Shown here: positions 1 to 64,000 of the stretch, in pieces
Position numbering within the stretch: the stretch's first letter is position 1
How the letters are laid out: the number at the start of each line of letters is the position of its first letter
Virus record (IMG/VR): IMGVR_UViG_3300029913_000003
Coordinates: 128,001 to 192,000 of that record
Length of the DNA stretch: 64,000 bases
Origin: a virus
Direction: 5' to 3' (one strand)
The notes under the pieces: generated by a model
What the model saw: the letters and a program-made list of their open reading frames with translations, nothing else
The model's database searches: none
Told to the model about the DNA's origin: nothing
Program-made: the position numbers and the translations under genes

Positions 1-2
1 AT

Positions 3-242
3 TTATATCAAGGTGCTTATGCTATAGTTAGTATATTTGGGAAAACATATAAAATTTGGAGTATGGAAAGTTCTGGATTAGAAGATGAATTATATATTGA
101 AGGATTTCCAATTAACAATTTAGATGAAAATTCTAATCCTGGATATGTTGGTGACACAGAAAATATAGCAGAATTATTAAATAGTATTAATGAAGTTGGA
201 GGAATTGAAATATATAAAACAACAAATAAATTTAACATATAA
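3..242 (+). CDS. 3' fragment of a KFN[IL]-terminus family protein (5' end lies outside the window)
   Basis: Frame is open from the window edge and ends ...KTTNKFNI*. The stop overlaps the ATG at 244, the same junction seen in other family members. Confidence 0.35.
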   Translation, partial: LYQGAYAIVSIFGKTYKIWSMESSGLEDELYIEGFPINNLDENSNPGYVGDTENIAELLNSINEVGGIEIYKTTNKFNI

Positions 243-243
243 T

Positions 244-735
244 ATGATAACAAAATTTAATATATTTACTCTAAATGAGACTATGATATCTCATGATACA
301 CGTGAGTTACGCAGTGGTAATTATTTAACATTAGAAAGATTAGAAAATGGGAATCTTAAAATATCATTAACTGAAGAAGGAAAAGAAAAAGTTGAAGAAG
401 ATATTGATATAAAGGAAGCAGATTTTTTTGATTATTTTGAAAATATATCTTCAAACTCTGAATTATTATATATTTATAATATTTCTGATATTGGTATTAT
501 GATGGAAGCTCCTTGTATTACAATAGGATATTATATTGATGATTCTGGTGAATTAACTGACGAAGGTAATGAAGATTACTCAGAAATTTTTTATTATGCT
601 GATTATGCTATTAAAAATTTCACAGAAGAATTAAAAAATAACGGATTTGTAATATTCCAAACATCTGGTGTATTAACTCCAGAAGAATTTGAAGAATTTA
701 AATTAAATAAATCAGCAAACAAATTTAACATATGA
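244..735 (+). CDS. KFN[IL]-terminus paralog family protein
   Basis: Starts MITKFNIF right after the upstream KFNI stop. The ORF-track start at 190 is probably over-extended. Ends ...ANKFNI* overlapping the next ATG. Confidence 0.5.
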   Translation: MITKFNIFTLNETMISHDTRELRSGNYLTLERLENGNLKISLTEEGKEKVEEDIDIKEADFFDYFENISSNSELLYIYNISDIGIMMEAPCITIGYYIDDSGELTDEGNEDYSEIFYYADYAIKNFTEELKNNGFVIFQTSGVLTPEEFEEFKLNKSANKFNI

Positions 736-1064
736 TAACAAATTTTAAAATATTTGAAGAAAATGACGATATATATTTTTCAGTAGGTGATGAAGTAATA
801 TGCATTCACGGTGAAAAAAGGAAAAATTATAATAGTACTGAACCAAAAGAAGGTAAAAAATATTTAGTATTAAAAATATATGAGGAAAATTTTGATGATG
901 AAGGAAATCCATTTATAATTGATCATCAATATGTAACAGAAAAATATAAAGGGGATTGGTGGATTGACGTTAAAGACATAAAACATAATATAATTTTAAA
1001 TCAATGCTTAGCTAATGATTTTAAATCAGAAATTATATTAGCATCAAACAAATTTAATTTATAA
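732..1064 (+). CDS. small protein with a GDxhhC N-motif and a KFNL terminus
   Basis: Starts MITNFKIFE, contains FSVGDEVICIHGEK resembling the GDKLLCKK family, and ends NKFNL. Confidence 0.5.
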   Translation: MITNFKIFEENDDIYFSVGDEVICIHGEKRKNYNSTEPKEGKKYLVLKIYEENFDDEGNPFIIDHQYVTEKYKGDWWIDVKDIKHNIILNQCLANDFKSEIILASNKFNL

Positions 1065-1066
1065 AA

Positions 1067-1092
1067 AAAGCTACTAAATTTTTAGTAGCTTT
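1067..1092. terminator. perfect AT-rich hairpin between convergent genes, a bidirectional terminator candidate
   Basis: aaagctactaaa-tt-tttagtagcttt gives a 12-bp stem. Confidence 0.5.
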
Positions 1093-1138
1093 TTAATTAA
1101 TCTAATTTTTTACTTAGTAATAGTTGTATATATTACAA

Positions 1139-1690
1139 TTATACAGCTTTCACAGGTACTGTTGTAGTATCTGTTACAGTTTCTACTACTTTAACAGGTA
1201 CTGTTGTAGCATCTGTTATTAAAGCGTCTACTACTTTAACAGGCTCTTCTGTTGTAGTTTTTTCTGCATCTGATTTAACATCAGATATAATTTTTTCAAT
1301 ATTAGCAACAAAAGTTTTAACGTCATCAACGGTAGTAACAATTGAATTTTTTGATTTTTCTTTAAAATCTAAAATAATTTTCTCAATTTTAGAAACAATA
1401 TCTTCAACATTAGCAACTTCTGTGACAAATGTCTTTTTAACATTATCAACATCTGTTACAATTGAATCTTTAATTTCATCAACTTTAGTAACAATTGAAT
1501 CTTTTACATCAATAACATCTTTAACGATATCATCGACTTTAGTAACAACTGAATCTTTTACATTATCAACGTCTTTTACGACATTATCTGCATTAGTAAT
1601 AATTGTTTTAGAATTATTTTTATACCAACCAATTCCAAAAATAAGTGCTAACACACCAAAAACAATAGTCAAAATTTGAAATATTCCCAT
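1139..1690 (-). CDS. membrane-anchored protein with tandem ~11-aa acidic/Val repeats
   Basis: N-terminal hydrophobic segment ILTIVFGVLALIFGIGW followed by repeated VTKVDDIVKDV-like units. Confidence 0.55.
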   Translation of the reverse strand: MGIFQILTIVFGVLALIFGIGWYKNNSKTIITNADNVVKDVDNVKDSVVTKVDDIVKDVIDVKDSIVTKVDEIKDSIVTDVDNVKKTFVTEVANVEDIVSKIEKIILDFKEKSKNSIVTTVDDVKTFVANIEKIISDVKSDAEKTTTEEPVKVVDALITDATTVPVKVVETVTDTTTVPVKAV

Positions 1691-1756
1691 AATCTTTTTT
1701 CTTTTTTATATTATAATAATTTGAATAAGTTTAAAATTTAATCAAAATAATTATAT

Positions 1757-2353
1757 TTATTTCCAAATATATAATCCTTTATTATCTATAAATCCTTTAC
1801 AATAGTCAATTTTTATATTATAATTAGGAAAAACATAAATCATAAATTTTTTATATAATAATATCTTTTTTTCTAAAAAAGTATTACCTATTATAAATAT
1901 TTTATCAACTGTAAAATTATTTAATATATCACTAATTCTAAGCAGAACTTCTTTTTCTTCATTTAATCCAGTTAATTCTTCATAATTTATATCATCAATA
2001 TCATATTTACTTAATGTAAAAGATATATACCAAACAAAATCTGATGATATATCTTTATTGTAATTTTTTATAGGAATTAAATCTATTCTATATTCAGTGT
2101 TAGAATTTGTTAAAAAATATATTTTATATCCATTAGAAGGTATATAATTTGTATATTGTTTATCAAATTTAAACTTTTCAACTCTATATTTAGTATTTGT
2201 ATATAATTTATCAAATGATTCAATTATAATATTTTCATTAAATTTTTCAAATGTATAAATTTTCAAAAACCTATCTATTCTATCAGTATTATATTTACTG
2301 ATATATTTTTTATATGTTTCATTAGTTACTATTATGCTCTTAGTTTTTATCAT
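1757..2353 (-). CDS. hypothetical protein
   Basis: 198-aa ORF with dense packing and a 1-nt gap to the upstream ORF. Confidence 0.45.
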   Translation of the reverse strand: MIKTKSIIVTNETYKKYISKYNTDRIDRFLKIYTFEKFNENIIIESFDKLYTNTKYRVEKFKFDKQYTNYIPSNGYKIYFLTNSNTEYRIDLIPIKNYNKDISSDFVWYISFTLSKYDIDDINYEELTGLNEEKEVLLRISDILNNFTVDKIFIIGNTFLEKKILLYKKFMIYVFPNYNIKIDYCKGFIDNKGLYIWK

Positions 2354-3688
2354 TTAAAATTTACCTTTTTTTATATCAAAAGGTTTACCTCCTTTTAATT
2401 CTTCTTTAGGATTTTCTTTCTTTTTTTCTCCACCTGAAGGTATTTCTGCTCCTAATTTTTTTACGTCAGGATAAATATTTTTTTCTGAATCAGTATTAAA
2501 ATTAACATTAAAATAATCTTTAAAATTCAATAAATCATTATTTCTCAATAAATATTCACGATTCACTTTCAGCATATTATCCAAATAAATAGAAATTTTA
2601 TCTACTTCTCTATTAAACATTTCTAAAGTTTTTTCGTTAAAAATGCCAATAGGCTTCTTTAATTTTTTATTAAATGAACTCAATATAAGTTTAAAAATAT
2701 ACTCAATTTTATCATCAGATTTTATATAATCAATTGTTTTATCATTCTTCAATAAAAATGTATTGATTTTAAATTTATCCTCTGAAAAAAATGTAGGTAT
2801 TGATAAATTCCAATCTTTTATTTCTTTAGTAATATTCTCAACATAATCATTAAATATTGCTGAAATTAATTCAATATATAATTCTTCTTTTGTAATCTCT
2901 TTTAGTTTTATTTTATCAAAACTAATAAGTTGTAAAAATTCTAAGAAATTTAATAATATTAACGAATAATTCTCTAAATAATCTGTTCTACTATCAAGAT
3001 TCATTTTTTCATACGACGGATTTAATATCTCAAATGAAAATTCATCATCTCCGTTTATTCTAACTATTATCTTTTCTAAATTATCATTGAAACTATCCAT
3101 TAAAAATGAATTGTTTAATTGAGGATTTAATATCTTATAAAAAAAATATGCAAAATTAGATTCTCCATATACATAATCTAAATCTTCTTTTGATGTATGT
3201 AAGAACAAGTTAATTACCTCTAACTGCTTATCATTCAATTTACCTTTAAATATCACTGGTAATGCATCTACGTTGAATAATTTAGCATATTCTAATATCT
3301 CATTGTAATTATATTTATATTTTGTACCTTTAACTATACACGTTAATATTAAATTATTCTTCGGAATTTTCTTATATTCAATATTACCTGGCTGATTATC
3401 TGGAAAATATTCAAAACAAAACCACCAAGTTTTTGATAATAAATTAGTTACAAAATCCGGTAATGTGTAAAAATATTGAAATACGAAATTATAATATTTT
3501 TGTATAGCTAAATCTACAAAATTTAGATCTGTATTATTAATTGATTTTGGTCTTATTGAGAATTTATTTCCGTCCCATTGTACAAATACTTGAGATCCTT
3601 GAATATCTTCATATATTAATAATTCTTTATCTTTTAATTGACTTATTAAGTCATCAGGTTGGTTGTTTAATTTGATTATTTGTGTCAT
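2354..3688 (-). CDS. hypothetical protein
   Basis: 444-aa ORF with a Lys/Gly-rich C-terminus. Confidence 0.55.
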   Translation of the reverse strand: MTQIIKLNNQPDDLISQLKDKELLIYEDIQGSQVFVQWDGNKFSIRPKSINNTDLNFVDLAIQKYYNFVFQYFYTLPDFVTNLLSKTWWFCFEYFPDNQPGNIEYKKIPKNNLILTCIVKGTKYKYNYNEILEYAKLFNVDALPVIFKGKLNDKQLEVINLFLHTSKEDLDYVYGESNFAYFFYKILNPQLNNSFLMDSFNDNLEKIIVRINGDDEFSFEILNPSYEKMNLDSRTDYLENYSLILLNFLEFLQLISFDKIKLKEITKEELYIELISAIFNDYVENITKEIKDWNLSIPTFFSEDKFKINTFLLKNDKTIDYIKSDDKIEYIFKLILSSFNKKLKKPIGIFNEKTLEMFNREVDKISIYLDNMLKVNREYLLRNNDLLNFKDYFNVNFNTDSEKNIYPDVKKLGAEIPSGGEKKKENPKEELKGGKPFDIKKGKF

Positions 3689-3744
3689 AATAATTCTTTT
3701 GTTTTTTGAATTTTTATTTATATAGTTATTTATAAAGGTTCATT

Positions 3745-4494
3745 TTAAAATAAATCAGGAGTCCAGTTGAACAATTCAGGTTTAAATATAAGTTTTTTTG
3801 TACCTAATTCATTTTCAAAGAAATCTATTTCAATTAAATTTCCATTAACAGATATCACATCTCCTCTACCAAATTTTTTATGATTAAGAATATCACCAAC
3901 TTGAACAAATGATTGTTCATCTGATTTTATATCATTAAGTTTTGATATTGGTCTACCATATGAATCAGTTGAATCATCTACTGGTATATTTTTTATTTCT
4001 ATATCACTAGAACTTGGTCTTCCTATTCTTCTACCTGGATTCATTTCTTTTGCCTTTCTTTTAGATTCTCTTCTTTTAAGAACTTCTTTTCTTTGATTTT
4101 CTGCTTGTGATACATTCTTAAATATTTGAGATTCAGTTGTATTATCTATAATATTCTCTACAACTTCTCTTAATTCTGGTTCAGAAAAACTATCGTATTC
4201 ATTTATAACTTTCACATGTAATTTTGAAAATCTAGATAATCCTTCTGGTTCTTCATTATATTTTAATCCTAATGCATATCTTATGTTCAATGCTTCCATT
4301 TTTAATGATGATTCATTTGAACCAATATATTCATTTACAAATTTTTCAATTTTATCATCTTTAATACCAAGTTTACTAAATCCAAATTTTTCATAATATA
4401 ATGCTATAATTACATCATTTTCTGTCCATCTGGTTTTTATTTTTTCACCTGTGGCATATTCAAACATTTTTTGAAAACTTATCAAGTTTCTCAT
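3745..4494 (-). CDS. paralog A of a 250-aa family with a UvrD-C/Tudor-like C-terminal motif
   Basis: Shares the N-terminus KIKTRWTENDVIIALYY, a central KMEALNIRYAL, and the C-terminus VGDILNHKKFGRGDV...I.F with 6991..7749. Confidence 0.6.
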   Translation of the reverse strand: MRNLISFQKMFEYATGEKIKTRWTENDVIIALYYEKFGFSKLGIKDDKIEKFVNEYIGSNESSLKMEALNIRYALGLKYNEEPEGLSRFSKLHVKVINEYDSFSEPELREVVENIIDNTTESQIFKNVSQAENQRKEVLKRRESKRKAKEMNPGRRIGRPSSSDIEIKNIPVDDSTDSYGRPISKLNDIKSDEQSFVQVGDILNHKKFGRGDVISVNGNLIEIDFFENELGTKKLIFKPELFNWTPDLF

Positions 4495-4564
4495 ATTTAA
4501 CTATTATTTTTTAGTATATATATTTTTTTGAAAACATAATAAATATTTTATACTAATATAAAAA

Positions 4565-4852
4565 ATGGAATACGACGAAAAAGAAACTGAGCTTGCTAAA
4601 TATCTTAAAAATAGCACAGCATTAAGAAATTTATATAGACAATGTATATCTTACGGACTTAATAATTCAGGTGAAGAATGGACAGATTGGATAAATGCAG
4701 GTGATGAATTTGCAAAAATTTCATTTGATATTTATCACCACGGATTTAAATTTAAACAAGAAACTTTAACTAAATTATATAATATGAAATTACCAAATAA
4801 TATAATAGTCGTAAATAGAGTACTAAAATTAATAAAACTTGATAATGAGTAA
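4565..4852 (+). CDS. hypothetical protein
   Basis: 95-aa ORF. Confidence 0.4.
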   Translation: MEYDEKETELAKYLKNSTALRNLYRQCISYGLNNSGEEWTDWINAGDEFAKISFDIYHHGFKFKQETLTKLYNMKLPNNIIVVNRVLKLIKLDNE

Positions 4853-5606
4853 AAAAGAAATTAAAAATAAATATTTTGAATTTACTCCAGAGTGGAGTGG
4901 ATTTAGTATACAATATCATTTAGCAGGATATTATGATACAAAGCCAATACTTCAAATATATTTTATTTGGGGTAAATTATTTTTATATTTACCTTGGAAG
5001 CATTATAAAAAAGTTGAAGTTGAAAAAAATATTAAAGAAAAAAGAAAAGATAAAATTTCTATTTTATCTAATAAAAATATAAAAATAAAGAAAAAATTTG
5101 ATAAGGTTCTTTACGATCAATGTACTGCGCCAACATATGGAGTATATATTCTTGAAAGAAAAATATGGTTTAGTTGTGGAATGAAACACAAAGTTTTTTA
5201 TTTACCTTGGAATTGGGAATGGATAAGAACAAGTTGCCTTGCTAAAAATGATACTTGGATTAATGAAACAAAGAAAAATAGAAATATGGAGTTTTGGAAT
5301 AAAAACAAATGGAAAGATATTATTTTTTCAGAAACATATCCGTATACATATAACACAAAATATGATGATGAACAAAATTGTTTAGCAACAATTAGAGTAC
5401 AAGAACGTGAATGGAGATGGAAATGGTTCACTTGGTTGAAGTTTCCTAGATTAATAAGTAAAGACATTGAAATAGAATTTAGTGATGATATAGGTGAAAG
5501 GAAAGGTACCTGGAAAGGTGGTACAACTGGCTGTAATTATAAAATGAAAAAAGGTGAAACTCCATATGATACTTTAAAAAGAATGGAACGTGAAAGAAAA
5601 TTTTAA
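4839..5606 (+). CDS. hypothetical Trp-rich protein
   Basis: 255-aa ORF that overlaps the upstream ORF by 14 nt. Confidence 0.45.
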   Translation: MIMSKKEIKNKYFEFTPEWSGFSIQYHLAGYYDTKPILQIYFIWGKLFLYLPWKHYKKVEVEKNIKEKRKDKISILSNKNIKIKKKFDKVLYDQCTAPTYGVYILERKIWFSCGMKHKVFYLPWNWEWIRTSCLAKNDTWINETKKNRNMEFWNKNKWKDIIFSETYPYTYNTKYDDEQNCLATIRVQEREWRWKWFTWLKFPRLISKDIEIEFSDDIGERKGTWKGGTTGCNYKMKKGETPYDTLKRMERERKF

Positions 5607-5608
5607 AT

Positions 5609-5863
5609 ATGAATGATAATTGTTTAAATTGCATGTATTCAAAATACTCAGAAACATCAATATTTCTTGATGATATATTAAAAGAATGTAATCAACAAGA
5701 TAATCAGCATACAACATGTGATAATATAAATAGTCCATATTTTAATGAAATTGTTGACTATAATAATTCTTGTAGATTATTTGTAGATGAATATAATTAT
5801 TTCTTATTAAAAGATAGAAAAGACAAAATAGATAAATTAAATTCAAATGATTTAGATTATTAA
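5609..5863 (+). CDS. hypothetical Cys-containing small protein
   Basis: 84-aa ORF starting 3 nt after the previous stop. Confidence 0.4.
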   Translation: MNDNCLNCMYSKYSETSIFLDDILKECNQQDNQHTTCDNINSPYFNEIVDYNNSCRLFVDEYNYFLLKDRKDKIDKLNSNDLDY

Positions 5864-6102
5864 ATTTTATTTATAACATCTTTAATCAATTTCATTCTTT
5901 CTTCTTCAGTCATATCAATCCATTTAGTTTGATTAATAAGATGATATTTAGTACAATATTTAGATTCTGAATTTTTACACAATTTAATTTCATCTGAATC
6001 TTTTCCATATTTACCTAAATATGCTAAATATGTCGGACAATATTCATATTGATCACATTCAATGTGAATAGGTTTTTTCTTAAACCAATTAAATAATTTC
6101 AT
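5860..6102 (-). CDS. hypothetical Cys-rich small protein
   Basis: 80-aa ORF with seven Cys. Confidence 0.4.
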   Translation of the reverse strand: MKLFNWFKKKPIHIECDQYEYCPTYLAYLGKYGKDSDEIKLCKNSESKYCTKYHLINQTKWIDMTEEERMKLIKDVINKI

Positions 6103-6146
6103 ATATTTGATTTTTTACAGTATATATAAAAAAACTATAATAATGA

Positions 6147-6515
6147 TTATTCTACTTTTTCAATTTCAATTAATTTTTTCTTACGTGATATTATTGTTAT
6201 ATATTCATCAATGCACCCATTGTACCAATTTAATATATAAATTAACATCATATCAAAATTTGAAAATTTACTACCATAATTATCATATTCAGACACAAAT
6301 TTAATATCATAATATATACGTTTATTATTTATACACGAACGTCCACAACAAGTTTCAATTACTACAGAATTTATGATATCACGATAAATTCTCCAATCAA
6401 TCAATTCTGTTTTATTTTTATTTCTAGTTGTGAATGCTGATATTCTACCATATTTTAATCGTTTAACAAGATCATATATTTCTTTCTCATCTTTATTTAA
6501 ATTTTTTTTCAACAC
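6147..6515 (-). CDS. hypothetical protein
   Basis: 122-aa ORF containing a TCCGRSC motif. Confidence 0.4.
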   Translation of the reverse strand: MLKKNLNKDEKEIYDLVKRLKYGRISAFTTRNKNKTELIDWRIYRDIINSVVIETCCGRSCINNKRIYYDIKFVSEYDNYGSKFSNFDMMLIYILNWYNGCIDEYITIISRKKKLIEIEKVE

Positions 6516-6530
6516 TTTTTTAATATCATA

Positions 6531-6884
6531 TTAATATATTTCAGTATTTATAAATCTATTAGTTTCATTATCTGTATTTTTTTCGACATCAGTTACATCT
6601 TCACCAGTTTTCATATTAAAATATCCTTCAGTATGAGTTTCATCTTTAAATCCATATATATCAACACTATTATAATTTAAAATATAATATCTTATGCTAT
6701 CATTTACTTTTGAATGTTTCACATTTTCATAATTTATTATATTCAAATTACCATTATTATACTCATTAATTTGAGATTTTAGAGAAACTATAATAGATTT
6801 TTCTATTTTATTTTTATCATTCTTACATAAGCATAGCATAAATATTACACACACAGAAATAAAAATCATATACATTTTTTTCAT
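6531..6884 (-). CDS. putative secreted small protein
   Basis: N-terminal signal-like segment MKKMYMIFISVCVIFMLCLC. Confidence 0.45.
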   Translation of the reverse strand: MKKMYMIFISVCVIFMLCLCKNDKNKIEKSIIVSLKSQINEYNNGNLNIINYENVKHSKVNDSIRYYILNYNSVDIYGFKDETHTEGYFNMKTGEDVTDVEKNTDNETNRFINTEIY

Positions 6885-6933
6885 ATTATTTATTTATTAT
6901 CTTATAAAGATAATCAAAAAAATTTGTATAACA

Positions 6934-6962
6934 AAAAAGAGAAGAATAAATCTTCTCTTTTT
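6934..6962. terminator. hairpin terminator candidate downstream of 6991..7749
   Basis: aaagagaag-aataaat-cttctcttt. Confidence 0.45.
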
Positions 6963-6990
6963 ATATTAATATAACGATTATAAATAATAA

Positions 6991-7749
6991 TTATTCTGAA
7001 AAAATAAAAAACTTTTCATCAAATAACATAACCTTACTGCCTATTTTACTATCACGAAAATTTATAGTAAGTCTATTACCATCTATTTCTTTTACTGCGC
7101 CTTTACCATATGCTTTATGATCAAGAACATCTCCGATACTAGCAAATACATTATTAACAACAGTTTGAACATATGCTACTTTTGAAGGATTCATTTGTTT
7201 AAATGTCATTGGTTTACAATCTCCTGATAATTTAGCATATTTTTCTTTCTGAGCTTTCTTAACAAGAGCTTTTCTTTTTTTCTCTTCTTTTTTTGCAAGA
7301 ACTTCTAACCTATGTTTTTCTTTTTCTGCATTAAGTTCTGCATTTATACCTTCTGCAATTGATAAATTAATCTTTTTTTCTTCTTCGGTCATATTATCTA
7401 ATATTAAGTTTACAATTTCTGCTAATTCATTTTCATCACATTTATCATATTCATTTACAACTTCTTCTTGTATTTTTGAATAATGTGCTAATCCTTCTAC
7501 TTTTTCGTTATGTTTTATGCACAATGCATATTTTATATTTAATGCTTCCATTTTTATTGAATTCGCAATTGAACCAATATATTCATTAACAAAACTTTCA
7601 AGTTGAGTATCATCATCAGTTACTCCAACCTTTCTTAATGTAAATTTAGTATATAAAAAAGCTATAATGACATCATTTTTTGTCCATCTAGTTTTAATCT
7701 TTGAACCTGCTACGTGTTCAACTCTTTGTTCAATTTGTGTTTTTTCCAT
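6991..7749 (-). CDS. paralog B of the 250-aa family
   Basis: Shares KIKTRWTKNDVIIAFLY, KMEALNIKYAL and IGDVLDHKAYGKGAV with 3745..4494. Confidence 0.6.
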   Translation of the reverse strand: MEKTQIEQRVEHVAGSKIKTRWTKNDVIIAFLYTKFTLRKVGVTDDDTQLESFVNEYIGSIANSIKMEALNIKYALCIKHNEKVEGLAHYSKIQEEVVNEYDKCDENELAEIVNLILDNMTEEEKKINLSIAEGINAELNAEKEKHRLEVLAKKEEKKRKALVKKAQKEKYAKLSGDCKPMTFKQMNPSKVAYVQTVVNNVFASIGDVLDHKAYGKGAVKEIDGNRLTINFRDSKIGSKVMLFDEKFFIFSE

Positions 7750-7849
7750 GTTTAAATGTTTTTATTAATATTTTTATATGCAAAGATATAAAAAAACATT
7801 TAATTGGACAAATAAAAAATAGATTTTTTTGGTTAATTGTAGTTAATAA

Positions 7850-8101
7850 TTAATTAGAACTCAAGCATTCAATATCATCACTTAGCATGTCATATAAATC
7901 ATTTTCTATATCCATATCTAAGTATTTCAAATCTCCACTATTTAATGATTCTATTAACTTCTTTACTTTATTTTGAATTGAAATTGATTCCGTATCATTT
8001 TCATTTTCATCATAAAAAAAACACCATTTTTTATCATCATTAAAATAATAAACATTTTCACAATATTTTCTTAATTTTTCTTTTGATTCTAATATATTCA
8101 T
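7850..8101 (-). CDS. hypothetical acidic small protein
   Basis: 83-aa ORF. Confidence 0.4.
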   Translation of the reverse strand: MNILESKEKLRKYCENVYYFNDDKKWCFFYDENENDTESISIQNKVKKLIESLNSGDLKYLDMDIENDLYDMLSDDIECLSSN

Positions 8102-8103
8102 AA

Positions 8104-8559
8104 TTATATAGTTGATTTTAATTCTATTGTTTTTATAACATTATTGGTATTAATTCCTGGTAAAATAGTAATTATTTTTATTGTATTATCATTTTTGATT
8201 ACAACAACGGAAAAATTATATTCAGAAAACCATAATGAATATTTACCATTCATCATAGCTCCTATTAAATGTGTAGTATATAATTCTTCTATTCCATCTC
8301 CAATTAATTTATTTAATTCTTTAATACTTTTTAAATTAGTTCTTTTTTCTATTCTACCTTTCAAATCATGTAATAAAGAATCATTCCATAAAATAGATAT
8401 TCTAATTTTTTTATTATTTATTCTTGCTGAAATTGTTTTATATTTTATAAATTCATCAGAATAATCACTTGAATTATTATAGGAAATTTCAGAATCTATA
8501 TTTTTATATACATCTGAAAATCTTGCTTCTTTAAATAATTCATAATTATATATGTACAT
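8104..8559 (-). CDS. hypothetical protein
   Basis: 151-aa ORF with a 2-nt gap to the neighbouring ORF. Confidence 0.45.
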   Translation of the reverse strand: MYIYNYELFKEARFSDVYKNIDSEISYNNSSDYSDEFIKYKTISARINNKKIRISILWNDSLLHDLKGRIEKRTNLKSIKELNKLIGDGIEELYTTHLIGAMMNGKYSLWFSEYNFSVVVIKNDNTIKIITILPGINTNNVIKTIELKSTI

Positions 8560-8660
8560 ATCTAAAATTTATTTATTCATATATATTAATATTTTACTTG
8601 ATTAAAATATTAATTATATATTTAAAGTACAAAGGTACTATAAATTATTTAATTACGCAA

Positions 8661-8687
8661 AAAAAGAAGATATAATCTTCTTTTTTT
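8661..8687. terminator. hairpin terminator candidate downstream of the helicase/cas3 transcription unit
   Basis: aaagaagat-ata-atcttcttt followed by a T-run. Confidence 0.45.
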
Positions 8688-8695
8688 ATAATTTA

Positions 8696-10648
8696 TTAAA
8701 ATTCAAATTCTAATAAATCAATAAATTTTTTACCATTTTTAGTTTTAATATCATTTATTGTTATTTTTGATGATATAAGTTGACAGTAATATGTTAATGC
8801 ATTTTTTACATCAATTAAATTTGCACAAGGAGTTTTAATATCAGAAATAACAACATAATCTTCAATATATGATGCAAGAAAATTTGTTTCTACTTTTGAT
8901 TTTTTAGATAATACTAAATTTTTATCTTTATCTAAATATATTGTTATGATATTATTATTTAATTCTATATAACCTTCATTCGGTGTATTATGTACAATTT
9001 TTAATGAAAAATCATTTGTATGTGATGAATCATTTTGATCACTATATGATGAAGCTTGTTCTTTTATACCATTTTTAAAATTAAATTTATTTTTCTTAAT
9101 TACATGTTTACATGGAGGAACATTATATTTATTTTTTAAATATGAAAGATGAAGTTTGATGTGTTTTATTTCTGTATAAATTATAAAATTATAATTATGA
9201 TATCCACATGATCTACCTGCAAAACTTTGAACAATAAAACTTGTTCTATATGTAGAATCATTAACTGTAGTTCTATCAAATAACATTACAATATTTTCTT
9301 TCTCTAATTGATATGATTGCTTCATTTTCTCCTTAATAAATATTATGGTAGGAGCATCTGGTGCATTTTTTAATACATCATTAATAACTTCTTTATCTTT
9401 CTCATAATATGTCAAAGTTTTAAATCCATCAGGTATTAGATTATTTGTATTTGTATTTTTATTTATTCTAACAATATAATATCCTATTTTATTATTAAAG
9501 CTTTCTGCTTCATTTATAAAATGTTTTTCACCTTCTGTTGTTGATAAATCAAATGATTCTCTTAAAAAATTATTTTTTAAAAAATATTCTAAGCCTTTGT
9601 AATTAGGTCCGTGAGATAATTCAATAGTGTTCTTTCTTTTATATAAAATATTACCAACATGTTCTTCATACGGAGTTGCTGATATAGAAAATAAGAAAAT
9701 ATTTTTTTTTGATAAATCAGTTGAACCATTTAAATTTATACCATTTTTTTGAAGATAACTATTCATAGCACTATCAACATTTGATGCTAAATGAGCTTCA
9801 TCAATAAATATAATACAATTATTTAAATCACCTACTTTATTTTTTCTTGACCAACGAATTAAATCTGGATTATGCATAATACCATTCCTCTTTAATATTT
9901 TTTGATCATCTTGCCGACACTCTCCATGAGATATGTCAGTTTTTAATTGTTCTTTATTTGAATTATCACACATTGGAGTTATTAATACACTACTTCTAAA
10001 TTTCAAATTTAGATATTCTCTTAATTCTTGATAAGTTTCTAATAAATATATTATATTACGTACAACACCAGTTTTACCTGCTTGAGTTTCTGCAGTTAAC
10101 ATATTATACCTACTATGTTTTGAATTAAGTTTTGATGATAACATATTATATATGCAACTTAATGATGCAAAAATCTGATCATCAAATACGTGTGATTTAT
10201 CATTAATATTATCAGTTCTATTTAATTTTTCTAATTTGATGCCAGTTAGACGATATATTTCAGAAATCAATTTATTAATACGAAATTTTATACTATGAGC
10301 TAAATTAGTATTTGCTGGAATAGTTGTGGTGGTGGTAGTTGTTTTACTATTACTATTAGCAGATTTTATTAATTGGTGTTTTTTATTATATACAATATCT
10401 TTTAGATTTTCAATATCATATTTAGTACATTTATCATTTTTAATTCTAATATCTATTAATTTATTAATTGCAATAAGTGCTTTTTTTCGATTAGTATTCC
10501 ATTTCTTACTATATAAAGCATCAACTAATTGATCATTGCTATAACGACTAAAATCAAATTTTCTTACGTATGGTTTATTATTTTTAGTAAGTTGACCATT
10601 AATTAAATTTCTTTTAGCTTTAACACTAATAATGTTATTATTTACCAT
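8696..10648 (-). CDS. SF2 DEAH-box helicase downstream of cas3, possibly a CRISPR accessory
   Basis: Motif I TAETQAGKTGVV, motif II IIFIDEAH, motif III FSISAT, and a motif VI-like QSFAGRSCG. There is also a poly-Thr linker. Confidence 0.55.
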   Translation of the reverse strand: MVNNNIISVKAKRNLINGQLTKNNKPYVRKFDFSRYSNDQLVDALYSKKWNTNRKKALIAINKLIDIRIKNDKCTKYDIENLKDIVYNKKHQLIKSANSNSKTTTTTTTIPANTNLAHSIKFRINKLISEIYRLTGIKLEKLNRTDNINDKSHVFDDQIFASLSCIYNMLSSKLNSKHSRYNMLTAETQAGKTGVVRNIIYLLETYQELREYLNLKFRSSVLITPMCDNSNKEQLKTDISHGECRQDDQKILKRNGIMHNPDLIRWSRKNKVGDLNNCIIFIDEAHLASNVDSAMNSYLQKNGINLNGSTDLSKKNIFLFSISATPYEEHVGNILYKRKNTIELSHGPNYKGLEYFLKNNFLRESFDLSTTEGEKHFINEAESFNNKIGYYIVRINKNTNTNNLIPDGFKTLTYYEKDKEVINDVLKNAPDAPTIIFIKEKMKQSYQLEKENIVMLFDRTTVNDSTYRTSFIVQSFAGRSCGYHNYNFIIYTEIKHIKLHLSYLKNKYNVPPCKHVIKKNKFNFKNGIKEQASSYSDQNDSSHTNDFSLKIVHNTPNEGYIELNNNIITIYLDKDKNLVLSKKSKVETNFLASYIEDYVVISDIKTPCANLIDVKNALTYYCQLISSKITINDIKTKNGKKFIDLLEFEF

Positions 10649-10740
10649 GGTTATATATTTTAATTACAGACAAATATAAGGATAATATTTGAAACAAACA
10701 AAAAAAGAAAGTATTTTTAACCTTCTTTTTTAAAATTTAA

Positions 10741-13038
10741 TTATATTAAATTATCGTAAATATCATTTTTTACTAATCCTAATTTTTCACAATAAACTTT
10801 ATCAAATGCAATATATGGGGTTTCTTTTTTCCTGGCATAATCTTTAAGTATAGGTAAAGTATATTGATTATTTTTAAATAACGAATATTTATTATAAAAA
10901 AATCTATCATCCTTAATTTTTATAATATTCTTTATTATTCTCTTAATTTTACTATCTAAACCTGTTATTGGTTCAGATTTTTTAATATCTCGATTAAAAT
11001 CTACACTAAATGAGTCCGTCATTTGTCTTTTTTTTGCATATTTATATATACAATATATATCTCCTCCACTTCTTAATTTAGTATTATTATTTTTAATTGT
11101 ATTGTTTTTAGATTTCTCCATCATCTTATACGGTTCAATTTTACATAAATTTAATAAACTTGTTTTTAGTTTAGATGTGATAAACTTTTTTAAATTTTCA
11201 TTATTTTCATTATTAAACATATTATAATATTCATATAATTCATTTATTGAATATAAATTTCCGTTAATAATATGTTTTTTAATAAATGAAATCCATAATT
11301 TATTTAATTCTAAATCATATTGATTTGATATACTAGTGTTTTCTGAGTTTCTAAATTCACTTTTATTTTCATTAAAAAATAAATTTATTTTTGGAGTTTT
11401 ATTTTTTTTATAATAAAAATGTCCCCACCTATCACATCGACCTATTCTTTGTAAAGTAGTTTCTGGAGACATCACACTATCTGTTAAATTTAAAAATGAT
11501 ATATCCATAGATGCTTGTAAAATAGGTGCTGATATAATACTATCTTTATTCAAAATATTTTTATTTTCTTTGCCATATAAATGAATAATTTTATTCATTA
11601 TTTTTTCTTTATCAGAATCTATATATCTACTATGTATTAAAATATCGCCTTTTTTATAACAATATAATCTTTGAGAATTTGAAATAGAATTCATAATAAC
11701 AACTGAATCTTTTTCATTAGTTATTGTATCAATATCATCAATATAATTAATCAAATATTTACCATTATGTGCAGATGTATAATGAGAATTTTTATTTGGT
11801 AAAATTTTAGTTTTTTTATCTATATTTGTTCCATCCCATAAATATTCCATTATAGTTTGTGTAGCACTTAATAATAATGTGTGACTATTTGTTAACATAT
11901 GTCTAGATTTCATGATATTAATAAAACATGCAAATAGTGCATCATCTTTAATTAATTCATGATATTCATCAAAAATCACATCACAATAATTAATAACAAA
12001 TAATCTATTTCTAATAGAATTATTCACATTAGGAGATAAATAATTATCTATATTAGTTATTATAATATCAGATGTAAATTCTTTAGTGTTTTCATTATTT
12101 GTTTTCTGTCTATTACCTGTTAAATATAACTCAACTGATAATTCAACTGATATATTTTTTAATTCTTGTAAAACAGAATTATATACATTTTCAGCAATAA
12201 TATTTCTAGGGCATACCCATATTAATTTTTTATTAGATTTTAATGACCATAATAACCCCAATAATGTTTTACCAAAACCGGCTGGGGCTTTCATTATTGT
12301 AGTTCGATTATTTAATGATTGATTTGCGTAATCAACTTGAGAATCAAAACGAATAGAATCATAATTAATAGGTTTGCTATATACTTTAGTATCTTTATAT
12401 GATAAATTGTTTATTAATTCTTCACAATAATCATCATCATACAATATTTTTTCTTGATCTGATGCTGATACAAGTCTATCAGCAGTTATAACACAAGATC
12501 TTACTAATGAATTTTTAGAATTTGTTAAACTATTTGGTTCATTTAAATAATATAATGGAGTATTGATAGATTTTTCAAAATTTATATCTTCAAATAATAT
12601 ATTTTCATTCATTAAAAAATTATACATTGATAAAATATTTTTTTTATCATCATCACACATATCACTTAAAATTAATGATATATTATCATTACTTATATAA
12701 TTTATTTTTGGTTTAGAATGATGCCAATATATTGAATCTAAAGAATATCTATATTCATCATTATTTAAAATACATGACACAAATGCCCAACTTATTTCAT
12801 GATGAAATATTGGAGAATTAATAAAAGAAATTGTTTTACTTTTTGATTTTATATAATTTTGAAAATCTAAATTACATTTACCTAAATCATGCAATAAACA
12901 AGCTATTGAAATTTGTTTTTCAAGGTCTTCATTTAATGATAACTTTTTTGATAACATCATTCCTATTTTTTTAACTGCTTTTGAATGAGTTATTAATGAT
13001 ATTCCACTACTATTTGATACAATTTCTTCTAATTTCAT
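10741..13038 (-). CDS. cas3: Cas3 with an HD nuclease fused to an SF2 helicase
   Basis: HD motif LLHDLGK near the N-terminus, with further His-containing segments (FHHEISW, WHHSKP) and ITADRLVSASD. Walker A APAGFGKT, DExH VIFDEYHE, SAT LLSAT, and motif VI QRIGRCDR. It sits beside the CRISPR array. Confidence 0.8.
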   Translation of the reverse strand: MKLEEIVSNSSGISLITHSKAVKKIGMMLSKKLSLNEDLEKQISIACLLHDLGKCNLDFQNYIKSKSKTISFINSPIFHHEISWAFVSCILNNDEYRYSLDSIYWHHSKPKINYISNDNISLILSDMCDDDKKNILSMYNFLMNENILFEDINFEKSINTPLYYLNEPNSLTNSKNSLVRSCVITADRLVSASDQEKILYDDDYCEELINNLSYKDTKVYSKPINYDSIRFDSQVDYANQSLNNRTTIMKAPAGFGKTLLGLLWSLKSNKKLIWVCPRNIIAENVYNSVLQELKNISVELSVELYLTGNRQKTNNENTKEFTSDIIITNIDNYLSPNVNNSIRNRLFVINYCDVIFDEYHELIKDDALFACFINIMKSRHMLTNSHTLLLSATQTIMEYLWDGTNIDKKTKILPNKNSHYTSAHNGKYLINYIDDIDTITNEKDSVVIMNSISNSQRLYCYKKGDILIHSRYIDSDKEKIMNKIIHLYGKENKNILNKDSIISAPILQASMDISFLNLTDSVMSPETTLQRIGRCDRWGHFYYKKNKTPKINLFFNENKSEFRNSENTSISNQYDLELNKLWISFIKKHIINGNLYSINELYEYYNMFNNENNENLKKFITSKLKTSLLNLCKIEPYKMMEKSKNNTIKNNNTKLRSGGDIYCIYKYAKKRQMTDSFSVDFNRDIKKSEPITGLDSKIKRIIKNIIKIKDDRFFYNKYSLFKNNQYTLPILKDYARKKETPYIAFDKVYCEKLGLVKNDIYDNLI

Positions 13039-13157
13039 ATTTTTTATTTTAATTGTGAATAAAAATAATTTTTTAATTATTTATAATATAAATCATAAAT
13101 TTAATTACTGATTTATATAAATATAATAAACACATATTTAAATAGTGTCACTATTTT

Positions 13158-15565
13158 GTTGAGATTCCCTTACGGATTTATATAAATAATATCGAATTCG
13201 ACTTCTGTGCGACCTTGTTCGTCGTTGAGACTCCCTTACGGATTTATATAAATAATATCTTCACTTAATGTAATAAATTCTAAATCATGTTGAGACTCCC
13301 TTACGGATTTATATAAATAATATCTTATCATTTTTTTCAAAAATAGAAAGAGAAGTTGAGATTCCCTTACGGATTTATATAAATAATATCTTATCATTCA
13401 GAATTATTTTTTCTTCTTTAGTTGAGACTCCCTTACGGATTTATATAAATAATATCAACTATAGAAACAATAGAAAGAGATTTATTGTTGAGACTCCCTT
13501 ACAGATTTATATAAATAATATCAATATTTGTCATTTGTTTTTCTTCTATATATGTTGAGACTCCATTACGGATTTATATAAATAATATCTAAACTGTCAT
13601 CTAAATGATCATTTGATTTGTTGAGACTCCCTTACGGATTTATATAAATAATATCATTATCTGAATATGCTGCAAATCATAAACTGTTAAGACTCCTTTA
13701 CGGATTTATATAAATAATATCTGCATACAGAATTCACCGTTGTAATTCATTGTTGAGACTCCATTACGGATTTATATAAATAATATCTTTAACAAGTGTC
13801 TTCCCTCCTTTTCTATAGTTGAGATTCCCTTACGGATTTATATAAATAATATCTAAATACTCTGAATATTCAACTGGTAAGAAGTTGAGATTCCCTTACG
13901 GATTTATATAAATAATATCAAAATCATCTGTGAAAATTGGAGTTACACCGTTGAGACTCCCTTACGGATTTATATAAATAATATCAAATTATTTTATAAC
14001 TGAATATCAATCAATGTTGAGACTCCCTTACGGATTTATATAAATAATATCTGTTGTACCTAAAACTAAAACTGTTTCTCTGTTGAGACTCCCTTACGGA
14101 TTTATATAAATAATATCTAATTCTAATTCTAAATCTGTATAATCACCGTTGAGACTCCCTTACGGATTTATATAAATAATATCTTATTTGAAAATCTTTA
14201 CAAGAAAATCAGGGTTGAGACTCCCTTACGGATTTATATAAATAATATCTTACCAATTAAGAAAAAGAATTGATACCTTGTTAAGACTCCCTTACGGATT
14301 TATATAAATAATATCTTATTAATAGATGTGCTGGCACCACCTTCGTTGAGACTCCCTTACGGATTTATATAAATAATATCTTTTGTATTTGAAATAATAT
14401 CACTTCCTTTGTTGAGACTCCCTTACGGATTTATATAAATAATATCTTATATTACTATATTTATTAAATATGATAAGTTGAGACTCCCTTACGGATTTAT
14501 ATAAATAATATCTGAATCACTTTTTGTTTTACGTAGTAATTCGTTGAGACTCCCTTACGGATTTATATAAATAATATCATCAAGAACTTCGGTTGCCTTT
14601 AATTCATTGTTGAGACTCCCTTACGGATTTATATAAATAATATCCTATAACCTCCCTATTTTTTTCATCAACTGTTGAGACTCCCTTACGGATTTATATA
14701 AATAATATCATATAATCACTTCTTTTCCTGCTCTGCTTTGTTGAGACTCCCTTACGGATTTATATAAATAATATCATTGCACTAAAAATGTCATTAATAG
14801 GGTTCGTTGAGACTCCCTTACGGATTTATATAAATAATATCGCACTTTTCCCATTTTTTCTGGCTACACTTGTTGAGACTCCCTTACGGATTTATATAAA
14901 TAATATCATTTCTTCTTTGAATGATTTGTAGAAATATGTTGAGACTCCCTTACGGATTTATATAAATAATATCTAGCGTATTTGATTCTAATAAGCAATA
15001 TGTGTTGAGACTCCCTTACGGATTTATATAAATAATATCACCGATTAACTCTTTTCTTAATTGACTATAGTTGAGACTCCCTTACGGATTTATATAAATA
15101 ATATCTAGCGTATTTAATGTAAATAAGCAATATGTGTTGAGACTCCCTTACGGATTTATATAAATAATATCAAAAGCGAATTCAACATTGACTGACGCTC
15201 GTTGAGACTCCCTTACGGATTTATATAAATAATATCGACAAATTAAATACATATATATAACATATGTTGAGACTCCCTTACGGATTTATATAAATAATAT
15301 CTGATATAATTGAAAGTCAATCATTTTATTTGTTGAGACTCCCTTACGGATTTATATAAATAATATCCTGTTATGTTAGAATAAGTAATTGCACTATGTT
15401 GAGACTCCCTTACGGATTTATATAAATAATATCAAATCTATTTAAAGAGATTGAACAGCTAGAGTTGAGACTCCCTTACGGATTTATATAAATAATATCT
15501 AGCAGAACAGGATAGACATCAATTCATTGGTTGAGACTCCCTTACGGATTTATATAAATAATATC
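13158..15565 (-). CRISPR. CRISPR array with 37 copies of a 36-bp repeat and 36 spacers of 29-31 bp
   Basis: Repeat GTTGAGACTCCCTTACGGATTTATATAAATAATATC with a 66-bp period. A few variants occur, such as GATTCCC, CCATTACGG and GTTAAGACTCCTTTACGG. The strand is inferred from the flanking cas genes and from the variant terminal repeat lying at the 13158 end. Confidence 0.97.
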
Positions 15566-15666
15566 AGGATATTTATAATTAATTGATATTGAGTTATTTA
15601 TAGTATATATTAATAAATAAAAATGAGTTATTAATATACGTATATCATTATATTTATTCATTTTTA
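15566..15666 (-). promoter_or_regulatory. putative CRISPR leader
   Basis: AT-rich 101-bp gap between the cas6 stop and the consensus terminal repeat at 15530. The first repeat at 13158 is a variant, so the leader is placed at this end. Confidence 0.4.
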
Positions 15667-16371
15667 TCATACTAATTTATATTTATCTTTATTTTCTGTT
15701 TTATAAATTGTACCAAATCCAGAACCAGTTGATTGTCCTATACCTAAATTATAAATTTTTTCTGCCACATCAGATGAACAAAATATACTAATGTGACATT
15801 GATTAGCTTCATTTTTGACATTTTTAACCATTATTTTCTTTACTTTATGTGAAGGATGATTTATTATTTTAACATCAAAATCTTTTAAATTAATACCGTT
15901 ATAAATTTTACTCAATTTTTTTATAATATGGTTTTTTACAATATATACGAAATCAGAATCATTTAAAGTTGAATAAGTATATTTCTTTTTATTAATATGC
16001 TTTCTAATAATAAATGGAGATAATGTTGCGAAATGATTCCATCCATTTATAAATTTTTCAAAGATAAAATTAATTTTATTAAATTTCATTCCCCAATTTA
16101 AATCTTGATTAGACATCACTCCACTTATTAAATCATTCAAAAATTCTTCATTTTTTGAAGTTACTACAATAATTCCTCCATTCTTAAATGATAAATGTAA
16201 CTTATCTTCAGTTAGGTTTCCACCATATAAAGATGATATAGAGTAATCATTTTTAGAATCATGATATTTATTATTAACTCCAAGACATTTGTGTATATAA
16301 TAATTAATATATGATTGATTCTTAATCGGTACCAATGTTTTATTTTCTGTAAATTCAATTTTTATTCTCAT
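15667..16371 (-). CDS. cas6: Cas6 crRNA endoribonuclease
   Basis: N-terminus MRIKIEF and the C-terminal glycine-rich loop LGIGQSTGSGFGTIY typical of Cas6. It is immediately adjacent to the array. Confidence 0.65.
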   Translation of the reverse strand: MRIKIEFTENKTLVPIKNQSYINYYIHKCLGVNNKYHDSKNDYSISSLYGGNLTEDKLHLSFKNGGIIVVTSKNEEFLNDLISGVMSNQDLNWGMKFNKINFIFEKFINGWNHFATLSPFIIRKHINKKKYTYSTLNDSDFVYIVKNHIIKKLSKIYNGINLKDFDVKIINHPSHKVKKIMVKNVKNEANQCHISIFCSSDVAEKIYNLGIGQSTGSGFGTIYKTENKDKYKLV

Positions 16372-17254
16372 ATTCTTCTAATTTATTAATATTAATATAA
16401 CTATCTAAATCATTTTCAATCATTTCATCTTCATTTATCAAATCTTCTATCCAAACAAATCCTCCATCTAATAACGTTGCACAACCTTTTGAATTTTTAA
16501 TTTTGTCAACATATTCTGATGTTAAAGGAATTATTATAGAACCACTAATTTTTGTAATATTATCAATTCCTCTAATATTTGTTAATGTAGTTTTTGGATT
16601 TTGACCAATTGTTATTGCTGATTGATTTACAATACCAATAAGAAGATTTGCAATTGGAGTTTTATTATTTTTAACTAATTTTTTACAAAAAATTGTAAAA
16701 TCAGAATTATCATTATATTGTTTAATGAAATTTGCAAATTTTATTTTGCTATTATTTTTTATTTCATTATTAATATCTATAACTAATTTAGAACTACTAT
16801 AATATGTAATAATCTCTTTTATTATATACATTGCAGGTTTTGATTTAACATCATAACCTAATATATTATTAAATAAATTAATCATTTCTATAAATAGATC
16901 AGTAGTTAAATAACATTCTAGATTTTCCCAATAAATAAAACTTCTTTTTTTATCTCTATAGCTATCATAAGCAAATTTATTTGTTTGTATAAACTCATTC
17001 ATATAACACATTTTACCACTAGATTTATTTAAAAATCTTGTTGTATCTATTTTTATATAAGCTAAATTAGCTATATTAAATATATCTGATATAGGTTTAA
17101 TTAATGTATCTCTATATGTTGGACTTGGACGTTCACCCATTAAAACATGCAGCATGTTACTTATTTGATGAACACTTATACTAGGTTTTTGATTATTAGT
17201 TGCTTTTTCAAAAAATCCAGCATCTTTAAATGACAATTTTAAAAAATATTCCAT
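16355..17254 (-). CDS. putative Cascade subunit, Cas5- or Cas8-like; no family motif seen
   Basis: Sits between the Cas7-like and cas6 genes and overlaps cas6 by 17 nt. The call rests on position and size only. Confidence 0.3.
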   Translation of the reverse strand: MEYFLKLSFKDAGFFEKATNNQKPSISVHQISNMLHVLMGERPSPTYRDTLIKPISDIFNIANLAYIKIDTTRFLNKSSGKMCYMNEFIQTNKFAYDSYRDKKRSFIYWENLECYLTTDLFIEMINLFNNILGYDVKSKPAMYIIKEIITYYSSSKLVIDINNEIKNNSKIKFANFIKQYNDNSDFTIFCKKLVKNNKTPIANLLIGIVNQSAITIGQNPKTTLTNIRGIDNITKISGSIIIPLTSEYVDKIKNSKGCATLLDGGFVWIEDLINEDEMIENDLDSYININKLEEYENKN

Positions 17255-17264
17255 ATTATTAGAA

Positions 17265-18338
17265 TTATTTAGCTTCTTTTTGAGATTTTAATTTAGCTTC
17301 TTTTTTTTCTTTTTTATCATCTTTAGCTTTCAATTTAGCATCTATTCTTTTTTTAATTATAATAGATCTCTTATCTGACAATTCTATATCTAAAGTTTTT
17401 GCATTTTCAAAATCATATTCAGTATAAAAATTTTCATTTTCAAAATTTAAATTATCTATAACATCTTTTGTTAATTCAATCCATCCATCAGAATTATTTT
17501 TTTTATCATTAAATACGTCATATACTAATTTAATTTTAAGTTTAGACGTAACAACACTAGATCCAGATTTATAAATATTCATTTTTAGCATTTTATATAA
17601 TAGATTTTTTGTTAGTTCAACAACATCTGTATTGGATAATAAAAAACCATATTCTGGTAATTCAACAACACTATTTGTAATCCTATAATATTTTAATTCC
17701 GAATTAAATGATGGTAATCTTTTTTTCAATAATTCTGAATATAAAGGAAATAAATCTGGATTGAATGCTAATCGATCTAAATTTTTAGAACAACTAATAA
17801 ATTGCATTTGCATTAAATCAATATTACCATCAGTCTCATATGTTATATCTCCTACAGTTTCTTTGTTAAATAATGAAGTATCACTTATTTTTTCACCACT
17901 AACTGTCATAAGTTCTATTTTTGATTTACAATTATTTGTTTGTTCAGCGTCAATTATACATAAAACACTTTTTCTTCTAATTGTTTTATCAATCTCATCT
18001 TCATTCAATGCAAATAAATGACCTCTATTTATAATTGCAGGAGAAGCCAACATTGACACAAGTAAATAATTATTATGCAATATATTTGGAGATTGAAATG
18101 GAATATCATCAATAAAAATATTATGTCTTAAACAATTACTAGAAATTTTTATTTTATAATCATATTCACCATTACTTTTCTGATATATATTTTTTTTTGC
18201 AAATATTAAATTATTATCAGTTTCATACTTTCCACCACTAATTTCATTCCATATCCATTTTTGTCCATTACTATCACAGTTAACAACACCATTACCTTCT
18301 AATTCCATTTTAAATAAAATGTTCTTTACTTTTTTCAT
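17265..18338 (-). CDS. putative Cas7-like backbone subunit with a Lys-rich C-terminal tail
   Basis: N-terminus FKMELEGNGVVNCDSNG loosely resembles the N-terminal Asn/Gly-rich segment seen in Cas7-family proteins. Position in the operon fits. The tail KAKDDKKEKKEAKLKSQKEAK is atypical. Confidence 0.35.
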   Translation of the reverse strand: MKKVKNILFKMELEGNGVVNCDSNGQKWIWNEISGGKYETDNNLIFAKKNIYQKSNGEYDYKIKISSNCLRHNIFIDDIPFQSPNILHNNYLLVSMLASPAIINRGHLFALNEDEIDKTIRRKSVLCIIDAEQTNNCKSKIELMTVSGEKISDTSLFNKETVGDITYETDGNIDLMQMQFISCSKNLDRLAFNPDLFPLYSELLKKRLPSFNSELKYYRITNSVVELPEYGFLLSNTDVVELTKNLLYKMLKMNIYKSGSSVVTSKLKIKLVYDVFNDKKNNSDGWIELTKDVIDNLNFENENFYTEYDFENAKTLDIELSDKRSIIIKKRIDAKLKAKDDKKEKKEAKLKSQKEAK

Positions 18339-18403
18339 ATTAAATAATTTTAAATTGTTTTTATAAAGTACAAAAGTAAAGTAAATATTTGGTATAACCT
18401 AAT

Positions 18404-18667
18404 TTAATTAAAAATATTATTCAATTTTTTCAATTTAATTTTTCTAATCTCATTTTTTCTATAAAAATAAGTATATAAATATTCTTCATCACGTTTAAAA
18501 GATGAATAAGCATTTTTATCATCAGATATCAAATACTGATAATCATCATCATAATTAATAATAAAATGAACAATATAATATCTATCTTTATGATATATTG
18601 AATATGATGTTGTTAAATCTTTTTTACATAATAACTTATCTCCTACATTAAGATTCTGATTCTTCAT
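18404..18667 (-). CDS. GDKLLCKK/RKIKLEKL family member 1, the one proximal to the cas genes
   Basis: MKNQNLNVGDKLLCKK...YFYRKNEIRKIKLKKL. Confidence 0.55.
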   Translation of the reverse strand: MKNQNLNVGDKLLCKKDLTTSYSIYHKDRYYIVHFIINYDDDYQYLISDDKNAYSSFKRDEEYLYTYFYRKNEIRKIKLKKLNNIFN

Positions 18668-18914
18668 AAATTTTTTCTAATTTAATTTTTCTTTCTTCTT
18701 GTTTAGTATAAAAATGTTCAGACATCTCTTTTATGCTAAATGAAAATGGTAATATTCTATCATTTTCATCATTAAAATAATAACAATATTCATAAGGACC
18801 GTATACTACCATAACAATATAATAATTATCAACATATAAATATTTATTTGCTCCAACTAGAAGATTTTTTTTACATAATAATTTATCTTCATCATTAATA
18901 TCCTGTTTCTTCAT
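18648..18914 (-). CDS. GDKLLCKK/RKIKLEKL family member 2
   Basis: MKKQDINDEDKLLCKK...FYTKQEERKIKLEKIYEESES. Confidence 0.55.
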   Translation of the reverse strand: MKKQDINDEDKLLCKKNLLVGANKYLYVDNYYIVMVVYGPYEYCYYFNDENDRILPFSFSIKEMSEHFYTKQEERKIKLEKIYEESES

Positions 18915-19167
18915 AAAGTTTTTCTAATTTTATTTTTCTCTCCTCTTGTTTAGTATAAAAATGTTCATAAAAAAATCTAACGCTATATCTAAAAGAATAA
19001 TATTTTTTTTTATCAAATTCTATATAATAACAATAATCAGTATTATTGTCAAATAATTTAATATCATAAACAATATAATATTTATTTTTATTAAAACTTG
19101 CATATAATTCATTTAAATTTTTTTTACACAATAACTTATCACCTACATTAAGATTCTGATTCTTCAT
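18895..19167 (-). CDS. GDKLLCKK/RKIKLEKL family member 3
   Basis: Conserved termini with a variable core. Confidence 0.55.
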   Translation of the reverse strand: MKNQNLNVGDKLLCKKNLNELYASFNKNKYYIVYDIKLFDNNTDYCYYIEFDKKKYYSFRYSVRFFYEHFYTKQEERKIKLEKLYEETGY

Positions 19168-19414
19168 AAAGTTTTTCTAATTTAATTTTTCTCTCTTCTT
19201 GTTTAGTATAAAAATGATTTAGTAATTCATTTTTATTTAAAAAATATGGATATATTCCATTAGATTCATTAAATATACAGCAGGCAAAACCTTTAAATGA
19301 ATCATTCAGAATTTTATGATAAATATAATATTTACATTCTATAAAATGTGTACTATAATTAGCTATTAAATCTTTTTTACATAATATTTTATCACCTTCA
19401 TTAAAATTATTCAT
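19148..19414 (-). CDS. GDKLLCKK/RKIKLEKL family member 4
   Basis: MNNFNEGDKILCKK...FYTKQEERKIKLEKLYEESES. Confidence 0.55.
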   Translation of the reverse strand: MNNFNEGDKILCKKDLIANYSTHFIECKYYIYHKILNDSFKGFACCIFNESNGIYPYFLNKNELLNHFYTKQEERKIKLEKLYEESES

Positions 19415-19658
19415 AAAGTTTTTCTAATTTGATTTTTCTTTCTTCTTGTTTAGTATAAAAATACTGATGTAAATATGATTCACTAAAAAATGGTAATATT
19501 GTATTGAATTCTGATCTTAAATCATAAAAATATTCACTATAATCAGTTGAAAAATTTTTAATATCATCTACATAATAATATTTATCTTTAATAAATATTT
19601 TATCAATCTCCTCTTTACATAATAATCTATCTCCTACATTAATATTCTGTTTCTTCAT
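19407..19658 (-). CDS. GDKLLCKK/RKIKLEKL family member 5
   Basis: Conserved termini. Confidence 0.55.
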   Translation of the reverse strand: MKKQNINVGDRLLCKEEIDKIFIKDKYYYVDDIKNFSTDYSEYFYDLRSEFNTILPFFSESYLHQYFYTKQEERKIKLEKLYE

Positions 19659-19905
19659 AAAGTTTTTCTAATTTTAATTTTCTAATCTCATTTTTCATAA
19701 AAAAATGACCAACTAAATCATGTTCAGTTAAATAATATGAAAATATATTATTAGATTCACTTATATAACAGCAGTAAAAATCATTAAAAATACCACTAAA
19801 CATATTATCATGAAAAATATAATAATCACCTTCTATAATATGGTTACCATAATAAGTTAAATCCTTTTTACATAATATTTTATCACCATCATTAAAATTA
19901 TTCAT
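19639..19905 (-). CDS. GDKLLCKK/RKIKLEKL family member 6
   Basis: Conserved termini, with the variant FFMKNEIRKLKLEKLYEETEY. Confidence 0.55.
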   Translation of the reverse strand: MNNFNDGDKILCKKDLTYYGNHIIEGDYYIFHDNMFSGIFNDFYCCYISESNNIFSYYLTEHDLVGHFFMKNEIRKLKLEKLYEETEY

Positions 19906-20173
19906 AATTTTCTATTTTATCTAATTTTCTTTTTCTTTCTTCTTGTTTAGTATAAAAATATTCATATAAATCTTCTTCACCACAAAATAATATTAAATTA
20001 TCATCATCATCAAATAAATAATAATAATAAAAATCCACACCGCTTATAGTATTAGAAATAATATAAATTGATATCATAGCATAATATTTGTCTATTTTGA
20101 AATTTTTATTTATATTAATTATATTATATTTACATAATAAATTATCTCCTACTTTAAGATTTTGATTCTTCAT
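19898..20173 (-). CDS. GDKLLCKK/RKIKLEKL family member 7
   Basis: MKNQNLKVGDNLLCK...FYTKQEERKRKLDKIENYE. Confidence 0.55.
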   Translation of the reverse strand: MKNQNLKVGDNLLCKYNIININKNFKIDKYYAMISIYIISNTISGVDFYYYYLFDDDDNLILFCGEEDLYEYFYTKQEERKRKLDKIENYE

Positions 20174-20429
20174 AAAGTTTTTCTAATTTGATTTTTCTTT
20201 CTTCTTGTTTAGTATAAAAATATTCACAAAATTCTCCGTAATATCTAAAATTAACAGGTTGATATTGTTCACATATAAGCATATAAATATAATCAGTATA
20301 ATTATTATTAGTTGGAGTAATTTCACAAACATAATAATATTCAAATTCAATAAGATATGTACTTTCTGAATTAAAAAGATTTTTTTTGCATAATAATTTA
20401 TCTCCTACATTAATATTCTGCTTCTTCAT
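20154..20429 (-). CDS. GDKLLCKK/RKIKLEKL family member 8
   Basis: Conserved termini. Confidence 0.55.
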   Translation of the reverse strand: MKKQNINVGDKLLCKKNLFNSESTYLIEFEYYYVCEITPTNNNYTDYIYMLICEQYQPVNFRYYGEFCEYFYTKQEERKIKLEKLYEESKS

Positions 20430-20679
20430 AAAGTTTTTCTAATTTAATTTTTCTTTCTTCTTGTTTAGTATAAAAATATTTACAAAATTCTTTTTCATCA
20501 CAACATACCAATGATTCGAAATCGTCTAAATAATAGAAATAATAATCTTTACGAGCTACATTAATAATATCAATATATTTAATATAATAATATTTACCTT
20601 TTATAATATATGTAGAATTTGATAAAAAACTAATCTTACATAATAACTTATCTCCAATATTAATATTCTGCTTCTTCAT
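20410..20679 (-). CDS. GDKLLCKK/RKIKLEKL family member 9
   Basis: Conserved termini. Confidence 0.55.
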   Translation of the reverse strand: MKKQNINIGDKLLCKISFLSNSTYIIKGKYYYIKYIDIINVARKDYYFYYLDDFESLVCCDEKEFCKYFYTKQEERKIKLEKLYEEAEY

Positions 20680-20944
20680 TTTTTAATTTTTCTAATTTAA
20701 TTTTTCGTACTTCATTTTTAGTATAAAAATAATCATCAAATTCTTCTATATAATAGAAATCTTTATTGGTATCATCTATTATATTATATTTATAATAAAG
20801 TACATCAATGTCAGCACTCAAAAGTACATCAAAGTCAGCACTCAAAATTATATATTCTACACCTTTCGTTAATGTCAGATATGATTTATTAACATCAATT
20901 TTACACAATAATTTATCTCCTATATTAAAATTTTGATTCTTCAT
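20660..20944 (-). CDS. GDKLLCKK/RKIKLEKL family member 10
   Basis: Start moved to the internal MKNQNFNIGDKLLCK at 20944 to match the family and the 20-nt overlap rule. The ORF-track start at 21022 is probably over-extended. The core carries a 24-bp tandem duplication. Confidence 0.5.
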   Translation of the reverse strand: MKNQNFNIGDKLLCKIDVNKSYLTLTKGVEYIILSADFDVLLSADIDVLYYKYNIIDDTNKDFYYIEEFDDYFYTKNEVRKIKLEKLKNEEAEY

Positions 20945-21212
20945 GAAGTTTTTGTAATTTAATTTTTCTAGTTTCGTTTTTTGTGTAAAAATAAGTATAA
21001 ATATCTTCATATGAACAAACAATATTCATTTTTTCATTTCCTATGGTCATATAATAATATGCATTATCAATATTAAAAAATTTATTATCAATATTAAAAA
21101 ATTTAATATCATAAACAGTATAACATGAATTTAGTATATAATATTCAAAATTTGGATGAAATATACGTTTACATATTAATTCATCTCCTATATTAAGATT
21201 CTGTTCCTTCAT
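20925..21212 (-). CDS. GDKLLCKK/RKIKLEKL family member 11
   Basis: MKEQNLNIGDELICKR...FYTKNETRKIKLQKLHEESKF, with an internal 21-bp tandem duplication. Confidence 0.55.
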   Translation of the reverse strand: MKEQNLNIGDELICKRIFHPNFEYYILNSCYTVYDIKFFNIDNKFFNIDNAYYYMTIGNEKMNIVCSYEDIYTYFYTKNETRKIKLQKLHEESKF

Positions 21213-21462
21213 TACCCAACTTTTTTAATTTAATATTCCTAACTTCCTTCTCAGTGTAAAAAAATTCATAAATATCTTTTTCATACTGAACTTCTACCTT
21301 TACATTATTATCATCAATTATATAAATAAAAGTATAATATTCAGTCTCAAATAAACTATCACTTATAATATATTCGTTCCCTTTATGAATAGATATCTTA
21401 TGATGAATATAATCTTTTTTGCATAATAATTTATCTCCTACTTTAAAATTATGATCCTTCAT
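21193..21462 (-). CDS. GDKLLCKK/RKIKLEKL family member 12
   Basis: Conserved termini. Confidence 0.55.
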   Translation of the reverse strand: MKDHNFKVGDKLLCKKDYIHHKISIHKGNEYIISDSLFETEYYTFIYIIDDNNVKVEVQYEKDIYEFFYTEKEVRNIKLKKLGNEGTES

Positions 21463-21742
21463 TTATTTCATTTAATTTCATGCTTCTAATTTCATTTTTA
21501 GTATAAAAATAAGTATATAAATATCTTTCCATCCAAAATGAATATCGTTCATTATTATCATCAATTATATAATAAAAATATTCATTATAATCCACAAAAA
21601 TATCATTAATTAATCTAATTTCATCAACAACATAATATTTACCTTTTTTAAAAAATAATAATGAAGTATTATTAGATACCAATGATTTTAAATCATTTTT
21701 GCATAATAATTTATCTCCAATATTAAGATTCTGTTTATCCAT
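21449..21742 (-). CDS. GDKLLCKK/RKIKLEKL family member 13
   Basis: Conserved termini. Confidence 0.55.
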   Translation of the reverse strand: MDKQNLNIGDKLLCKNDLKSLVSNNTSLLFFKKGKYYVVDEIRLINDIFVDYNEYFYYIIDDNNERYSFWMERYLYTYFYTKNEIRSMKLNEINEGS

Positions 21743-22058
21743 TTATTTTCTGCAATTTCTTATTTCTTAATTCTTTTTTTTCATAAAAATAATCATGAAA
21801 AAAACTTTCAGACCAAAATGAACATGATTTATTCATTTCTCCATTTATATAATAAATATAATCATCTTGTCCAAATATATGATCACATGTATTCTTATAA
21901 GCATATTTATCATCTATTATTTTTATATCAACAATAGAATAATATTTATCTTTTATAAAATGAGAAAATATTATTAATTTATCATCACTAATTAAATTTT
22001 GAAATAAATCTTTTTTACATAATAACTTATCTCCTAAATTAATATTCTTTTTCGTCAT
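21735..22058 (-). CDS. GDKLLCKK/RKIKLEKL family member 14
   Basis: Conserved termini. Confidence 0.55.
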   Translation of the reverse strand: MTKKNINLGDKLLCKKDLFQNLISDDKLIIFSHFIKDKYYSIVDIKIIDDKYAYKNTCDHIFGQDDYIYYINGEMNKSCSFWSESFFHDYFYEKKELRNKKLQKING

Positions 22059-22305
22059 TTTTTAATTTGTTTAATTTTATTTTTCTTTCTTCTTGTTTAG
22101 TATAAAAAACATCATAAAAATCAACTTTACGTAGATATAATAAATTTTTGCTATTTTTTTCTTTTAATGAATAAAAATTACTACTATAAAATATGTTAGT
22201 ATTAACTATTTCATATTCTCTATCTTTATAAAAAACTTCAGTATAATTATAATAACTATTTTTGCATAATAATTTATCTCCAATATTAATATTCTGTTTA
22301 TCCAT
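22039..22305 (-). CDS. GDKLLCKK/RKIKLEKL family member 15, the most distal
   Basis: MDKQNINIGDKLLCKN...FYTKQEERKIKLNKLKNDEKEY. Confidence 0.55.
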   Translation of the reverse strand: MDKQNINIGDKLLCKNSYYNYTEVFYKDREYEIVNTNIFYSSNFYSLKEKNSKNLLYLRKVDFYDVFYTKQEERKIKLNKLKNDEKEY

Positions 22306-22488
22306 AAAGTGGTTCTAATTTTATTTTTCTATCATGAACTGTTGCTAATGTAAAGTAATTCTAAACTAATTTCATTGTTTTTCACCGAAATTAGAAACTC
22401 TGACTCCAACTGTATTCAATTTTCCATTCAATATCAAATATAATCATTTTATTCCGTATTATATGTATTTTTTAAATTTTTCTTTCAT

Positions 22489-22617
22489 CTATTCATATTT
22501 TAATCTGTAACATTTACCACCACTCTTAAATTCTATAACATCAAATCCAATATAAGTCCTTTCATTCACTGGAATAACCTTCTTTTTAGATCTTTTAATA
22601 GTCTTAATATCCTTCAT
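22489..22617 (-). CDS. 42-aa basic mini-ORF coupled to the RHH gene
   Basis: MKDIKTIKRSKKKVIPVNERTYIGFDVIEFKSGGKCYRLKYE. Its ATG overlaps the RHH stop as TAATG. It is below the ORF-track threshold. Confidence 0.25.
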   Translation of the reverse strand: MKDIKTIKRSKKKVIPVNERTYIGFDVIEFKSGGKCYRLKYE

Positions 22618-22775
22618 TAAATTTTTAATTTTTCAATTATTATCTTCTCAATATATCCAGAATAATTCTCAATCTCATTCTGCTCACAATATCTAACAAA
22701 CATATCATAAACCCTTGGATCTATCGAAAATGAAATCTTCTTCCTTTTTTGATCATCAGGTATCTTTTTCCGCAT
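22617..22775 (-). CDS. 52-aa ribbon-helix-helix (CopG/Arc-like) DNA-binding protein
   Basis: Hand translation gives MRKKIPDDQKRKKISFSIDPRVYDMFVRYCEQNEIENYSGYIEKIIIEKLKI, a beta-strand then helix-helix pattern typical of RHH. It is below the ORF-track threshold. Confidence 0.4.
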   Translation of the reverse strand: MRKKIPDDQKRKKISFSIDPRVYDMFVRYCEQNEIENYSGYIEKIIIEKLKI

Positions 22776-22909
22776 AATATAATTTTTATCTATTATATGA
22801 AAAATAATTTAAAAAGTTATTTTAAATTTTATATAGTAAGATTTTAGTAAAAATATAGCAATTTACGACCTTAAGTTATTTATATATAGAAGAAAAATAA
22901 CTAAAATAT

Positions 22910-23092
22910 ATGAAATCACCAAAGAAAAATAGAAAATTGTCGATATCTATATCACTAGACGTTAATATTATTAAACAAATAGATGATAATTTTACAAATA
23001 AATCAAAATTTTTAGAATATAGCATAATAGAAGAACTCTGTAAAGATCTAAAATTTAAAGATGAACTAAAAAATAAACATATTATACTATGA
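22910..23092 (+). CDS. RHH-like small DNA-binding protein divergent from 22617..22775
   Basis: KKNRKLSISISLDVNIIKQIDD...SKFLEYSIIEEL, and a 4-nt ATGA overlap with the downstream GIY-YIG gene. Confidence 0.4.
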   Translation: MKSPKKNRKLSISISLDVNIIKQIDDNFTNKSKFLEYSIIEELCKDLKFKDELKNKHIIL

Positions 23093-23739
23093 AATTAAAA
23101 TGGACTTATGAAAAATGTAAAGAAGAAGCTTTGAAATATAATACAAGAGGTAGCTTTAGTTTAAATTCTGGCTCTGCGTATTTCGCATCTGCAAAAAATA
23201 AATGGTTAGACGATATTTGTTCACATATGATTAAATTAAAACATCATGAAGATTATTGGACAAAAGAAATATGTTTAGAACTAGCATTAAAATGTAAAAA
23301 TAGAAAAGAATTTGGTGAAAAATATTATGCTGCTCATAACGTTTCTATAAAAAATAACTGGATAGATGAAATTTGTTCTCATATGATACAACCTAACGAT
23401 TTTTTAAGATGTATATATTCTTATGAATTTAGTGATAAGAATGTATATGTTGGCTTGACATATAATTTAAAAAATAGAAATAGTAGACATTTCAATGAAT
23501 ATAATAATAGTATTGTATATAAATATTTTAAAGAATTTAAATTAAATCCAACACTTATTCAATTAACAGATTATTTAAATATTAGTGATGCAAAAATTAT
23601 GGAAGAAACACATTTAGAAATATATAAAAAAAAATGGTTGGATTATTTTAAATACAGCGAAAACAGGAAGTTTAGGAGGAATTACTTTAATATGGACAAA
23701 AGAAAAATGTCAAGAAGTTGCATTACAATGCAAAACTAA
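23089..23739 (+). CDS. GIY-YIG homing-endonuclease-like protein with N-terminal WT(K/Y)EKC...(N/W)LD(D/E)ICSHM repeats; this is the frame-1 part
   Basis: GIY-YIG-like core CIYSYEF...NVYVGLTYNLKNRNSRH and two N-terminal ~45-aa repeats. The frame ends shortly after the A9 tract at 23626-23634. Confidence 0.6.
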   Translation: MKLKWTYEKCKEEALKYNTRGSFSLNSGSAYFASAKNKWLDDICSHMIKLKHHEDYWTKEICLELALKCKNRKEFGEKYYAAHNVSIKNNWIDEICSHMIQPNDFLRCIYSYEFSDKNVYVGLTYNLKNRNSRHFNEYNNSIVYKYFKEFKLNPTLIQLTDYLNISDAKIMEETHLEIYKKKWLDYFKYSENRKFRRNYFNMDKRKMSRSCITMQN

Positions 23740-23990
23740 AAGTGAATTTTACTTAAAATATGCAAGTGCTGCTGGATCAGCATTAAAAAATGGTTGGATT
23801 GATGATATATGTTCACACATGGAAAATAAAACAAAACCTAAAGGTTATTGGAATTATGAAAATTGTTTGAATGAAACAATAAAAATAAATAATAAAAAAT
23901 TATTAAATAGTTCTGGCGCTTATAAATCAATGATTAGAAATAATTGGAAAGATAAGATTTATGATTATATGAATTGGAATAAACAATAAT
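23618..23990 (+). pseudogene. +1-frame continuation of the GIY-YIG gene carrying two further repeats; a frameshift at A9, whether slippage, sequencing error or decay
   Basis: Frame 2 is open from 23618 and reads ...KNGWIILN...WTKEKCQEVALQCKTKSEFYLKYASAAGSALKNGWIDDICSHM...IRNNWKDKIYDYM. This continues the same repeat type as the N-terminus. Confidence 0.5.
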
Positions 23991-24026
23991 AATATTTTTA
24001 TATACAATAAATAAAATTACAATTAA

Positions 24027-25661
24027 ATGATTCAAATAGACGACAAAAAAATATTTTTTCCTCTCAAATACGAACCAAAATCTTACCAAATTGATGGACT
24101 AAATTTTATTAAAAATAGTATATTGACAGGTAAACGTTTTATTTTAGAAAATTTGCCGACTGGGGTTGGTAAGTCATTCATGGTCATAATGCTAGCCAAT
24201 TGGTATAAAGGATTCGTGAATCCAGATGCCAAATTTGATATTCTTACAGCATCGAAGGTACTTCAAGGCCAGTATATCAGAGATTTTCCGTTCATAAATG
24301 ATTATAGAGGCAAATCTAACTATTATTGTAAAGATTTTGATTGTGATTGCGGTACAGCTAAAGAACTCTGTGCTATAATGAAAAAACATTGTGATCAATG
24401 TCCATATGACATTGCTAAAAATTCCTGGATATCTGGAGATATAGGTTTGAGTAATTTTCATCTATTTGATACATTATCATTATTTCAACCTGATATTTTA
24501 AAAAGAAGAGATGGTAATGTACTTATAATTGATGAGTGTCAATCATTCGAAGAAACCTTCTCATCCTATCTTTCCTCAAAATTAAGTTCAAAAACTTTAA
24601 AAAGATGTGGATTTGGATTAAAAGAAATTGAAGAGATTGATAGCAAATATATTTCAAAAATTAAATTTTTAGATAAATATTTAGAATTTTTAGAAAGAAA
24701 GTTAATACCAATGTTAGAGAAAAAAAGAACTCAATTTGAATCTGATATTGCTGGATCATCAAAATCAAAACAAAAAGTAGAGTTATCTAAATATTTACAA
24801 AATATTGATAGTAAACTATTATCGTTTAAACATTTATTTGATTCACATAAAAATGATCCAGATAATGTAGTTCTTGATATCAATAAAAATAAGAGTGAAA
24901 AAAATTATAGTGGGATAGAGTTGGTAACTGAACATATTTTCGTTTATGAGTACCTAAATCAATATGTATGGTCTAAATACGATCATATAATTTTTATGTC
25001 TGCTTCTGTACTCGATTCTAAAATGTTTAGTTTCATTAATGGATTAGATGAAGAATTAACAAGTTATCATGAAATGGATTCTCCTTTTGAATTAAAAAAT
25101 CATCCTATATTTTATATGAAACTTGGTAAAATGTCTTTTTATAGTAAAGAAGAGACTTTTAAGAATCAGATACCTTGGATAAAAAAAATATTAGCTAAAT
25201 ATAAAAACAAAAAAGGAATAATTCACACATCAAATTATGAAATAACAGAATGGTTAAAAGAAAATATTATGGATGAAAGGTTATTATTTCACACTACTGA
25301 AGATAGAAATGAAATTCTTGAAAAACATTTAACAAGTACAGCTCCAACAGTTTTAGTAAGTCCATCTATGATGGAAGGAATTTCTTTAGATGATGAATTA
25401 GCTCGTTTTCAAATAGTGTTAAAAATATCATTCGCAAATTTGGGTAGTAAAAAAATTAAAGCAAGACAAAAAATGATGCCTGAATGGTATAGCTGGAATG
25501 CATGTGTTCAAACAATACAAGAAGTAGGTAGAGGAATTCGTAGTGAAACAGATTACTGCGATACGTTTATATTAGACTCAAACTTTTCAGATTTATTAAA
25601 ATATAATTCTAATATATTACCTAAGCACTTTACAGATTCTATAAAAGTTTTAAAAACATAA
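24027..25661 (+). CDS. DinG/XPD(Rad3)-family SF2 helicase with an FeS-cluster cysteine motif
   Basis: Walker A LPTGVGKS, DExQ LIIDECQ, a four-Cys insert CKDFDCDCGTAKELCAIMKKHCDQC between motifs I and II, and motif VI QEVGRGIRSETDYCDTFILD. Confidence 0.65.
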   Translation: MIQIDDKKIFFPLKYEPKSYQIDGLNFIKNSILTGKRFILENLPTGVGKSFMVIMLANWYKGFVNPDAKFDILTASKVLQGQYIRDFPFINDYRGKSNYYCKDFDCDCGTAKELCAIMKKHCDQCPYDIAKNSWISGDIGLSNFHLFDTLSLFQPDILKRRDGNVLIIDECQSFEETFSSYLSSKLSSKTLKRCGFGLKEIEEIDSKYISKIKFLDKYLEFLERKLIPMLEKKRTQFESDIAGSSKSKQKVELSKYLQNIDSKLLSFKHLFDSHKNDPDNVVLDINKNKSEKNYSGIELVTEHIFVYEYLNQYVWSKYDHIIFMSASVLDSKMFSFINGLDEELTSYHEMDSPFELKNHPIFYMKLGKMSFYSKEETFKNQIPWIKKILAKYKNKKGIIHTSNYEITEWLKENIMDERLLFHTTEDRNEILEKHLTSTAPTVLVSPSMMEGISLDDELARFQIVLKISFANLGSKKIKARQKMMPEWYSWNACVQTIQEVGRGIRSETDYCDTFILDSNFSDLLKYNSNILPKHFTDSIKVLKT

Positions 25662-25710
25662 TTAATAATAATGAATAATAGTTCATTATTTTTCATTATC
25701 TTTATATAAT

Positions 25711-26034
25711 ATGAAAGAGATAGAAGAATGGTTTTATGATTGTAAATTTATTTATTTTAGTTTCAATTTAGATATTGAGCCTACAAATAAAATAAATGAA
25801 TTTAGAATAATAGCAGAATCTGAAATACCTAAGATACCAAATAAATATATATCTGGATTTTATGGATATGTAGAAAAAGGAATATCATATTGTTGGTTAG
25901 ATTTAATAAATTGTAACATTATCATGACTGATTATGATCATAGTATTATACCATCTGTATTTGAGTTTAATAGAACTGATTGGATTAAGAATAAAAGAAA
26001 GAAAAAATTAGAAAATATAATTAATAATGTATAA
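25711..26034 (+). CDS. hypothetical protein
   Basis: 107-aa ORF. Confidence 0.4.
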   Translation: MKEIEEWFYDCKFIYFSFNLDIEPTNKINEFRIIAESEIPKIPNKYISGFYGYVEKGISYCWLDLINCNIIMTDYDHSIIPSVFEFNRTDWIKNKRKKKLENIINNV

Positions 26035-26311
26035 AGTTGGCGATAAAGTTTTTTGCATAAAGGACTGTTACAGAGAGTTTGATAAACTATTGATTTTTAA
26101 AAAAAATTATTCATATTTTATTTACGAGAAAAAAGATTATAATAATATTATTGTAATAAAATACACTAATGATGGTTATGGTTGTGATGGTGATGGTTGG
26201 TATTCATTTTGGTTCACCCCAAGAATGGAAGATTATGATTTTGATACATATTTTTGTGATTTAAAAGAATTTAGAAAAAATAAATTAGAAAAAATAATTA
26301 AAGAATGTTAG
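26027..26311 (+). CDS. dispersed member of the GDK...C / RKxKLxKL small-protein superfamily
   Basis: MYKVGDKVFCIKD...FRKNKLEKIIKEC. Confidence 0.5.
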   Translation: MYKVGDKVFCIKDCYREFDKLLIFKKNYSYFIYEKKDYNNIIVIKYTNDGYGCDGDGWYSFWFTPRMEDYDFDTYFCDLKEFRKNKLEKIIKEC

Positions 26312-26385
26312 TAATTACAAAAGAAGAGATAAAGTTTACTGTAAGAAAAATACAGAAAAAAAAAAATAAAAAAAAATATTAGAAC

Positions 26386-26685
26386 ATGAAAAATAAAGAA
26401 GAAATATTAATTTGTAGTTGTCATTCAACTGATCATCAACTTATATTTTTATATGAAGAAGATATAACAGAATCAGGTAAAATTGATCCTATATGTTATG
26501 CTCATGTATTATTAAATAGAAGATCATTTTGGAATAGATTAAAATATGGTATTAAATATATTTTTGGTTATAGATGTAGGTATGGCGCATTTGATGAATT
26601 TATTTTTAAACCTGAAGATGCTTATAAAATTCAAAGATTAGCTAATTATTTAAAAAGTGAGTTAGAAAATGCGTCCAAAGATTAA
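26386..26685 (+). CDS. hypothetical Cys/His-containing small protein
   Basis: CSCHSTDHQ...CYAH. Confidence 0.4.
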   Translation: MKNKEEILICSCHSTDHQLIFLYEEDITESGKIDPICYAHVLLNRRSFWNRLKYGIKYIFGYRCRYGAFDEFIFKPEDAYKIQRLANYLKSELENASKD

Positions 26686-26923
26686 TGAATATTATTATTG
26701 CAAGAAAGCAATGAAATTTTTATTTAATAATGACTATTTTGAAAAAGGAAAACATTATAAAGTTTCAGATCGTCATCATGGTGACGTAGTTATAATTTCT
26801 AATATTGGTGAAATGGTGTTCTCATTAGAGAATCATATGAGTTATTTGTATTTTTATGAATATTTTGGAACTATTAAAGAAGAAAGAAAAGAAAAATTAA
26901 ATAAGTTATTAAATGCATCCTAA
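26669..26923 (+). CDS. RKxKLxKL superfamily small protein
   Basis: ...YFGTIKEERKEKLNKLLNAS, paralogous to 26913..27191. Confidence 0.5.
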   Translation: MRPKINEYYYCKKAMKFLFNNDYFEKGKHYKVSDRHHGDVVIISNIGEMVFSLENHMSYLYFYEYFGTIKEERKEKLNKLLNAS

Positions 26924-27191
26924 GATTAATGAATTATATTTTTGTAAAAAGACATTAAATACAACTCTTAATAATTTTCCTGAATTAGAAAAAGGAAAAT
27001 ATTATAAATTAACTCATATATATGATAGTGTTATTACAATTATACTTAATGATAAAATTAGTGAAATATCATTTTCATTAGATGATGAATATGATGAATA
27101 TAGTGTTTATTTTTATTTTTATGAATATTTTGGAGATAATCAAGATGCAAGAAAATATAAATTAAATAAGTTATTAAATGATAATGTATAA
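26913..27191 (+). CDS. RKxKLxKL superfamily small protein
   Basis: MHPKINELYFCKK...ARKYKLNKLLNDNV. Confidence 0.5.
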   Translation: MHPKINELYFCKKTLNTTLNNFPELEKGKYYKLTHIYDSVITIILNDKISEISFSLDDEYDEYSVYFYFYEYFGDNQDARKYKLNKLLNDNV

Positions 27192-27717
27192 ATTTTTAGA
27201 TGTTGAATGTAAGATTGATTTTGATTCTTTTTTATCTATAGATTCCGTAACAGGTAGATTATATAAAAAAGATTTTGAGTCATTTTATTCTTTATATGAG
27301 TACATTGAATTCAATTTGAAGGATATTACTCATATATTATTTGATGACTATGAGTACTACTTAAATCATGGTAAACTTCATAATTTGTATGGTCCTGCTA
27401 TGATAAAATATAATGTTACTAGTGAATTTAGTCCAACTCAATTTAATATTAATAAATTTTATATTGATGGTAAATTAGTAGTTGATGATATAATGAGTAC
27501 AAAAGGTTGTCGTAAATTAGAATTCTTTAAGTCAAGAGAAATTTTTTTCTATAAAGAGTTAACAAATAAAAAATCAGGACGAGATGAACTAACTGGAATT
27601 TTTTACAGAAGAAAAGAAGGAATTGATTATGAAAAAACTATCATAAATCTTAATGATAGAATTAGAATTGATCAAAGAAAATTAAAATTAATATCATTAA
27701 AAAATGTCAATATTTAA
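27178..27717 (+). CDS. hypothetical protein
   Basis: 179-aa ORF. Confidence 0.45.
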   Translation: MIMYKFLDVECKIDFDSFLSIDSVTGRLYKKDFESFYSLYEYIEFNLKDITHILFDDYEYYLNHGKLHNLYGPAMIKYNVTSEFSPTQFNINKFYIDGKLVVDDIMSTKGCRKLEFFKSREIFFYKELTNKKSGRDELTGIFYRRKEGIDYEKTIINLNDRIRIDQRKLKLISLKNVNI

Positions 27718-27775
27718 TTTAAATAAATTATTAGACTTTCCAGATAATCCTATTGAAGTGTATTTATGATATAAA

Positions 27776-27834
27776 CAAAAAAGTCAGTTTAAAAACTGAC
27801 TTTTTTAATATTTTGTCAGTTTGTAAACTGACTT
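27776..27834. terminator. two consecutive hairpins between convergent genes
   Basis: aaaagtcagttt-aa-aaactgactttt followed by gtcagttt-gt-aaactgac. Confidence 0.5.
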
Positions 27835-27840
27835 TTTATA

Positions 27841-28137
27841 TTATAAACTATCTTTTTTATTTTTAACAATAGGTACAAAAAACTTATGATGCTTTACAGG
27901 TCTTATAGTATCATATACAGGAATTGTATCATAAATTATCTGTTTAACAATTGGAATTACAGGTTTTTCTGCTGCTTCTTTTGCTTCAACTTCTGCTTTA
28001 TGTTTATCTTCAATTTTATTATAAGAAAATATAACAAAAGATATAATAATAACAGCAGCAAAAAATACAACTGCAGAATAAAAAATTAATCCTATATAAT
28101 ATAAAGATTTGAATTTATTTTTATTAATTTTTTTCAT
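27841..28137 (-). CDS. small single-pass membrane protein
   Basis: One TM helix LYYIGLIFYSAVVFFAAVIIISFVIF followed by a charged tail. Confidence 0.5.
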   Translation of the reverse strand: MKKINKNKFKSLYYIGLIFYSAVVFFAAVIIISFVIFSYNKIEDKHKAEVEAKEAAEKPVIPIVKQIIYDTIPVYDTIRPVKHHKFFVPIVKNKKDSL

Positions 28138-28140
28138 TTT

Positions 28141-28659
28141 TTAGTTATTTTTGATGTTATTAATTTCATTATTTTTTCTTTCTTGTTCGATTAAATCAGT
28201 TTGAACGATATTAGCATAAATCATTTTGAATGAATTTTTAACTTTATTATCAATTTCTTTTTCTTTTTCATTTTCAATTTCTTCTTTTTTAATATCAAAT
28301 ATTTCAAGAAGATATAAATATTTTTTATCTGAAATAATAATTGGTGGATATGCAGTTTCTTTATGGTAAACAAGAACTTGCATATTTCTAATAATAATAT
28401 ATGTTCCAGTTATTTTATTGTCTATAATTCTTTTAAGTGTTTTTGAAGTCATTGATAATACTGAATCATTATCTCTAATAAGTCGTCTACATAGACTTAC
28501 TACTTCATTTTCACTATTATTTACTTTATTAATCTTATTATCACTAATTGTAAAAAACCTAATAAGTTTAATTGCAAATTTTTGTGTGTCACGACGAAAT
28601 TTTTGTTTCTTGACTTTAAAATAAGATTTCTTAATTTCAATTCTTTCTGTTAATTTCAT
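28141..28659 (-). CDS. hypothetical protein
   Basis: 172-aa ORF with a 3-nt gap to the neighbour. Confidence 0.45.
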   Translation of the reverse strand: MKLTERIEIKKSYFKVKKQKFRRDTQKFAIKLIRFFTISDNKINKVNNSENEVVSLCRRLIRDNDSVLSMTSKTLKRIIDNKITGTYIIIRNMQVLVYHKETAYPPIIISDKKYLYLLEIFDIKKEEIENEKEKEIDNKVKNSFKMIYANIVQTDLIEQERKNNEINNIKNN

Positions 28660-28891
28660 ATTAATGTTTTTTTAATGAATAATTTTTACACTACAAAGAT
28701 ATATATAATAACTGATATAAAAAAGTTAATAATAATTAATCAACTATATTTAGTTTTTTATGATTACAAAAGTAGATATTTTTATTTTAATAAAAAAATT
28801 ATTTAATATTTTTTATAAATTATAAACAGTTATAGCATAATATATCAAAACAAATCATAACAATAATAATATATAATTACAAATATAATGA

Positions 28892-29197
28892 TTGAATATG
28901 ATTGATTTTAAATATAGAGAATATTATGATGAAAAATGCATAAAATTAATTGAATCTATAGGCTATAAAAATAAAACAAATAATTTCATGCTATTTGAAC
29001 AAGATGGCTATATTAATATAAATTTTTATATAATAAATGATTGGGATAAAATAATTTCATTTAATAGGTACTACCAAATAACAAATGAAATTAAAGTCTA
29101 TACAAAAGAATTTTTTAATTTTGAAGATTTTAAAAAATTTATAATTGAATATCATATAAAAATATTTAGAAAATTAAAATTAAAAAATTTGATATGA
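28892..29197 (+). CDS. hypothetical protein
   Basis: 101-aa ORF. Confidence 0.4.
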   Translation: MNMIDFKYREYYDEKCIKLIESIGYKNKTNNFMLFEQDGYININFYIINDWDKIISFNRYYQITNEIKVYTKEFFNFEDFKKFIIEYHIKIFRKLKLKNLI

Positions 29198-29341
29198 ATG
29201 ATCATTTAGAAAAAGATTATATAGATGATGATTTTAAAAATAAATATAATAGAGAAATAATAAAATCAAAAATATTAAATAATATATTTAAACAAGAAAT
29301 TAATCAAGATATAATTTAAAAAATATTTAATATATACAGAT

Positions 29342-29707
29342 ATGAAGCACTTAAAATTTTTTGAATTAGATCAATACACAGAGAAAGAAATTAAGCAGTA
29401 TAAAATGTCATATTCTCAAGCAGGTAAAGCTTGGAAATCTTTATGGTATGATTGTTATTCTTGGAAATCTTTATGGTATGAACATAATTTTTTTCATCCA
29501 GCTCAAAAATTTTTTAAAATAAAAATATCATTGAATTATGATAAAGATGAAGATCTTGGATATTTTGAAATTTTAAAATATAGTAAAGAAAATAAATCAT
29601 ATACTAATCTTGGAGGTAAATTTTTTAGAGGTACACCTGAAGATAGAATGAATTTTATAAAATGGTTAGATGAACTTAATTTAATAAATAAAAATAGAGA
29701 TATTTAA
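29342..29707 (+). CDS. hypothetical protein containing a 21-bp direct repeat (WKSLWY x2)
   Basis: The repeat ttggaaatctttatggtatga occurs at 29431 and again at 29461. Confidence 0.4.
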   Translation: MKHLKFFELDQYTEKEIKQYKMSYSQAGKAWKSLWYDCYSWKSLWYEHNFFHPAQKFFKIKISLNYDKDEDLGYFEILKYSKENKSYTNLGGKFFRGTPEDRMNFIKWLDELNLINKNRDI

Positions 29708-29719
29708 ATCTCTCTATTT
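29692..29719. terminator. hairpin between convergent genes
   Basis: aaatagaga-(loop)-tctctattt. Confidence 0.4.
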
Positions 29720-29728
29720 TTAATATTC

Positions 29729-30244
29729 TTAACTAAAACAAACAAGTCCATTATCTGATGCTACTCTAAATGCTTCTTTAAATTTAGAATAAATATCATA
29801 AAAATAATCTCCTTGACTAATTGCTACTTTATCAAATTCAACAAAATCTTCATATAGTTTTTTTGATATTTCAGGTCCTATAACGCCTTCACAATCACTG
29901 AATATTATAATTTCATAAAAAGATTTAGCTACATATTTTTCTCCTGAATTAATTTCATCTAATTTAATTTTTCTAATATTTGTATCAAAATCATTAAATA
30001 CATCTTGCATACTAATATATCCTAGCATTTCTAATAAATTCTTTCTCCAAACACCATAACCTGAACATGATCCAACATGAAAAGAGTCACTTTCAGATTC
30101 ATCTGTTTCATGATAACATTGACCATTTTTTAATGAACCTAATTGATATATGAAATATTTATGATTTTCAATATAATTATCGTCATCATCGTCATTACTT
30201 TCTGATATTTTAATTTTACTATAATATGATATATCTAAACCCAT
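29729..30244 (-). CDS. hypothetical acidic protein
   Basis: 171-aa ORF containing a DDDDD run. Confidence 0.45.
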   Translation of the reverse strand: MGLDISYYSKIKISESNDDDDDNYIENHKYFIYQLGSLKNGQCYHETDESESDSFHVGSCSGYGVWRKNLLEMLGYISMQDVFNDFDTNIRKIKLDEINSGEKYVAKSFYEIIIFSDCEGVIGPEISKKLYEDFVEFDKVAISQGDYFYDIYSKFKEAFRVASDNGLVCFS

Positions 30245-30249
30245 TTTTA

Positions 30250-30477
30250 TTATTTTTTAATATTTTTTAATTTTTCTTTTCTAACTAATTTAATTGGTAA
30301 ACAATTATTATATTTCAACATATCAGCTTCTTTTTTTCTTATTATTTCATCTTTTTCATACTTCAAAATAAGTTTTTTGTATTTATATAATACTTCACGT
30401 GATGGAGAATCGTTTCTCCAATCAATTGTATTACCATTATGAAATGAGGTAACTAAAATATAGTAATTTGTAGTATT
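30250..30477 (-). pseudogene. orphaned 3' fragment of a 32514..32960-family gene, cut off by the TnpB-like insertion
   Basis: Hand translation gives TSFHNGNTIDWRNDSPSREVLYKYKKLILKYEKDEIIRKKEADMLKYNNCLPIKLVRKEKLKNIKK*. This aligns to the C-terminus of the 148-aa protein, ...KFSNGRIMKW...EVYYKYKKLILNHEK...CLPIKLLRKQKLKNIKK*. There is no start codon. Confidence 0.6.
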
Positions 30478-32256
30478 TTATTAGATTTGTTGGGTAACAA
30501 TTCTAACTTTACTTTTACAATTTCCTAAGTGATAGTCTATTAACACATCATCTTTTAATAACATGTTCCGATACTTCAGTTGGTTGGTCTTTCTATATAA
30601 TTGAATCCAATTATCCTGTGTTGTGTTGATATTCTCACCAAGTAGATAAAACAATTTCTCTTGATTTATTAAATTCATACACGGGTATATAGAACTACCT
30701 TTTTTAAATTTATTCATCCCTCTACTGCCAATTTCAATGCTAGATGAAATTGGGTCAAAGAAGGTATGTATCATATTTCCGATAAAACTACTATAAGCAG
30801 CGTTTACCTCTATTTTATTTAAGCCATTTTCATTACAATATTTAGTAATCAAGTTGGTCGTTAAAGTTCGATGCCATAGATTTTTAGTTTGTTTATTTAA
30901 CTCTTTACCTACTGTATCTTTTGATTGTTTATCTTTAAAATCAAGATCTTCCATCACAAAATTATACACTCTGAAGTGCTTACACATCATGAATATTTGT
31001 TTCCAGACTTCTTTTATTTCATGTTTTCTTTTATCATTTTGTTTAACTTGTTTCTTGTCTGAAGAGCTTAAACTTAATTTCGTACTTAACTCAGATAAAA
31101 TAAAGCACTGAACATGAATTAATTTCTGCTCATCATTAATGTCATCAAATATACTTAAACCGATAAACTTTGGATTTAAATCAACCGCCATGTAACGATT
31201 TGATAGCTTACCTACTTTTTTTCTATCATTTTGTTCATTCTTATGCTTTATATAAATTTCCTTTTTACTTTCTTTGCTTAACGCAAGTAACTGTTCTTTC
31301 TTGCAGTCCAATTGATTGAATTCATAACCATTTAATAACTCTTCGTCATAAGATAAATGAATATATTCGTTTGATAATCTTATGGTCACTGGCATTAAAT
31401 TCAGGTTAGACATTTCTTGAATTTTAATTAATTTATTTTTTTGTTTTTTGCCGTTAGTTTTAAAAGTGATATCAATTTTAAAATCTCTTGATGGTTTGAA
31501 AGTGATTTTATTATTAATTAGATCGAAATCAATTTTTCTGTTACCTTTTTCACAGGCACGTCCGATTAAATAAATTCCTAATTTACGTTTTGATGTGAAC
31601 TCTAATTTCTTGAGCCCTAACCTTTCTATTAATTCTTTCTTATATTCAAGAAATTTCTTGTAATCTGTTGATTTAATATCAATCTTTGTTAGCTGTAGCT
31701 CAGTTTTATAAATATTTAAATGTAATTTCGTGATTTCACGTTGTAGTGCTTTACCACCAAATGTAATATTATTGTTTATATTTCGTTTAATTCTTGCTAG
31801 ATTATTTATTAAATTATATTTTTTACGTTTTTCCTTTTTTGTTTTGAATTCGTTATTATCAAGACATTTCTGAATATCAATTATCTTTTTTGATTTCTTT
31901 TCTTTGGTTGCTTCGTGCTGTTTAAGTTTTGTTTTCACATCAGAAATACAACAATCAAACATGGATTTGTCTAACACAGAATTATTTAATAGTGATTTTA
32001 TATAATCATCATCAATTAAATCAAAATGATTATAAAGAGTATAAAACAAACCAGTGTAGTCAGAACAATATTGATCTATTATCTCTGCTTGTAAGCACTC
32101 TTTTATTTTTAATTTAATAGTTAACATTTATTTAAATCGTTTATTTGGTAGAATCAAAATTTAATAGTATATTTGTACTATATAATAAAATTATTATATC
32201 AGTTTTTATCATAAAAGTTTATATATTATATTAAAACTGATAGCTATTAACTATGA
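30478..32256 (-). mobile_element. inserted element of about 1.8 kb carrying the TnpB-like gene, splitting a small paralog into 32251..32514 and 30250..30477
   Basis: Flanking ORF fragments align end to end with the intact neighbour 32514..32960. Boundaries are inferred from where that homology stops. Confidence 0.5.
30481..32127 (-). CDS. TnpB/Fanzor-like (OrfB_IS605 superfamily) RuvC-fold protein, possibly degenerate
   Basis: N-terminus MLTIKLKIKECLQ...LFYTLYN, RuvC-I-like RYMAVDLNPKFIGLSIFDD, RuvC-II-like FVMEDLDFKDKQ, and a VxPxYTS-like segment KIEVNAAYSSFIG. No CxxC zinc finger and no canonical RuvC-III were seen. Confidence 0.4.
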   Translation of the reverse strand: MLTIKLKIKECLQAEIIDQYCSDYTGLFYTLYNHFDLIDDDYIKSLLNNSVLDKSMFDCCISDVKTKLKQHEATKEKKSKKIIDIQKCLDNNEFKTKKEKRKKYNLINNLARIKRNINNNITFGGKALQREITKLHLNIYKTELQLTKIDIKSTDYKKFLEYKKELIERLGLKKLEFTSKRKLGIYLIGRACEKGNRKIDFDLINNKITFKPSRDFKIDITFKTNGKKQKNKLIKIQEMSNLNLMPVTIRLSNEYIHLSYDEELLNGYEFNQLDCKKEQLLALSKESKKEIYIKHKNEQNDRKKVGKLSNRYMAVDLNPKFIGLSIFDDINDEQKLIHVQCFILSELSTKLSLSSSDKKQVKQNDKRKHEIKEVWKQIFMMCKHFRVYNFVMEDLDFKDKQSKDTVGKELNKQTKNLWHRTLTTNLITKYCNENGLNKIEVNAAYSSFIGNMIHTFFDPISSSIEIGSRGMNKFKKGSSIYPCMNLINQEKLFYLLGENINTTQDNWIQLYRKTNQLKYRNMLLKDDVLIDYHLGNCKSKVRIVTQQI

Positions 32257-32514
32257 CATTTCACCTTTGCTCATCCATATATACCATCTATTATAATCTT
32301 TAACAGTAAAATGAATATTATCATCACAAATCAAAAATTTTAATATTGAATTATCATAAAATAATATTGTAGCATAATAATTATCTACATTAATAGATGA
32401 AATTTTAACATTTTCTAAATATACAAGTAAAATATCTAACAAAGGATAATAATCATATTTTATATGATTATGCCATAAAAACCCGTAATATATTTTTTTT
32501 AATAACTTATTCAT
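32251..32514 (-). pseudogene. N-terminal fragment of the gene disrupted by the insertion
   Basis: LDILLVYLENVKISSINVD...NRWYIWMSKGEMS aligns to LDILVVYLENVKIINIEII...SRWNAWMAYGTM of 32514..32960 and then stops. Confidence 0.5.
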
Positions 32515-32960
32515 TATTTTTTAATATTTTTTAATTTTTGTTTTCTAAGTAATTTAATAGGTAAGCAATCAGAAAAATCTTCAATTTCTACATTATCTAT
32601 TTTATGATTTTTAGATTTTTCATGATTTAGAATTAATTTTTTATATTTATAATAAACTTCACAAGATGGTTGTTTTTTATTCCATTTCATTATTCTTCCA
32701 TTACTAAATTTCATTGTTCCATAAGCCATCCAAGCATTCCATCTAGAATTCCAAAAAGTTAATACTGAATTATCAGAGAAAGTTATTACACAATTACCTA
32801 TTATAATTTCAATATTAATAATTTTAACATTTTCTAAATATACAACTAAAATATCTAATGCATGATAGGTATCATACAATTTCATAGGAGTATATAAAAA
32901 GTAATAAAAATTCTTAAATATTTTTAAAATATTTTTTATTATTTTATTTAACATATTCAT
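32514..32960 (-). CDS. intact member of the small family disrupted at 30250..32514
   Basis: 148-aa ORF. Its N and C halves match the two fragments flanking the TnpB-like element. Confidence 0.5.
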   Translation of the reverse strand: MNMLNKIIKNILKIFKNFYYFLYTPMKLYDTYHALDILVVYLENVKIINIEIIIGNCVITFSDNSVLTFWNSRWNAWMAYGTMKFSNGRIMKWNKKQPSCEVYYKYKKLILNHEKSKNHKIDNVEIEDFSDCLPIKLLRKQKLKNIKK

Positions 32961-32966
32961 ATATAA

Positions 32967-33248
32967 TTATTTAAGAAATAACCAGACAAACAGATAAAAA
33001 ACTCCAATAATAACAACCCACCTAAGAATAATTGAAAATAATGCTGAAAGAGGATCAGCAAACCAATAAAGTATTTTAATTACGCCATAAACAATCAATG
33101 GTAGAAATAACTTTAAAGGATTATAATCACTACCTTTTCCTATCCAAGATAGAATACCAATAGCATTAATATTAAAATACCATAAAAACACAAACAAAAT
33201 TTGAACGACAATTAATGTCATGTAAAAATACCTAGTTATCTCTTTCAT
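32967..33248 (-). CDS. small polytopic membrane protein
   Basis: Three or four hydrophobic helices. Confidence 0.5.
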   Translation of the reverse strand: MKEITRYFYMTLIVVQILFVFLWYFNINAIGILSWIGKGSDYNPLKLFLPLIVYGVIKILYWFADPLSALFSIILRWVVIIGVFYLFVWLFLK

Positions 33249-33260
33249 GATTTTATAATT

Positions 33261-33692
33261 TTAAATTGTATCACAACATATTAAATTTTCAAATAGTACA
33301 TCATCAAAAAAAGAATCATCAGTTTTTATATGACAAATACCAGAATTATTAATCAATTCTCTTGTATTATTTATTTGTTTTTCTACTTTTTCTTTTAAAT
33401 TACATATTTTATTAGCATCTTCAATAATTTCATTTAATTGCATAATAAATTCTTCAATAACCAAATTAAATTGACACAAATCAAAACATTTATCTATAGA
33501 TAAATTAATCCAACAGTTTGAAATTGAAACACCATCTTCTATTTGAATATAAAGAGTAGTCTTTCTTAATGCTATTTCAAATAATCCGCATTCATAACTA
33601 AATTTAAGTTTTCTTAAAGTTAACTCATGACTAATTAAATTAATTTCAGTTATCATTTTTAATTTTAATGCTCTTTCTTCTTTATTTTTCAT
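33261..33692 (-). CDS. hypothetical protein
   Basis: 143-aa ORF. Confidence 0.45.
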   Translation of the reverse strand: MKNKEERALKLKMITEINLISHELTLRKLKFSYECGLFEIALRKTTLYIQIEDGVSISNCWINLSIDKCFDLCQFNLVIEEFIMQLNEIIEDANKICNLKEKVEKQINNTRELINNSGICHIKTDDSFFDDVLFENLICCDTI

Positions 33693-33790
33693 AAGTTATT
33701 GAATATTCAAGTTTTTAATTAATACAAAGATAATAATAATTTTTGTATAACAAAAATTCATCACTAAATAATGATGAATTTTATGCTTTT

Positions 33791-34981
33791 TTATTTAAAG
33801 AAGAAGAAATCACAACGTCTATTAATTCTATACATCATTTTTGGAGTATCAATTTTACCTAATCCATTTATGATAATATGATCCTCTGAAATTTTATATG
33901 TATTTACTAATTCATTTTTAACCATATTAACTCTATTCATGCTTAATTTATCATTATAAGGTACATTACCAATATAATCACAATATCCTCTTATTTCAAC
34001 ATTATAATCTGGATATTTTCTCATTATAAACGCAACATGTTTAATAATATTTAATGCAGTATTATCTAAATTATATTTATCGAAATCAAAATAAATACTT
34101 GGAATTTTATTAACAAATTCATCATTTATACCATTATTATTTGCATATGTAGTACTATCATTACAAGTTTTACACCCATTATAAATAGTATTTGTATTTG
34201 TATTATAATTATTAGTTATATTAACTGTTGTACCACAACAAGGTTTATCATAATCTGAATACTTTTCTAATTTTTTATTAATTTCTATAGATTTAGATTC
34301 TTTTGATTTAAATTTATAACGAGCATAGAGTGTAAATACATCAATATTATCATTAGAATTGCTATCATATCCACCACTACTATAATGTTTTACTCCTTCA
34401 GGTGTACTAAAAGCTAAAACTATACCTTCTAAATTATCTTTATTATTAGTTCTATAATGTATTTTTCCTCCTATACTTATATTATTATATAAACTATATT
34501 CAGCATAAAATGTAATAGGAATAGTGAATGCATTACCATAATCAGGAATTGCTTTAGATGTAACATCAGGCTTTATGATATTTTGATTAAATGTATAATT
34601 TGCATAACCAATTCCAATTGATCCATTAAAAGAAAATTTAGAATTTGACATTGGAAAAATCATTTTTGTAAAATTAATAGTGGCATTAAAATCACCTGTA
34701 TTATAATTAGTTTCAAATGATGCATAATGATTTTCACCTTTTAACGGTAAATGATAATAATTAACTGATAATCCCCAAATTGGAGTGAGAGTATACTCAA
34801 TAAGACCTCCAACTGTTATTTGTCTTACTGATCCAGGAAAAATACTTGTGATATCTTGAGTTACATCACCATCGAAATAATTTACTCCAATTTCACCTAC
34901 AATTGAAAATTTATGATTATCATTTTCTGAAAATATAGAAAAAGAAATCATCAAAAAAATAAATAATAATAGTTTTTTCAT
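33791..34981 (-). CDS. OmpA-family outer-membrane protein with a signal peptide, a beta-barrel-like N-domain and an OmpA-like C-domain
   Basis: Signal MKKLLLFIFLMISFSIFS. Alternating beta-strand-like N-terminal domain. C-terminal VEIRGYCDYIGNVPYNDKLSMNRVNMVKNELV...INGLGK matches the OmpA/MotB peptidoglycan-binding signature. Confidence 0.5.
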   Translation of the reverse strand: MKKLLLFIFLMISFSIFSENDNHKFSIVGEIGVNYFDGDVTQDITSIFPGSVRQITVGGLIEYTLTPIWGLSVNYYHLPLKGENHYASFETNYNTGDFNATINFTKMIFPMSNSKFSFNGSIGIGYANYTFNQNIIKPDVTSKAIPDYGNAFTIPITFYAEYSLYNNISIGGKIHYRTNNKDNLEGIVLAFSTPEGVKHYSSGGYDSNSNDNIDVFTLYARYKFKSKESKSIEINKKLEKYSDYDKPCCGTTVNITNNYNTNTNTIYNGCKTCNDSTTYANNNGINDEFVNKIPSIYFDFDKYNLDNTALNIIKHVAFIMRKYPDYNVEIRGYCDYIGNVPYNDKLSMNRVNMVKNELVNTYKISEDHIIINGLGKIDTPKMMYRINRRCDFFFFK

Positions 34982-35724
34982 AATAATTCTTTTAAATGTT
35001 TTAGTTTTTTATGTTTAAGATATAATACATATATAAATATAAGAGAAAATAACTCTAATATAGGTATATCACCAACTGGAACAGAAGATGGAGGACATGG
35101 TTCAGATACCCATTCATCATAAGGAGGAATCCATACTTCATGCCAACCACATTTATCATATTCCCATTCGTAATATCCATCATGATGTACCCAATGTCCA
35201 CAACCAGTTGGCGGAGTAGTACATTTTTGTGATGAACTACCACTATTTGATAAACTACTATTTGATGAACTACTATTTGACAAATCAGTAGTAGTAGCTA
35301 TTGCTGTTAAATTATTATCTAATTTAGAACTTGATGCTTTTTTAGAATTATATAAATCAAATGATGGAATTAATATATCTGAATGATCATTCATATTATT
35401 ATGAGAATATAATACATCATTATAATCAGAAGAACTCAATGATGACGGATTATCATTATTTACTGATATAACCTTATATGATTCATCAGATGGTATACTG
35501 ATGTTAGGTTCATCACTTTCATCAGAAATATTATTATCTGTACTACTTGATAAAATATTAAGTTTTTTATCACTATACGAAGATGATTTATCAATTTCAC
35601 TAAAATTGTAATCTGATGTAGAAATGTTAGAATATAATTTAGTATATGGTTTAACATTTATATAGATTAAAAATATAATAACTGAAATCGAAATTACTAA
35701 AAATAATATTTCTTTATTTTTCAT
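34978..35724 (-). CDS. secreted or membrane Ser-rich protein with a Cys/Trp-rich C-domain and a C-terminal anchor
   Basis: N-terminal TM or signal segment, a low-complexity Ser/Asn/Asp region, CTTPPTGCGHWVHHDGYYEWEYDKCGWHEVW, and a hydrophobic C-terminus. There is a 4-nt ATGA overlap with the OmpA-like gene. Confidence 0.45.
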   Translation of the reverse strand: MKNKEILFLVISISVIIFLIYINVKPYTKLYSNISTSDYNFSEIDKSSSYSDKKLNILSSSTDNNISDESDEPNISIPSDESYKVISVNNDNPSSLSSSDYNDVLYSHNNMNDHSDILIPSFDLYNSKKASSSKLDNNLTAIATTTDLSNSSSSNSSLSNSGSSSQKCTTPPTGCGHWVHHDGYYEWEYDKCGWHEVWIPPYDEWVSEPCPPSSVPVGDIPILELFSLIFIYVLYLKHKKLKHLKELL

Positions 35725-35788
35725 ACTTATACAATTTTAATATTTATGTGCAAAGATAATATATTTATTGTTATTTACCAAATTTATT

Positions 35789-36727
35789 TTAAAATTTTAA
35801 TAATTTATCAAATTCAGCATATTTTTTATTCATTATCATAATATAATTATGTTCCTTTTTAGAATATTCTTCCTTTGCTTTGCATTGTTCTAAATGCACA
35901 TTATACCAATATGACGATTTTATTTCAATTATTAAATCATAATCAGGTAAATAAAAATCAGAATGATATATTCTTGTTTGACCTAAATAATTATATTTTA
36001 AAGATAATCCATTCTCTATTTTAATTATATCTTTGTATTTTAATACAAAATCATTTTCATAAGAACCTTGACAAAATAAATCATCAAAATAAGTTAACTT
36101 AAATCCATTATTTTTATGTTTATTAAAATAATCTTGATTTTGAGAAGGATAATCAAAACCATAATTTTTAAAATTTGTTTTTCTTATTTTATCTTTAACT
36201 GATTCACATTGAGTAGGATATTCTACTCCTAAATTTTTTAAATTCGTTTCTCTTATTTTATCTTTAATTTCTTCATTTTGAAAAACATTTTTACATCCAT
36301 ATCTTATTAAATTAGTATTATCTACTTTGATTTTAATTTCTTCATTTTGATGTGGATTTTCAACTCCATATCTTTCTAAATTTGTATTTTTCATTTTTTC
36401 TTTTATATCTTCTAATTGAAATACATTATCTACTCCATATTTTTCTTGTGTAGCCAACAATCTTTTTTGTTTCATGCACTTAACATCATTACAACATGTT
36501 GTCGATTTTCCATTTTTTGTTTTATTATTATAATTATTATAATTATTATAGTTAATTTTAAATATTTTACCACAATAATCACATTTAACATCTATAATAG
36601 CATGACTGCCTAATGTTAAGTTTTTTACTGGATAATTTATTATATCACCTATTTTGCATTTAGTATCACTATAAATTCTTAAATTATTTTTTGTTATTTT
36701 AATTTCAACATATTTTGATATTATCAT
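35789..36727 (-). CDS. homing-endonuclease-like protein with an N-terminal Cys cluster, tandem ~30-aa YGVxNPxQ repeats and a C-terminal PD-(D/E)xK-like motif
   Basis: Starts MIISK. Contains CDYCG and the repeats TNLERYGVENPHQNEEIK, TNLIRYGCKNVFQNEEIK and TNLKNLGVEYPTQCESVK. Ends with PDYDLIIEIK. It is paralogous in layout to 58266..59234. Confidence 0.4.
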   Translation of the reverse strand: MIISKYVEIKITKNNLRIYSDTKCKIGDIINYPVKNLTLGSHAIIDVKCDYCGKIFKINYNNYNNYNNKTKNGKSTTCCNDVKCMKQKRLLATQEKYGVDNVFQLEDIKEKMKNTNLERYGVENPHQNEEIKIKVDNTNLIRYGCKNVFQNEEIKDKIRETNLKNLGVEYPTQCESVKDKIRKTNFKNYGFDYPSQNQDYFNKHKNNGFKLTYFDDLFCQGSYENDFVLKYKDIIKIENGLSLKYNYLGQTRIYHSDFYLPDYDLIIEIKSSYWYNVHLEQCKAKEEYSKKEHNYIMIMNKKYAEFDKLLKF

Positions 36728-37010
36728 TCATTTTAATTATTTTTAGTCGGACTTTATTTTATTTATATATAAAAATAAAAAGGTCATAAATGGAAAAAAA
36801 AGTAAAAATATTAACAGTTAAACATTATTTTAATTTAAGCACAGAAATTAGTTATAAATTTGAAAAATATATTAAAGATAATGTTATAAGTAAACCTAAA
36901 TTACTAGAAAAATTAGTAATTAATTATCTTAAAGAGAATAATATTATAGAATAATTTAAATAAACTATTACTCAATTAAATTATATAAAAACATAAAAAC
37001 AATCAATTAA

Positions 37011-38228
37011 ATGAACAAATTTAAAGTTTTAGTTCTTGACTCAGACTGTGATGGTGTTGGATACGCAAGATTGCTTTCACCATATTCATGTTTTAATGAT
37101 CCTGATATTCAAGTAGATATAAGATTATTTATGGATAGTACATTACCATTATTTAATGAAAATTTTCTAAGTCAATATAAAATAATAGTATTTAATAAAC
37201 CAATTCCTTTTCCTGAACCAAAAGCTAAAGAAGTTTTTGATGCAATTATAAAAAAGCATAATATAAAAAAAGTTTTTGATCTAGATGATTATTGGATTTT
37301 ATCCAATGATCATCCGAATTACAGAATGTGGAAACAAAATAATTCTCAATCAATAATTGAGAATCAAATTCGTGAAGCAGATGCAATAACTACAACAACA
37401 GAATTATTAGCAGATAAAATTATAGAATTTAACACTAATATATTAATTGCTCCAAATTCAGTAAATTTAAAAGAACACCAATGGTGTTCAAATAAAAAAC
37501 CTTCAGATAAAATTAGATTTTTATGGGGTGGTGGAATAACTCACTTGGTAGATTTAAGATTATTAAAAACATCATTTGAAAAATTAGATAAATATTTTTT
37601 ACAAAAAGCTCAAATGGTAATGTGCGGATTCGATTTACGAATGGCTACTCCGAATGGTATAATTAAAGATAATATAAATAGAAGTCCTTGGACATTTTTT
37701 GAATCAATTTTTACAAATAATTTCAGATATATTTTAAACGGTAAATATAATGCTTGGCTTAGACAAGGTGATGATAAAGGTCGAGATAATTACGGAGTAA
37801 ATGAAGAATTTAAAGATGAATTTTATCAGAGAAGGTGGACAAAACCAATATTGCTTTTTGGTACTATGTATAATGAAGCAGATGTAGTATTAGCACCTTT
37901 AAAGTCTCACAATTCTTTTAATATGGTAAAGAGTCAATTAAAAGTAATTGAGGCTGGAGCGCATCATTGCCCGATTATATGTAGTAATTATGGACCTTAT
38001 ACTATAGATGATATTGAAGGTAAGATTGATGGTAAACAAAAAGGTTTTTTAGTTGATGAAGATACTGATAGTTCATTACGTTGGAAAGAAATTATGCAAT
38101 ATTATGTTGAAAATCCTGATAAAGTTAAAGAGCATGGTGAAAATTTATTTGAATATGTAAGAGATAATTATGAAATTGGTATTACAAATCAAAAAAGATC
38201 TGAATTATTTAAAAAATTAATAGAATAA
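37011..38228 (+). CDS. hypothetical protein, possibly a GT-B-like glycosyltransferase
   Basis: 405-aa ORF. The C-terminal segment KSQLKVIEAGAHHCPIICS weakly resembles a GT1 nucleotide-sugar-binding motif. Confidence 0.3.
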   Translation: MNKFKVLVLDSDCDGVGYARLLSPYSCFNDPDIQVDIRLFMDSTLPLFNENFLSQYKIIVFNKPIPFPEPKAKEVFDAIIKKHNIKKVFDLDDYWILSNDHPNYRMWKQNNSQSIIENQIREADAITTTTELLADKIIEFNTNILIAPNSVNLKEHQWCSNKKPSDKIRFLWGGGITHLVDLRLLKTSFEKLDKYFLQKAQMVMCGFDLRMATPNGIIKDNINRSPWTFFESIFTNNFRYILNGKYNAWLRQGDDKGRDNYGVNEEFKDEFYQRRWTKPILLFGTMYNEADVVLAPLKSHNSFNMVKSQLKVIEAGAHHCPIICSNYGPYTIDDIEGKIDGKQKGFLVDEDTDSSLRWKEIMQYYVENPDKVKEHGENLFEYVRDNYEIGITNQKRSELFKKLIE

Positions 38229-38230
38229 TT

Positions 38231-38422
38231 ATGATAAAAGCAATATTTGTAAGAGGAGATTATGGAAAACAAAGTGATCTGGAAGAATTAAATAGAGAGT
38301 TAAAAGAATGCAAATCTATAATTAAAGAAATGTCAACTGGATATGGAACAGTTTTAATAGTTGATATTTTTTCAAGAAAAGAAAAATTAGAAAAATTAAA
38401 TGAAATATCAAATAAAAAATAA
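38231..38422 (+). CDS. small protein with an RKEKLEKL terminus, tandem paralog 1
   Basis: ...IVDIFSRKEKLEKLNEISNKK. Confidence 0.45.
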   Translation: MIKAIFVRGDYGKQSDLEELNRELKECKSIIKEMSTGYGTVLIVDIFSRKEKLEKLNEISNKK

Positions 38423-38431
38423 TTAAAAAAT

Positions 38432-38620
38432 ATGTTAAAAGCAATTTATATAGGATATGATGCTAAGCAAAAAATTAATGATATAAATAGAGAATTAAAA
38501 GATTGTAAATCTATAATAGAAAAGATTTCGACTGGAGATGGTCAAACTATTTTAATTGTTGATACGGTCACAAGAAAAGATAAATTAGAAAAATTAAATG
38601 AAATATCGAATGAAAAATGA
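38432..38620 (+). CDS. small protein with an RKDKLEKL terminus, tandem paralog 2
   Basis: ...IVDTVTRKDKLEKLNEISNEK, about 60% identical to 38231..38422. Confidence 0.45.
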   Translation: MLKAIYIGYDAKQKINDINRELKDCKSIIEKISTGDGQTILIVDTVTRKDKLEKLNEISNEK

Positions 38621-38960
38621 ACTAATAATAATAGTATATAAAATAAATATATCAGGGTTAACAAGACAGCAAGCAGAAGAGATGATAATGAGTTATATTG
38701 AATCTGGTAATTTATCATCAGATGAAGAATTAAAAGAAAATTATACTATACGTGAACTGTATTTACCGATACAAACAGGAGATAATAATATTGAAGTTAT
38801 TTATCCAATAGCTGGAAATACATATTCTAATAATTTTTATGATATAGTAAATGATATTAATAAAATAATAAAAGATATACACTATGATGACGTTAAACCA
38901 TATTGGAATAAATTATTAAGGGAATTAAAAATAAGAATATTAGAAGATAAAGATGAATAA
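38598..38960 (+). CDS. hypothetical protein
   Basis: 120-aa ORF. Confidence 0.4.
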   Translation: MKYRMKNELIIIVYKINISGLTRQQAEEMIMSYIESGNLSSDEELKENYTIRELYLPIQTGDNNIEVIYPIAGNTYSNNFYDIVNDINKIIKDIHYDDVKPYWNKLLRELKIRILEDKDE

Positions 38961-38984
38961 ACAGATAATATAAAAAATATTAAA

Positions 38985-39806
38985 ATGAGCAAATTAATGA
39001 AATGGTCAGGATCGAAAGATTCCCAAGCAAAAAATATAATAAATTATTTTCCTAAAAAAATAGACACATACAGAGAGCCATTTTTAGGAGGAGGATCTGT
39101 ATTTTTAAAATTATTAGAAAGTGATATTGAGGTCAATAGTTACTATTTATCTGATATTAATAAGGAATTAATAGGTATTTATCAATTAATAATGAATGAT
39201 CCTGATTTACTTATAGATACATATAATAATCATTATAAGGAATTTAATATAGATGATGATATACAGCATAGAAAAGAATATTTTAATGAAATAAGAAATA
39301 ATTTTAATGAAAATAAAAAGTCAGAAGATTTCTATTTTATTATGAGGACTGTAACTTCTGGATTACCAAGATGGAATCAAAGTGGTAAGTTTAATTCCAG
39401 TTGTCATTTCACAAGAAGTGGAATGATGCCAGAATCTGTTGATAAAATTATAAAAAAATATAACAAATTATTCAATTCTAAAAATATTATATTTTCACAA
39501 GAAAGTTATGAAAATATAAAATCAAATGAAAATGATATAATTTATATGGATCCGCCTTATCAAAATACCAAAGGTATGTATTATGGTGGATTTAATTCTG
39601 AAAAATTTATAAATTGGTTAGATTTATTATCATCCAAATGGATTTTATCATATAATGGAAAAATAAATGATGATAAAATAGAACATTTTGGACCAAATAA
39701 TTATAAACGGCATGAATATTTAATATCTGGAAATTCTTCATTTAGAAGAATAAAAGAAGCAAGTAATGATACAATAATTAGTGAATCTCTTTATTTAAAT
39801 TTTTAA
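38985..39806 (+). CDS. dam: Dam-family N6-adenine DNA methyltransferase
   Basis: AdoMet motif EPFLGGGSVFL and the catalytic DPPY in IYMDPPYQNTKG. Confidence 0.8.
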   Translation: MSKLMKWSGSKDSQAKNIINYFPKKIDTYREPFLGGGSVFLKLLESDIEVNSYYLSDINKELIGIYQLIMNDPDLLIDTYNNHYKEFNIDDDIQHRKEYFNEIRNNFNENKKSEDFYFIMRTVTSGLPRWNQSGKFNSSCHFTRSGMMPESVDKIIKKYNKLFNSKNIIFSQESYENIKSNENDIIYMDPPYQNTKGMYYGGFNSEKFINWLDLLSSKWILSYNGKINDDKIEHFGPNNYKRHEYLISGNSSFRRIKEASNDTIISESLYLNF

Positions 39807-39960
39807 AAAATAATAAATAATATGAAAACAAATGAAAGAGTAGAACCAAAAAAATTAACTGATAATGAAATTGATGATTTAAATAATTATTCTACTTATC
39901 AAATAAGTGAAATATCATTATTTATATATGAAGAATATCTTAAAGAAAATTTAAAAAATA

Positions 39961-40803
39961 ATGAAAATGAAAATGAATAAAGCAGATAAATATTACATTG
40001 AAAATTTAAACAGAATAAAAAATGAAGGTTCTTTTGATGAAAATCCAAGGCCAAGATATAAAGATGGTACTGAGGCATATACAAAATTTATAACTCAAGT
40101 ATTTGAAGAATATGACATTTCAAAAGGTGAGTTTCCAATTCCAACACTGAGAAATACAGCTATAAAAACTGGAATAAAAGAGATTTTCTGGATATATCAA
40201 AAACAAACAAATTCATTAGATGTGGCACATGAGCTTGGAGTCACTTGGTGGGATGAATGGAATGTCGGTGATTTAACAATTGGATCCAGGTACGGTTATA
40301 CTATTAAGAAATATAATTTAATGAATAAATTATTAGATGGATTAAAAAATGATCCATTTGGTAGGCGTCATATAATTAACATGTATCAATATGAAGATTT
40401 TGATGAACCAAAAGGATTATATCCTTGTGCATATGAAACATTGTGGTCAGTTAGAAAAGTAAACAATGAATATTATTTAGATATGACATTAACGCAAAGA
40501 TCAAATGATTATTTAACTTCAGGATTTATTAACAAAATTCAGTATGTGGCATTTCAAATGATGATTGCTGGACATCTTGGATATAAAGTTGGTAAGTTTT
40601 GCCATTTAATGCAAAACTTACATGTTTATGATAGGCATTTTGATGCTTTAGAAGAATTATTACAAAGAACTCCATTAGATACACAGTCAAAATTAATATT
40701 AAAAGAGAATAAAAACTTTTATGATTATAATATTAATGATTTTGAAATTACTGGAATAGAAGGAATTGAAAAAATTAAATCTCCTTTGGAATTAGCGATT
40801 TAA
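39961..40803 (+). CDS. thymidylate synthase / deoxypyrimidine hydroxymethylase superfamily protein
   Basis: ThyA-fold motifs are present: FPIPTLRNTAIKTGIKEIFWIYQ, GVTWWDEW, RRHIINMYQ, an active-site PC in LYPCAYE where the His of the ThyA PCH is replaced by Ala, TQRSNDY, FINKIQY with the Asn retained, and LHVYDRHF. Confidence 0.7.
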   Translation: MKMKMNKADKYYIENLNRIKNEGSFDENPRPRYKDGTEAYTKFITQVFEEYDISKGEFPIPTLRNTAIKTGIKEIFWIYQKQTNSLDVAHELGVTWWDEWNVGDLTIGSRYGYTIKKYNLMNKLLDGLKNDPFGRRHIINMYQYEDFDEPKGLYPCAYETLWSVRKVNNEYYLDMTLTQRSNDYLTSGFINKIQYVAFQMMIAGHLGYKVGKFCHLMQNLHVYDRHFDALEELLQRTPLDTQSKLILKENKNFYDYNINDFEITGIEGIEKIKSPLELAI

Positions 40804-40821
40804 AAATTATAAATATAAAAT

Positions 40822-41517
40822 ATGATAGAAACATATAATGAATATGTAGAACTAATAAAAGAAGGACTAATTAGAACTCATAATATAATAACATATGAAG
40901 GTAGTTTAGAAAGAGAGTTATATTTAATTGGGATTAAATTTGAAATAAAAATTTACAATAAATTAAAATTTGATCTATCATTATATAAAACTAATATTAT
41001 TGATAATGATTATCTTGAATATATTGTTAATTATATTGAAAAACAATTAGGATATTATCCTTCATATATAACAGTTGAAAATAATATTGGTAAAAATGGG
41101 TTTAAATTTGATAAAAAGTATTTATCAAATAAATATAAATCAATTAAGATAAATTTTGAAGCTAAGTACGATGATGGATTTTATAAAAATATTATAAAAG
41201 TTCCTAAAATTGCATATCACTTATCACCAGTTGATAATGAAGATAAAATAAATAAAAATGGATTATGCGTAAAGGCATATAATAGAAAAGGTGAACATCC
41301 TGAAAGAATATATTTATTTGCTGATATTAATGAATATGATGATTTATTAAATTCGCTTAAAATTGATGATAAATTAAAAGGTATAAATAAAAATTATAAT
41401 TTATATGAGGTTGAAATGAGTGATAAAAATATTATACATACTGATCCTAATTACAGTAACGGTTTTTATACCTATGATAGTTTTAATCCAAAATTTTTAA
41501 AAATAATAAAAACATAA
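40822..41517 (+). CDS. hypothetical protein, tandem paralog 1 of 2
   Basis: About 65% identical to 41528..42229, for example MIETYNEYVELIKEGLIRTHNII and the C-terminal NGFYTYDSFNPKFLKIIK. Confidence 0.55.
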   Translation: MIETYNEYVELIKEGLIRTHNIITYEGSLERELYLIGIKFEIKIYNKLKFDLSLYKTNIIDNDYLEYIVNYIEKQLGYYPSYITVENNIGKNGFKFDKKYLSNKYKSIKINFEAKYDDGFYKNIIKVPKIAYHLSPVDNEDKINKNGLCVKAYNRKGEHPERIYLFADINEYDDLLNSLKIDDKLKGINKNYNLYEVEMSDKNIIHTDPNYSNGFYTYDSFNPKFLKIIKT

Positions 41518-41527
41518 TATTTAATTA

Positions 41528-42229
41528 ATGATAGATAATTATAAAGAATATGTAGAATTAATCAAAGAAGGATTAATCAGAACTCATAATATAATTAATT
41601 GTGAAAGTAGTTTAGAAAGAGAATTATATTTAATTGGATTTAAATTTAAAATAAAAATTTATAGTAAATTAAAATTTGATCTTACATTATTAAATACTAA
41701 TAATTTTGATTTCGTTGATTTTGAATATATTATTGATTATATTGAAGATCAATTAGGTTATTTTTCATCATATATAACAGTTGAAAATAATATTGGTAAA
41801 AATGGGTTTAAATTTGATAAAAAGTATTTATCAAATAAATATAAATCAATTAAAATTATATTTGAAGCTAAATATGATGATGGTTTTTATAAAAATGATA
41901 TAAAGGTTCCTAATGTTGCATATCATTTATCTCCAGTTAATAATGAAGATAAAATAAATAGAATTGGATTATTAGTAAAAACTCATAATAGAAAAGGTGA
42001 ATATCCTGAAAGAATATATTTATTTAGAAATATTAATGATTGCGATAAATTATTAAAATCATTAAAATACGATGATAAGTTAAAAGATATAAATAGAAAT
42101 TATAATTTATATGAGGTAGAAATGAGTGATAAAAATATTATTCATACTGATCCTAATTATAGTAACGGTTTTTATACCTATGATAGTTTTAATCCAAAAT
42201 TTTTAAAAATAATAAAACATAATATTTAA
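41528..42229 (+). CDS. hypothetical protein, tandem paralog 2 of 2
   Basis: See 40822..41517. Confidence 0.55.
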   Translation: MIDNYKEYVELIKEGLIRTHNIINCESSLERELYLIGFKFKIKIYSKLKFDLTLLNTNNFDFVDFEYIIDYIEDQLGYFSSYITVENNIGKNGFKFDKKYLSNKYKSIKIIFEAKYDDGFYKNDIKVPNVAYHLSPVNNEDKINRIGLLVKTHNRKGEYPERIYLFRNINDCDKLLKSLKYDDKLKDINRNYNLYEVEMSDKNIIHTDPNYSNGFYTYDSFNPKFLKIIKHNI

Positions 42230-42232
42230 ATA

Positions 42233-42258
42233 AAAAGTTCAGATTTTTCTGAACTTTT
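42233..42258. terminator. hairpin between convergent genes
   Basis: aaaagttcaga-tttt-tctgaactttt. Confidence 0.5.
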
Positions 42259-42702
42259 TTATAAATTAAATTTTGCTGATGCTCTAATAGAACTCAAATC
42301 ACCTAGTGCTTTTGGATCATATTTCATATTATTTATATATTCTAACGAATTTTTTGAAAATTCTGTTTTAAATTTAGCAATAAAAGGTTCAGGATTTTCC
42401 ATATAATAAATATCATTTGATCCTTTATTTTCAAGTACTGCTTGATAATAATTATGAGTATCATTTTTATCATTTCCAATTCTAAATTTAATAATATATA
42501 TAGGATAACCATATCTACTAACTGATATATCAAACCACTCATCATTTAATACATCATTTACATTTTCATTCCAGTATATAACAGTTGGATGACTTACATA
42601 ACCTTCAGCTATATTAAAATTTTCATTTATAAAATCTAAATATTTGTTTAACATAAAAAATTGATATTCTTTTTTTAATATATATAAAAAAATGAAATTC
42701 AA
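42259..42702 (-). CDS. hypothetical protein
   Basis: 147-aa ORF. Confidence 0.45.
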   Translation of the reverse strand: MNFIFLYILKKEYQFFMLNKYLDFINENFNIAEGYVSHPTVIYWNENVNDVLNDEWFDISVSRYGYPIYIIKFRIGNDKNDTHNYYQAVLENKGSNDIYYMENPEPFIAKFKTEFSKNSLEYINNMKYDPKALGDLSSIRASAKFNL

Positions 42703-42707
42703 ATTTA

Positions 42708-43463
42708 ATGGAAAATAATAAAGAAAAAGAAGAATTCAAAATGCCTCAAATTAAATCAGAATCTGATTTAAATAAAGTATTTGATGCTATATATGATCAA
42801 GGATTTGGATATATAAGTAGAAGAGATGATTATCACCAAAATAAAATTCAAAAAATTGTACAAAAATACAATACATTAAAATTAGATATACCTGATAATT
42901 TTTATCGTAATCTTTATGATATAAAAAATTATTCAGAAGTTGAAAAAGAAGTGATGAATCATTTTTCTAAATTTAATCCTGATGATAAAATTAATGAATT
43001 TATAAAAAATATTTTTTCATTAAAATATGATGATAGAGGTAAACCTCCTGAAAATAACTGTGAAAGTATAAATACTGTCATTGATTGGTTCAAATTCAAA
43101 AATAAATATAATCTTATTGATAAAGATTTCAAATTCAATAAAAATTATCTAAATGTAGATGTTTATAATTTAGATAAAAACTCAATAAAAATAAATTTTA
43201 AAGATGATTATGATAATTTTGAAAGTTTTTACGAATTAATATTTAATGAAAAATGTATTGAGATAAAACATAGAACTGGCGATTGGCAGAATATTGGTAA
43301 AATAGAAATAAAATTATTTCTAAATAATACAGCTAGTATTAGAGGAGATTTAACTAAAATTAAAGACTATTATTATAAAGATTTAATGAAAAATTTTTAT
43401 TTTAATAATGCATATATTATATACTATAAAAATAAAATTGAAAAAATAAATCCAAAAGTGTAG
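42708..43463 (+). CDS. hypothetical protein
   Basis: 251-aa ORF. Confidence 0.45.
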   Translation: MENNKEKEEFKMPQIKSESDLNKVFDAIYDQGFGYISRRDDYHQNKIQKIVQKYNTLKLDIPDNFYRNLYDIKNYSEVEKEVMNHFSKFNPDDKINEFIKNIFSLKYDDRGKPPENNCESINTVIDWFKFKNKYNLIDKDFKFNKNYLNVDVYNLDKNSIKINFKDDYDNFESFYELIFNEKCIEIKHRTGDWQNIGKIEIKLFLNNTASIRGDLTKIKDYYYKDLMKNFYFNNAYIIYYKNKIEKINPKV

Positions 43464-43479
43464 AAATTTCTACACTTTT
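43455..43479. terminator. hairpin between convergent genes
   Basis: aaagtgtagaaa-t-ttctacacttt. Confidence 0.5.
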
Positions 43480-44597
43480 TTATTTTTATAATAACTTATA
43501 ATATTATTATCAATATCATTTAATAATTTTTCAAGATTCTTAATAATTTCTTTATGTTTTTCTGCAGCAGAAATAATATCAAAATTTAAAAATTTTTTAT
43601 AAATTAATATATCATTTTTATATTCTGAATATAGATTTCTATTACAAATTTTAACTCCTAATTTAAATATTTTTTCTTCAATTTTGCTTGTTAGATTAAT
43701 TATGTCTTTACTATTAGATTTAATATAATTATTACTATTATTATAATCTTTTAATAAATTTATTACGCAATTAAATGATTTATTTAATAAAGACATACAT
43801 GTTACATAATTACCATAATATAATATAGCATTATCAAAATCTTCATCATTTAATAATTTTAAACTACTATTCAAATCATTTTTCATTTTATCAGCATAAT
43901 AATCAAGATTTATATTACTAAGATTATGATATCTATTACCAACTTTAGCATGTTCTAATATTTTTTTATCATTATAGCATATGATATCTATTTTCGTTAA
44001 TTCATCAATTTTTTTATTAATGTTTTGATAATCTATAACAATATTATTAATTTTAACAATTTTAGTTAAAGATTTATTCAATTTATTATCTAATAAGTTT
44101 TTTTCTTTAATTAACTTCTTCATTCTATTAATTGTATACTCATTATCATTCATATTAATATCTACGGTAAGATTATTTAATTCAGATTTGATATATTTTT
44201 CACAATTTGGATAATTAGTTTGCATATAAATTTCAATATCAGATTTACTTTTTGATATTAAATATATTGAATCATCTATACTATTAACAATTTGTTTATA
44301 TTCAATTAATGATTTATACATATTTTTCAATTTGATATAAACATTTATATTCACATCAATCTTAGTTATTTTATCATAGATTGAATCATTATATTTTATT
44401 AATAATTCATCAGGTAATTCATTTATTTTATTTTTTAATTTTTTTATTCTTTTATTTAATATTACAATATTTTTTTTTAGAATTATAAAATTCCTTCTTT
44501 TTATATATTCAAAATATACTATATTTATTAAAAAATATAATAATGATATTATAAATAAAAAAGAAATTAGCAATGATAGCACAATTAAAATTTTCAT
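43470..44597 (-). CDS. membrane-anchored coiled-coil protein
   Basis: N-terminal TM segment ILIVLSLLISFLFIISLLYFLINIVYF followed by long helix-prone Lys/Asn/Ile-rich sequence. Confidence 0.5.
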   Translation of the reverse strand: MKILIVLSLLISFLFIISLLYFLINIVYFEYIKRRNFIILKKNIVILNKRIKKLKNKINELPDELLIKYNDSIYDKITKIDVNINVYIKLKNMYKSLIEYKQIVNSIDDSIYLISKSKSDIEIYMQTNYPNCEKYIKSELNNLTVDINMNDNEYTINRMKKLIKEKNLLDNKLNKSLTKIVKINNIVIDYQNINKKIDELTKIDIICYNDKKILEHAKVGNRYHNLSNINLDYYADKMKNDLNSSLKLLNDEDFDNAILYYGNYVTCMSLLNKSFNCVINLLKDYNNSNNYIKSNSKDIINLTSKIEEKIFKLGVKICNRNLYSEYKNDILIYKKFLNFDIISAAEKHKEIIKNLEKLLNDIDNNIISYYKNKKV

Positions 44598-44687
44598 ATT
44601 TTCATATAACGTTATTTTATTAGATGTTCTATTATAAAAATAGTTTTAAGTTTTTTTTTATTTATATATAAAGAAAAAACATCTATT

Positions 44688-45047
44688 ATGATAGATACAA
44701 GAAATGAAGATTTAGTAAAAAAATATTTTGATTTAGTTCAAGAAGAAATCAAAAGATTAATTTCTCAAGATAAAGAAATAAAGAAAAGTGATGTGCAAAC
44801 ATTTAATGATGAAATTTTCAATCAATCTGATGAAATTAAAAGTGAGATAAGTAATTACATCGATCAAGCAACAATGAATGATTTAGATATTAATAAAATT
44901 GCTAAAATTCTTTATGATAAATTTAAAGTTCAAACTAAAAATAATGTATTCAATCAAACGGATTCACAGAATGTGCCTAATACTTTAATGGGCGAGAATA
45001 AACACATAAAAACATTTGAACAATTTAATTATGATAACAAATTTTAA
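44688..45047 (+). CDS. hypothetical protein
   Basis: 119-aa ORF. Confidence 0.4.
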   Translation: MIDTRNEDLVKKYFDLVQEEIKRLISQDKEIKKSDVQTFNDEIFNQSDEIKSEISNYIDQATMNDLDINKIAKILYDKFKVQTKNNVFNQTDSQNVPNTLMGENKHIKTFEQFNYDNKF

Positions 45048-45729
45048 AAAATATACATTAAATGAAACATATGAATTATCTGGAAAGAATTCATTTTTAA
45101 CTTATTTGCAGATAGTTTCAAATCATGATTATCATTTTATTTCGAATGATACATATAGAAAATTATACAAATATCATGTATTTTTTTCAACTGAAACTAT
45201 AACAGGAATAGAAGATTATGTAGATATTTTTAAATATAAACACTCATTAGCATCAGCATATGAAATATTATTACAAATAAAAGATAATAAATTAGCATTC
45301 TTTTTTGGTATAAAAGAAAATTCTACATTAAGATATGGATTTTTAGATTTAGATACACAAAGGAGTTATGTTGTTGGAGAATTTATATTTACTAAAGAAT
45401 TTTTTGGATCAATATCTAAATATAAATCTATGCAGTTTGTTAATAAAATAATACAGAATACTGATGCTAAAAAATTACCAATACTATCAAAGATAAAACA
45501 AGATTGTGAACAATTTTACAAAGGTAAGAAGAAAACAAAAGTAGAAATATCAGACAATAAAGTGATTATTTATATAACAAGAGATCAATTCACTGATGAT
45601 GATATAAATATGAATCGTCCATTCAGATCATTAGATAATTGGGCTTCTAAAAAAATGTGGAGAAACAAAGTTGAATGTAGCGTTGATGATGAAGGCGATC
45701 CAATAAAATTTATATTGATAGTGAAATGA
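45016..45729 (+). CDS. hypothetical protein
   Basis: 237-aa ORF with a 4-nt overlap with the next gene. Confidence 0.45.
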   Translation: MNNLIMITNFKKYTLNETYELSGKNSFLTYLQIVSNHDYHFISNDTYRKLYKYHVFFSTETITGIEDYVDIFKYKHSLASAYEILLQIKDNKLAFFFGIKENSTLRYGFLDLDTQRSYVVGEFIFTKEFFGSISKYKSMQFVNKIIQNTDAKKLPILSKIKQDCEQFYKGKKKTKVEISDNKVIIYITRDQFTDDDINMNRPFRSLDNWASKKMWRNKVECSVDDEGDPIKFILIVK

Positions 45730-45989
45730 AATACTTAAAAAGATTTGAAAATAAGGAAAAAGAATATAATATTGATGATTATATAATTGTTCATAATAAT
45801 ATATATGTAGGAACTAGTAAAATATTTAAAATTGTTGATATTGTAAAAAATGCATATTATCCATATAACGTTATTGGAGTAAATGGAGATATTCATTTTT
45901 TAGAATATAAGGACATAAAAAGAAAATTATCTAAAAAAGAAATTGAAAAATATGAATTAGATAATATATCAAATAAATTTAACATATGA
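45726..45989 (+). CDS. MKYLKRFEN...KFNI family member
   Basis: N-terminus MKYLKRFENKE, C-terminus ISNKFNI*, with ATGA overlaps on both sides. Confidence 0.55.
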   Translation: MKYLKRFENKEKEYNIDDYIIVHNNIYVGTSKIFKIVDIVKNAYYPYNVIGVNGDIHFLEYKDIKRKLSKKEIEKYELDNISNKFNI

Positions 45990-46324
45990 AATATTTAAAA
46001 AGATTTGAAAATATTAATAATAATCCTGAAATTGGGGATTATATTATTATAGATAAACTTAATAATATACTAGGTCCAAGTTATGATGATATTTTTTATT
46101 TTTTGAATAATAATATTGGCAAAGTTGTTGGATTTGGAAATGTATATAACGGAAAAGGTATTAAAATCAAATTTTTTAATATACCAAAGAATCTAAATAC
46201 TCATTTTAATCCTGATCATATAAAGATTTTTCCAATGAATTCTATTTTAGCATTTGGTAAAAACAAAGAAACTGTGAAAGAAGAAGCTGAAATACAACGT
46301 AATATAAAGAAATTTAACTTATGA
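45986..46324 (+). CDS. MKYLKRFEN...KFNL family member
   Basis: MKYLKRFENINN...IKKFNL*. Confidence 0.55.
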   Translation: MKYLKRFENINNNPEIGDYIIIDKLNNILGPSYDDIFYFLNNNIGKVVGFGNVYNGKGIKIKFFNIPKNLNTHFNPDHIKIFPMNSILAFGKNKETVKEEAEIQRNIKKFNL

Positions 46325-46668
46325 AATATATTAAAACATTTGAATCAATATCAAAAGGAATCAATAATATAACTACTATTGATTGCTCTGGAGATAATTT
46401 AACTGAATTACCTGAATTACCAGATAGTTTAATTACTTTATATTGTAATAATAATTTTTTAACTAAAATTAAAAAATTACCTCCTAATTTGAAACATTTA
46501 AAATGTTCTCATAATCATAATTTATCTGAGTTACCTATATTACCAGAAACTATGACTGAATTACGTTGCTATAACACTAAATTACCTTATAATAATCTAA
46601 TTGAATATAAAAAATGGTTAGATAAAGAGCATCCTGAAATATCAAAATCTAAACAATTTAATTTATGA
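46321..46668 (+). CDS. MKYIKTFE...QFNL family member with leucine-rich-repeat-like units
   Basis: LTELPELPDSLITLYCNNNFLTKIKKLPPNLKHLKCSHNHNLSELPILPETMTELRCYN. Confidence 0.55.
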   Translation: MKYIKTFESISKGINNITTIDCSGDNLTELPELPDSLITLYCNNNFLTKIKKLPPNLKHLKCSHNHNLSELPILPETMTELRCYNTKLPYNNLIEYKKWLDKEHPEISKSKQFNL

Positions 46669-47447
46669 AATACTTAAAATATTTTGAAACAAAATTAGAA
46701 GTTGAATATCATTGTCTTGAATGTGGATGGATAGGCTGGTTACCTATGACCAAAATAGTTAAATGTCCAAATTGTGGAAATATTAATGATATATGGAAAG
46801 AAGGCGAATCAATACCTGAAAGACATAAAAAAATGAATTATTTATCTGAAAATATTAATATTATTAAACAACAACCTTTTTATTTAAGTGGAGATATATT
46901 ATACATATCAGATGATATGGCAAAATTAATGACTCCAACATATGCAAAATTAAATAAACTTTATAAAAATAAAGGAGTTCGTGATTATATCAATCAAGAA
47001 CAAATTGATTTTTATAATAATGAAAAAGATGATAAAGGTTATTATAAATCTAGAAATATTAATACTAATATAACTGTAAGATATGAAAGGATGTATGCTA
47101 TGACAATACTTATAAAAAGACTTGGTGGAGTTCTTGAAAATAAATATGGAGAATTTCAATATTTTATAGGAGGAACATCAGGAGATCACGATATGCATGG
47201 TAAAAACATGGTGAGAGATACAAAAGAATGTAATTATAATCTAATGATAAAATATTATCCTATTATTGAACATATAAAAAATTTTTACAAAAGATTAAAA
47301 TCTAAAGACGAAGGATTTTTTGATATAATTAAAGATTCATTAGATAAAGATATAATGTTAGCTCAATACGGGGTACCAAAAGAACTAAAAAAATATTTCA
47401 AAAATGCTGAAGATGTGGCAATAAATGTTAATAAATTTAATATATAA
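46665..47447 (+). CDS. MKYLKYFE...KFNI family member with a CxxC...CxxC zinc-ribbon-like N-terminus
   Basis: YHCLECGWIGWLPMTKIVKCPNCG, and a C-terminus NVNKFNI*. Confidence 0.5.
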   Translation: MKYLKYFETKLEVEYHCLECGWIGWLPMTKIVKCPNCGNINDIWKEGESIPERHKKMNYLSENINIIKQQPFYLSGDILYISDDMAKLMTPTYAKLNKLYKNKGVRDYINQEQIDFYNNEKDDKGYYKSRNINTNITVRYERMYAMTILIKRLGGVLENKYGEFQYFIGGTSGDHDMHGKNMVRDTKECNYNLMIKYYPIIEHIKNFYKRLKSKDEGFFDIIKDSLDKDIMLAQYGVPKELKKYFKNAEDVAINVNKFNI

Positions 47448-47540
47448 TATTATATATAGTATATATCATGATCTTGCATGAATTTTATTTCGAATGAAAT
47501 AGATTTTTTTTATATATAGATAAAAATTAAATTATTAAAC

Positions 47541-50500
47541 ATGATAAATCAACAAAATAGTTTTGTATCATTAGCTGAACAACTAGCTGTATTAAATAAA
47601 AATTCTACGGAAGTTATGACAAAATTAAATGATGTCGTAACTAGTAGAAATTCTGTTATTAACGTTAACTTAATGAATTCTGATGGTACAACATCATCAT
47701 ATCAATTTCCAACTGTTGGACAATTGAAAAATGAATTAGATATTGCGAATAGAAATATTCAAAAATTAGCAGGATTAGCTGATAGTACAGCCTATGTATC
47801 TGATGGTACAACAATGAGAAGAATATATGTTGATGATTTAAATAGTGAACCTAGTCCTATTGATAGTTTAGATACAATTAATAATTTTACTTCTATAAAT
47901 AATTCTTTTTTTGAATCATTATGTGATCCTATATTAGCTATTGAACTTGATTTAACTGATAAAATAGATCAAAAAGTAAAAAAAGTATTATCACGTAGAT
48001 ATATTATTGAATTTCAGAAAGATCAATATGGAAATTTAACATCTGATGGAGCAAATTCTAAATCTGATTTTGAAAATAATTTCTTAAATAGAAATGATAT
48101 TTTTATTGATGATTTAACTGCATGGTATACAAACACTAAAAATAACGGAGTTTTTCAGAGAAATGAACCATATGATGAACAAATATTTGATTTGGATTAT
48201 GATAGCCTTCAATACTATGGTATATTTGATGTTGTTGGTATTGATAATGATACAATAAATAATAAAATGTGGTATGTATTAGGTTCAATTACATATTACG
48301 ATTATACTGGGAATACCAAACAATTATCAGTTGGAGATGAATTGATAATAAATAAAAAAGATTCATCAACATTATGGACAATTAACGAAGTTAGTACTGC
48401 TAAAAGTAATTATAGAGTTATTTTAGAGAGGGTGGAAGGCTTAGATCCTGTGCCTATACTATCACAAGGATTAAAGATTTATAGTCCTGTATTACCAGCG
48501 AGAACAATAAAAATATCTATTGGTTATGACGAGTATAATGTTATATTTATTAAACCGATTAATACTGATTCAAATGTAATTTCGTCAACATGGTCTTATG
48601 GTACATCTTTCTATACCAACAATTTAGTATTGGATACTAATAGTACTGTCTCTATGACAAGATATTATAGTGATAATGTATTTGATTATGGCGCTATATT
48701 AAAAGATTTGATTGCTAAAAATATACCTAGTCAATTTGGAGTTATTCCAAATGTACCAAATTTAACAGCTACTAATTTTAAAGTTTTACAAACAAATACT
48801 CATTTAACAAATACTGCGGATTCCGCAAAAATTCAAAGTTTAAATGTACAAAAAGTATCTATAAATTCTCAATTAGAACAATTAAATGATGCTATTATTG
48901 AACAAAATAAAGAACTTAGTACTAAACAATATAAATCAACATCTGATAAACAAGCTAGTCAAACAACATTAAATAATTTAATAAATCAACAATCTTCTTT
49001 GACTAAATCTTATACATCAATAGTTAATCAAATAACAGCACAAAATACTGGAGCAATTTCAGATGTTGAGGCAGAATTTAGTGTAAGAGGATTTTGGAGT
49101 GTTCCAGAACCTATTATAATAAATACAGTAGGAGAAAATCAAAAGCAAGAGGTTGTTCAATTTATTGTTCAATATAGATATAGTGCAACAGGTGGATCTG
49201 CTCCGACTACTGTTGGATTTGATCTAAATTTAACTGAAAATATATATACTAACTATATTTCAACTGGTGATATTGTAGATCAAACAAAAGCATATCAAAA
49301 TCCAAGTGTATCAACTCAAAGTGTAACAGAAACTGGATATTTTTCAAATTGGTATCAATTTACAACAGATGCTAGAACAAGAACTTATAATTCAGCATTA
49401 AATGTATGGACATGGGATATTGAAGATGTTACTGATGCAAATATAAAAAAAGTAAATCAATTGGATATTCCATTACATCCTAACGAAACAGTTGATATTA
49501 GAATTAAATCAATATCAGAAGTTGGATATCCTGATGCACTTATTACATCTGATTGGAGTAATATTATGACTATTGATTTTCCAGATGATCTTGCACAAGT
49601 AGGTAATGAAAATGCTACAATTTTACAATCTGCTCAAAATGATCAAATATATAATCAAATAGAAAGTGATTTTAATTCAAAAGGACTAACTGCACATTTA
49701 CAACAATCATATTATGTTAACGATTTATATGTTGCTCATACAGATATAAACTTAGGTACATCTTTTAAAGATAGTTCAGGCAATATGATTATGTTGAGTG
49801 ATTATCTAACATCATTAACTAATAGAATTTTAGCACTTGAACAAATTGTTTCTAATGCTAAAGGTGAACTTTCAATTAGTTTATATCAAAATACTAATAG
49901 TGTTATTATACAAAATGGCGCATCTATAACACAAAAAATAGTATGTGAAAAATATGCTGAATTGTCTGGTACAACTACAAGAACGTATTATAATAGTACA
50001 TATTCAACTAATGATTATTATTTAGAATTTGATAATTTATCTCAATCTTCACAATTAGGCTTACTTTCATATAGAAAATATGTACCTACTATTTCTGGTG
50101 ATAATAGATTTTATAATCCAATATATTCAAATGGATCATTAGCAACATATGTAGATTCAAATGATAATTTACAAACACAAGTTGATAATCAATTTGTTTG
50201 GATTTCTGATACATCAGGAAATAATGCTATATATAATTCAGGAGTAACATATGATGCTAATGGATTAGGACAGGTATTATATTCTAAAAATTGGAATATT
50301 GGATTAACTGGTACAACAGTACCAAATTCTGGCGGTACATATTCAACACCAATCAATATTTTTAATGATATTAACTGGACTGGAGGTACTTGGATAGCAG
50401 ATAATAATTATGAAACAGATTTTCCTGTTACTATTCATCCATATATTGATAATATTAACGATTATGTTTATGCTGATAAAAGTGGAGTTGAATTAATTAA

Positions 50501-50726
50501 CGCAAATAGTAAATTTATATTACCTATTAAAATATTTTTTAAATTATCTGGTGGAACAAATGATTCTATAACATTTCCAACTAATTTATCTACATCTCCA
50601 TATGTAATAAGGAAATTAAGAATATTTATTGAATCTGAAAGCTTAACTAGACCATTTGAATTCGAAATTATATTTAAAATATTTAGAAATAATACATCAT
50701 CAAATAGAAGTAGTACAGCATCTTAA
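47541..50726 (+). CDS. large Asn/Ser/Thr/Tyr-rich protein, a putative structural, fiber or surface protein
   Basis: 1061-aa ORF with low-charge, beta-prone composition. It is adjacent to a second ~1,100-aa protein. Confidence 0.5.
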   Translation: MINQQNSFVSLAEQLAVLNKNSTEVMTKLNDVVTSRNSVINVNLMNSDGTTSSYQFPTVGQLKNELDIANRNIQKLAGLADSTAYVSDGTTMRRIYVDDLNSEPSPIDSLDTINNFTSINNSFFESLCDPILAIELDLTDKIDQKVKKVLSRRYIIEFQKDQYGNLTSDGANSKSDFENNFLNRNDIFIDDLTAWYTNTKNNGVFQRNEPYDEQIFDLDYDSLQYYGIFDVVGIDNDTINNKMWYVLGSITYYDYTGNTKQLSVGDELIINKKDSSTLWTINEVSTAKSNYRVILERVEGLDPVPILSQGLKIYSPVLPARTIKISIGYDEYNVIFIKPINTDSNVISSTWSYGTSFYTNNLVLDTNSTVSMTRYYSDNVFDYGAILKDLIAKNIPSQFGVIPNVPNLTATNFKVLQTNTHLTNTADSAKIQSLNVQKVSINSQLEQLNDAIIEQNKELSTKQYKSTSDKQASQTTLNNLINQQSSLTKSYTSIVNQITAQNTGAISDVEAEFSVRGFWSVPEPIIINTVGENQKQEVVQFIVQYRYSATGGSAPTTVGFDLNLTENIYTNYISTGDIVDQTKAYQNPSVSTQSVTETGYFSNWYQFTTDARTRTYNSALNVWTWDIEDVTDANIKKVNQLDIPLHPNETVDIRIKSISEVGYPDALITSDWSNIMTIDFPDDLAQVGNENATILQSAQNDQIYNQIESDFNSKGLTAHLQQSYYVNDLYVAHTDINLGTSFKDSSGNMIMLSDYLTSLTNRILALEQIVSNAKGELSISLYQNTNSVIIQNGASITQKIVCEKYAELSGTTTRTYYNSTYSTNDYYLEFDNLSQSSQLGLLSYRKYVPTISGDNRFYNPIYSNGSLATYVDSNDNLQTQVDNQFVWISDTSGNNAIYNSGVTYDANGLGQVLYSKNWNIGLTGTTVPNSGGTYSTPINIFNDINWTGGTWIADNNYETDFPVTIHPYIDNINDYVYADKSGVELINANSKFILPIKIFFKLSGGTNDSITFPTNLSTSPYVIRKLRIFIESESLTRPFEFEIIFKIFRNNTSSNRSSTAS

Positions 50727-50746
50727 ATATAAAATATTAAAAAATT

Positions 50747-53700
50747 ATGATAAATAATAGCTTTCAATTATTAAGAACAAATCCAGCACTAACAACTAAT
50801 GTTAAATTAGTTGTTAGTTCTGATTATAAGTTCTATTTAGAATCATTTGATACAAATTCTCAATTATCTAATCAAAAATATAAACATTTTTCAATATCAA
50901 AAAATAATTTATATGAAAATCAAATTGTTAAATTTTATGATGGACTATCATCACAATTGGCATTTGATGTTAAATATGATTCTGATGATTCTACTGTATT
51001 TTCTAAATACGAACAACAATTTGATGATATTTATTGGAGTGGTGCTAAATCAGTTGAAGATACATGGTATAATGAAACATATGAATATTTTGCGCCATTA
51101 TTTATAAGAAAAAATAATATACCAGATGGATTTGTTATATTAAGAGTAGATGATTCCGCTCCTTATGATATCCAAGATGATGATTTAGGTGCTGGTAAAA
51201 TTACAAAAGATAATTTTAATTCTCAAATTGTTAATAATTGGAAATGCGTATCTTTTGTTGATATGAGATATAATACAGATTTAGGATTATTTTTAAATAC
51301 AAATATTACAAATAATACATCATATCCAGAAAGATCATTTGATTTGGATTTTAGATCATATGAATATTCTAAATTTTACGGAATAGATTATAATAATGGA
51401 GGATATGTTAATATTTCTAATTTTTTACAATCAACATTGCAATATGAACAACCACATTTTAAACTTGAATCTGATATTATAGAGTCATTTAAAACAAATA
51501 ATTTAATATATCCTCATATTTTAAATTTTAAATTTTTATTTAATGATGTACCAGCAGATCCTGTTAATATACATAATTATTCATTAAATAGATATTATGG
51601 TTTTTATGCTGATAAATTAGAATTGATTACTAATTTAACTTCATATATAACTCCAGAATTGATAAGTGGATTTACATTGAAGAATAATATATTTGGCTAT
51701 ATGTCAGGAAGTACTTTCATACCAACTAATGAATCTCCATTTGTAGAAGGTTTCTTTTTAGATAAAACTTATTGGATACAACTTACGTCATCTGAGACTG
51801 ATAATGAATTTTATCAAGTAGTACTAGTGTATAATAACGGTGTTAATACATATAGAGTTATTAGTGATTTTGATATGAGTGGTTCTACTTTTAATGTTTC
51901 AAATGATAGAACGTGCTTTATTAATTATACTGATGGCTATATTTATAATTGTCAAACTATTAATAATCCATCAGGTATTACTAATTATATATCTGGATAT
52001 ACTTCTAACTTTAATATTGATCCATATTACTCAGGAAATACTATTAAATCAATGTATGGTGATTTATATTTAATACTAATTGATGGTATATATCATGTAC
52101 TAAAATGTAAAAATGATAGCTATTTTATACAAAGTGATTACGCAATAAATTCTTACACAACAGGACTAGAATATTGGAAAGGTGGTAAAAATAGTAATTA
52201 TTATACTACAAAACAAATTTATACATATGGAAATAAACCATTAATCTATCCTGTGTATAGAATAAAATTTAATGATATTAAAGATTTTGATTTTAATAGA
52301 GTAAATACACATTTTGCTGATTTTGACTATGAAAAAGATATTTATACTGCAACTGATGAACAAAAATTATATGCTATAGATTATACTGATACTTCAGTAT
52401 TAAGTCAAAATTATATGACATATCCAAGAGGTGAAGATGGACAATATCAAATAATGAATGTATCTTCTGAATATATCGCAGATGACGAACTTTATGAAAT
52501 ATCATTTAACGATTTAACAGAAATATGGAGAAAAAATCCATCAGTTGTAAAATGGGGGTTCGCTGGCTCAAATTCTAATTGCGATTATCCATATAAATTA
52601 AATAATTCAATTAGTATAGGAGACGTATTTAATGCAACTGCAGATGTATTTAGCTTGCTACCAACAGAAGTAGAAAAAAATTTAGATTACTGCTACAGAA
52701 TAGGTAATTTTTTCTCAGGTAATACAAATAATATTATTAAATATTTAAATCAAACTACTAACATAGAAGTAGATTTTATGGAAAATTATAGTAAAAAATT
52801 TAATTTAGATTTATATCTAAATTCAAATGTTGATTATTTTGATTATTTTTTTAAAAATAAAACATATTTTACTATAGATGATATTAATTATACAAAACAA
52901 ACATTAAAATATTCAACTTTTCAAGCAGGCGATATATATACAGCATCTAGTACATTATTTAAAGGTTTAAATATTAACGCATTAAATGTTACAAGTGTAT
53001 CAAGAGATATTAATGGATCAATTACAAGTATAGTTGCTGATAATAGTAAAAATTTTAATGATTATAAATTTGCAATAATTCTTAATGATGTTTATCAATA
53101 TTATACTGGTAATACATATGATTCAACATATGAAGGTGGATTATCAGGAAATACGATAATTGATATATCATCAAATGCAATACACGCATTTTTAAATGAA
53201 GAATTTAAAAATATTTTAGTTGTTGTTAATGTTAAAATACCAATTCAAAAAAATTATATTAGTTTAAATAATGTCGCCTTTTTTGGTGAAAAATTTGGAT
53301 TATATAATTCAAAAACATTAGACGGTAATAGTTTAGTCTATCCAGCAAATGTTAAAGAATTCGATCCATCATTAATAGTTGCATCAAATATATTTAACGC
53401 ATTTTATGATATGAATTCATTATCAGAATTTGATTCTGGTATAACATATTATTATATCAATTCAATTGGACAATCTGGATATACAGCACCTATGAATACA
53501 ACTGGAGGTACCATGGCATTAATACCTGATTGGGTTAAAAATGATACTCCATTTATTTTAAATTTAAATGATCCAGCAGTTTTAACAACTAAACAAAATT
53601 CATATATTAAAACTGCAATAAAAGGACCATTAACTAATATTTATGATAAATATCAAGTGTATTACGATACAAATCAAAAAACTAAATATAATGTTTCTGA

Positions 53701-54181
53701 ACCGTTAGCTAGATCTATGTCATTAAATATACAACAAAATATAATGAATACTTCAAACGGCGTATCATCAGATAATTCTATTTATAGATATAACGGCTCT
53801 TATGAACCAATATTTAATACAATACCAGTATTTAATAATACATTTTTATATGAATCAGGAAATACTATAAGTCAATTTGAATCAAACTATAAATTCGATA
53901 CTTCATTTGAAAACTTCGGTATGATTGAAGAATTAATTTATTCAAAAATTAATCCTGTAATATCTCCATTAAAATTAAGTAATACTAATACTGATGTATC
54001 TGTGTATCCAATAGTTGACGAATTTGGATATCAGTTTTCTTCAAGATTTATATTTAGCTCATCTTGGGATAACGATTTTTATGTAATAACAAATAATACT
54101 CAAAATATGAATAATAATGTCTTTTCAAATTTTTCTAACTATGAATATATAATTGATCCAATAAAAAATATAAATGATTAA
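50747..54181 (+). CDS. large Asn/Ser/Thr/Tyr-rich protein, a putative structural, fiber or surface protein
   Basis: 1144-aa ORF. Its stop overlaps the next gene's start. Confidence 0.5.
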   Translation: MINNSFQLLRTNPALTTNVKLVVSSDYKFYLESFDTNSQLSNQKYKHFSISKNNLYENQIVKFYDGLSSQLAFDVKYDSDDSTVFSKYEQQFDDIYWSGAKSVEDTWYNETYEYFAPLFIRKNNIPDGFVILRVDDSAPYDIQDDDLGAGKITKDNFNSQIVNNWKCVSFVDMRYNTDLGLFLNTNITNNTSYPERSFDLDFRSYEYSKFYGIDYNNGGYVNISNFLQSTLQYEQPHFKLESDIIESFKTNNLIYPHILNFKFLFNDVPADPVNIHNYSLNRYYGFYADKLELITNLTSYITPELISGFTLKNNIFGYMSGSTFIPTNESPFVEGFFLDKTYWIQLTSSETDNEFYQVVLVYNNGVNTYRVISDFDMSGSTFNVSNDRTCFINYTDGYIYNCQTINNPSGITNYISGYTSNFNIDPYYSGNTIKSMYGDLYLILIDGIYHVLKCKNDSYFIQSDYAINSYTTGLEYWKGGKNSNYYTTKQIYTYGNKPLIYPVYRIKFNDIKDFDFNRVNTHFADFDYEKDIYTATDEQKLYAIDYTDTSVLSQNYMTYPRGEDGQYQIMNVSSEYIADDELYEISFNDLTEIWRKNPSVVKWGFAGSNSNCDYPYKLNNSISIGDVFNATADVFSLLPTEVEKNLDYCYRIGNFFSGNTNNIIKYLNQTTNIEVDFMENYSKKFNLDLYLNSNVDYFDYFFKNKTYFTIDDINYTKQTLKYSTFQAGDIYTASSTLFKGLNINALNVTSVSRDINGSITSIVADNSKNFNDYKFAIILNDVYQYYTGNTYDSTYEGGLSGNTIIDISSNAIHAFLNEEFKNILVVVNVKIPIQKNYISLNNVAFFGEKFGLYNSKTLDGNSLVYPANVKEFDPSLIVASNIFNAFYDMNSLSEFDSGITYYYINSIGQSGYTAPMNTTGGTMALIPDWVKNDTPFILNLNDPAVLTTKQNSYIKTAIKGPLTNIYDKYQVYYDTNQKTKYNVSEPLARSMSLNIQQNIMNTSNGVSSDNSIYRYNGSYEPIFNTIPVFNNTFLYESGNTISQFESNYKFDTSFENFGMIEELIYSKINPVISPLKLSNTNTDVSVYPIVDEFGYQFSSRFIFSSSWDNDFYVITNNTQNMNNNVFSNFSNYEYIIDPIKNIND

Positions 54182-54498
54182 TGAAATATATTAAAACTTT
54201 TGAAAATGAATTATATAATGAACCAACATATTGGTTATTGCCGACTGATGATAGATTTGAAAAATCTTTAAAACAAATAAAATGTCCTAATAATAATATT
54301 AAATTTTTTTTAAATAATAATAGAATTAAAAATATTAAATATGTATTCATTTGTTATTCACCATATAATAAACAATGGGAATGGAATTCATATAAAGGTA
54401 AATTACTTGACGATTATCTTGAAGAAAATAATTATAAATTTGGTGGACATATAAATATGAATGAATTAGAATTAATTGCTGATAAATTTAACATATAA
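54181..54498 (+). CDS. MKYIKTFEN...KFNI family member, WLLPTDDRFE subtype
   Basis: YWLLPTDDRFEKSLKQIKCP, paralogous to 54503..54895. Confidence 0.55.
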   Translation: MKYIKTFENELYNEPTYWLLPTDDRFEKSLKQIKCPNNNIKFFLNNNRIKNIKYVFICYSPYNKQWEWNSYKGKLLDDYLEENNYKFGGHINMNELELIADKFNI

Positions 54499-54502
54499 CT
54501 AT

Positions 54503-54895
54503 ATGAAATATATAAAAATGTTTGAAGAAAATATATATGAAAATATATATGAAAATATATATGAAAATATATATGAAAATATATATGATAGTAGATGCTA
54601 TTGGTTATTACCAACTGATGATAGATTTGAAGATTCTTTAAAACAAATAAAATGTCCTGATTTTAAAATAGAACAATTTTTAGGTAATAAAAATATGAGA
54701 CAATATAATTATGTATTTGTTGGATATAATCCAACTAAAACTGTAGATGACGATGTTAGTCTTTGTTGGGGCTGGAACTATAAAGTTAATTGGAATAAAA
54801 ATACTGAAGATTTTTATGAAAAAAAAGGATATAAATTTATGGGAAATATAAATATACCTGATTTCGAATTTGATGTAAATAAATTTAATATATAA
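54503..54895 (+). CDS. MKYIKMFEEN...KFNI family member with an (ENIY)x5 insert
   Basis: Start reset to MKYIKMFEEN at 54503, the family junction right after the upstream KFNI stop. Contains CYWLLPTDDRFEDSLKQIKCP. Confidence 0.5.
   Translation: MKYIKMFEENIYENIYENIYENIYENIYDSRCYWLLPTDDRFEDSLKQIKCPDFKIEQFLGNKNMRQYNYVFVGYNPTKTVDDDVSLCWGWNYKVNWNKNTEDFYEKKGYKFMGNINIPDFEFDVNKFNI
54527..54586 (+). repeat. 12-bp perfect tandem repeat gaaaatatatat x5 within a CDS, encoding ENIY x5
   Basis: Direct reading of the sequence. Confidence 0.9.
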
Positions 54896-54910
54896 AAAAA
54901 ATAATAAATA

Positions 54911-55645
54911 GTGAAAAGTAATTTAATATTAAAAAAATTTTCTGTAAACTCTGTGCCAGGTACAATGAATCAAACAGAATTAAGAACTTTTTTTGGAGGT
55001 AAAATAATATATACCGAAGATGAAATCTATATTAACGACGACGCTATAAAATTTAGTCAAATTGTTAACAATACTATCAATGGTAATAACGGATACCAAT
55101 ACTATGATATAACTACAATACCCGATGATTGGGAAATTACATTCAATGAAAATTTATCAGATTTAAAACAAAATAATCAAGTAATTTCACAATATAGTCA
55201 AACACAATCAGATAAAAATAATAATACCAGATGGCTAATAAATATTAACGGAGCACAAATATTAAAAGATTATTTATTCTTTAAAATTAAAGAACAAAGA
55301 GTATTTAAAATAATAAGACAAAATGATATATATTCTAATGATATTAATAACGCAATATATGAATATATAAATCAGAATATTTTTAATAGATATAAATTAG
55401 ATTCTATACAATTTTATGTAAACTACTATAGCATTACAGATCAAACTATTTATAATAATATTGTTCTACAATATAATCCAATATTTAATCCAGATGTATA
55501 TCAAACAGCAAATTTGACAAATATAAGTATACAAAATTATGATCCTTATAATTTTAATTCTGTGTCAATATTATATAATCAAAGTAAACCATCTAATCAA
55601 TATAATTTTAACTATTATTTTGATATTAATTTTGCAAAAATTTAA
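54911..55645 (+). CDS. hypothetical Asn/Tyr-rich protein
   Basis: 244-aa ORF. Confidence 0.45.
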   Translation: MKSNLILKKFSVNSVPGTMNQTELRTFFGGKIIYTEDEIYINDDAIKFSQIVNNTINGNNGYQYYDITTIPDDWEITFNENLSDLKQNNQVISQYSQTQSDKNNNTRWLININGAQILKDYLFFKIKEQRVFKIIRQNDIYSNDINNAIYEYINQNIFNRYKLDSIQFYVNYYSITDQTIYNNIVLQYNPIFNPDVYQTANLTNISIQNYDPYNFNSVSILYNQSKPSNQYNFNYYFDINFAKI

Positions 55646-55692
55646 ACTAACTTCTATTTATATTATATATAAAATAAACTCATTCTACAACT

Positions 55693-56151
55693 ATGTCAGA
55701 AAACATTGAACTAGACTCAAGACAAAAATTTCAAAAAAAAATGATAGAATCTACAAAACAATGGATCGCTATTGTTAATAAATTAACTAATAGATTAATT
55801 AACGACGATCTAAAAAATATTGCAGATATTCAGGCAGAAGCTATAAGTCAACGACAAATTGTAGTCGAAGAAATTAAAAATTATAGCGTTAAAATACATA
55901 AACTGGTTCAAAAAACAAAAGTTCTAACAAAAGAAAGATTTGAATTCTATGCAACATCATATCAAGTTAAAACGTCTGGAACAGAAAAATTAAGACTTAT
56001 CGAAGCAGATTTATCAGAACATCAATGCTTTATAAATGAACTAGATGAACATGTAAATTTTTTAAGAGATACTTCTAAAAATCTAGAATCTATAAACTAT
56101 TCAGTTAAATCTAAAATTGAACTGGCTAATATATTAGGAGGTTACAAATAA
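55693..56151 (+). CDS. hypothetical helical protein
   Basis: 152-aa ORF. Confidence 0.45.
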   Translation: MSENIELDSRQKFQKKMIESTKQWIAIVNKLTNRLINDDLKNIADIQAEAISQRQIVVEEIKNYSVKIHKLVQKTKVLTKERFEFYATSYQVKTSGTEKLRLIEADLSEHQCFINELDEHVNFLRDTSKNLESINYSVKSKIELANILGGYK

Positions 56152-56384
56152 TGATAACTAATAATTATATTAAAAAATTTGAAATAAAATCAGATTTTAT
56201 AATAGCAGAAGGAATGAATAGCCCAAAAATTACAATAATACATTTCGATGACTCAAAATATATTTATAATTCTGACAAACTATCATTTGATTTATTAGAT
56301 AATACTATTAAAAACCATATAAATATTGTTTGTTTAAAACAAATTAGAAAAAAGAAATTATTTTTATTAAATGAAATTAGATGA
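56151..56384 (+). CDS. hypothetical small protein
   Basis: 77-aa ORF with an ATGA overlap. Confidence 0.4.
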   Translation: MITNNYIKKFEIKSDFIIAEGMNSPKITIIHFDDSKYIYNSDKLSFDLLDNTIKNHINIVCLKQIRKKKLFLLNEIR

Positions 56385-56553
56385 TTTGGCATATAAATTA
56401 TTTATAGAAAAATTTGGATTTATTTCAATTCAGGATTTTAAAATTAATATTTTTATGAAAAATAAAAATAGATATAAATCATATTACGATAAAGCAAATA
56501 AAATTCTAAGAAAAGAAAAATTAAAGACATTAAAATCATATGGAACTAAATAA
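56371..56553 (+). CDS. small protein with an RKEKLKTL terminus, tandem paralog 1
   Basis: ...YKSYYDKANKILRKEKLKTLKSYGTK. Confidence 0.4.
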   Translation: MKLDDLAYKLFIEKFGFISIQDFKINIFMKNKNRYKSYYDKANKILRKEKLKTLKSYGTK

Positions 56554-56713
56554 TTTAGCATATAAATTATTAATAAACTACTTAGGATTTACTCCAAAGT
56601 ATTATTGTAAAAAAGATTTTTTTATTAAAAATAAAAATAATTTTAAATCATATTACGATAAAGCAAATAAAATTTTAAGAAAAGAAAAATTAAAGGCATT
56701 ACATGAAATTTAA
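56540..56713 (+). CDS. small protein with an RKEKLKAL terminus, tandem paralog 2; below the ORF-track threshold
   Basis: Hand translation gives MELNNLAYKLLINYLGFTPKYYCKKDFFIKNKNNFKSYYDKANKILRKEKLKALHEI. It overlaps the helicase start. Confidence 0.35.
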   Translation: MELNNLAYKLLINYLGFTPKYYCKKDFFIKNKNNFKSYYDKANKILRKEKLKALHEI

Positions 56714-58265
56714 ATTAAATAAAGACAATTCAAAGTTAATTTTAACAGAATCAACCAAAGGAGAATATAACCAACTTAAACTATATCTAACCAGAAAAGT
56801 TCATAACTACCGTTTTATGAAAAGGTTCAAGCTTGGTGTATGGGATGGAAGTATAAGTTATTTTGGAAATCCAGGTGGATCAATTGACTTTGGATTATGG
56901 CAAGAAATATATAAATGTTGTAAAGAGTATGGTTATAAATTTATAATTGAAAATCAAGAACAATTTCCACGTAATAAAGATATATTAAGAGAAAATGTAC
57001 AAGATTTTGTGACTGAATTTTATAAAGATCATAAAACTCCTGATGGTAAACCTTTTATGCCATATGAACATCAAGTAGATGCAATATTTCAATTATTAAA
57101 ACATCAATATGGATTAATTGAAATTGCTACTGCTGGAGGTAAATCATTGGTATTTGGCACATTACTATTTTATTATTTAAAAAATATAAATACAAATGCT
57201 AAATTTTTATTGATTGTCCCAAGTATAAGTTTAGTTACTCAATTTTATAATGATCTTAATGATTATAATTACGGTTTTAATAATGATAATAAAAACCCTA
57301 TTGATATTAGAATTGATGAAGTTATGAGTGATAAACCAAGAAAATATAGAGATGGTGAAAAAATACCAAATATATACATTGGAACTTATCAATCATTAGA
57401 AAAATATCCTAAAACATTTTTTGACCAATTTGAAGTTGTAGCATGTGATGAAGCACATACTGCAAAAGCTATTACCATTCAAACTATTTTAACAAAAACG
57501 TTTGGAGTTGCAAAATTACGATTCGGAATGAGTGGATCTTATCCTTCGGATTCTTCAATAGAAATATTAACAATTCAATCTTTAATGGGTCCTAAATTAA
57601 TAAATATTAGTGCTAGAAAATTAATAGATAAAGGATTAATATCAGATCTTAAAATAAAAGTTATCATGTTACATCATGATAATCATAAATTTGCAGAAGG
57701 AGTTAATAATATAAAAAAAACTGACGGTCAACGTGCATGGATTTTAGAACGTGAATACGTACATAATTCAGCAAAAAGAAAAACATTTATTAAAAATTTA
57801 ACAGATAAATTTAAATCTAATTCTCTTATATTATTTCATACTATTACTTATGGAACAGAATTATATAATTATATCAAAGATAATTGCATTGGTAAAGATG
57901 TGTTCTATATTGACGGTACAACATCTACAGAAAAAAGAGAATATATCAAGAAAAAATTAGAAGATACTTCAGGTAATCCTAAAATACTTTTAGCATCTTT
58001 CGGAGTATTTTCTGTCGGCGTAAGTGTTAAAGCAATAACAAATATTATCTTTGCGGATTCTTATAAAGAGCCTAAAATAATAAGGCAAGCAATAGGGAGA
58101 GGTCTAAGATTACACAAAGAAAAAACAAAATTAATCGTATTTGATTTGGTAGACATTTTTCATCCTGACTATAAAACAATATTATGGAAACAATATGAAT
58201 CTAGAAGAGATGAAGTATATAAAAAACAACAATATCCTTATGATGAATTAAAGGTCAAATTATAA
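56703..58265 (+). CDS. SF2 DEAH-box helicase, resembling phage or viral replication/transcription helicases
   Basis: Motif I ATAGGKS, motif II VVACDEAH, and motif VI RQAIGRGLR. Confidence 0.6.
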   Translation: MKFKLNKDNSKLILTESTKGEYNQLKLYLTRKVHNYRFMKRFKLGVWDGSISYFGNPGGSIDFGLWQEIYKCCKEYGYKFIIENQEQFPRNKDILRENVQDFVTEFYKDHKTPDGKPFMPYEHQVDAIFQLLKHQYGLIEIATAGGKSLVFGTLLFYYLKNINTNAKFLLIVPSISLVTQFYNDLNDYNYGFNNDNKNPIDIRIDEVMSDKPRKYRDGEKIPNIYIGTYQSLEKYPKTFFDQFEVVACDEAHTAKAITIQTILTKTFGVAKLRFGMSGSYPSDSSIEILTIQSLMGPKLINISARKLIDKGLISDLKIKVIMLHHDNHKFAEGVNNIKKTDGQRAWILEREYVHNSAKRKTFIKNLTDKFKSNSLILFHTITYGTELYNYIKDNCIGKDVFYIDGTTSTEKREYIKKKLEDTSGNPKILLASFGVFSVGVSVKAITNIIFADSYKEPKIIRQAIGRGLRLHKEKTKLIVFDLVDIFHPDYKTILWKQYESRRDEVYKKQQYPYDELKVKL

Positions 58266-59234
58266 TTAATCTTTAATTCTTATAAATTTGCAATTTAAAA
58301 AATTTTCAATTTCTTTTTGCCTATCAAGATCTTTTTGTCTTAATTCACCTTTTATAAAATGATGTTTTTCGTCATACTCATATACTACATTATTTATAGC
58401 ATCATATCCATCTATCCAATAACCAAGTTCTTCAATATGATATTCTCCCTCATTCATTGCATGTTGAATATGAATATTTTCATTCTTTGATATTTCATCA
58501 AAAATATCACAACCTTTTTTATTATATGATGGAAATACTTGATTTCCATCAAATTTATCATCACTTAATCTTTTTAATCTTTTTAATCTTTTACTTGTAT
58601 TACTACATTTTTGACAACCACACAATAATAAATGATGAGATGAAGTTTGTTTAAAATCGCCATGTATAGGACAACTAATTACTAGCTTCGTGCTTGAGTC
58701 AATATAATTAGAATCTGAATAATTTGGATAAGTATATTTATTGTTGTGTAATATTTTTGCTTCAGAAACGAATTTTTTATATCTTTTTTCTATTCTTTTT
58801 TCTTTATTACATTTTATGCAGCCTCTTCCGTCAATTAAATCTTTCGGTAACATTTTAAATTCTCCGTGTTTTTCGCATTCTACAATAACACAAGTATGAT
58901 TATTAACATATACACTCTTTGAAAAATCAAGATTATTTTTATATACTTCATTTAATTGTGCAATAAATGTTTCCTGACTTTTAGCGAAATACAATTTTGC
59001 AGCGCATTTATAACTACATGAAAATATAGATTTTCTCATATAAACATCATATCTAATTTGAGTTTTTCTATGACAAACATCGCATTCTACATCAATAATA
59101 ACTTTTGAATTCGGTTTTAAATGACAAACGTTAACTTCAATATATTCATTTAATTTTACTTTATATCCTAATTTTTCAAAATGATCTTTGTTGCTTGTAC
59201 TAATTCTAATATTAACAGTTTTACTTATTATCAT
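58266..59234 (-). CDS. homing-endonuclease-like protein, a MIISK paralog of 35789..36727
   Basis: Starts MIISKTVNIRIS, has multiple CxxC and HxxC pairs (CDVCH, CIKCN, CGCQKC), and a C-terminal DGYDAINNVVYEYDEKHH that is PD-(D/E)xK-like. Confidence 0.4.
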   Translation of the reverse strand: MIISKTVNIRISTSNKDHFEKLGYKVKLNEYIEVNVCHLKPNSKVIIDVECDVCHRKTQIRYDVYMRKSIFSCSYKCAAKLYFAKSQETFIAQLNEVYKNNLDFSKSVYVNNHTCVIVECEKHGEFKMLPKDLIDGRGCIKCNKEKRIEKRYKKFVSEAKILHNNKYTYPNYSDSNYIDSSTKLVISCPIHGDFKQTSSHHLLLCGCQKCSNTSKRLKRLKRLSDDKFDGNQVFPSYNKKGCDIFDEISKNENIHIQHAMNEGEYHIEELGYWIDGYDAINNVVYEYDEKHHFIKGELRQKDLDRQKEIENFLNCKFIRIKD

Positions 59235-59335
59235 TTATTATTTTATTTTATTATCATATATTTATATAAAAATAATTAAGTTTTGTTTATTTTAATTATA
59301 ATCACTAATATTTAATATATAAATAAAAAATTAAA

Positions 59336-59647
59336 ATGGAAATAAATAAATTTAATGAATTTATTAATAATGATTTATTAGTTATAGAAAAATTAATTGA
59401 TGATTTAGAAAATCAAAAAGGTAATTGTTCAGTATTAGAAAAAATATATTCTCATCCATCATATATTAAAATTATAGAATATGGTGAAAAATCAATACCT
59501 TCATTATTAAATAGAATAGATGAGAGTATGTTTTGGTTTGAAGCATTACGTAGAATAACTGGGGACGAGCCTGACAAAGAATCAATTAAATCAATTGATA
59601 TTATGAATTCTTGGAAAAAATGGGGTATAGAAAATGGATATAAATAA
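59336..59647 (+). CDS. hypothetical protein
   Basis: 103-aa ORF. Confidence 0.4.
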   Translation: MEINKFNEFINNDLLVIEKLIDDLENQKGNCSVLEKIYSHPSYIKIIEYGEKSIPSLLNRIDESMFWFEALRRITGDEPDKESIKSIDIMNSWKKWGIENGYK

Positions 59648-60080
59648 TATTGAAATTTGGCATCCTAAATTGATAGGTAAAAATTATAAAATTATAAATA
59701 TAAATTATAATTTAATTGTTTTTAATTGTTTTGCATATAGTTTAGATATATTTGATGAATGGTGTGGCGCATCAGAAAAATCTTGGCCTTATAATATATT
59801 ACCGCGTAGTTCAAAATTAAATAATTATATTAAATATTATAATTTATATGGATATAATATATGTGATAATGATGAGTATGAATTTGAATATGAAAAAGTA
59901 GCACTTTATGTTGATAATTCTAATAATGTAAATCATGCATCTAAACAGTATGAAAATATATGGAGAAGTAAATTAGGAAAATATGTTATAATTGAGCATG
60001 AATTAGAATGGTTAACTGGATTTGATGCTGAAAATTATGGTAATATTGGTGTGATTTTAAAAAGAAAGAGAAAGGCATAA
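59634..60080 (+). CDS. hypothetical protein
   Basis: 148-aa ORF with a 14-nt overlap. Confidence 0.4.
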   Translation: MDINNIEIWHPKLIGKNYKIININYNLIVFNCFAYSLDIFDEWCGASEKSWPYNILPRSSKLNNYIKYYNLYGYNICDNDEYEFEYEKVALYVDNSNNVNHASKQYENIWRSKLGKYVIIEHELEWLTGFDAENYGNIGVILKRKRKA

Positions 60081-60120
60081 AAACTTTTTATATTTTTTTA
60101 TATATAATAAAAAAGAAAAT

Positions 60121-60537
60121 ATGAAACTTGGAAAATATTTTAGTTTATCGGAATTAACTGTAACTTCAACAGGATTAAATAATTTACCAATGAAGCCAGA
60201 GCAAGATAATTTAGTATTATTAGTTAAGAATATACTTGATCCATTAAGGGAATTATATGGTAATCAAATTCATATAAATAGTGGATATCGTTCTCCGATA
60301 GTTAATAGAGAAATTAAAGGGTTCATCAATAGTCAGCATGTATTTGGTCAAGCAGCAGATATTACAGGTGGTAGTCCAGAAGAAAATGAAAAACTTTTTA
60401 ATTTAATAGTTAGCAATTTCAAATTTGATCAGATTATAAATGAAAAAAATTTCGAATGGGTACATGTTAGTTACTCAAATGTTAAAAATAGAAATGAAAA
60501 ATTAAAATTTACTGGTAAAGGTTATATAAAAATATAA
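60121..60537 (+). CDS. peptidase M15 family (YcbK/phage-type D-Ala-D-Ala carboxypeptidase-like) cell-wall hydrolase
   Basis: SGYRSPIVNREIKG...SQHVFGQAADI matches the M15 Zn-ligand pattern SxHxxGxAxD. Confidence 0.65.
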   Translation: MKLGKYFSLSELTVTSTGLNNLPMKPEQDNLVLLVKNILDPLRELYGNQIHINSGYRSPIVNREIKGFINSQHVFGQAADITGGSPEENEKLFNLIVSNFKFDQIINEKNFEWVHVSYSNVKNRNEKLKFTGKGYIKI

Positions 60538-60567
60538 AAAAAGACTGTCATAATGACAGTCTTTTTA
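60537..60567. terminator. hairpin between convergent genes
   Basis: aaaagactgtcat-a-atgacagtctttt. Confidence 0.5.
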
Positions 60568-60568
60568 A

Positions 60569-61279
60569 TTATATATTGAAATTATTTGACTTTAATATGT
60601 AGTCATATTCTATTCTTATATTATCATCTAATATTTCATCAGGAATATTATTAATTAGAAATGAATTATTCTTTAAATATTGTTTTTGAAAATTATATGT
60701 CATAAAAATATTTATAATATTTTTTGCTGAAATTTTATTTGAAACATCTATATCTTTTGATGGAGTCCACTTTTTAGTATTTAAATCTAATTTATATCCA
60801 TTATAATAAAATATCATTTTATCTAAAAATAATATATTACTTAATGATGGTAATTTATTTTTAAAATTATCATTTATAAATTTAATTGTATATTTTGCAT
60901 AATCTGTATCCCAATTTAACCAAAAATTAGTAGATAAAGAATATATAGAATTTATTATTAATAAATCTTCATATGATAAATTAGATTTAATTATTTGTTT
61001 TTTATTTGTCATTATTTGATTAGATTTTGTGATATCACTTGTGATACTATTAACATAATCAATTATATTACCTAAAAGTTTCATTGGATTATTAATTATT
61101 GTGTTACTTTCAAGATAATCTATAATCTCACTATATGCTTCATGCCAATAAAATGAATATAATTCATTATTATGAAGTATATTTAATGTTCCACGTCTAG
61201 GGGAGAAATCAAACCCAAAGGATTTGTTTTTACCTATATCAGATATATTGAATTCATTTAATTTTTTGATGTATTTCAT
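60569..61279 (-). CDS. MKYIKKLNEF...NNFNI family member, long form
   Basis: Family-type N-terminus and C-terminus. Confidence 0.45.
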   Translation of the reverse strand: MKYIKKLNEFNISDIGKNKSFGFDFSPRRGTLNILHNNELYSFYWHEAYSEIIDYLESNTIINNPMKLLGNIIDYVNSITSDITKSNQIMTNKKQIIKSNLSYEDLLIINSIYSLSTNFWLNWDTDYAKYTIKFINDNFKNKLPSLSNILFLDKMIFYYNGYKLDLNTKKWTPSKDIDVSNKISAKNIINIFMTYNFQKQYLKNNSFLINNIPDEILDDNIRIEYDYILKSNNFNI

Positions 61280-61282
61280 AAT

Positions 61283-62104
61283 TTACATATTAAAATTTGC
61301 TGCATCTTTTTCTAAATTAAAAACATTAGATATTTTACAATAATATATAACTGTAAATTTAATACCTACTATTTCTTTATGATCTTTAACTTTTGCTGTC
61401 ATATATATAGTATCACCTTTTTCTACTATTCTACCAATATTATAAGTCATATATCTATTACCTTCTTCATCTATTAATTTACAAGTATATTGAGTGCCAA
61501 ATTCAGTGTTTTGGATTTTAAAATTATAAACATCAGCTTTTATTGTAATTTTACTTCCAATCTCACCAACATATTTACTTATACTTTCTTCTTGATTTTT
61601 TTTGGTTAATGTTTCAAAGAATAGATTTTTATATTTTTCAATTTCATTCGCCATATCTTCATTTCCTTGAAATCCTTTAGATAACCAAACAACATATTGA
61701 GGATCATCTACGAATACTTCACCTATTGTTTCTCCACGATGTTTTCCAAATTTTAATATTTTATTTTTTTCTGCTTGAAATAATCCAGCATATGTACCAA
61801 ATCTATCTATAATAACTGGAATTTGACCAGAAGCTTTAGCAGCTTTTTTAACTGCTGTCGTAAAGTCAGTACTTAAATTACAAATATAATAGCATGATGC
61901 ACTTCTTGGATTCCATCTCCAAAAAGTATAATAAACGGAGTATTTTCCAGATACATCTATATAAAAGCAGCCTACATCTCTAATTGTCAATTTTTTATCT
62001 TTTCCTTCTTCTAATATTTTTTCAGCTTCTAAAACATCTTCATCACTTGGTTGTATGAGTTGATTCATTTTAGCTTCTTTGATATATTGCAAGTATGTTT
62101 TCAT
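61283..62104 (-). CDS. hypothetical protein
   Basis: 273-aa ORF. Confidence 0.45.
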   Translation of the reverse strand: MKTYLQYIKEAKMNQLIQPSDEDVLEAEKILEEGKDKKLTIRDVGCFYIDVSGKYSVYYTFWRWNPRSASCYYICNLSTDFTTAVKKAAKASGQIPVIIDRFGTYAGLFQAEKNKILKFGKHRGETIGEVFVDDPQYVVWLSKGFQGNEDMANEIEKYKNLFFETLTKKNQEESISKYVGEIGSKITIKADVYNFKIQNTEFGTQYTCKLIDEEGNRYMTYNIGRIVEKGDTIYMTAKVKDHKEIVGIKFTVIYYCKISNVFNLEKDAANFNM

Positions 62105-62201
62105 ATTATGAATGATTTATTTTTTAATTATATATTAAAAAAAATAAACAAAAAATAATAATTATCATATAACTTAATAATAAAAAAAATATAAATATAA
62201 T

Positions 62202-62687
62202 ATGATAATAACATTAACGATTGATGATATTTTTAGACGTTGCTTATGGAGTGACTACAAAAGATTTGTACTTAAAGATAAAAATGAGCAAGAGATTCAA
62301 GAAATTGTAAAAGAAAATAAGCCAATCGTCATTTCAGAAAATGATGCATATGCAATAGGATTACTAAAAACAATAGAGACAGATAATTTAGTACATAGGT
62401 TTATTGTTCATATGAAAGAGATGATAAGTATAAAATCAAATATTTTTGATAAAAATGTTTATTTATCTGTTAGAATAGTAGAAAATGAATTAGAAAGTTA
62501 TAAGAAAAGATTTCCTGATTATTGGGATTCAGATCCAGTGTTTACTGATGCTATAGTAGATTTGAATAATTTCATTAATAATGCGTTACAGCAAATTAAA
62601 AAATTTGAAGTTTACGAATTTAAAATTAAAGATAAAAAAATTAGATATTATTTATCTAAAGATATTAAAAAAATGATTGAAAATTAA
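62202..62687 (+). CDS. hypothetical protein
   Basis: 161-aa ORF. Confidence 0.45.
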   Translation: MIITLTIDDIFRRCLWSDYKRFVLKDKNEQEIQEIVKENKPIVISENDAYAIGLLKTIETDNLVHRFIVHMKEMISIKSNIFDKNVYLSVRIVENELESYKKRFPDYWDSDPVFTDAIVDLNNFINNALQQIKKFEVYEFKIKDKKIRYYLSKDIKKMIEN

Positions 62688-62718
62688 AAATAATTTTGTA
62701 TCTTTGTAATATAATATT

Positions 62719-62748
62719 AAAAAGAACCTTATATTGAGGTTCTTTTTT
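62719..62748. terminator. hairpin between convergent genes
   Basis: aaaagaacct-tatattg-aggttctttt. Confidence 0.5.
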
Positions 62749-63020
62749 TATAAATTAAATTTAATTGCATTTATATTAGATTCAAATTCATCTATTTCAT
62801 CTGTAGTTAAATATCTAATTATTTTATAAAAAAGAACAGTATCAGTTTTATTATCATCATATAATATTTTATATGATGTTGTAGAGTCAAAGTTATTTTT
62901 TATTATTTTTGATTTTTTATCAACTCTATGATGTGGATCAAAATAAATATTAACTAAAATATATTCACCTTCTTTATAATTTTTATTTTCAATCATTTCA
63001 AATTTCTTAATATATTTCAT
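62748..63020 (-). CDS. MKYIKKFE...KFNL family member
   Basis: Family-type N-terminus and C-terminus. Confidence 0.5.
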   Translation of the reverse strand: MKYIKKFEMIENKNYKEGEYILVNIYFDPHHRVDKKSKIIKNNFDSTTSYKILYDDNKTDTVLFYKIIRYLTTDEIDEFESNINAIKFNL

Positions 63021-63400
63021 AAATTAAATTTGTTTATATCTGTTTCAAGTTTATTAAGTTTATTATAAATATTTTTTATAACAGTTAAATTAGATTTATT
63101 ATCATTTTTATATATATCTAATGAAAATCTAATATTATTTGATGATTCACTATAATTAAAACTTACTTCATATTTATCACCGTTATATTCAAATTTATAA
63201 TCTGGATAATTTCTGGTAAAATGAATTTCATTATTCGTCCTTTGTTTAGAATTTGATGCGCTATGCCAAAAATAACATTTCTTATATTTTTCAGCGCAAT
63301 CTATTGTATATTTAAGTTTTTTTGTCAATTCTGGATCATATAAAAAATCATCTTCTATCTTCTTTTTAGATTCATTTATAAATTCAATAAAATTTTTCAT
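63017..63400 (-). CDS. MKNFIEFINE...KFNL family member
   Basis: Family-type C-terminus and an ATGA overlap. Confidence 0.5.
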   Translation of the reverse strand: MKNFIEFINESKKKIEDDFLYDPELTKKLKYTIDCAEKYKKCYFWHSASNSKQRTNNEIHFTRNYPDYKFEYNGDKYEVSFNYSESSNNIRFSLDIYKNDNKSNLTVIKNIYNKLNKLETDINKFNL

Positions 63401-63846
63401 ATTTTTAATTTTTTTATAAGTATAAAAGATTGATTTTTATTATCATCATAATCTTGATATATTTCAAATCCGCATTTTAAATATAAATTTACTGCTTTAT
63501 AATTATTTTTATAAACAAGTAAAGTAATAATATTAATTTTAAGTTCATTTTTAACATAATTAAATATCTGTTCTAATAGATATTTAGCATACCCTTTTCC
63601 TTGAAAATTTTTAACCGTTTTTAAATCATGAATAGTTACATATTTTTCATTAAACCATTTATCTGGATGTTCTATTCTAAAACTAGATTCAGATACTAAA
63701 ATATCATCTAAAAACAACTTAAATTTATAATTCTTTTTATCAATTACAATTTTTTTTTCTGCTGTTATATACAAAAACAATAAAGTACAATTAAAAAGTA
63801 TACACTTTCCAATGGTTTCTTTTAGTATTTTTGCTAGAACAGTCAA
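63397..63846 (-). CDS. GNAT-family N-acetyltransferase
   Basis: Acetyl-CoA-binding motif NFQGKGYAKYLLEQ and the downstream ...KAVNLYLKCGFE. Confidence 0.65.
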   Translation of the reverse strand: MTVLAKILKETIGKCILFNCTLLFLYITAEKKIVIDKKNYKFKLFLDDILVSESSFRIEHPDKWFNEKYVTIHDLKTVKNFQGKGYAKYLLEQIFNYVKNELKINIITLLVYKNNYKAVNLYLKCGFEIYQDYDDNKNQSFILIKKLKI

Positions 63847-63991
63847 CTGGCTTTATATCGGTTAGCTGCCAACGGTATATAATTCCCGCCTTTTTGAATA
63901 GTTTATAAAGGCTTACCCAGTTTTCACAATCTTTAACAACTGAAACATCAGGAAAAGAATTAATAAATCTTTCAACCACTGTGTTCAGCAT
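63791..63991 (-). CDS. small ORF in a locally GC-richer segment, possibly a transposase or foreign-gene remnant
   Basis: 66-aa ORF. The base composition at 63840-64000 is visibly more GC-rich than the rest of the window. Confidence 0.25.
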   Translation of the reverse strand: MLNTVVERFINSFPDVSVVKDCENWVSLYKLFKKAGIIYRWQLTDIKPVDCSSKNTKRNHWKVYTF

Positions 63992-64000
63992 TGTACTTGT

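Follow-up and report, generated by a model that had tools for sequence, protein, structure and literature searches.

The fifteen small minus-strand genes that follow one another head to tail at 18404-22305 of the window (by which I mean the whole stretch of viral DNA analysed, 64,000 nucleotides) are a genuine protein-coding family of fast-diverging tandem paralogs, constant at their ends and variable in their middles. The paralogs are old, not recent hypervariants. The family, about 90 aa in length and phage-borne, appears from sequence comparisons to be new and previously undescribed. The best overall explanation, which I hold with moderate confidence, is that a new phage family has expanded in tandem into a library of accessory binders that share one docking helix, and that its proximity to cas genes reflects synteny within a clade.

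An array of overlapping coding genes

The copies, numbered 1 to 15 from 22305 down to 18404, are listed with their surroundings in Table 1. Each runs from ATG to TAA and encodes a product of 83-107 aa. Neighboring genes overlap, by 20 nt at ten junctions, 8 nt at three and 14 nt at one, and at every junction the downstream gene lies in the same relative frame. The products begin MKxQNxNxGDKLLCKK, except for two copies that begin instead MNNFN(D/E)GDKILCKK, and they end YFYTKQEERKIKLEKLYEE. Open reading frames, motifs and overlaps all agree with the fifteen overlapping minus-strand genes with conserved starts and ends that were claimed in the initial annotation. Because stops follow starts at the overlaps, the copies may undergo coupled translation from a polycistronic message.

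Table 1. Members of the gene family in the window and the features that surround them.
Feature	Position	Strand	Basis or remark
Whole array, 15 overlapping paralogous genes	18404..22305	-	ORF calls, profile HMM, open-frame count
Gene 1, 88 aa	22039..22305	-	HMM E 5e-23
Gene 2, 107 aa, longest loop insertions of all copies	21735..22058	-	AlphaFold pLDDT 82; ortholog L014.4, core identity 80%
Gene 3, 97 aa	21449..21742	-	ORF + HMM
Gene 4, 89 aa	21193..21462	-	ORF + HMM
Gene 5, 95 aa, holds 21-bp tandem duplication	20925..21212	-	ORF + repeat search
Gene 6, 94 aa from ATG at 20944, holds 24-bp tandem duplication	20660..20944	-	ORF + repeat search
Gene 7, 89 aa	20410..20679	-	ORF + HMM
Gene 8, 91 aa	20154..20429	-	ORF + HMM
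Gene 9, 91 aa	19898..20173	-	ORF + HMM
Gene 10, 88 aa, MNNFN subtype	19639..19905	-	ORF + HMM
Gene 11, 83 aa	19407..19658	-	ORF + ortholog comparison (L001.13, core identity 61%)
Gene 12, 88 aa, MNNFN subtype	19148..19414	-	ORF + ortholog comparison (L014.15, core identity 61%)
Gene 13, 90 aa, first copy modelled	18895..19167	-	Predicted structure: SH3-like barrel + two C-terminal helices
Gene 14, 88 aa	18648..18914	-	ORF + HMM
Gene 15, 87 aa, last copy	18404..18667	-	ORF
Decayed sixteenth copy	22313..22468 (approx.)	-	49% identity over 57 aa to intact first array gene of L014
Two small genes at array head, 52 aa and 42 aa	22489..22775	-	Same place conserved in relatives
Dispersed family member, 94 aa, beyond helicase	26027..26311	+	E 6e-16
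Two further overlapping family members, 84 and 92 aa	26669..27191	+	E 7e-17, 2e-16
Array-cas intergenic stretch, holds TACTTTTG	18339..18403	-	80% conservation across four lineages, irrespective of the cas type that comes next
Cas context region as a whole	10741..18338	-	Outside family
Cas7fv-like	17265-18338	-	Context, outside family
299-aa ORF called Cas5fv-like	16355-17254	-	Context; named from position alone, no model match
Cas6	15667-16371	-	Context
CRISPR array, 37 repeats of 36 nt	about 13156-15586	-	Context
Cas3	10741-13038	-	Context

The coding nature of the array is evident from its open frames. On the sense strand, 15 runs of 80 codons or more are free of stops, as compared to 0.026 in shuffles of this 18% GC stretch, and the antisense strand has no such run; all 15 frames are intact, though stops make up 10% of the triplets there. 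The comparison of substitution rates that the initial annotation had suggested might expose the frames as non-coding shows synonymous changes outnumbering non-synonymous ones in orthologs (pN 0.09 versus pS 0.28 for gene 2 and its ortholog, for example). The regular period (about 250 nt, with conserved blocks of 85-89 nt) would suit a regulatory or CRISPR-like repeat array with accidental open frames, but that notion is refuted by the number of open frames, the synonymous excess, the confident and consistent fold predictions and the amino acids kept through codon changes, and I give it practically no credence.

Other loci had also been named as copies. Those at 26027, 26669 and 26913 are indeed members (E 1e-15 to 1e-16), while ORF 732 gives only a marginal match (E 0.018), limited to the barrel half of the protein. 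At the head of the array, the decayed sixteenth copy carries three in-frame stops, and its end overlaps the ATG of gene 1. No match above threshold to a curated family was found in Pfam, PHROGs, PADLOC or PDB sequences; the best Pfam match, DUF7026 (E 0.011, 15.8 bits against a cut-off of 28), covers the C-terminal helix only. The family is purely metagenomic: 3,253 clusters of metagenome proteins match it at E<=1e-3. Huge as well as ordinary phages carry it, from a single copy up to about 30, and in most cases there are no cas genes close by.

Constant ends, divergent cores and the predicted fold

Alignment of the copies puts numbers on the difference between ends and cores. Averaged over pairs of copies, amino acid identity is 0.70 at the N-terminus and 0.68 at the C-terminus but 0.22 in the core; for nucleotides the values are 0.82 and 0.77 at the two ends, in the same order, and 0.53 in the core. 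The cores had been described as essentially unrelated, but they keep certain positions (Y31, the strand pattern) and share a fold, and are homologous. AlphaFold models of two copies (pLDDT 85.5 and 82.2) have the same topology, an SH3-like barrel followed by a C-terminal helix, with insertions in hairpin and loop segments. As predicted, the barrel has the five strands of a small SH3-like beta-barrel and its RT-like and n-Src-like loops. Each protein would combine constant elements, namely the first strand (GDKLLCKK), an 'FYT' turn and, at the C-terminus, an amphipathic helix (E-x-R-K-x-K-L-x-x-L/I), with a hairpin and loops that differ between copies in both sequence and length and are the equivalents of the RT and n-Src loops in SH3 domains.

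The fold invites comparison with other small SH3-like or Tudor-like barrels, such as the SH3 domains of the SF1B helicases RecD2 and Dda, FeoA and eukaryotic SH3. Unlike these, to which they have no detectable sequence similarity, the proteins of the array stand alone and have a conserved GDKLLCKK strand and a C-terminal helix of their own. Where the copies vary and take up insertions, an SH3 domain has its RT and n-Src loops, which make up its ligand site. By analogy, the variable face may be a target-binding surface that recognizes different host or competitor targets, and the constant helix may dock all copies to one common partner.

Large DNA viruses offer a parallel in their multigene families, such as MGF360/505 of African swine fever virus and the poxvirus ankyrin-repeat proteins with a C-terminal PRANC/F-box-like motif. 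These too are tandem diverged paralogs in accessory regions, with copy numbers that vary among strains, and the poxvirus ankyrin proteins likewise join a variable recognition part to a short constant C-terminal motif, which in their case docks to a common machine. The phage family differs from both in its bacterial rather than animal hosts, in proteins that are far smaller (about 90 aa) and SH3-like, in the overlap of neighboring genes and in the lack of any sequence relationship.

What selection maintains in the C-terminal R-K-x-K-L-x-x-L helix is the protein sequence. This conclusion follows from the fact that the ends are conserved as well between genomes (0.64-0.69) as within them (0.68-0.71), that the codons vary (AGA, AGG, CGT, CGA, CGG and CGC for the invariant Arg; TTA, TTG and CTN for Leu), that the conserved residues have the helical spacing i, i+3, i+4, i+7 and that the motif is retained in the last gene of each array. 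Gene 15, for instance, keeps R-K-I-K-L-K-K-L, though no gene overlaps its end. The motif also ends unrelated small proteins: of the 100 ORFs of the window, 29 have it within their last 22 aa, 11 of these being outside the family, and only 5 internal matches occur in 17,021 residues. In the phage contig L020, the overlapping array runs on into an unrelated 74-aa family with the same tail and the same junction.

It is conceivable, though I regard it as doubtful, that the E-x-R-K-x-K-L-x-x-L helix is a portable address tag. Dozens of unrelated small modules (SH3-like barrels, the 74-aa family and others) would bear it, their genes overlapping and coupled in translation in arrays that run to about 30, and it would deliver them to a single hub, such as a route of packaging or ejection or some machine of the host. 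The arrays would then be a modular effector library of huge Bacteroidota phages, and the cas slot beside the array would give this accessory island a second weapon bay with exchangeable contents. The helix could also simply stabilize the fold.

The best structural matches to the models, the DNA-contacting SH3 domains of RecD2 and Dda, bring to mind small nucleic-acid-binding proteins that pair an SH3-like barrel with a basic helix, after the manner of chromatin-type proteins or of the SH3 domains in SF1B helicases. Proteins of this kind would coat the DNA or RNA of phage or host, or regulate it, and their large number would provide dosage or sequence preference. The invariant Arg and Lys of the helix and the setting of the family genes, among genes of replication and nucleotide metabolism, are in keeping with such a role. 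I nevertheless consider it unlikely, given structural scores at the level of a generic fold (Z <=6.6), pI values from 4.6 to 9.1 with most cores net acidic, and the presence of the same helix on unrelated proteins.

Evolution of the array

The age of the paralogs is seen in their orthologs. Most cores in the window have collinear orthologs, at 40-80% identity, in three other phage lineages, and these remain in order even though the helicases of the lineages are only 75-90% identical. Core matches of at least 40% between genomes number 31 among four genomes, 19 of them with copies from the window and in roughly conserved order; core pairs at that level within genomes number 7 across the four, 1 of them in the window. 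The genomes L001 and L002 are 99.94% identical up to an indel of two units, placed by gene order between copies with identical C-termini. Between two strains that are 99.66% identical, SNP density is 0.22% in the array and 0.43% in its flanks.

Estimates of dN/dS (by NG86, and rough in a genome of 19% GC) are about 0.3-1 for the cores overall, 0.6 for the pooled core, about 0.3 for the best ortholog pairs and about 1.0-1.4 for recent paralogs. The fresh internal duplications that had been reported in the variable cores are confirmed by a repeat search, which finds a 24-bp unit repeated 2.1 times at 20797-20847, encoding SADFDVLLSADIDVL, and a 21-bp unit repeated 2.3 times at 21063-21111, encoding FFNIDNKFFNIDN, each with a 96% match.

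Tandem paralogs, shared orthologs, copy-number polymorphism and a pseudogene are together the marks of birth-and-death evolution in virus multigene families, and all are present here. The array is an old family of this kind. It changes by the gain and loss of units at the conserved end-to-start junctions, probably through unequal recombination, and by small duplications in the loops, probably through slippage, and the cores may drift under relaxed or episodically positive selection.

A largely neutral or selfish array, whose conserved junction eases unequal recombination so that copies pile up and drift with little individual function, seems to me improbable. It would account well for the difference in copy number between near-identical strains, for the decayed copy and for the dN/dS of recent paralogs and of the pooled core, but not for fifteen intact frames in such stop-rich DNA, for ordered orthologs kept across lineages, for the low dN/dS of the best ortholog pairs or for the strong conservation of the ends at the protein level.

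The view of the array as a diversifying cassette family holds insofar as it concerns tandem paralogs, variable middles and duplications, but not as regards ongoing hypervariation. Constant flanks around variable middles recall targeted hypermutation or cassette exchange by a diversity-generating retroelement or an integron-like system, a very remote prospect that comes close to being refuted by what the 64-kb window contains. Among its ORFs of at least 200 aa, YxDD occurs only in a 1061-aa structural protein and Cas3, with no reverse-transcriptase-like product; it holds no near-identical pair of template and variable repeats, the junction repeats being only 60-85% identical; no integrase-like product was evident by eye among its ORF translations; and the junctions are coding overlaps of 8-20 nt rather than attC-like sites. 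The SNP density below that of the flanks speaks against hypermutation as well. Integron arrays and the variable proteins of retroelements are accompanied by integrase and attC or by reverse transcriptase and template repeat, whereas the boundaries here are overlapping coding sequence and the variation is old, not made in situ.

The neighboring cas genes

The last stop codon of the array, at 18404, lies 65 nt from the ATG of the Cas7fv-like gene at 18338, and the two are co-oriented, just as the initial annotation had it. A cas operon adjoins the array in all four lineages of the clade whose contigs reach past the array, at a distance of 61-405 nt. So regular an adjacency goes beyond one coincidence, and a functional tie may lie behind it. 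Between array and cas no terminator-like site was found, and read-through co-transcription is possible. The intergenic stretch contains TACTTTTG, a -7 box of the Bacteroidota type (TAnnTTTG) about 32 nt before the cas7fv ATG.

A functional link to the CRISPR system had been put forward as plausible, and the co-oriented adjacency in four lineages with two cas types, the lack of a terminator-like site and the small, diverse proteins on a mobile element, with a small putative DNA-binding gene at the head of the operon, do lend it something. The proteins, expressed along with cas, might act as anti-CRISPRs on the systems of hosts or rivals, as regulators, or as subunits with an accessory or specificity role. 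In acr-aca loci, small diverse proteins are encoded beside a small regulator gene, and the layout here, with small unannotated phage proteins, a putative regulator alongside and CRISPR-Cas genes adjoining, looks similar. The 52-aa gene that heads the operon is conserved in relatives; it has no significant family match, and its DNA-binding appearance was judged by eye only. Unlike acr loci, which contain a few unrelated genes, the arrays hold fifteen to nineteen paralogs of one fold, most family members are far from any cas gene, and no similarity to a known Acr family, defence-related model or anti-CRISPR structure was found with PADLOC models or among the best structural matches listed.

The distribution of the family also weighs against the link. 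At least 8 other phage contigs carry it with no cas gene in the contig sequence, in arrays of 7-30 copies and as singles; one contig of 14.6 kb has about 30 copies and no Pfam domain in its called genes, and another array has 20 copies in 12.8 kb. No cas gene was found beside family members in the contig sequence of L009, L011, L026-L029, L049, L082/L115, L100/L140, L146/L152, L148 or L153. In the window itself, three members lie away from cas on the other side of the helicase, and the conserved spacer with its -7 box precedes the cas operon as its own. Five arrays, with 106 spacers in all, gave no spacer that matches a gene of the family. The lack of association with defence loci in relatives, which had been named as grounds for dropping the idea, thus holds for the family as a whole but not within the immediate clade; the co-occurrence belongs to that one clade of four lineages, and does not recur across independent lineages as would be expected of a CRISPR-associated accessory. 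The adjacency stands, but the proposed link is weak, and a direct role in CRISPR is quite unlikely.

The neighborhood of array and cas would instead be synteny inside one clade of huge Bacteroidota-type phages, the array probably serving as the fixed left flank of a slot where cas modules are exchanged behind their own promoter. The operon beside the array is I-Fv-like in two of the lineages and I-B-like in the two others.

A tandem coding family with a predicted SH3-like fold

The window has a G+C content of about 21% throughout, and in the stretch beside its cas genes, at 18%, stop triplets fill 10% of positions, so that an open run of 88 codons has a chance of about 1e-4. Fifteen ATG-to-TAA genes nevertheless lie there head to tail, as the initial annotation had claimed, and the last array stop and the Cas7fv-like ATG are 65 nt apart, again as stated earlier. 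Open runs of at least 80 codons number 15 on the sense strand and 0 on the antisense strand, as against 0.026 in shuffles, and this comes close to excluding the reading of the array as non-coding. I number the genes 1 to 15 from the highest coordinate downward. Neighbors overlap by 20 nt at ten junctions, by 8 nt at three and by 14 nt at one, and the relative frame of the downstream gene is identical at every junction. Typically the upstream tail reads CTT TAT GAA GAA TCA GAA TCT TAA and the downstream start ATG AAG AAT CAG AAT CTT AAT. The small internal duplications proposed for two of the genes are real. Three of the four additional loci put forward as relatives are family members, while the fourth, ORF 732, is marginal (E 0.018). 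A decayed sixteenth copy lies upstream of gene 1, with 49% identity over 57 aa to a relative's intact first array gene (E 4e-14) and three in-frame stops. The head of the array operon also holds two small divergent ORFs that look by eye like ribbon-helix-helix proteins, with no significant family match.

Features of the window and of related contigs (L-numbers denote metagenomic or viral contigs carrying family members or related loci; positions are in the window unless a contig is named)
Feature	Position	Strand	Remark
Tandem array	18404-22305	minus	15 genes, 83-107 aa
Internal duplication	20797-20847		24 bp, 2.1 copies
Internal duplication	21063-21111		21 bp, 2.3 copies
Divergent ORF, 52 aa	22617-22775	minus	134-nt spacer to next
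Divergent ORF, 60 aa	22910-23092	plus	
Three dispersed family members	26027, 26669, 26913	plus	beyond DinG-like helicase; E ~1e-16
Array-cas spacer	window 18339-18403; L014 10283-10354; L001 11511-11576; L004 10825-10900		80% conserved, contains TACTTTTG
CRISPR-Cas locus	10741-18338	minus	
Gene of 650-aa protein	8696-10648		right flank of cas slot
Matching CRISPR spacers	L004 13762-13791; L014 18072-18100		29/30 nt
ORF, 548 aa	30481-32127	minus	
Eleven non-family ORFs with R-K-x-K-L-x-x-L/I end	5609-5863, 25711-26034, 27178-27717, 28898-29197, 32514-32960, 38231-38960, 56151-56713		often short overlapping runs
(K/R)FN(L/I) ORFs	190-1064, 42259-42654, 45726-47447, 54181-54895, 62748-63400		
Genes preceded by TAnnTTTG (examples)	33261-33692, 34978-35724, 6991-7749, 28141-28659		box ~25-35 nt before start
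Genes preceded by TTTTTATATATA (examples)	47541, 44688, 60121		
Three SH3-like copies and ~74-aa family	L020 1-880		
Modular ORFs	L130 1-14287		
Genes of 231 and 233 aa	40822-42229		adjacent
Genes of 249 and 252 aa	3745-4494, 6991-7749		
12-nt tandem repeat	54500-54588		7.6 copies

Alignment of the fifteen proteins bears out the claim of conserved ends and divergent cores: mean pairwise amino acid identity is 0.70 over the N-terminal 16 residues, 0.22 over the core and 0.68 over the C-terminal 17 residues, and the corresponding nucleotide identities are 0.82, 0.53 and 0.77. Neither the 15 copies nor 69 family members reached a model threshold in Pfam, PHROGs or PADLOC or matched any PDB sequence. 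AlphaFold2, run with the 69-sequence alignment on two very different copies, gave confident models of both gene 13 (pLDDT 85.5) and gene 2, which has the longest insertions (pLDDT 82.2). The order of elements is the same in the two: residues 11-14 form a strand, and after it come a hairpin, three more strands and two helices, the first short, the second long and C-terminal. On the model, the parts of low entropy are the first strand (GDKLLCKK), Tyr31, an F-Y-T turn and the last helix; family-wide, insertions cluster before residues 25, 42 and 60, that is, in the hairpin and loops. Because the two models agree in element order and insertions cluster in the hairpin and loops, the cores are not essentially unrelated, as had been supposed, but variants of one predicted fold with highly diverged strands and loops of differing length. 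The array is thus a coding tandem family with a predicted SH3-like fold, in which strand, turn and helix are constant and the loops variable and prone to indels. The isoelectric points of the fifteen proteins span 4.6-9.1, and I therefore reject the idea that they are uniformly acidic mimics of DNA.

Age and turnover of the copies

The ends of the proteins are nearly as alike between genomes as within them, with identities of 0.69 and 0.71, respectively, at the N-terminus and 0.64 and 0.68 at the C-terminus. Since the within-genome excess, though significant, is so small (0.04 at the C-terminus), strong concerted evolution by gene conversion is rejected as the main cause of end conservation.

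The cores had been described as hypervariable, a term that does not suit what is found on comparing genomes, where collinear orthologs are recognizable by their cores. There are 31 cross-genome pairs with core identity of at least 40%, of which 19 involve window copies in roughly conserved order, for example gene 2 with the fourth array gene of contig L014 (80%), gene 11 with L001.13 (61%), gene 12 with L014.15 (61%) and gene 6 with L001.8 (56%). Only one pair within the window attains 40%. Given the shared orthologous cores and this single internal pair, most of the duplications took place before these phages diverged. Evolution is faster in the array than around it: between the same genomes the flanking helicase is 75-90% identical. 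Ratios of dN/dS (Nei-Gojobori), which are rough in so AT-rich a genome, run from 0.29 to about 1 for ortholog cores (0.6 when pooled) and from 1.0 to 1.4 for two recent paralog pairs, and the best ortholog pairs are under coding constraint (pN 0.09 vs. pS 0.28).

Diversification by hypermutation is close to excluded, in that two strains 99.66% identical to each other show no local hypermutation (9 SNPs in 4.0 kb of array vs. 21 SNPs in 4.9 kb outside), no window ORF of at least 200 aa has the YxDD motif sought as a mark of reverse transcriptase, apart from a 1061-aa structural protein and Cas3, and no near-identical template repeat is present in the window. Change that is directly visible takes three forms: a two-unit indel, small duplications in loops and the decay of one copy. 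The indel, of about 500 nt, separates contigs L001 and L002, which are 99.94% identical up to it and about 94% beyond. By gene order, L002 is without L001.10 and L001.11, and the indel falls between two genes with identical C-terminal segments, L001.9 and L001.11. The copies, then, are old paralogs with turnover at their junctions.

The C-terminal helix and the proposed role of the family

The invariant residues of the tail (Arg, Lys-Leu and Leu/Ile), at i, i+3, i+4 and i+7, line up on one side of the predicted helix. Six codons from both codon families encode the Arg across genomes, TTA, TTG and CTN encode the Leu, and the motif is kept in the last gene of every array, where no gene overlaps. 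The codon switching and the retention in last genes indicate that conservation acts on the protein and not only on RNA. On the same grounds, and because the spacing from the tail to the next ATG varies from 25 to 34 nt, an RNA-level signal for translation restart is rejected as the sole cause. The motif may contribute to translational coupling; 74% of tagged small genes have a start within -30 to +5 nt of the stop, compared with 43%.

Of 100 window ORFs, 29 have the pattern [RK]-x-x-K-[LIM]-x-x-[LI] within their last 22 residues, 11 of these being outside the family; the remaining 17,021 residues contain it only 5 times, which makes a C-terminal enrichment of about 60-fold. In L020, a contig from a close relative, three SH3-like copies run straight into an unrelated family of about 74 aa within the same overlapping array. 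At least three complete copies of the latter are present, plus a fourth cut by the contig end, and they end ...RRRKLEKLYE, with the same start-in-tail junction. This protein-level C-terminal motif is common to the family and to unrelated proteins.

Two other arrangements of small proteins may be mentioned. Ten window ORFs end in (K/R)FN(L/I), seven of which begin MKY(I/L)K.FE, and several pairs have ATGA-type overlaps; this looks like a second signature of starts and ends, different from that of the family and common to otherwise dissimilar small proteins. In contig L130 (Ga0268276_1001013), acidic linkers of the form ESIDFDENDWDYEEE connect numerous small modules into long ORFs. Among the modules is a barrel of the family type that lacks the C-terminal helix, and the same small domains seem to be strung together there like beads.

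The proposed mechanism is as follows. The copies would be made from one message by coupled translation. In SH3 domains the hairpin and loops form the ligand site, and by analogy the variable hairpin and loops would give each copy its own target, while the constant helix would bring every copy, and the other tagged proteins as well, to one shared docking partner. The family would thus have an accessory role, such as host takeover, anti-defence or competition. The whole package (coding family, SH3-like fold, old paralogs, coupled translation, variable-loop targets, docking helix and accessory role) has in my judgment about an even chance of being right, with the doubt lying mostly in its functional part. 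That the proteins act instead by binding nucleic acid seems unlikely, and the same small chance may be given to the view that the array is largely the product of neutral expansion.

SH3-like barrels are closest to the family in fold, and the multigene families of large eukaryotic DNA viruses are closest in behavior, the nearest analogue being the poxvirus ankyrin proteins with their constant C-terminal docking motif; by sequence the family belongs to neither. The expansion of paralog families is already known from large viruses. What is new here is the family itself, the scale of the phage arrays (15-30 genes), the overlapping junction as unit boundary and the portable C-terminal helix; a search of the literature found nothing relevant on comparable phage arrays. 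Huge phages carry hundreds of small genes without names, and this family, with clusters in the thousands and tandem runs of up to about 30 copies, absent from Pfam and PHROGs, is one of the larger blocks of their dark matter. Its architecture, in which frame and tail are constant, the loops vary, and the junctions overlap and act as recombination points, invites experiments. If the shared C-terminal helix does serve in docking or sorting, it would offer a handle on the way in which these phages deploy numerous small effectors simultaneously and would make such effectors recognizable from sequence.

Distribution of the family and the cas locus beside the array

A word-indexed search found 65 relatives, all metagenomic, some of them identical to window copies and located on a contig of 346,561 bp. 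An exhaustive profile search found 3,253 clusters (50% identity) at E<=1e-3, 368 of them at E<=1e-10. The family is absent from 50,697 GenBank phage records, searched as DNA and as protein with two different members, and, by pattern scan, from the GTDB species genomes. So far as such searches tell, it is a family without cultured representative or known prophage. The metagenome loci were gathered with degenerate DNA patterns and serve as examples, not as frequencies or a census; among the at least 119 loci listed, 98 are chance matches to words like GDKLLCKK and at least 21 are true. Peat and freshwater samples, for example JGI 3300029998 and 3300029923, are sources of these contigs.

The window's 1061-aa structural protein shares 35-40% identity with proteins in LR756501-4 and LR745206, records of uncultured phages of 630-735 kb, and is more distantly akin to proteins of Lak, PAU, Tenacibaculum and Chryseobacterium phages. 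Boxes of the form TAnnTTTG, the -7 promoter element known from Bacteroidota, stand before several window genes. From these relatives and boxes, the window comes from a huge phage, probably one with a host among the Bacteroidota. Other genes are preceded by a second recurrent word, TTTTTATATATA, and the two may represent two promoter classes.

The position of the array had suggested a functional link to CRISPR, and within the clade the adjacency that favors this reading is perfect: a cas operon follows the array in all four lineages whose contigs run past the array end (the window and its 99.995% twin L030; L004/L021; L001; L014/L061). Outside the clade, however, the association disappears. The whole 14.6-kb contig L146/L152 consists of 51 co-directional small genes, about 30 of them family members, and the called genes are without Pfam domain. 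L148 carries 20 copies within 12.8 kb, and its remaining ORFs do not exceed 190 aa. In L049, L082/L115, L100/L140 and L011, with 10-16 copies each, the neighbors are genes for ankyrin, CYTH, NUDIX, CoaE, PRPP synthetase and methyltransferase proteins. Single or double copies occur on a 531-kb contig, on several IMG/VR contigs and beside the terminase of a phage contig of about 30 kb, and two more distant relatives of the helicase come with neither array nor cas. The distribution of the family is largely independent of cas, the supposed connection mostly falls away, and I consider a CRISPR-linked function quite improbable.

The cas locus is of separate use, as a site where differing cas types have apparently been swapped behind one conserved putative promoter. 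In the window it comprises Cas7fv-like and Cas3fv-like genes by PADLOC, Cas6 and Cas3 by Pfam, a 299-aa ORF that matched no model and is called Cas5fv from position alone, and a CRISPR array with 37 repeats, each 36 nt long. L004/L021 is 53% identical to it in Cas7fv and 44% in Cas3. In L001 and L014 the operon consists of Cas6, a 551-aa protein, Cas7, Cas5d and Cas3, to which L001 adds Cas4, Cas1 and Cas2; by gene order this is a type I-B arrangement. The spacer between array and first cas gene is 65-75 nt long and 80% identical in all four lineages, whether the operon is I-Fv-like or I-B-like, with TACTTTTG about 32 nt before the start codon, and a 650-aa protein forms the conserved right flank. 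Read most simply, the site is a fixed slot where whole cas modules have apparently been exchanged between a resident predicted promoter and the 650-aa gene, with the array as left flank. When the 650-aa protein was used to look in the clade for slots that are empty or hold something other than cas, it gave only contigs already known. A scan for sigma-70 promoters was uninformative in such AT-rich DNA (92 sites vs. 86 expected), and the same scan found no terminators.

None of 106 spacers from five phage CRISPR arrays matches a family gene. Targeting of family genes or of relatives' arrays is rejected, three weak partial matches being dismissed (2-3 mismatches over 23-24 nt in two cases; 25 nt with one mismatch and one gap in the third). 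One spacer in the I-Fv-like array of L004 matches one in the I-B-like array of L014, and two phages with different CRISPR types seem, from this match, to hold a spacer against the same target. The genes cas1, cas2 and cas4 are not near the window locus, where Cas6 scores best with Cas6b models and Cas7 and Cas3 score as the I-F variant; a 67-aa cas2 remnant is kept in L014 and a full adaptation module in L001. Elsewhere in the window, a 548-aa ORF has by eye the look of TnpB/Cas12-type proteins, with no match in Pfam or PADLOC. There are also other paralog pairs: the genes of 231 and 233 aa closely resemble each other, and those of 249 and 252 aa have their N-terminal halves in common. The 12-nt tandem repeat codes for (YENI)n early in ORF 54503-54895.

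Follow-up and report, generated by a model that had tools for sequence, protein, structure and literature searches.

Mobile elements of the IS607 family insert without terminal inverted repeats or target duplication, move through a circular intermediate and share a core dinucleotide with their target (10.1101/2023.11.20.567912; PMC13565253). In typical members the core is GG, the element ends likewise carry GG, and the transposon-adjacent motifs (TAMs) are G-rich, for instance TGGG and AGGAG (PMC13565253). The characterised elements encode at their 3' end a guide RNA that reads into the flank, and restorative homing is expected of them (10.1101/2023.11.20.567912; PMC11061315). The family is marked by a serine-recombinase transposase, with a MerR-type HTH and a resolvase domain, that is encoded upstream of tnpB. 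Members with a characterised TnpB are CboIStron/IS607 of Clostridium, ISFba1 and others with RAGATH-18 reRNAs; their TnpBs carry a C4 zinc finger and match Pfam models. The zinc finger is common but not obligatory in TnpB, since its loss is known from some large branches (PMC10691335). Clade RIIIr-4 (Altae-Tran et al., 2023) has no C4 zinc finger, is enriched in viruses and has small RHH/MazE-like neighbours (PMC10691335). ISCaje4, an element of the large virulent Campylobacter phage CP220, encodes a TnpB of 465 aa and has kept a short resolvase-like tnpA. Selfish nuclease genes of another kind, the Seg and Mob homing endonucleases of T4-like phages, are polymorphic between close phages, and their spread is expected in co-infections, when they cut the allele that lacks the gene (PMC13565253).

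The window analysed here, a stretch of 64 kb from a contig of 346 kb whose genes match PHROG phage families and whose source is probably a large AT-rich phage, carries an element related to these systems (Table 1). The first-pass annotation had proposed that a TnpB-type element split one of two neighbouring paralogs and that the flanking pieces delimit an insertion of roughly 1.8 kb. Both proposals are confirmed by a natural empty site. The gene is uninterrupted on two metagenome contigs in ENA, L006 and L007, which come from different samples, and the borders of the insert are thereby fixed to the base. Flank identity to the window is 99.4% for L006 and 97.8% for L007, and the uninterrupted protein encoded on both (P0263, 151 aa) matched the reconstructed gene in a protein search with 99% identity over 100% of its length. 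With the junction marked by a slash, the empty allele reads ...GGTGAAATGTCAT/TTCATAATGG... and the occupied allele of the window reads ...GAAATGTCAT/AGTTAATAGC...(1805 nt)...TTTTAGTTACCTCAT/TTCATAATGG..., the insert being the sole difference at the junctions. The position of the junction is ambiguous by 4 nt (TCAT), as the window has TCA(T) at either junction and the empty allele has a single copy. Family comparisons settle this ambiguity and place the element from 32253 (T) to 30445 (A), the right end being set by a family-wide terminal motif and the left end by a conserved GTCR/T junction. No terminal inverted repeats of the element were among the repeats found, and there is no real target duplication, only a shared core of 3-4 nt. 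The GC content of the element is 25.6%, compared with 19-20% in the flanks. The difference between the occupied and empty alleles is either an insertion or a precise excision, and a strain with a vacant site is co-circulating; that the element is polymorphic among strains with about 99% identity points to recent mobility. The empty site came from a protein search, not a nucleotide search. As an exact pattern, the empty junction had no match in IMG/VR, no relatives of the interrupted gene were found there, and the locus had no blastn match among 50,697 phage records.

The two pieces of the interrupted gene had been described as colinear with the N- and C-terminal halves of the intact neighbour, and the alignments agree. 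The N-terminal fragment aligns to paralog residues 3-83 with a score of 144.5 (shuffles 41 +/- 8, maximum 70.5) and the C-terminal fragment to residues 84-148 with a score of 172 (shuffles 38 +/- 7, maximum 77); both scores are far above the shuffles, and the two alignments meet exactly, end to end. The 5' part of the gene is closed by a stop codon, TAG (32251-32253), that consists of the first three bases of the element, and the translation of 30250..30477 (-) ends with ...SFHNGNTIDW...LKNIKK and a stop. In L006 and L007 the ortholog of the intact paralog (P0270) lies upstream of the uninterrupted gene. At the equivalent site the paralog has TGAAA in place of TGTCA, and it matches the right flank at 14 of 20 bases.

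Table 1. Features of the inserted element and of the interrupted locus (window coordinates).
Feature	Position	Strand	Remarks
Inserted element	30445..32253	(-)	1809 bp, 5'-TAGTTAATAGC...TTTTAGTTACCTCA-3'; directly 3' of 5'-GTCA; absent from L006 and L007
Non-coding left end	32128..32253	(-)	126 nt; begins TAGTTAATAGCT; read from sequence
Perfect 10-bp inverted repeat in left end	32233-32242 / 32197-32206		
GTCA, insertion target and candidate transposon-adjacent motif (TAM)	32254..32257	(-)	Left flank; present in the empty allele
tnpB-like gene	30481..32127	(-)	548 aa; zinc-finger-less RuvC nuclease, putative catalytic triad
Codons of D316, E393 and D458	31180-31182; 30949-30951; 30754-30756	(-)	
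Candidate omega-RNA scaffold	30445..30588	(-)	Last 106 nt of the ORF, stop codon and 36 nt beyond
Right-end terminal motif TTTTAGTTACCTCA	30445..30458	(-)	Family consensus TTTTGTTATCT[CT]A
Right flank TTTCATAATGGTAATACAAT, putative guide	30425..30444	(-)	Equals the target in element-free genomes; position from known TnpB/IS607 architecture
5' part of interrupted gene	32254..32514	(-)	87 codons, MNKLL...KGEMS
87-aa N-terminal fragment ORF	32251..32514	(-)	From the ORF list
3' part of interrupted gene	30250..30444	(-)	FHNGNTIDW...LKNIKK and stop; without its own start codon
Intact tandem paralog	32514..32960	(-)	148 aa

The insertion is probably best explained as a non-autonomous IS607 member that has kept only tnpB and its ends, that sits 3' of GTCA in one of two tandem paralogs and that would home as set out below. 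The encoded protein is of full length relative to 83 homologues, and the ORFs and motifs quoted by the first-pass annotation (AVDLNPKFIGLSI, VMEDLDFK and VNAAYSS) are all present as described. Its confident predicted structure matches Cas12f and TnpB, with a RuvC (RNase H-fold) domain bearing a D...E...D triad in a WED/REC bilobed architecture. In the predicted structure, D316 ends strand 308-317, E393 ends strand 387-393, and D458, located in FDPISSSIEIGSRG, starts helix 458-472. No canonical RuvC-III had been recognised previously; since D316, E393 and D458 are invariant across the 83 homologues, an equivalent of RuvC-III is present, and in the model the triad lies at the positions expected of an RNase H fold. 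Compared with ISDra2 TnpB and Cas12f, to which it has no detectable similarity at the sequence level, the protein lacks the zinc-ribbon (TNB) insert between RuvC-II and RuvC-III, has an extension of 75-90 residues after RuvC-III and has longer REC helices (548 aa, versus about 400).

Profile searches did not identify the protein. Pfam, NCBIfam, PHROGs and PDB (phmmer and a profile of 24 sequences) failed to recognise it as TnpB, none of the Pfam OrfB_IS605, HTH_OrfB and Zn_ribbon models or the NCBIfam TnpB models matched it, and PF07282 matched one of 24 family members (0.05). With hhalign, the 83-sequence profile gave a probability of 0.6% against E. coli IS609 InsQ, an uninformative comparison with a single-sequence template. 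Conversely, ISCaje4 TnpB is 33% identical to the protein (E 4e-30). The identity extends over the WED/RuvC core, with IDLNP..IG, ..EDL.. and YSSFIGN...D....SIEIGRRG in common, and neither protein has a zinc finger. The first-pass annotation had staked its TnpB assignment on profile similarity: this was absent from Pfam, NCBIfam and PDB, a result that is overridden by the predicted structure and the link to ISCaje4 TnpB.

The lack of a zinc finger, correctly noted before, holds for every family member, as the CxxC pair between YSSFIGN and D458 is absent from all 83 homologues; it is therefore not a decay of the copy in the window. This bears on the suggestion that the protein is inactivated or repurposed, that is, a decayed or domesticated TnpB that does not cut DNA (a TldR-like RNA-guided repressor or a relic), the insert being a dead passenger. 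Such a reading could draw on the missing zinc finger and Pfam/NCBIfam matches and on the occurrence in the window of a single copy and no tnpA, but it is unlikely given the full-length ORF, the invariant triad, zinc-finger-less homologues that include copies next to an intact IS607 tnpA, the polymorphism between nearly identical strains and the existence of multi-copy relatives. Zinc-finger-less clades with conserved rearranged sites are regarded as probably active (PMC10691335). By its clade description, RIIIr-4 resembles the family found here, which has no zinc finger, a phage context and, upstream of some homologues, small RelB/RepB-like ORFs (matches just below the Pfam cut-offs). However, the RuvC-III Asp of RIIIr-4 is replaced by His (PMC10691335), whereas D458 is invariant in this family and follows by four residues a variable H/Y (H454).

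The preferred reading, a tnpA-less member of the IS607 family, draws on the neighbourhoods of relatives. The lineage comprises 768 representatives at 50% identity, and relatives occur in Bacteroidota, Cytophagales and Chlamydiota MAGs and in Campylobacter and Prevotella (Lak) phages, homologues being encoded also in Lak megaphage genomes. A tblastn search with an IS607 TnpA query returned 28 matches directly upstream of a homologue among about 100 family loci; about a quarter of the related loci have an IS607 serine-recombinase transposase in this position. Two of these TnpAs were tested (from L036 and L009) and match NCBIfam NF033518 with 191 and 180 bits (cut-off 110) as well as Pfam Resolvase (PF00239). 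Because IS607 tnpA adjoins relatives and ISCaje4 TnpB is similar at the level given above, the element is probably a derivative of IS607 without tnpA, and because neither the element nor the 64-kb window contains a tnpA, this copy is classed as non-autonomous. Where relatives occur in multiple copies in single MAGs or contigs, they are similar only from a point about 130 nt before the ATG to one some 25-35 nt past the stop, the same architecture as that of the element in the window. As in characterised IS607 elements, there are no inverted ends or target duplication, and left flank and right tip have a short core in common. This core is CA (flank GTCA, tip CTCA) and not the GG of IS607, and the target is not G-rich. 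Besides the core, the missing zinc finger sets the element off from typical IS607 members.

The ends are conserved to different degrees among relatives. The first 17 nt of the left end are identical to those of L069, and an AATAGCT motif is common to the left ends of the element, L020, L024, L025 and L082. In eight of ten subclade loci, a single GTC[AG] with a T directly after it lies 87-125 nt ahead of the first gene of the element. At the right end, similarity is lost abruptly just after the terminal motif in 42 of 72 family loci, and relatives end in TCA, TTA, TCG or TGA. The last right-end base (A or G) matches the flank motif in L035, L036, L038 and the window, while flank and tip are mismatched in L037. 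The GenBank borders of ISCaje4 do not reproduce the GTCA/...TCTCA junctions seen here. A scan for sigma-70 promoters and terminators gave 17 promoter-like sites, fewer than in shuffles (21.3 +/- 4.5), and no terminator-like site.

The possibility that the element is instead of IS200/IS605 type (IS1341-like), mobilised in single-stranded form by a Y1 HUH transposase, inserted 3' of TCAT or GTCA and recognised by its subterminal hairpins, is raised by the insertion 3' of a short motif without duplication, by the similar motif that closes the right end, by the perfect inverted repeat in the left end and by the GenBank label of ISCaje4 ('IS200/IS605 family'). It is nonetheless very unlikely. The transposases found beside homologues in the search for serine recombinases are of IS607 type, the tnpA of ISCaje4 is resolvase-like, and the right end has a long, multi-helix RNA-type fold rather than a single subterminal DNA hairpin. 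Nor do the subterminal hairpins sought at the suggestion of the first-pass annotation lend support: the left hairpin is absent from L069, otherwise the closest left end, and its fold is no more stable than those of shuffles (z-score -0.8).

The 3' end of the element encodes a conserved RNA structure. For a well-aligned subgroup of ten sequences, RNAalifold predicts 32 pairs, of which 14 are compensatory, and in the family structure 26 of 32 pairs are changed on both sides. Paired cells amount to 90.4%, against 69% in shuffled and 41-51% in slid alignments, the alignment having been fitted to the model, which inflates pairing. For example, UAGUU of the right-end motif has its pairing partner in GACUA at about 30533-30537 (within AUAGACUAU), and most relatives have GACAA and UUGUU at these positions, a compensated change. 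From 20 right ends aligned plainly with MAFFT, RNAalifold predicted no pairs because subgroups were misaligned by a few columns; this was remedied with the ten-sequence subgroup followed by realignment to a covariance model. A first RNA model did not reach the copy in the window in a 397-kb search and scored 9.3 bits locally. The covariance model R2 matches this copy end to end with a modest score of 19.9 bits (E 0.008 for the element, 0.24 for the whole window), helix 1 being poorly formed; the match is the best within the element and ends exactly on the border base 30445. Of 37 plus-strand matches to the model, those checked against located stops end at or just past the 3' end of the homologue ORF, and the 3' region of ISCaje4 is matched with 24 bits. 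An omega-RNA/reRNA-like region at the 3' end of the ORF had been anticipated by the earlier annotation and is thus borne out as a covarying RNA that stops exactly at the right end. The conserved RNA is a candidate guide-RNA scaffold, its modelled end coinciding with the border as that of such a scaffold would. It belongs neither to RAGATH-18 nor to any other Rfam family, and a scan of 30100..32700 against Rfam (E <= 10) found no credible family and neither a group I nor a group II intron. The putative guide is placed in the right flank by analogy with known TnpB/IS607 architecture (10.1101/2023.11.20.567912; PMC8612924). Off-targets resembling the guide, sought with up to 4 mismatches allowed, were lost in AT-rich noise.

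The Rfam scan speaks against a self-splicing intron, an IStron or a free-standing homing-endonuclease cassette, from which the interrupted gene would still be expressed by splicing. The element does lie inside a phage coding gene in the same orientation, and IStrons in which a group I intron is joined to an IS607 tnpB have been described (10.1101/2023.11.20.567912), but the 126 nt upstream of tnpB are too short for a 5' ribozyme core and the first codon of the element is an in-frame TAG, so splicing is extremely improbable here. A Fanzor, the TnpB homologue of eukaryotes and giant viruses, which the first-pass annotation had left as an option and which would imply a eukaryote-infecting virus, is scarcely credible, as Cas12f and TnpB are the better structural matches, the context is prokaryotic or phage, as are all relatives, and E393 is at the canonical strand-4 position and not beside a zinc finger as in Fanzors (PMC13565253). 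The element is most probably an IS607-family derivative rather than an IS200/IS605 hairpin element, a Fanzor or an intron.

For this probable IS607 derivative, we infer RNA binding, TAM recognition, cleavage and homing along the following lines. The 3' end of the tnpB transcript would yield the conserved scaffold of about 145 nt ending ...UUACCUCA, which would run into the flank (UUUCAUAAUGG...) as the guide. TnpB, with its putative triad, would bind this RNA, and the complex would recognise GTCA followed by the guide-matching sequence (TTTCATAATGG...), a combination expected only in genomes that lack the element or after its scarless excision. The complex would cut this target, and repair from an element-bearing genome, either a sister copy or a co-infecting phage, would copy the element back as restorative or true homing. 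Movement to a new site would require IS607 TnpA in trans, which may recombine at the CA core (GT-CA in the flank, CT-CA at the tip); the predicted circular form would have the junction ...CCTCA-TAGTTAAT....

Like Seg and Mob, the element is a selfish nuclease gene that is polymorphic between close phages and may spread in co-infection through cutting of the element-free allele. In contrast to Seg and Mob, its target would be recognised by a guide RNA plus a short motif and not by protein alone, and it has defined transposon ends. A more far-reaching and tentative possibility, somewhat less than an even chance in our view, is that an active zinc-finger-less RNA-guided nuclease with a GTCA-type, A/T-compatible TAM spreads among very AT-rich jumbo phages mainly without a transposase, in that it cuts element-free genomes in co-infections and is then copied in through recombination, and that the C-terminal extension replaces the zinc-ribbon. 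If true, the element would be an RNA-programmed counterpart to the free-standing homing endonucleases known from T4-like phages.

The locus shows a TnpB element in a clean natural comparison of before and after, and it yields borders exact to the base together with GTCA as the candidate TAM and a candidate guide. In phage biology, the notion that TnpB elements without tnpA act as homing elements in phage populations gains support from it. Current concepts are left unchanged. The element is a well-documented but ordinary example of its kind. Its large TnpB lineage goes unrecognised by Pfam, NCBIfam and Rfam, does without the usual zinc finger and does not follow the IS607 GG rule. For genome-editing prospecting, this lineage offers a structurally distinct compact candidate nuclease with an AT-friendly target motif. 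For annotation, it means that hundreds of 'hypothetical' proteins of 520-560 aa in phages and Bacteroidota are TnpBs; some homologues carry the JGI label 'IS605 OrfB family transposase', and the annotation of ISCaje4 TnpB bears a TIGR01766 note.

With about 22% GC, the window is very AT-rich; the element interrupts one of two small adjacent minus-strand genes. The 87-aa ORF aligns with residues 3-83 of the intact 148-aa gene, and the ORF-less stretch downstream of the tnpB-like gene, which translates to ...SFHNGNTIDW...LKNIKK*, aligns with residues 84-148. The first-pass annotation described a gene split beside an intact paralog, and this account is accurate: the alignments are colinear, they abut, and both score 13-19 SD above shuffles. 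When the two halves were fused into a 151-aa query, a search returned P0263, the product of the uninterrupted gene (99% identity, full length), encoded on two short ENA contigs (L006 and L007) from different samples. These contigs match the window DNA at 99.4% identity upstream of the break and 97.8% downstream, with 1.8 kb missing. With slashes at the junctions, the empty allele reads ...GGTGAAATGTCAT/TTCATAATGG... and the occupied allele ...GAAATGTCAT/AGTTAATAGC...TTTTAGTTACCTCAT/TTCATAATGG... The insert is 1809 bp long with four ambiguous junction bases (TCAT); comparison with relatives sets the borders at 32253 (T) and 30445 (A), with entry after GTCA. No terminal inverted repeats were found in the element, which has 25.6% GC vs 19-20% on either side. 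The locus is thus established as a mobile-element insertion polymorphism with exact borders.

Features of the interrupted locus and of the second element (window positions)
Feature	Position	Strand	Remark
Intact host gene	32514..32960	-	148 aa
Split host gene, whole	30250..32514	-	tandem partner of intact gene
87-aa ORF	32251..32514	-	next after 148-aa gene
Element	30445..32253	-	1809 bp
Left-end inverted repeat	32197..32242	-	perfect, 10 bp, 26-nt loop
548-aa ORF	30481..32127	-	next after 87-aa ORF
R2 match	30445..30588	-	19.9 bits
ORF-less stretch	30250..30477	-	last in minus-strand order
Second element	63765..64000	-	cut by right edge of window
R2 match in second element	63765..63894		25.3 bits

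The tandem host genes share a stop/start overlap (ATAATGA). Their family is small, with eight database matches, proteins of 137-157 aa (P0265-P0270) encoded on related metagenomic contigs only, and no domain was detected in it. The empty-site strain also differs just downstream (L006:1460-1793 vs window 29729..30244): the next gene, which in the window encodes 171 aa, keeps only its first ~15 bases there, and unrelated sequence carrying an oppositely oriented 72-aa ORF takes the place of the rest. The element adjoins a second strain-variable spot.

Alignment of the 3' regions of 72 family loci gave a sharply bounded right-terminal motif, TTTTGTTATCT[CT]A (TATGTATCTGA in a more distant clade), immediately past which similarity stops in 42 loci. 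In the window this end reads TTTTAGTTACCTCA, with 30445 as its last base. At the left end, 8 of the 10 loci in the window's subclade have GTC[AG]T once, at a distance of 87-125 nt upstream from the first gene of the element. Since GTCA occurs in the empty allele, the window copy is assigned to the target, and the following T is the element's conserved first base. The right tip finishes with an A or G that agrees with the flank motif in the window and in three related loci (L035, L036 and L038), L037 being an exception. Together, the conserved left-flank motif and the tip/flank match suggest GTCA as a candidate TAM and CA as a candidate recombination core, whereas a GG and G-rich rule is reported for IS607 (PMC13565253). 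The left end also holds an inverted repeat (TATCAGTTTT ... AAAACTGATA), which may serve in TnpA binding or as a transcription signal; it is missing in the related locus L069, though the first 17 left-end bases there are the same.

The 548-aa protein had no match in sequence searches of Pfam, NCBIfam, PHROGs and PDB, family profile included. Its own family comprises 215 matches by word-indexed search and 768 cluster representatives by exhaustive search. In alignments of 24 and of 83 members, D316 (in AVDLNP), E393 (in VMEDL) and D458 (in FDPISSSIEIGSRG) are invariant, as are S447, G450, N451, R469 and others. The earlier impression that no canonical RuvC-III can be recognised was not borne out, since D458 is a RuvC-III-like aspartate. 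No aligned member has cysteine pairs between YSSFIGN and D458, and therefore the zinc finger is missing family-wide. In an AlphaFold2 prediction from the 83-sequence alignment (pLDDT 91.4, pTM 0.83), D316 and E393 lie at the ends of strands 308-317 and 387-393, respectively, and D458 stands at the start of helix 458-472, which are the predicted RNase H-fold positions of the RuvC triad. Plain RuvC resolvases align structurally over only about 115-135 residues, so the protein is a TnpB/Cas12-type nuclease; its TnpB fold, with an intact and conserved triad, is established. By tblastn, phage records yielded the annotated 'ISCaje4 transposase TnpB' of Campylobacter phage CP220 (33% identity, E 4e-30 pairwise, with the zinc-finger-less motifs common to both), several Lak megaphages whose genomes hold multiple copies, as well as further uncultured huge phages.

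In CP220, a short resolvase-like gene precedes tnpB. Among ~100 family loci drawn from IMG/VR, GTDB genomes and metagenomes, tblastn with an IS607 TnpA query gave 28 matches directly upstream of the homologue. The two that were checked score 191 and 180 bits against NCBIfam NF033518 (cut-off 110 bits) and also match Pfam Resolvase and HTH, which identifies both as IS607 transposases. Other loci, like the window, where no tnpA was found, have only ~125-135 nt upstream of tnpB and no transposase. Similarity between copies within one MAG or contig is confined to ~130 nt before the ATG through ~25-35 nt past the stop, which indicates compact elements of 1.7-1.8 kb. Given the IS607 partnership in relatives and the missing tnpA, the element is an IS607-family derivative without tnpA. 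IS607 elements lack inverted ends and target duplication, pass through a circular double-stranded intermediate, share a core dinucleotide between target and right tip, use the target motif as TAM, encode an omega RNA whose ~18-nt guide runs past the right end, and undergo TnpB-driven 'restorative homing' (10.1101/2023.11.20.567912; PMC13565253).

Two Bacteroidota MAGs hold three copies each (L022, L023, L024; L025, L026, L027) with different flanks and 81-90% mutual identity; cellular genomes, or else phage contigs that were binned with such genomes, therefore also carry the family in several copies. On the 216-kb contig L039, a second, diverged IS607 tnpA-like gene (3037-3558; 37% identity to the query) immediately follows the tnpB homologue, which suggests adjacent or nested IS607 elements. 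At three loci (L034:~1340-1500, L083:~1350-1500 and L064:~1290-1500), a 48-68-aa ORF immediately preceding tnpB takes the place of tnpA. Two of these three ORFs have RelB-antitoxin/RepB (ribbon-helix-helix) matches just under Pfam cut-offs (E 2e-4 to 8e-4), reminiscent of the Arc/RHH proteins reported to accompany TnpB elements.

When 35 right ends are folded one sequence at a time, a layout recurs in which one hairpin surrounds the conserved L-R-Y-R codons and another lies within a protein-variable stretch. These are accompanied by a long composite helix; AGACAA and the UUUGUU in the terminal motif form its outer stem, and the final six bases stay unpaired. RNAalifold on 10 well-aligned members gave 32 pairs, 14 with compensatory changes. 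The covariance model from these 10 found 37 plus-strand matches and one weak minus-strand match; those checked against located stop codons lie at the 3' end of the homologue's ORF. In the 24 best matches, whose alignment had been fitted to the model, 90.4% of cells pair (vs 69% shuffled and 41-51% with partners slid), 26 of the 32 pairs change on both sides, and none of 500 shuffles reaches any measure. A second model, R2, aligns over its full length with the window element and finishes exactly at the border base, with E 0.008 for the element and 0.24 for the whole window. The outer stem is GACUA/UAGUU in the window vs GACAA/UUGUU in most relatives, a compensated change that accounts for the odd TTTTAGTTA in the window's terminal motif. 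An Rfam search gave neither a family for this candidate omega RNA nor an intron. A covarying RNA that ends at the right border is thus established.

By analogy with known TnpB/IS607 biology (PMC8612924; 10.1101/2023.11.20.567912), the RNA would carry the flank TTTCATAATGG... as its guide. The ribonucleoprotein would then cut GTCA plus the guide-matching sequence, present solely in element-free genomes such as L006 and L007, and recombinational repair from an occupied genome would put the element back. In a phage, this would equal homing during co-infection without need of a transposase, which would explain the persistence of tnpA-less copies. Judged by sequence, the neighbouring paralog would not be a target, because at its equivalent site TGTCA is replaced by TGAAA and just 14 of the 20 guide positions agree.

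ISCaje4 is the closest catalogued element, and IS607 TnpBs are the closest characterised systems. The lineage is probably the one named RIIIr-4 by Altae-Tran et al., judged by the described traits of that major clade (zinc-finger-less, virus-enriched and RHH-associated; PMC10691335); small RelB/RepB-like ORFs likewise precede some homologues here, but the Asp-to-His change reported for RIIIr-4 does not obviously fit the invariant D458. The element is unusually well delimited, and it departs from known systems in having no zinc finger, in its CA/GTCA target rather than GG, and in being invisible to standard protein and RNA libraries. In ISCaje4 (L008; NC_027997.1 128167-129880), the best RNA-model match ends at L008:4094 (...AAAATCTTA). 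From there, the annotation places the tnpB stop 25 nt further on and the right border 76 nt further on. Neither a GTCR flank nor a ...TCT[CT]A tip is present at the borders given in GenBank, which may be imprecise.

Metagenomic contigs as long as 346 kb encode the identical protein, and genes nearby include those for thymidylate synthase, a Dam-type methyltransferase, helicases and a protein with an OmpA domain, along with numerous small ORFs. Several large window ORFs match PHROG families, and the source is probably a jumbo phage. A second element of the same TnpB family lies at the window's right edge, and therefore the phage carries at least two diverged copies. Its ORF runs off the window end and has the C-terminus ...ENWVSLYKLFKKAGIIYRWQLTDIKPVDCSSKNTKRNHWKVYTF* (50% identity to the C-terminus of family member P0177, E 1e-15). 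After the ORF comes a right-end-like TTGTTTTTGTATATAA whose last base is near 63765; R2 matches this second element better than the studied copy (E 0.025).
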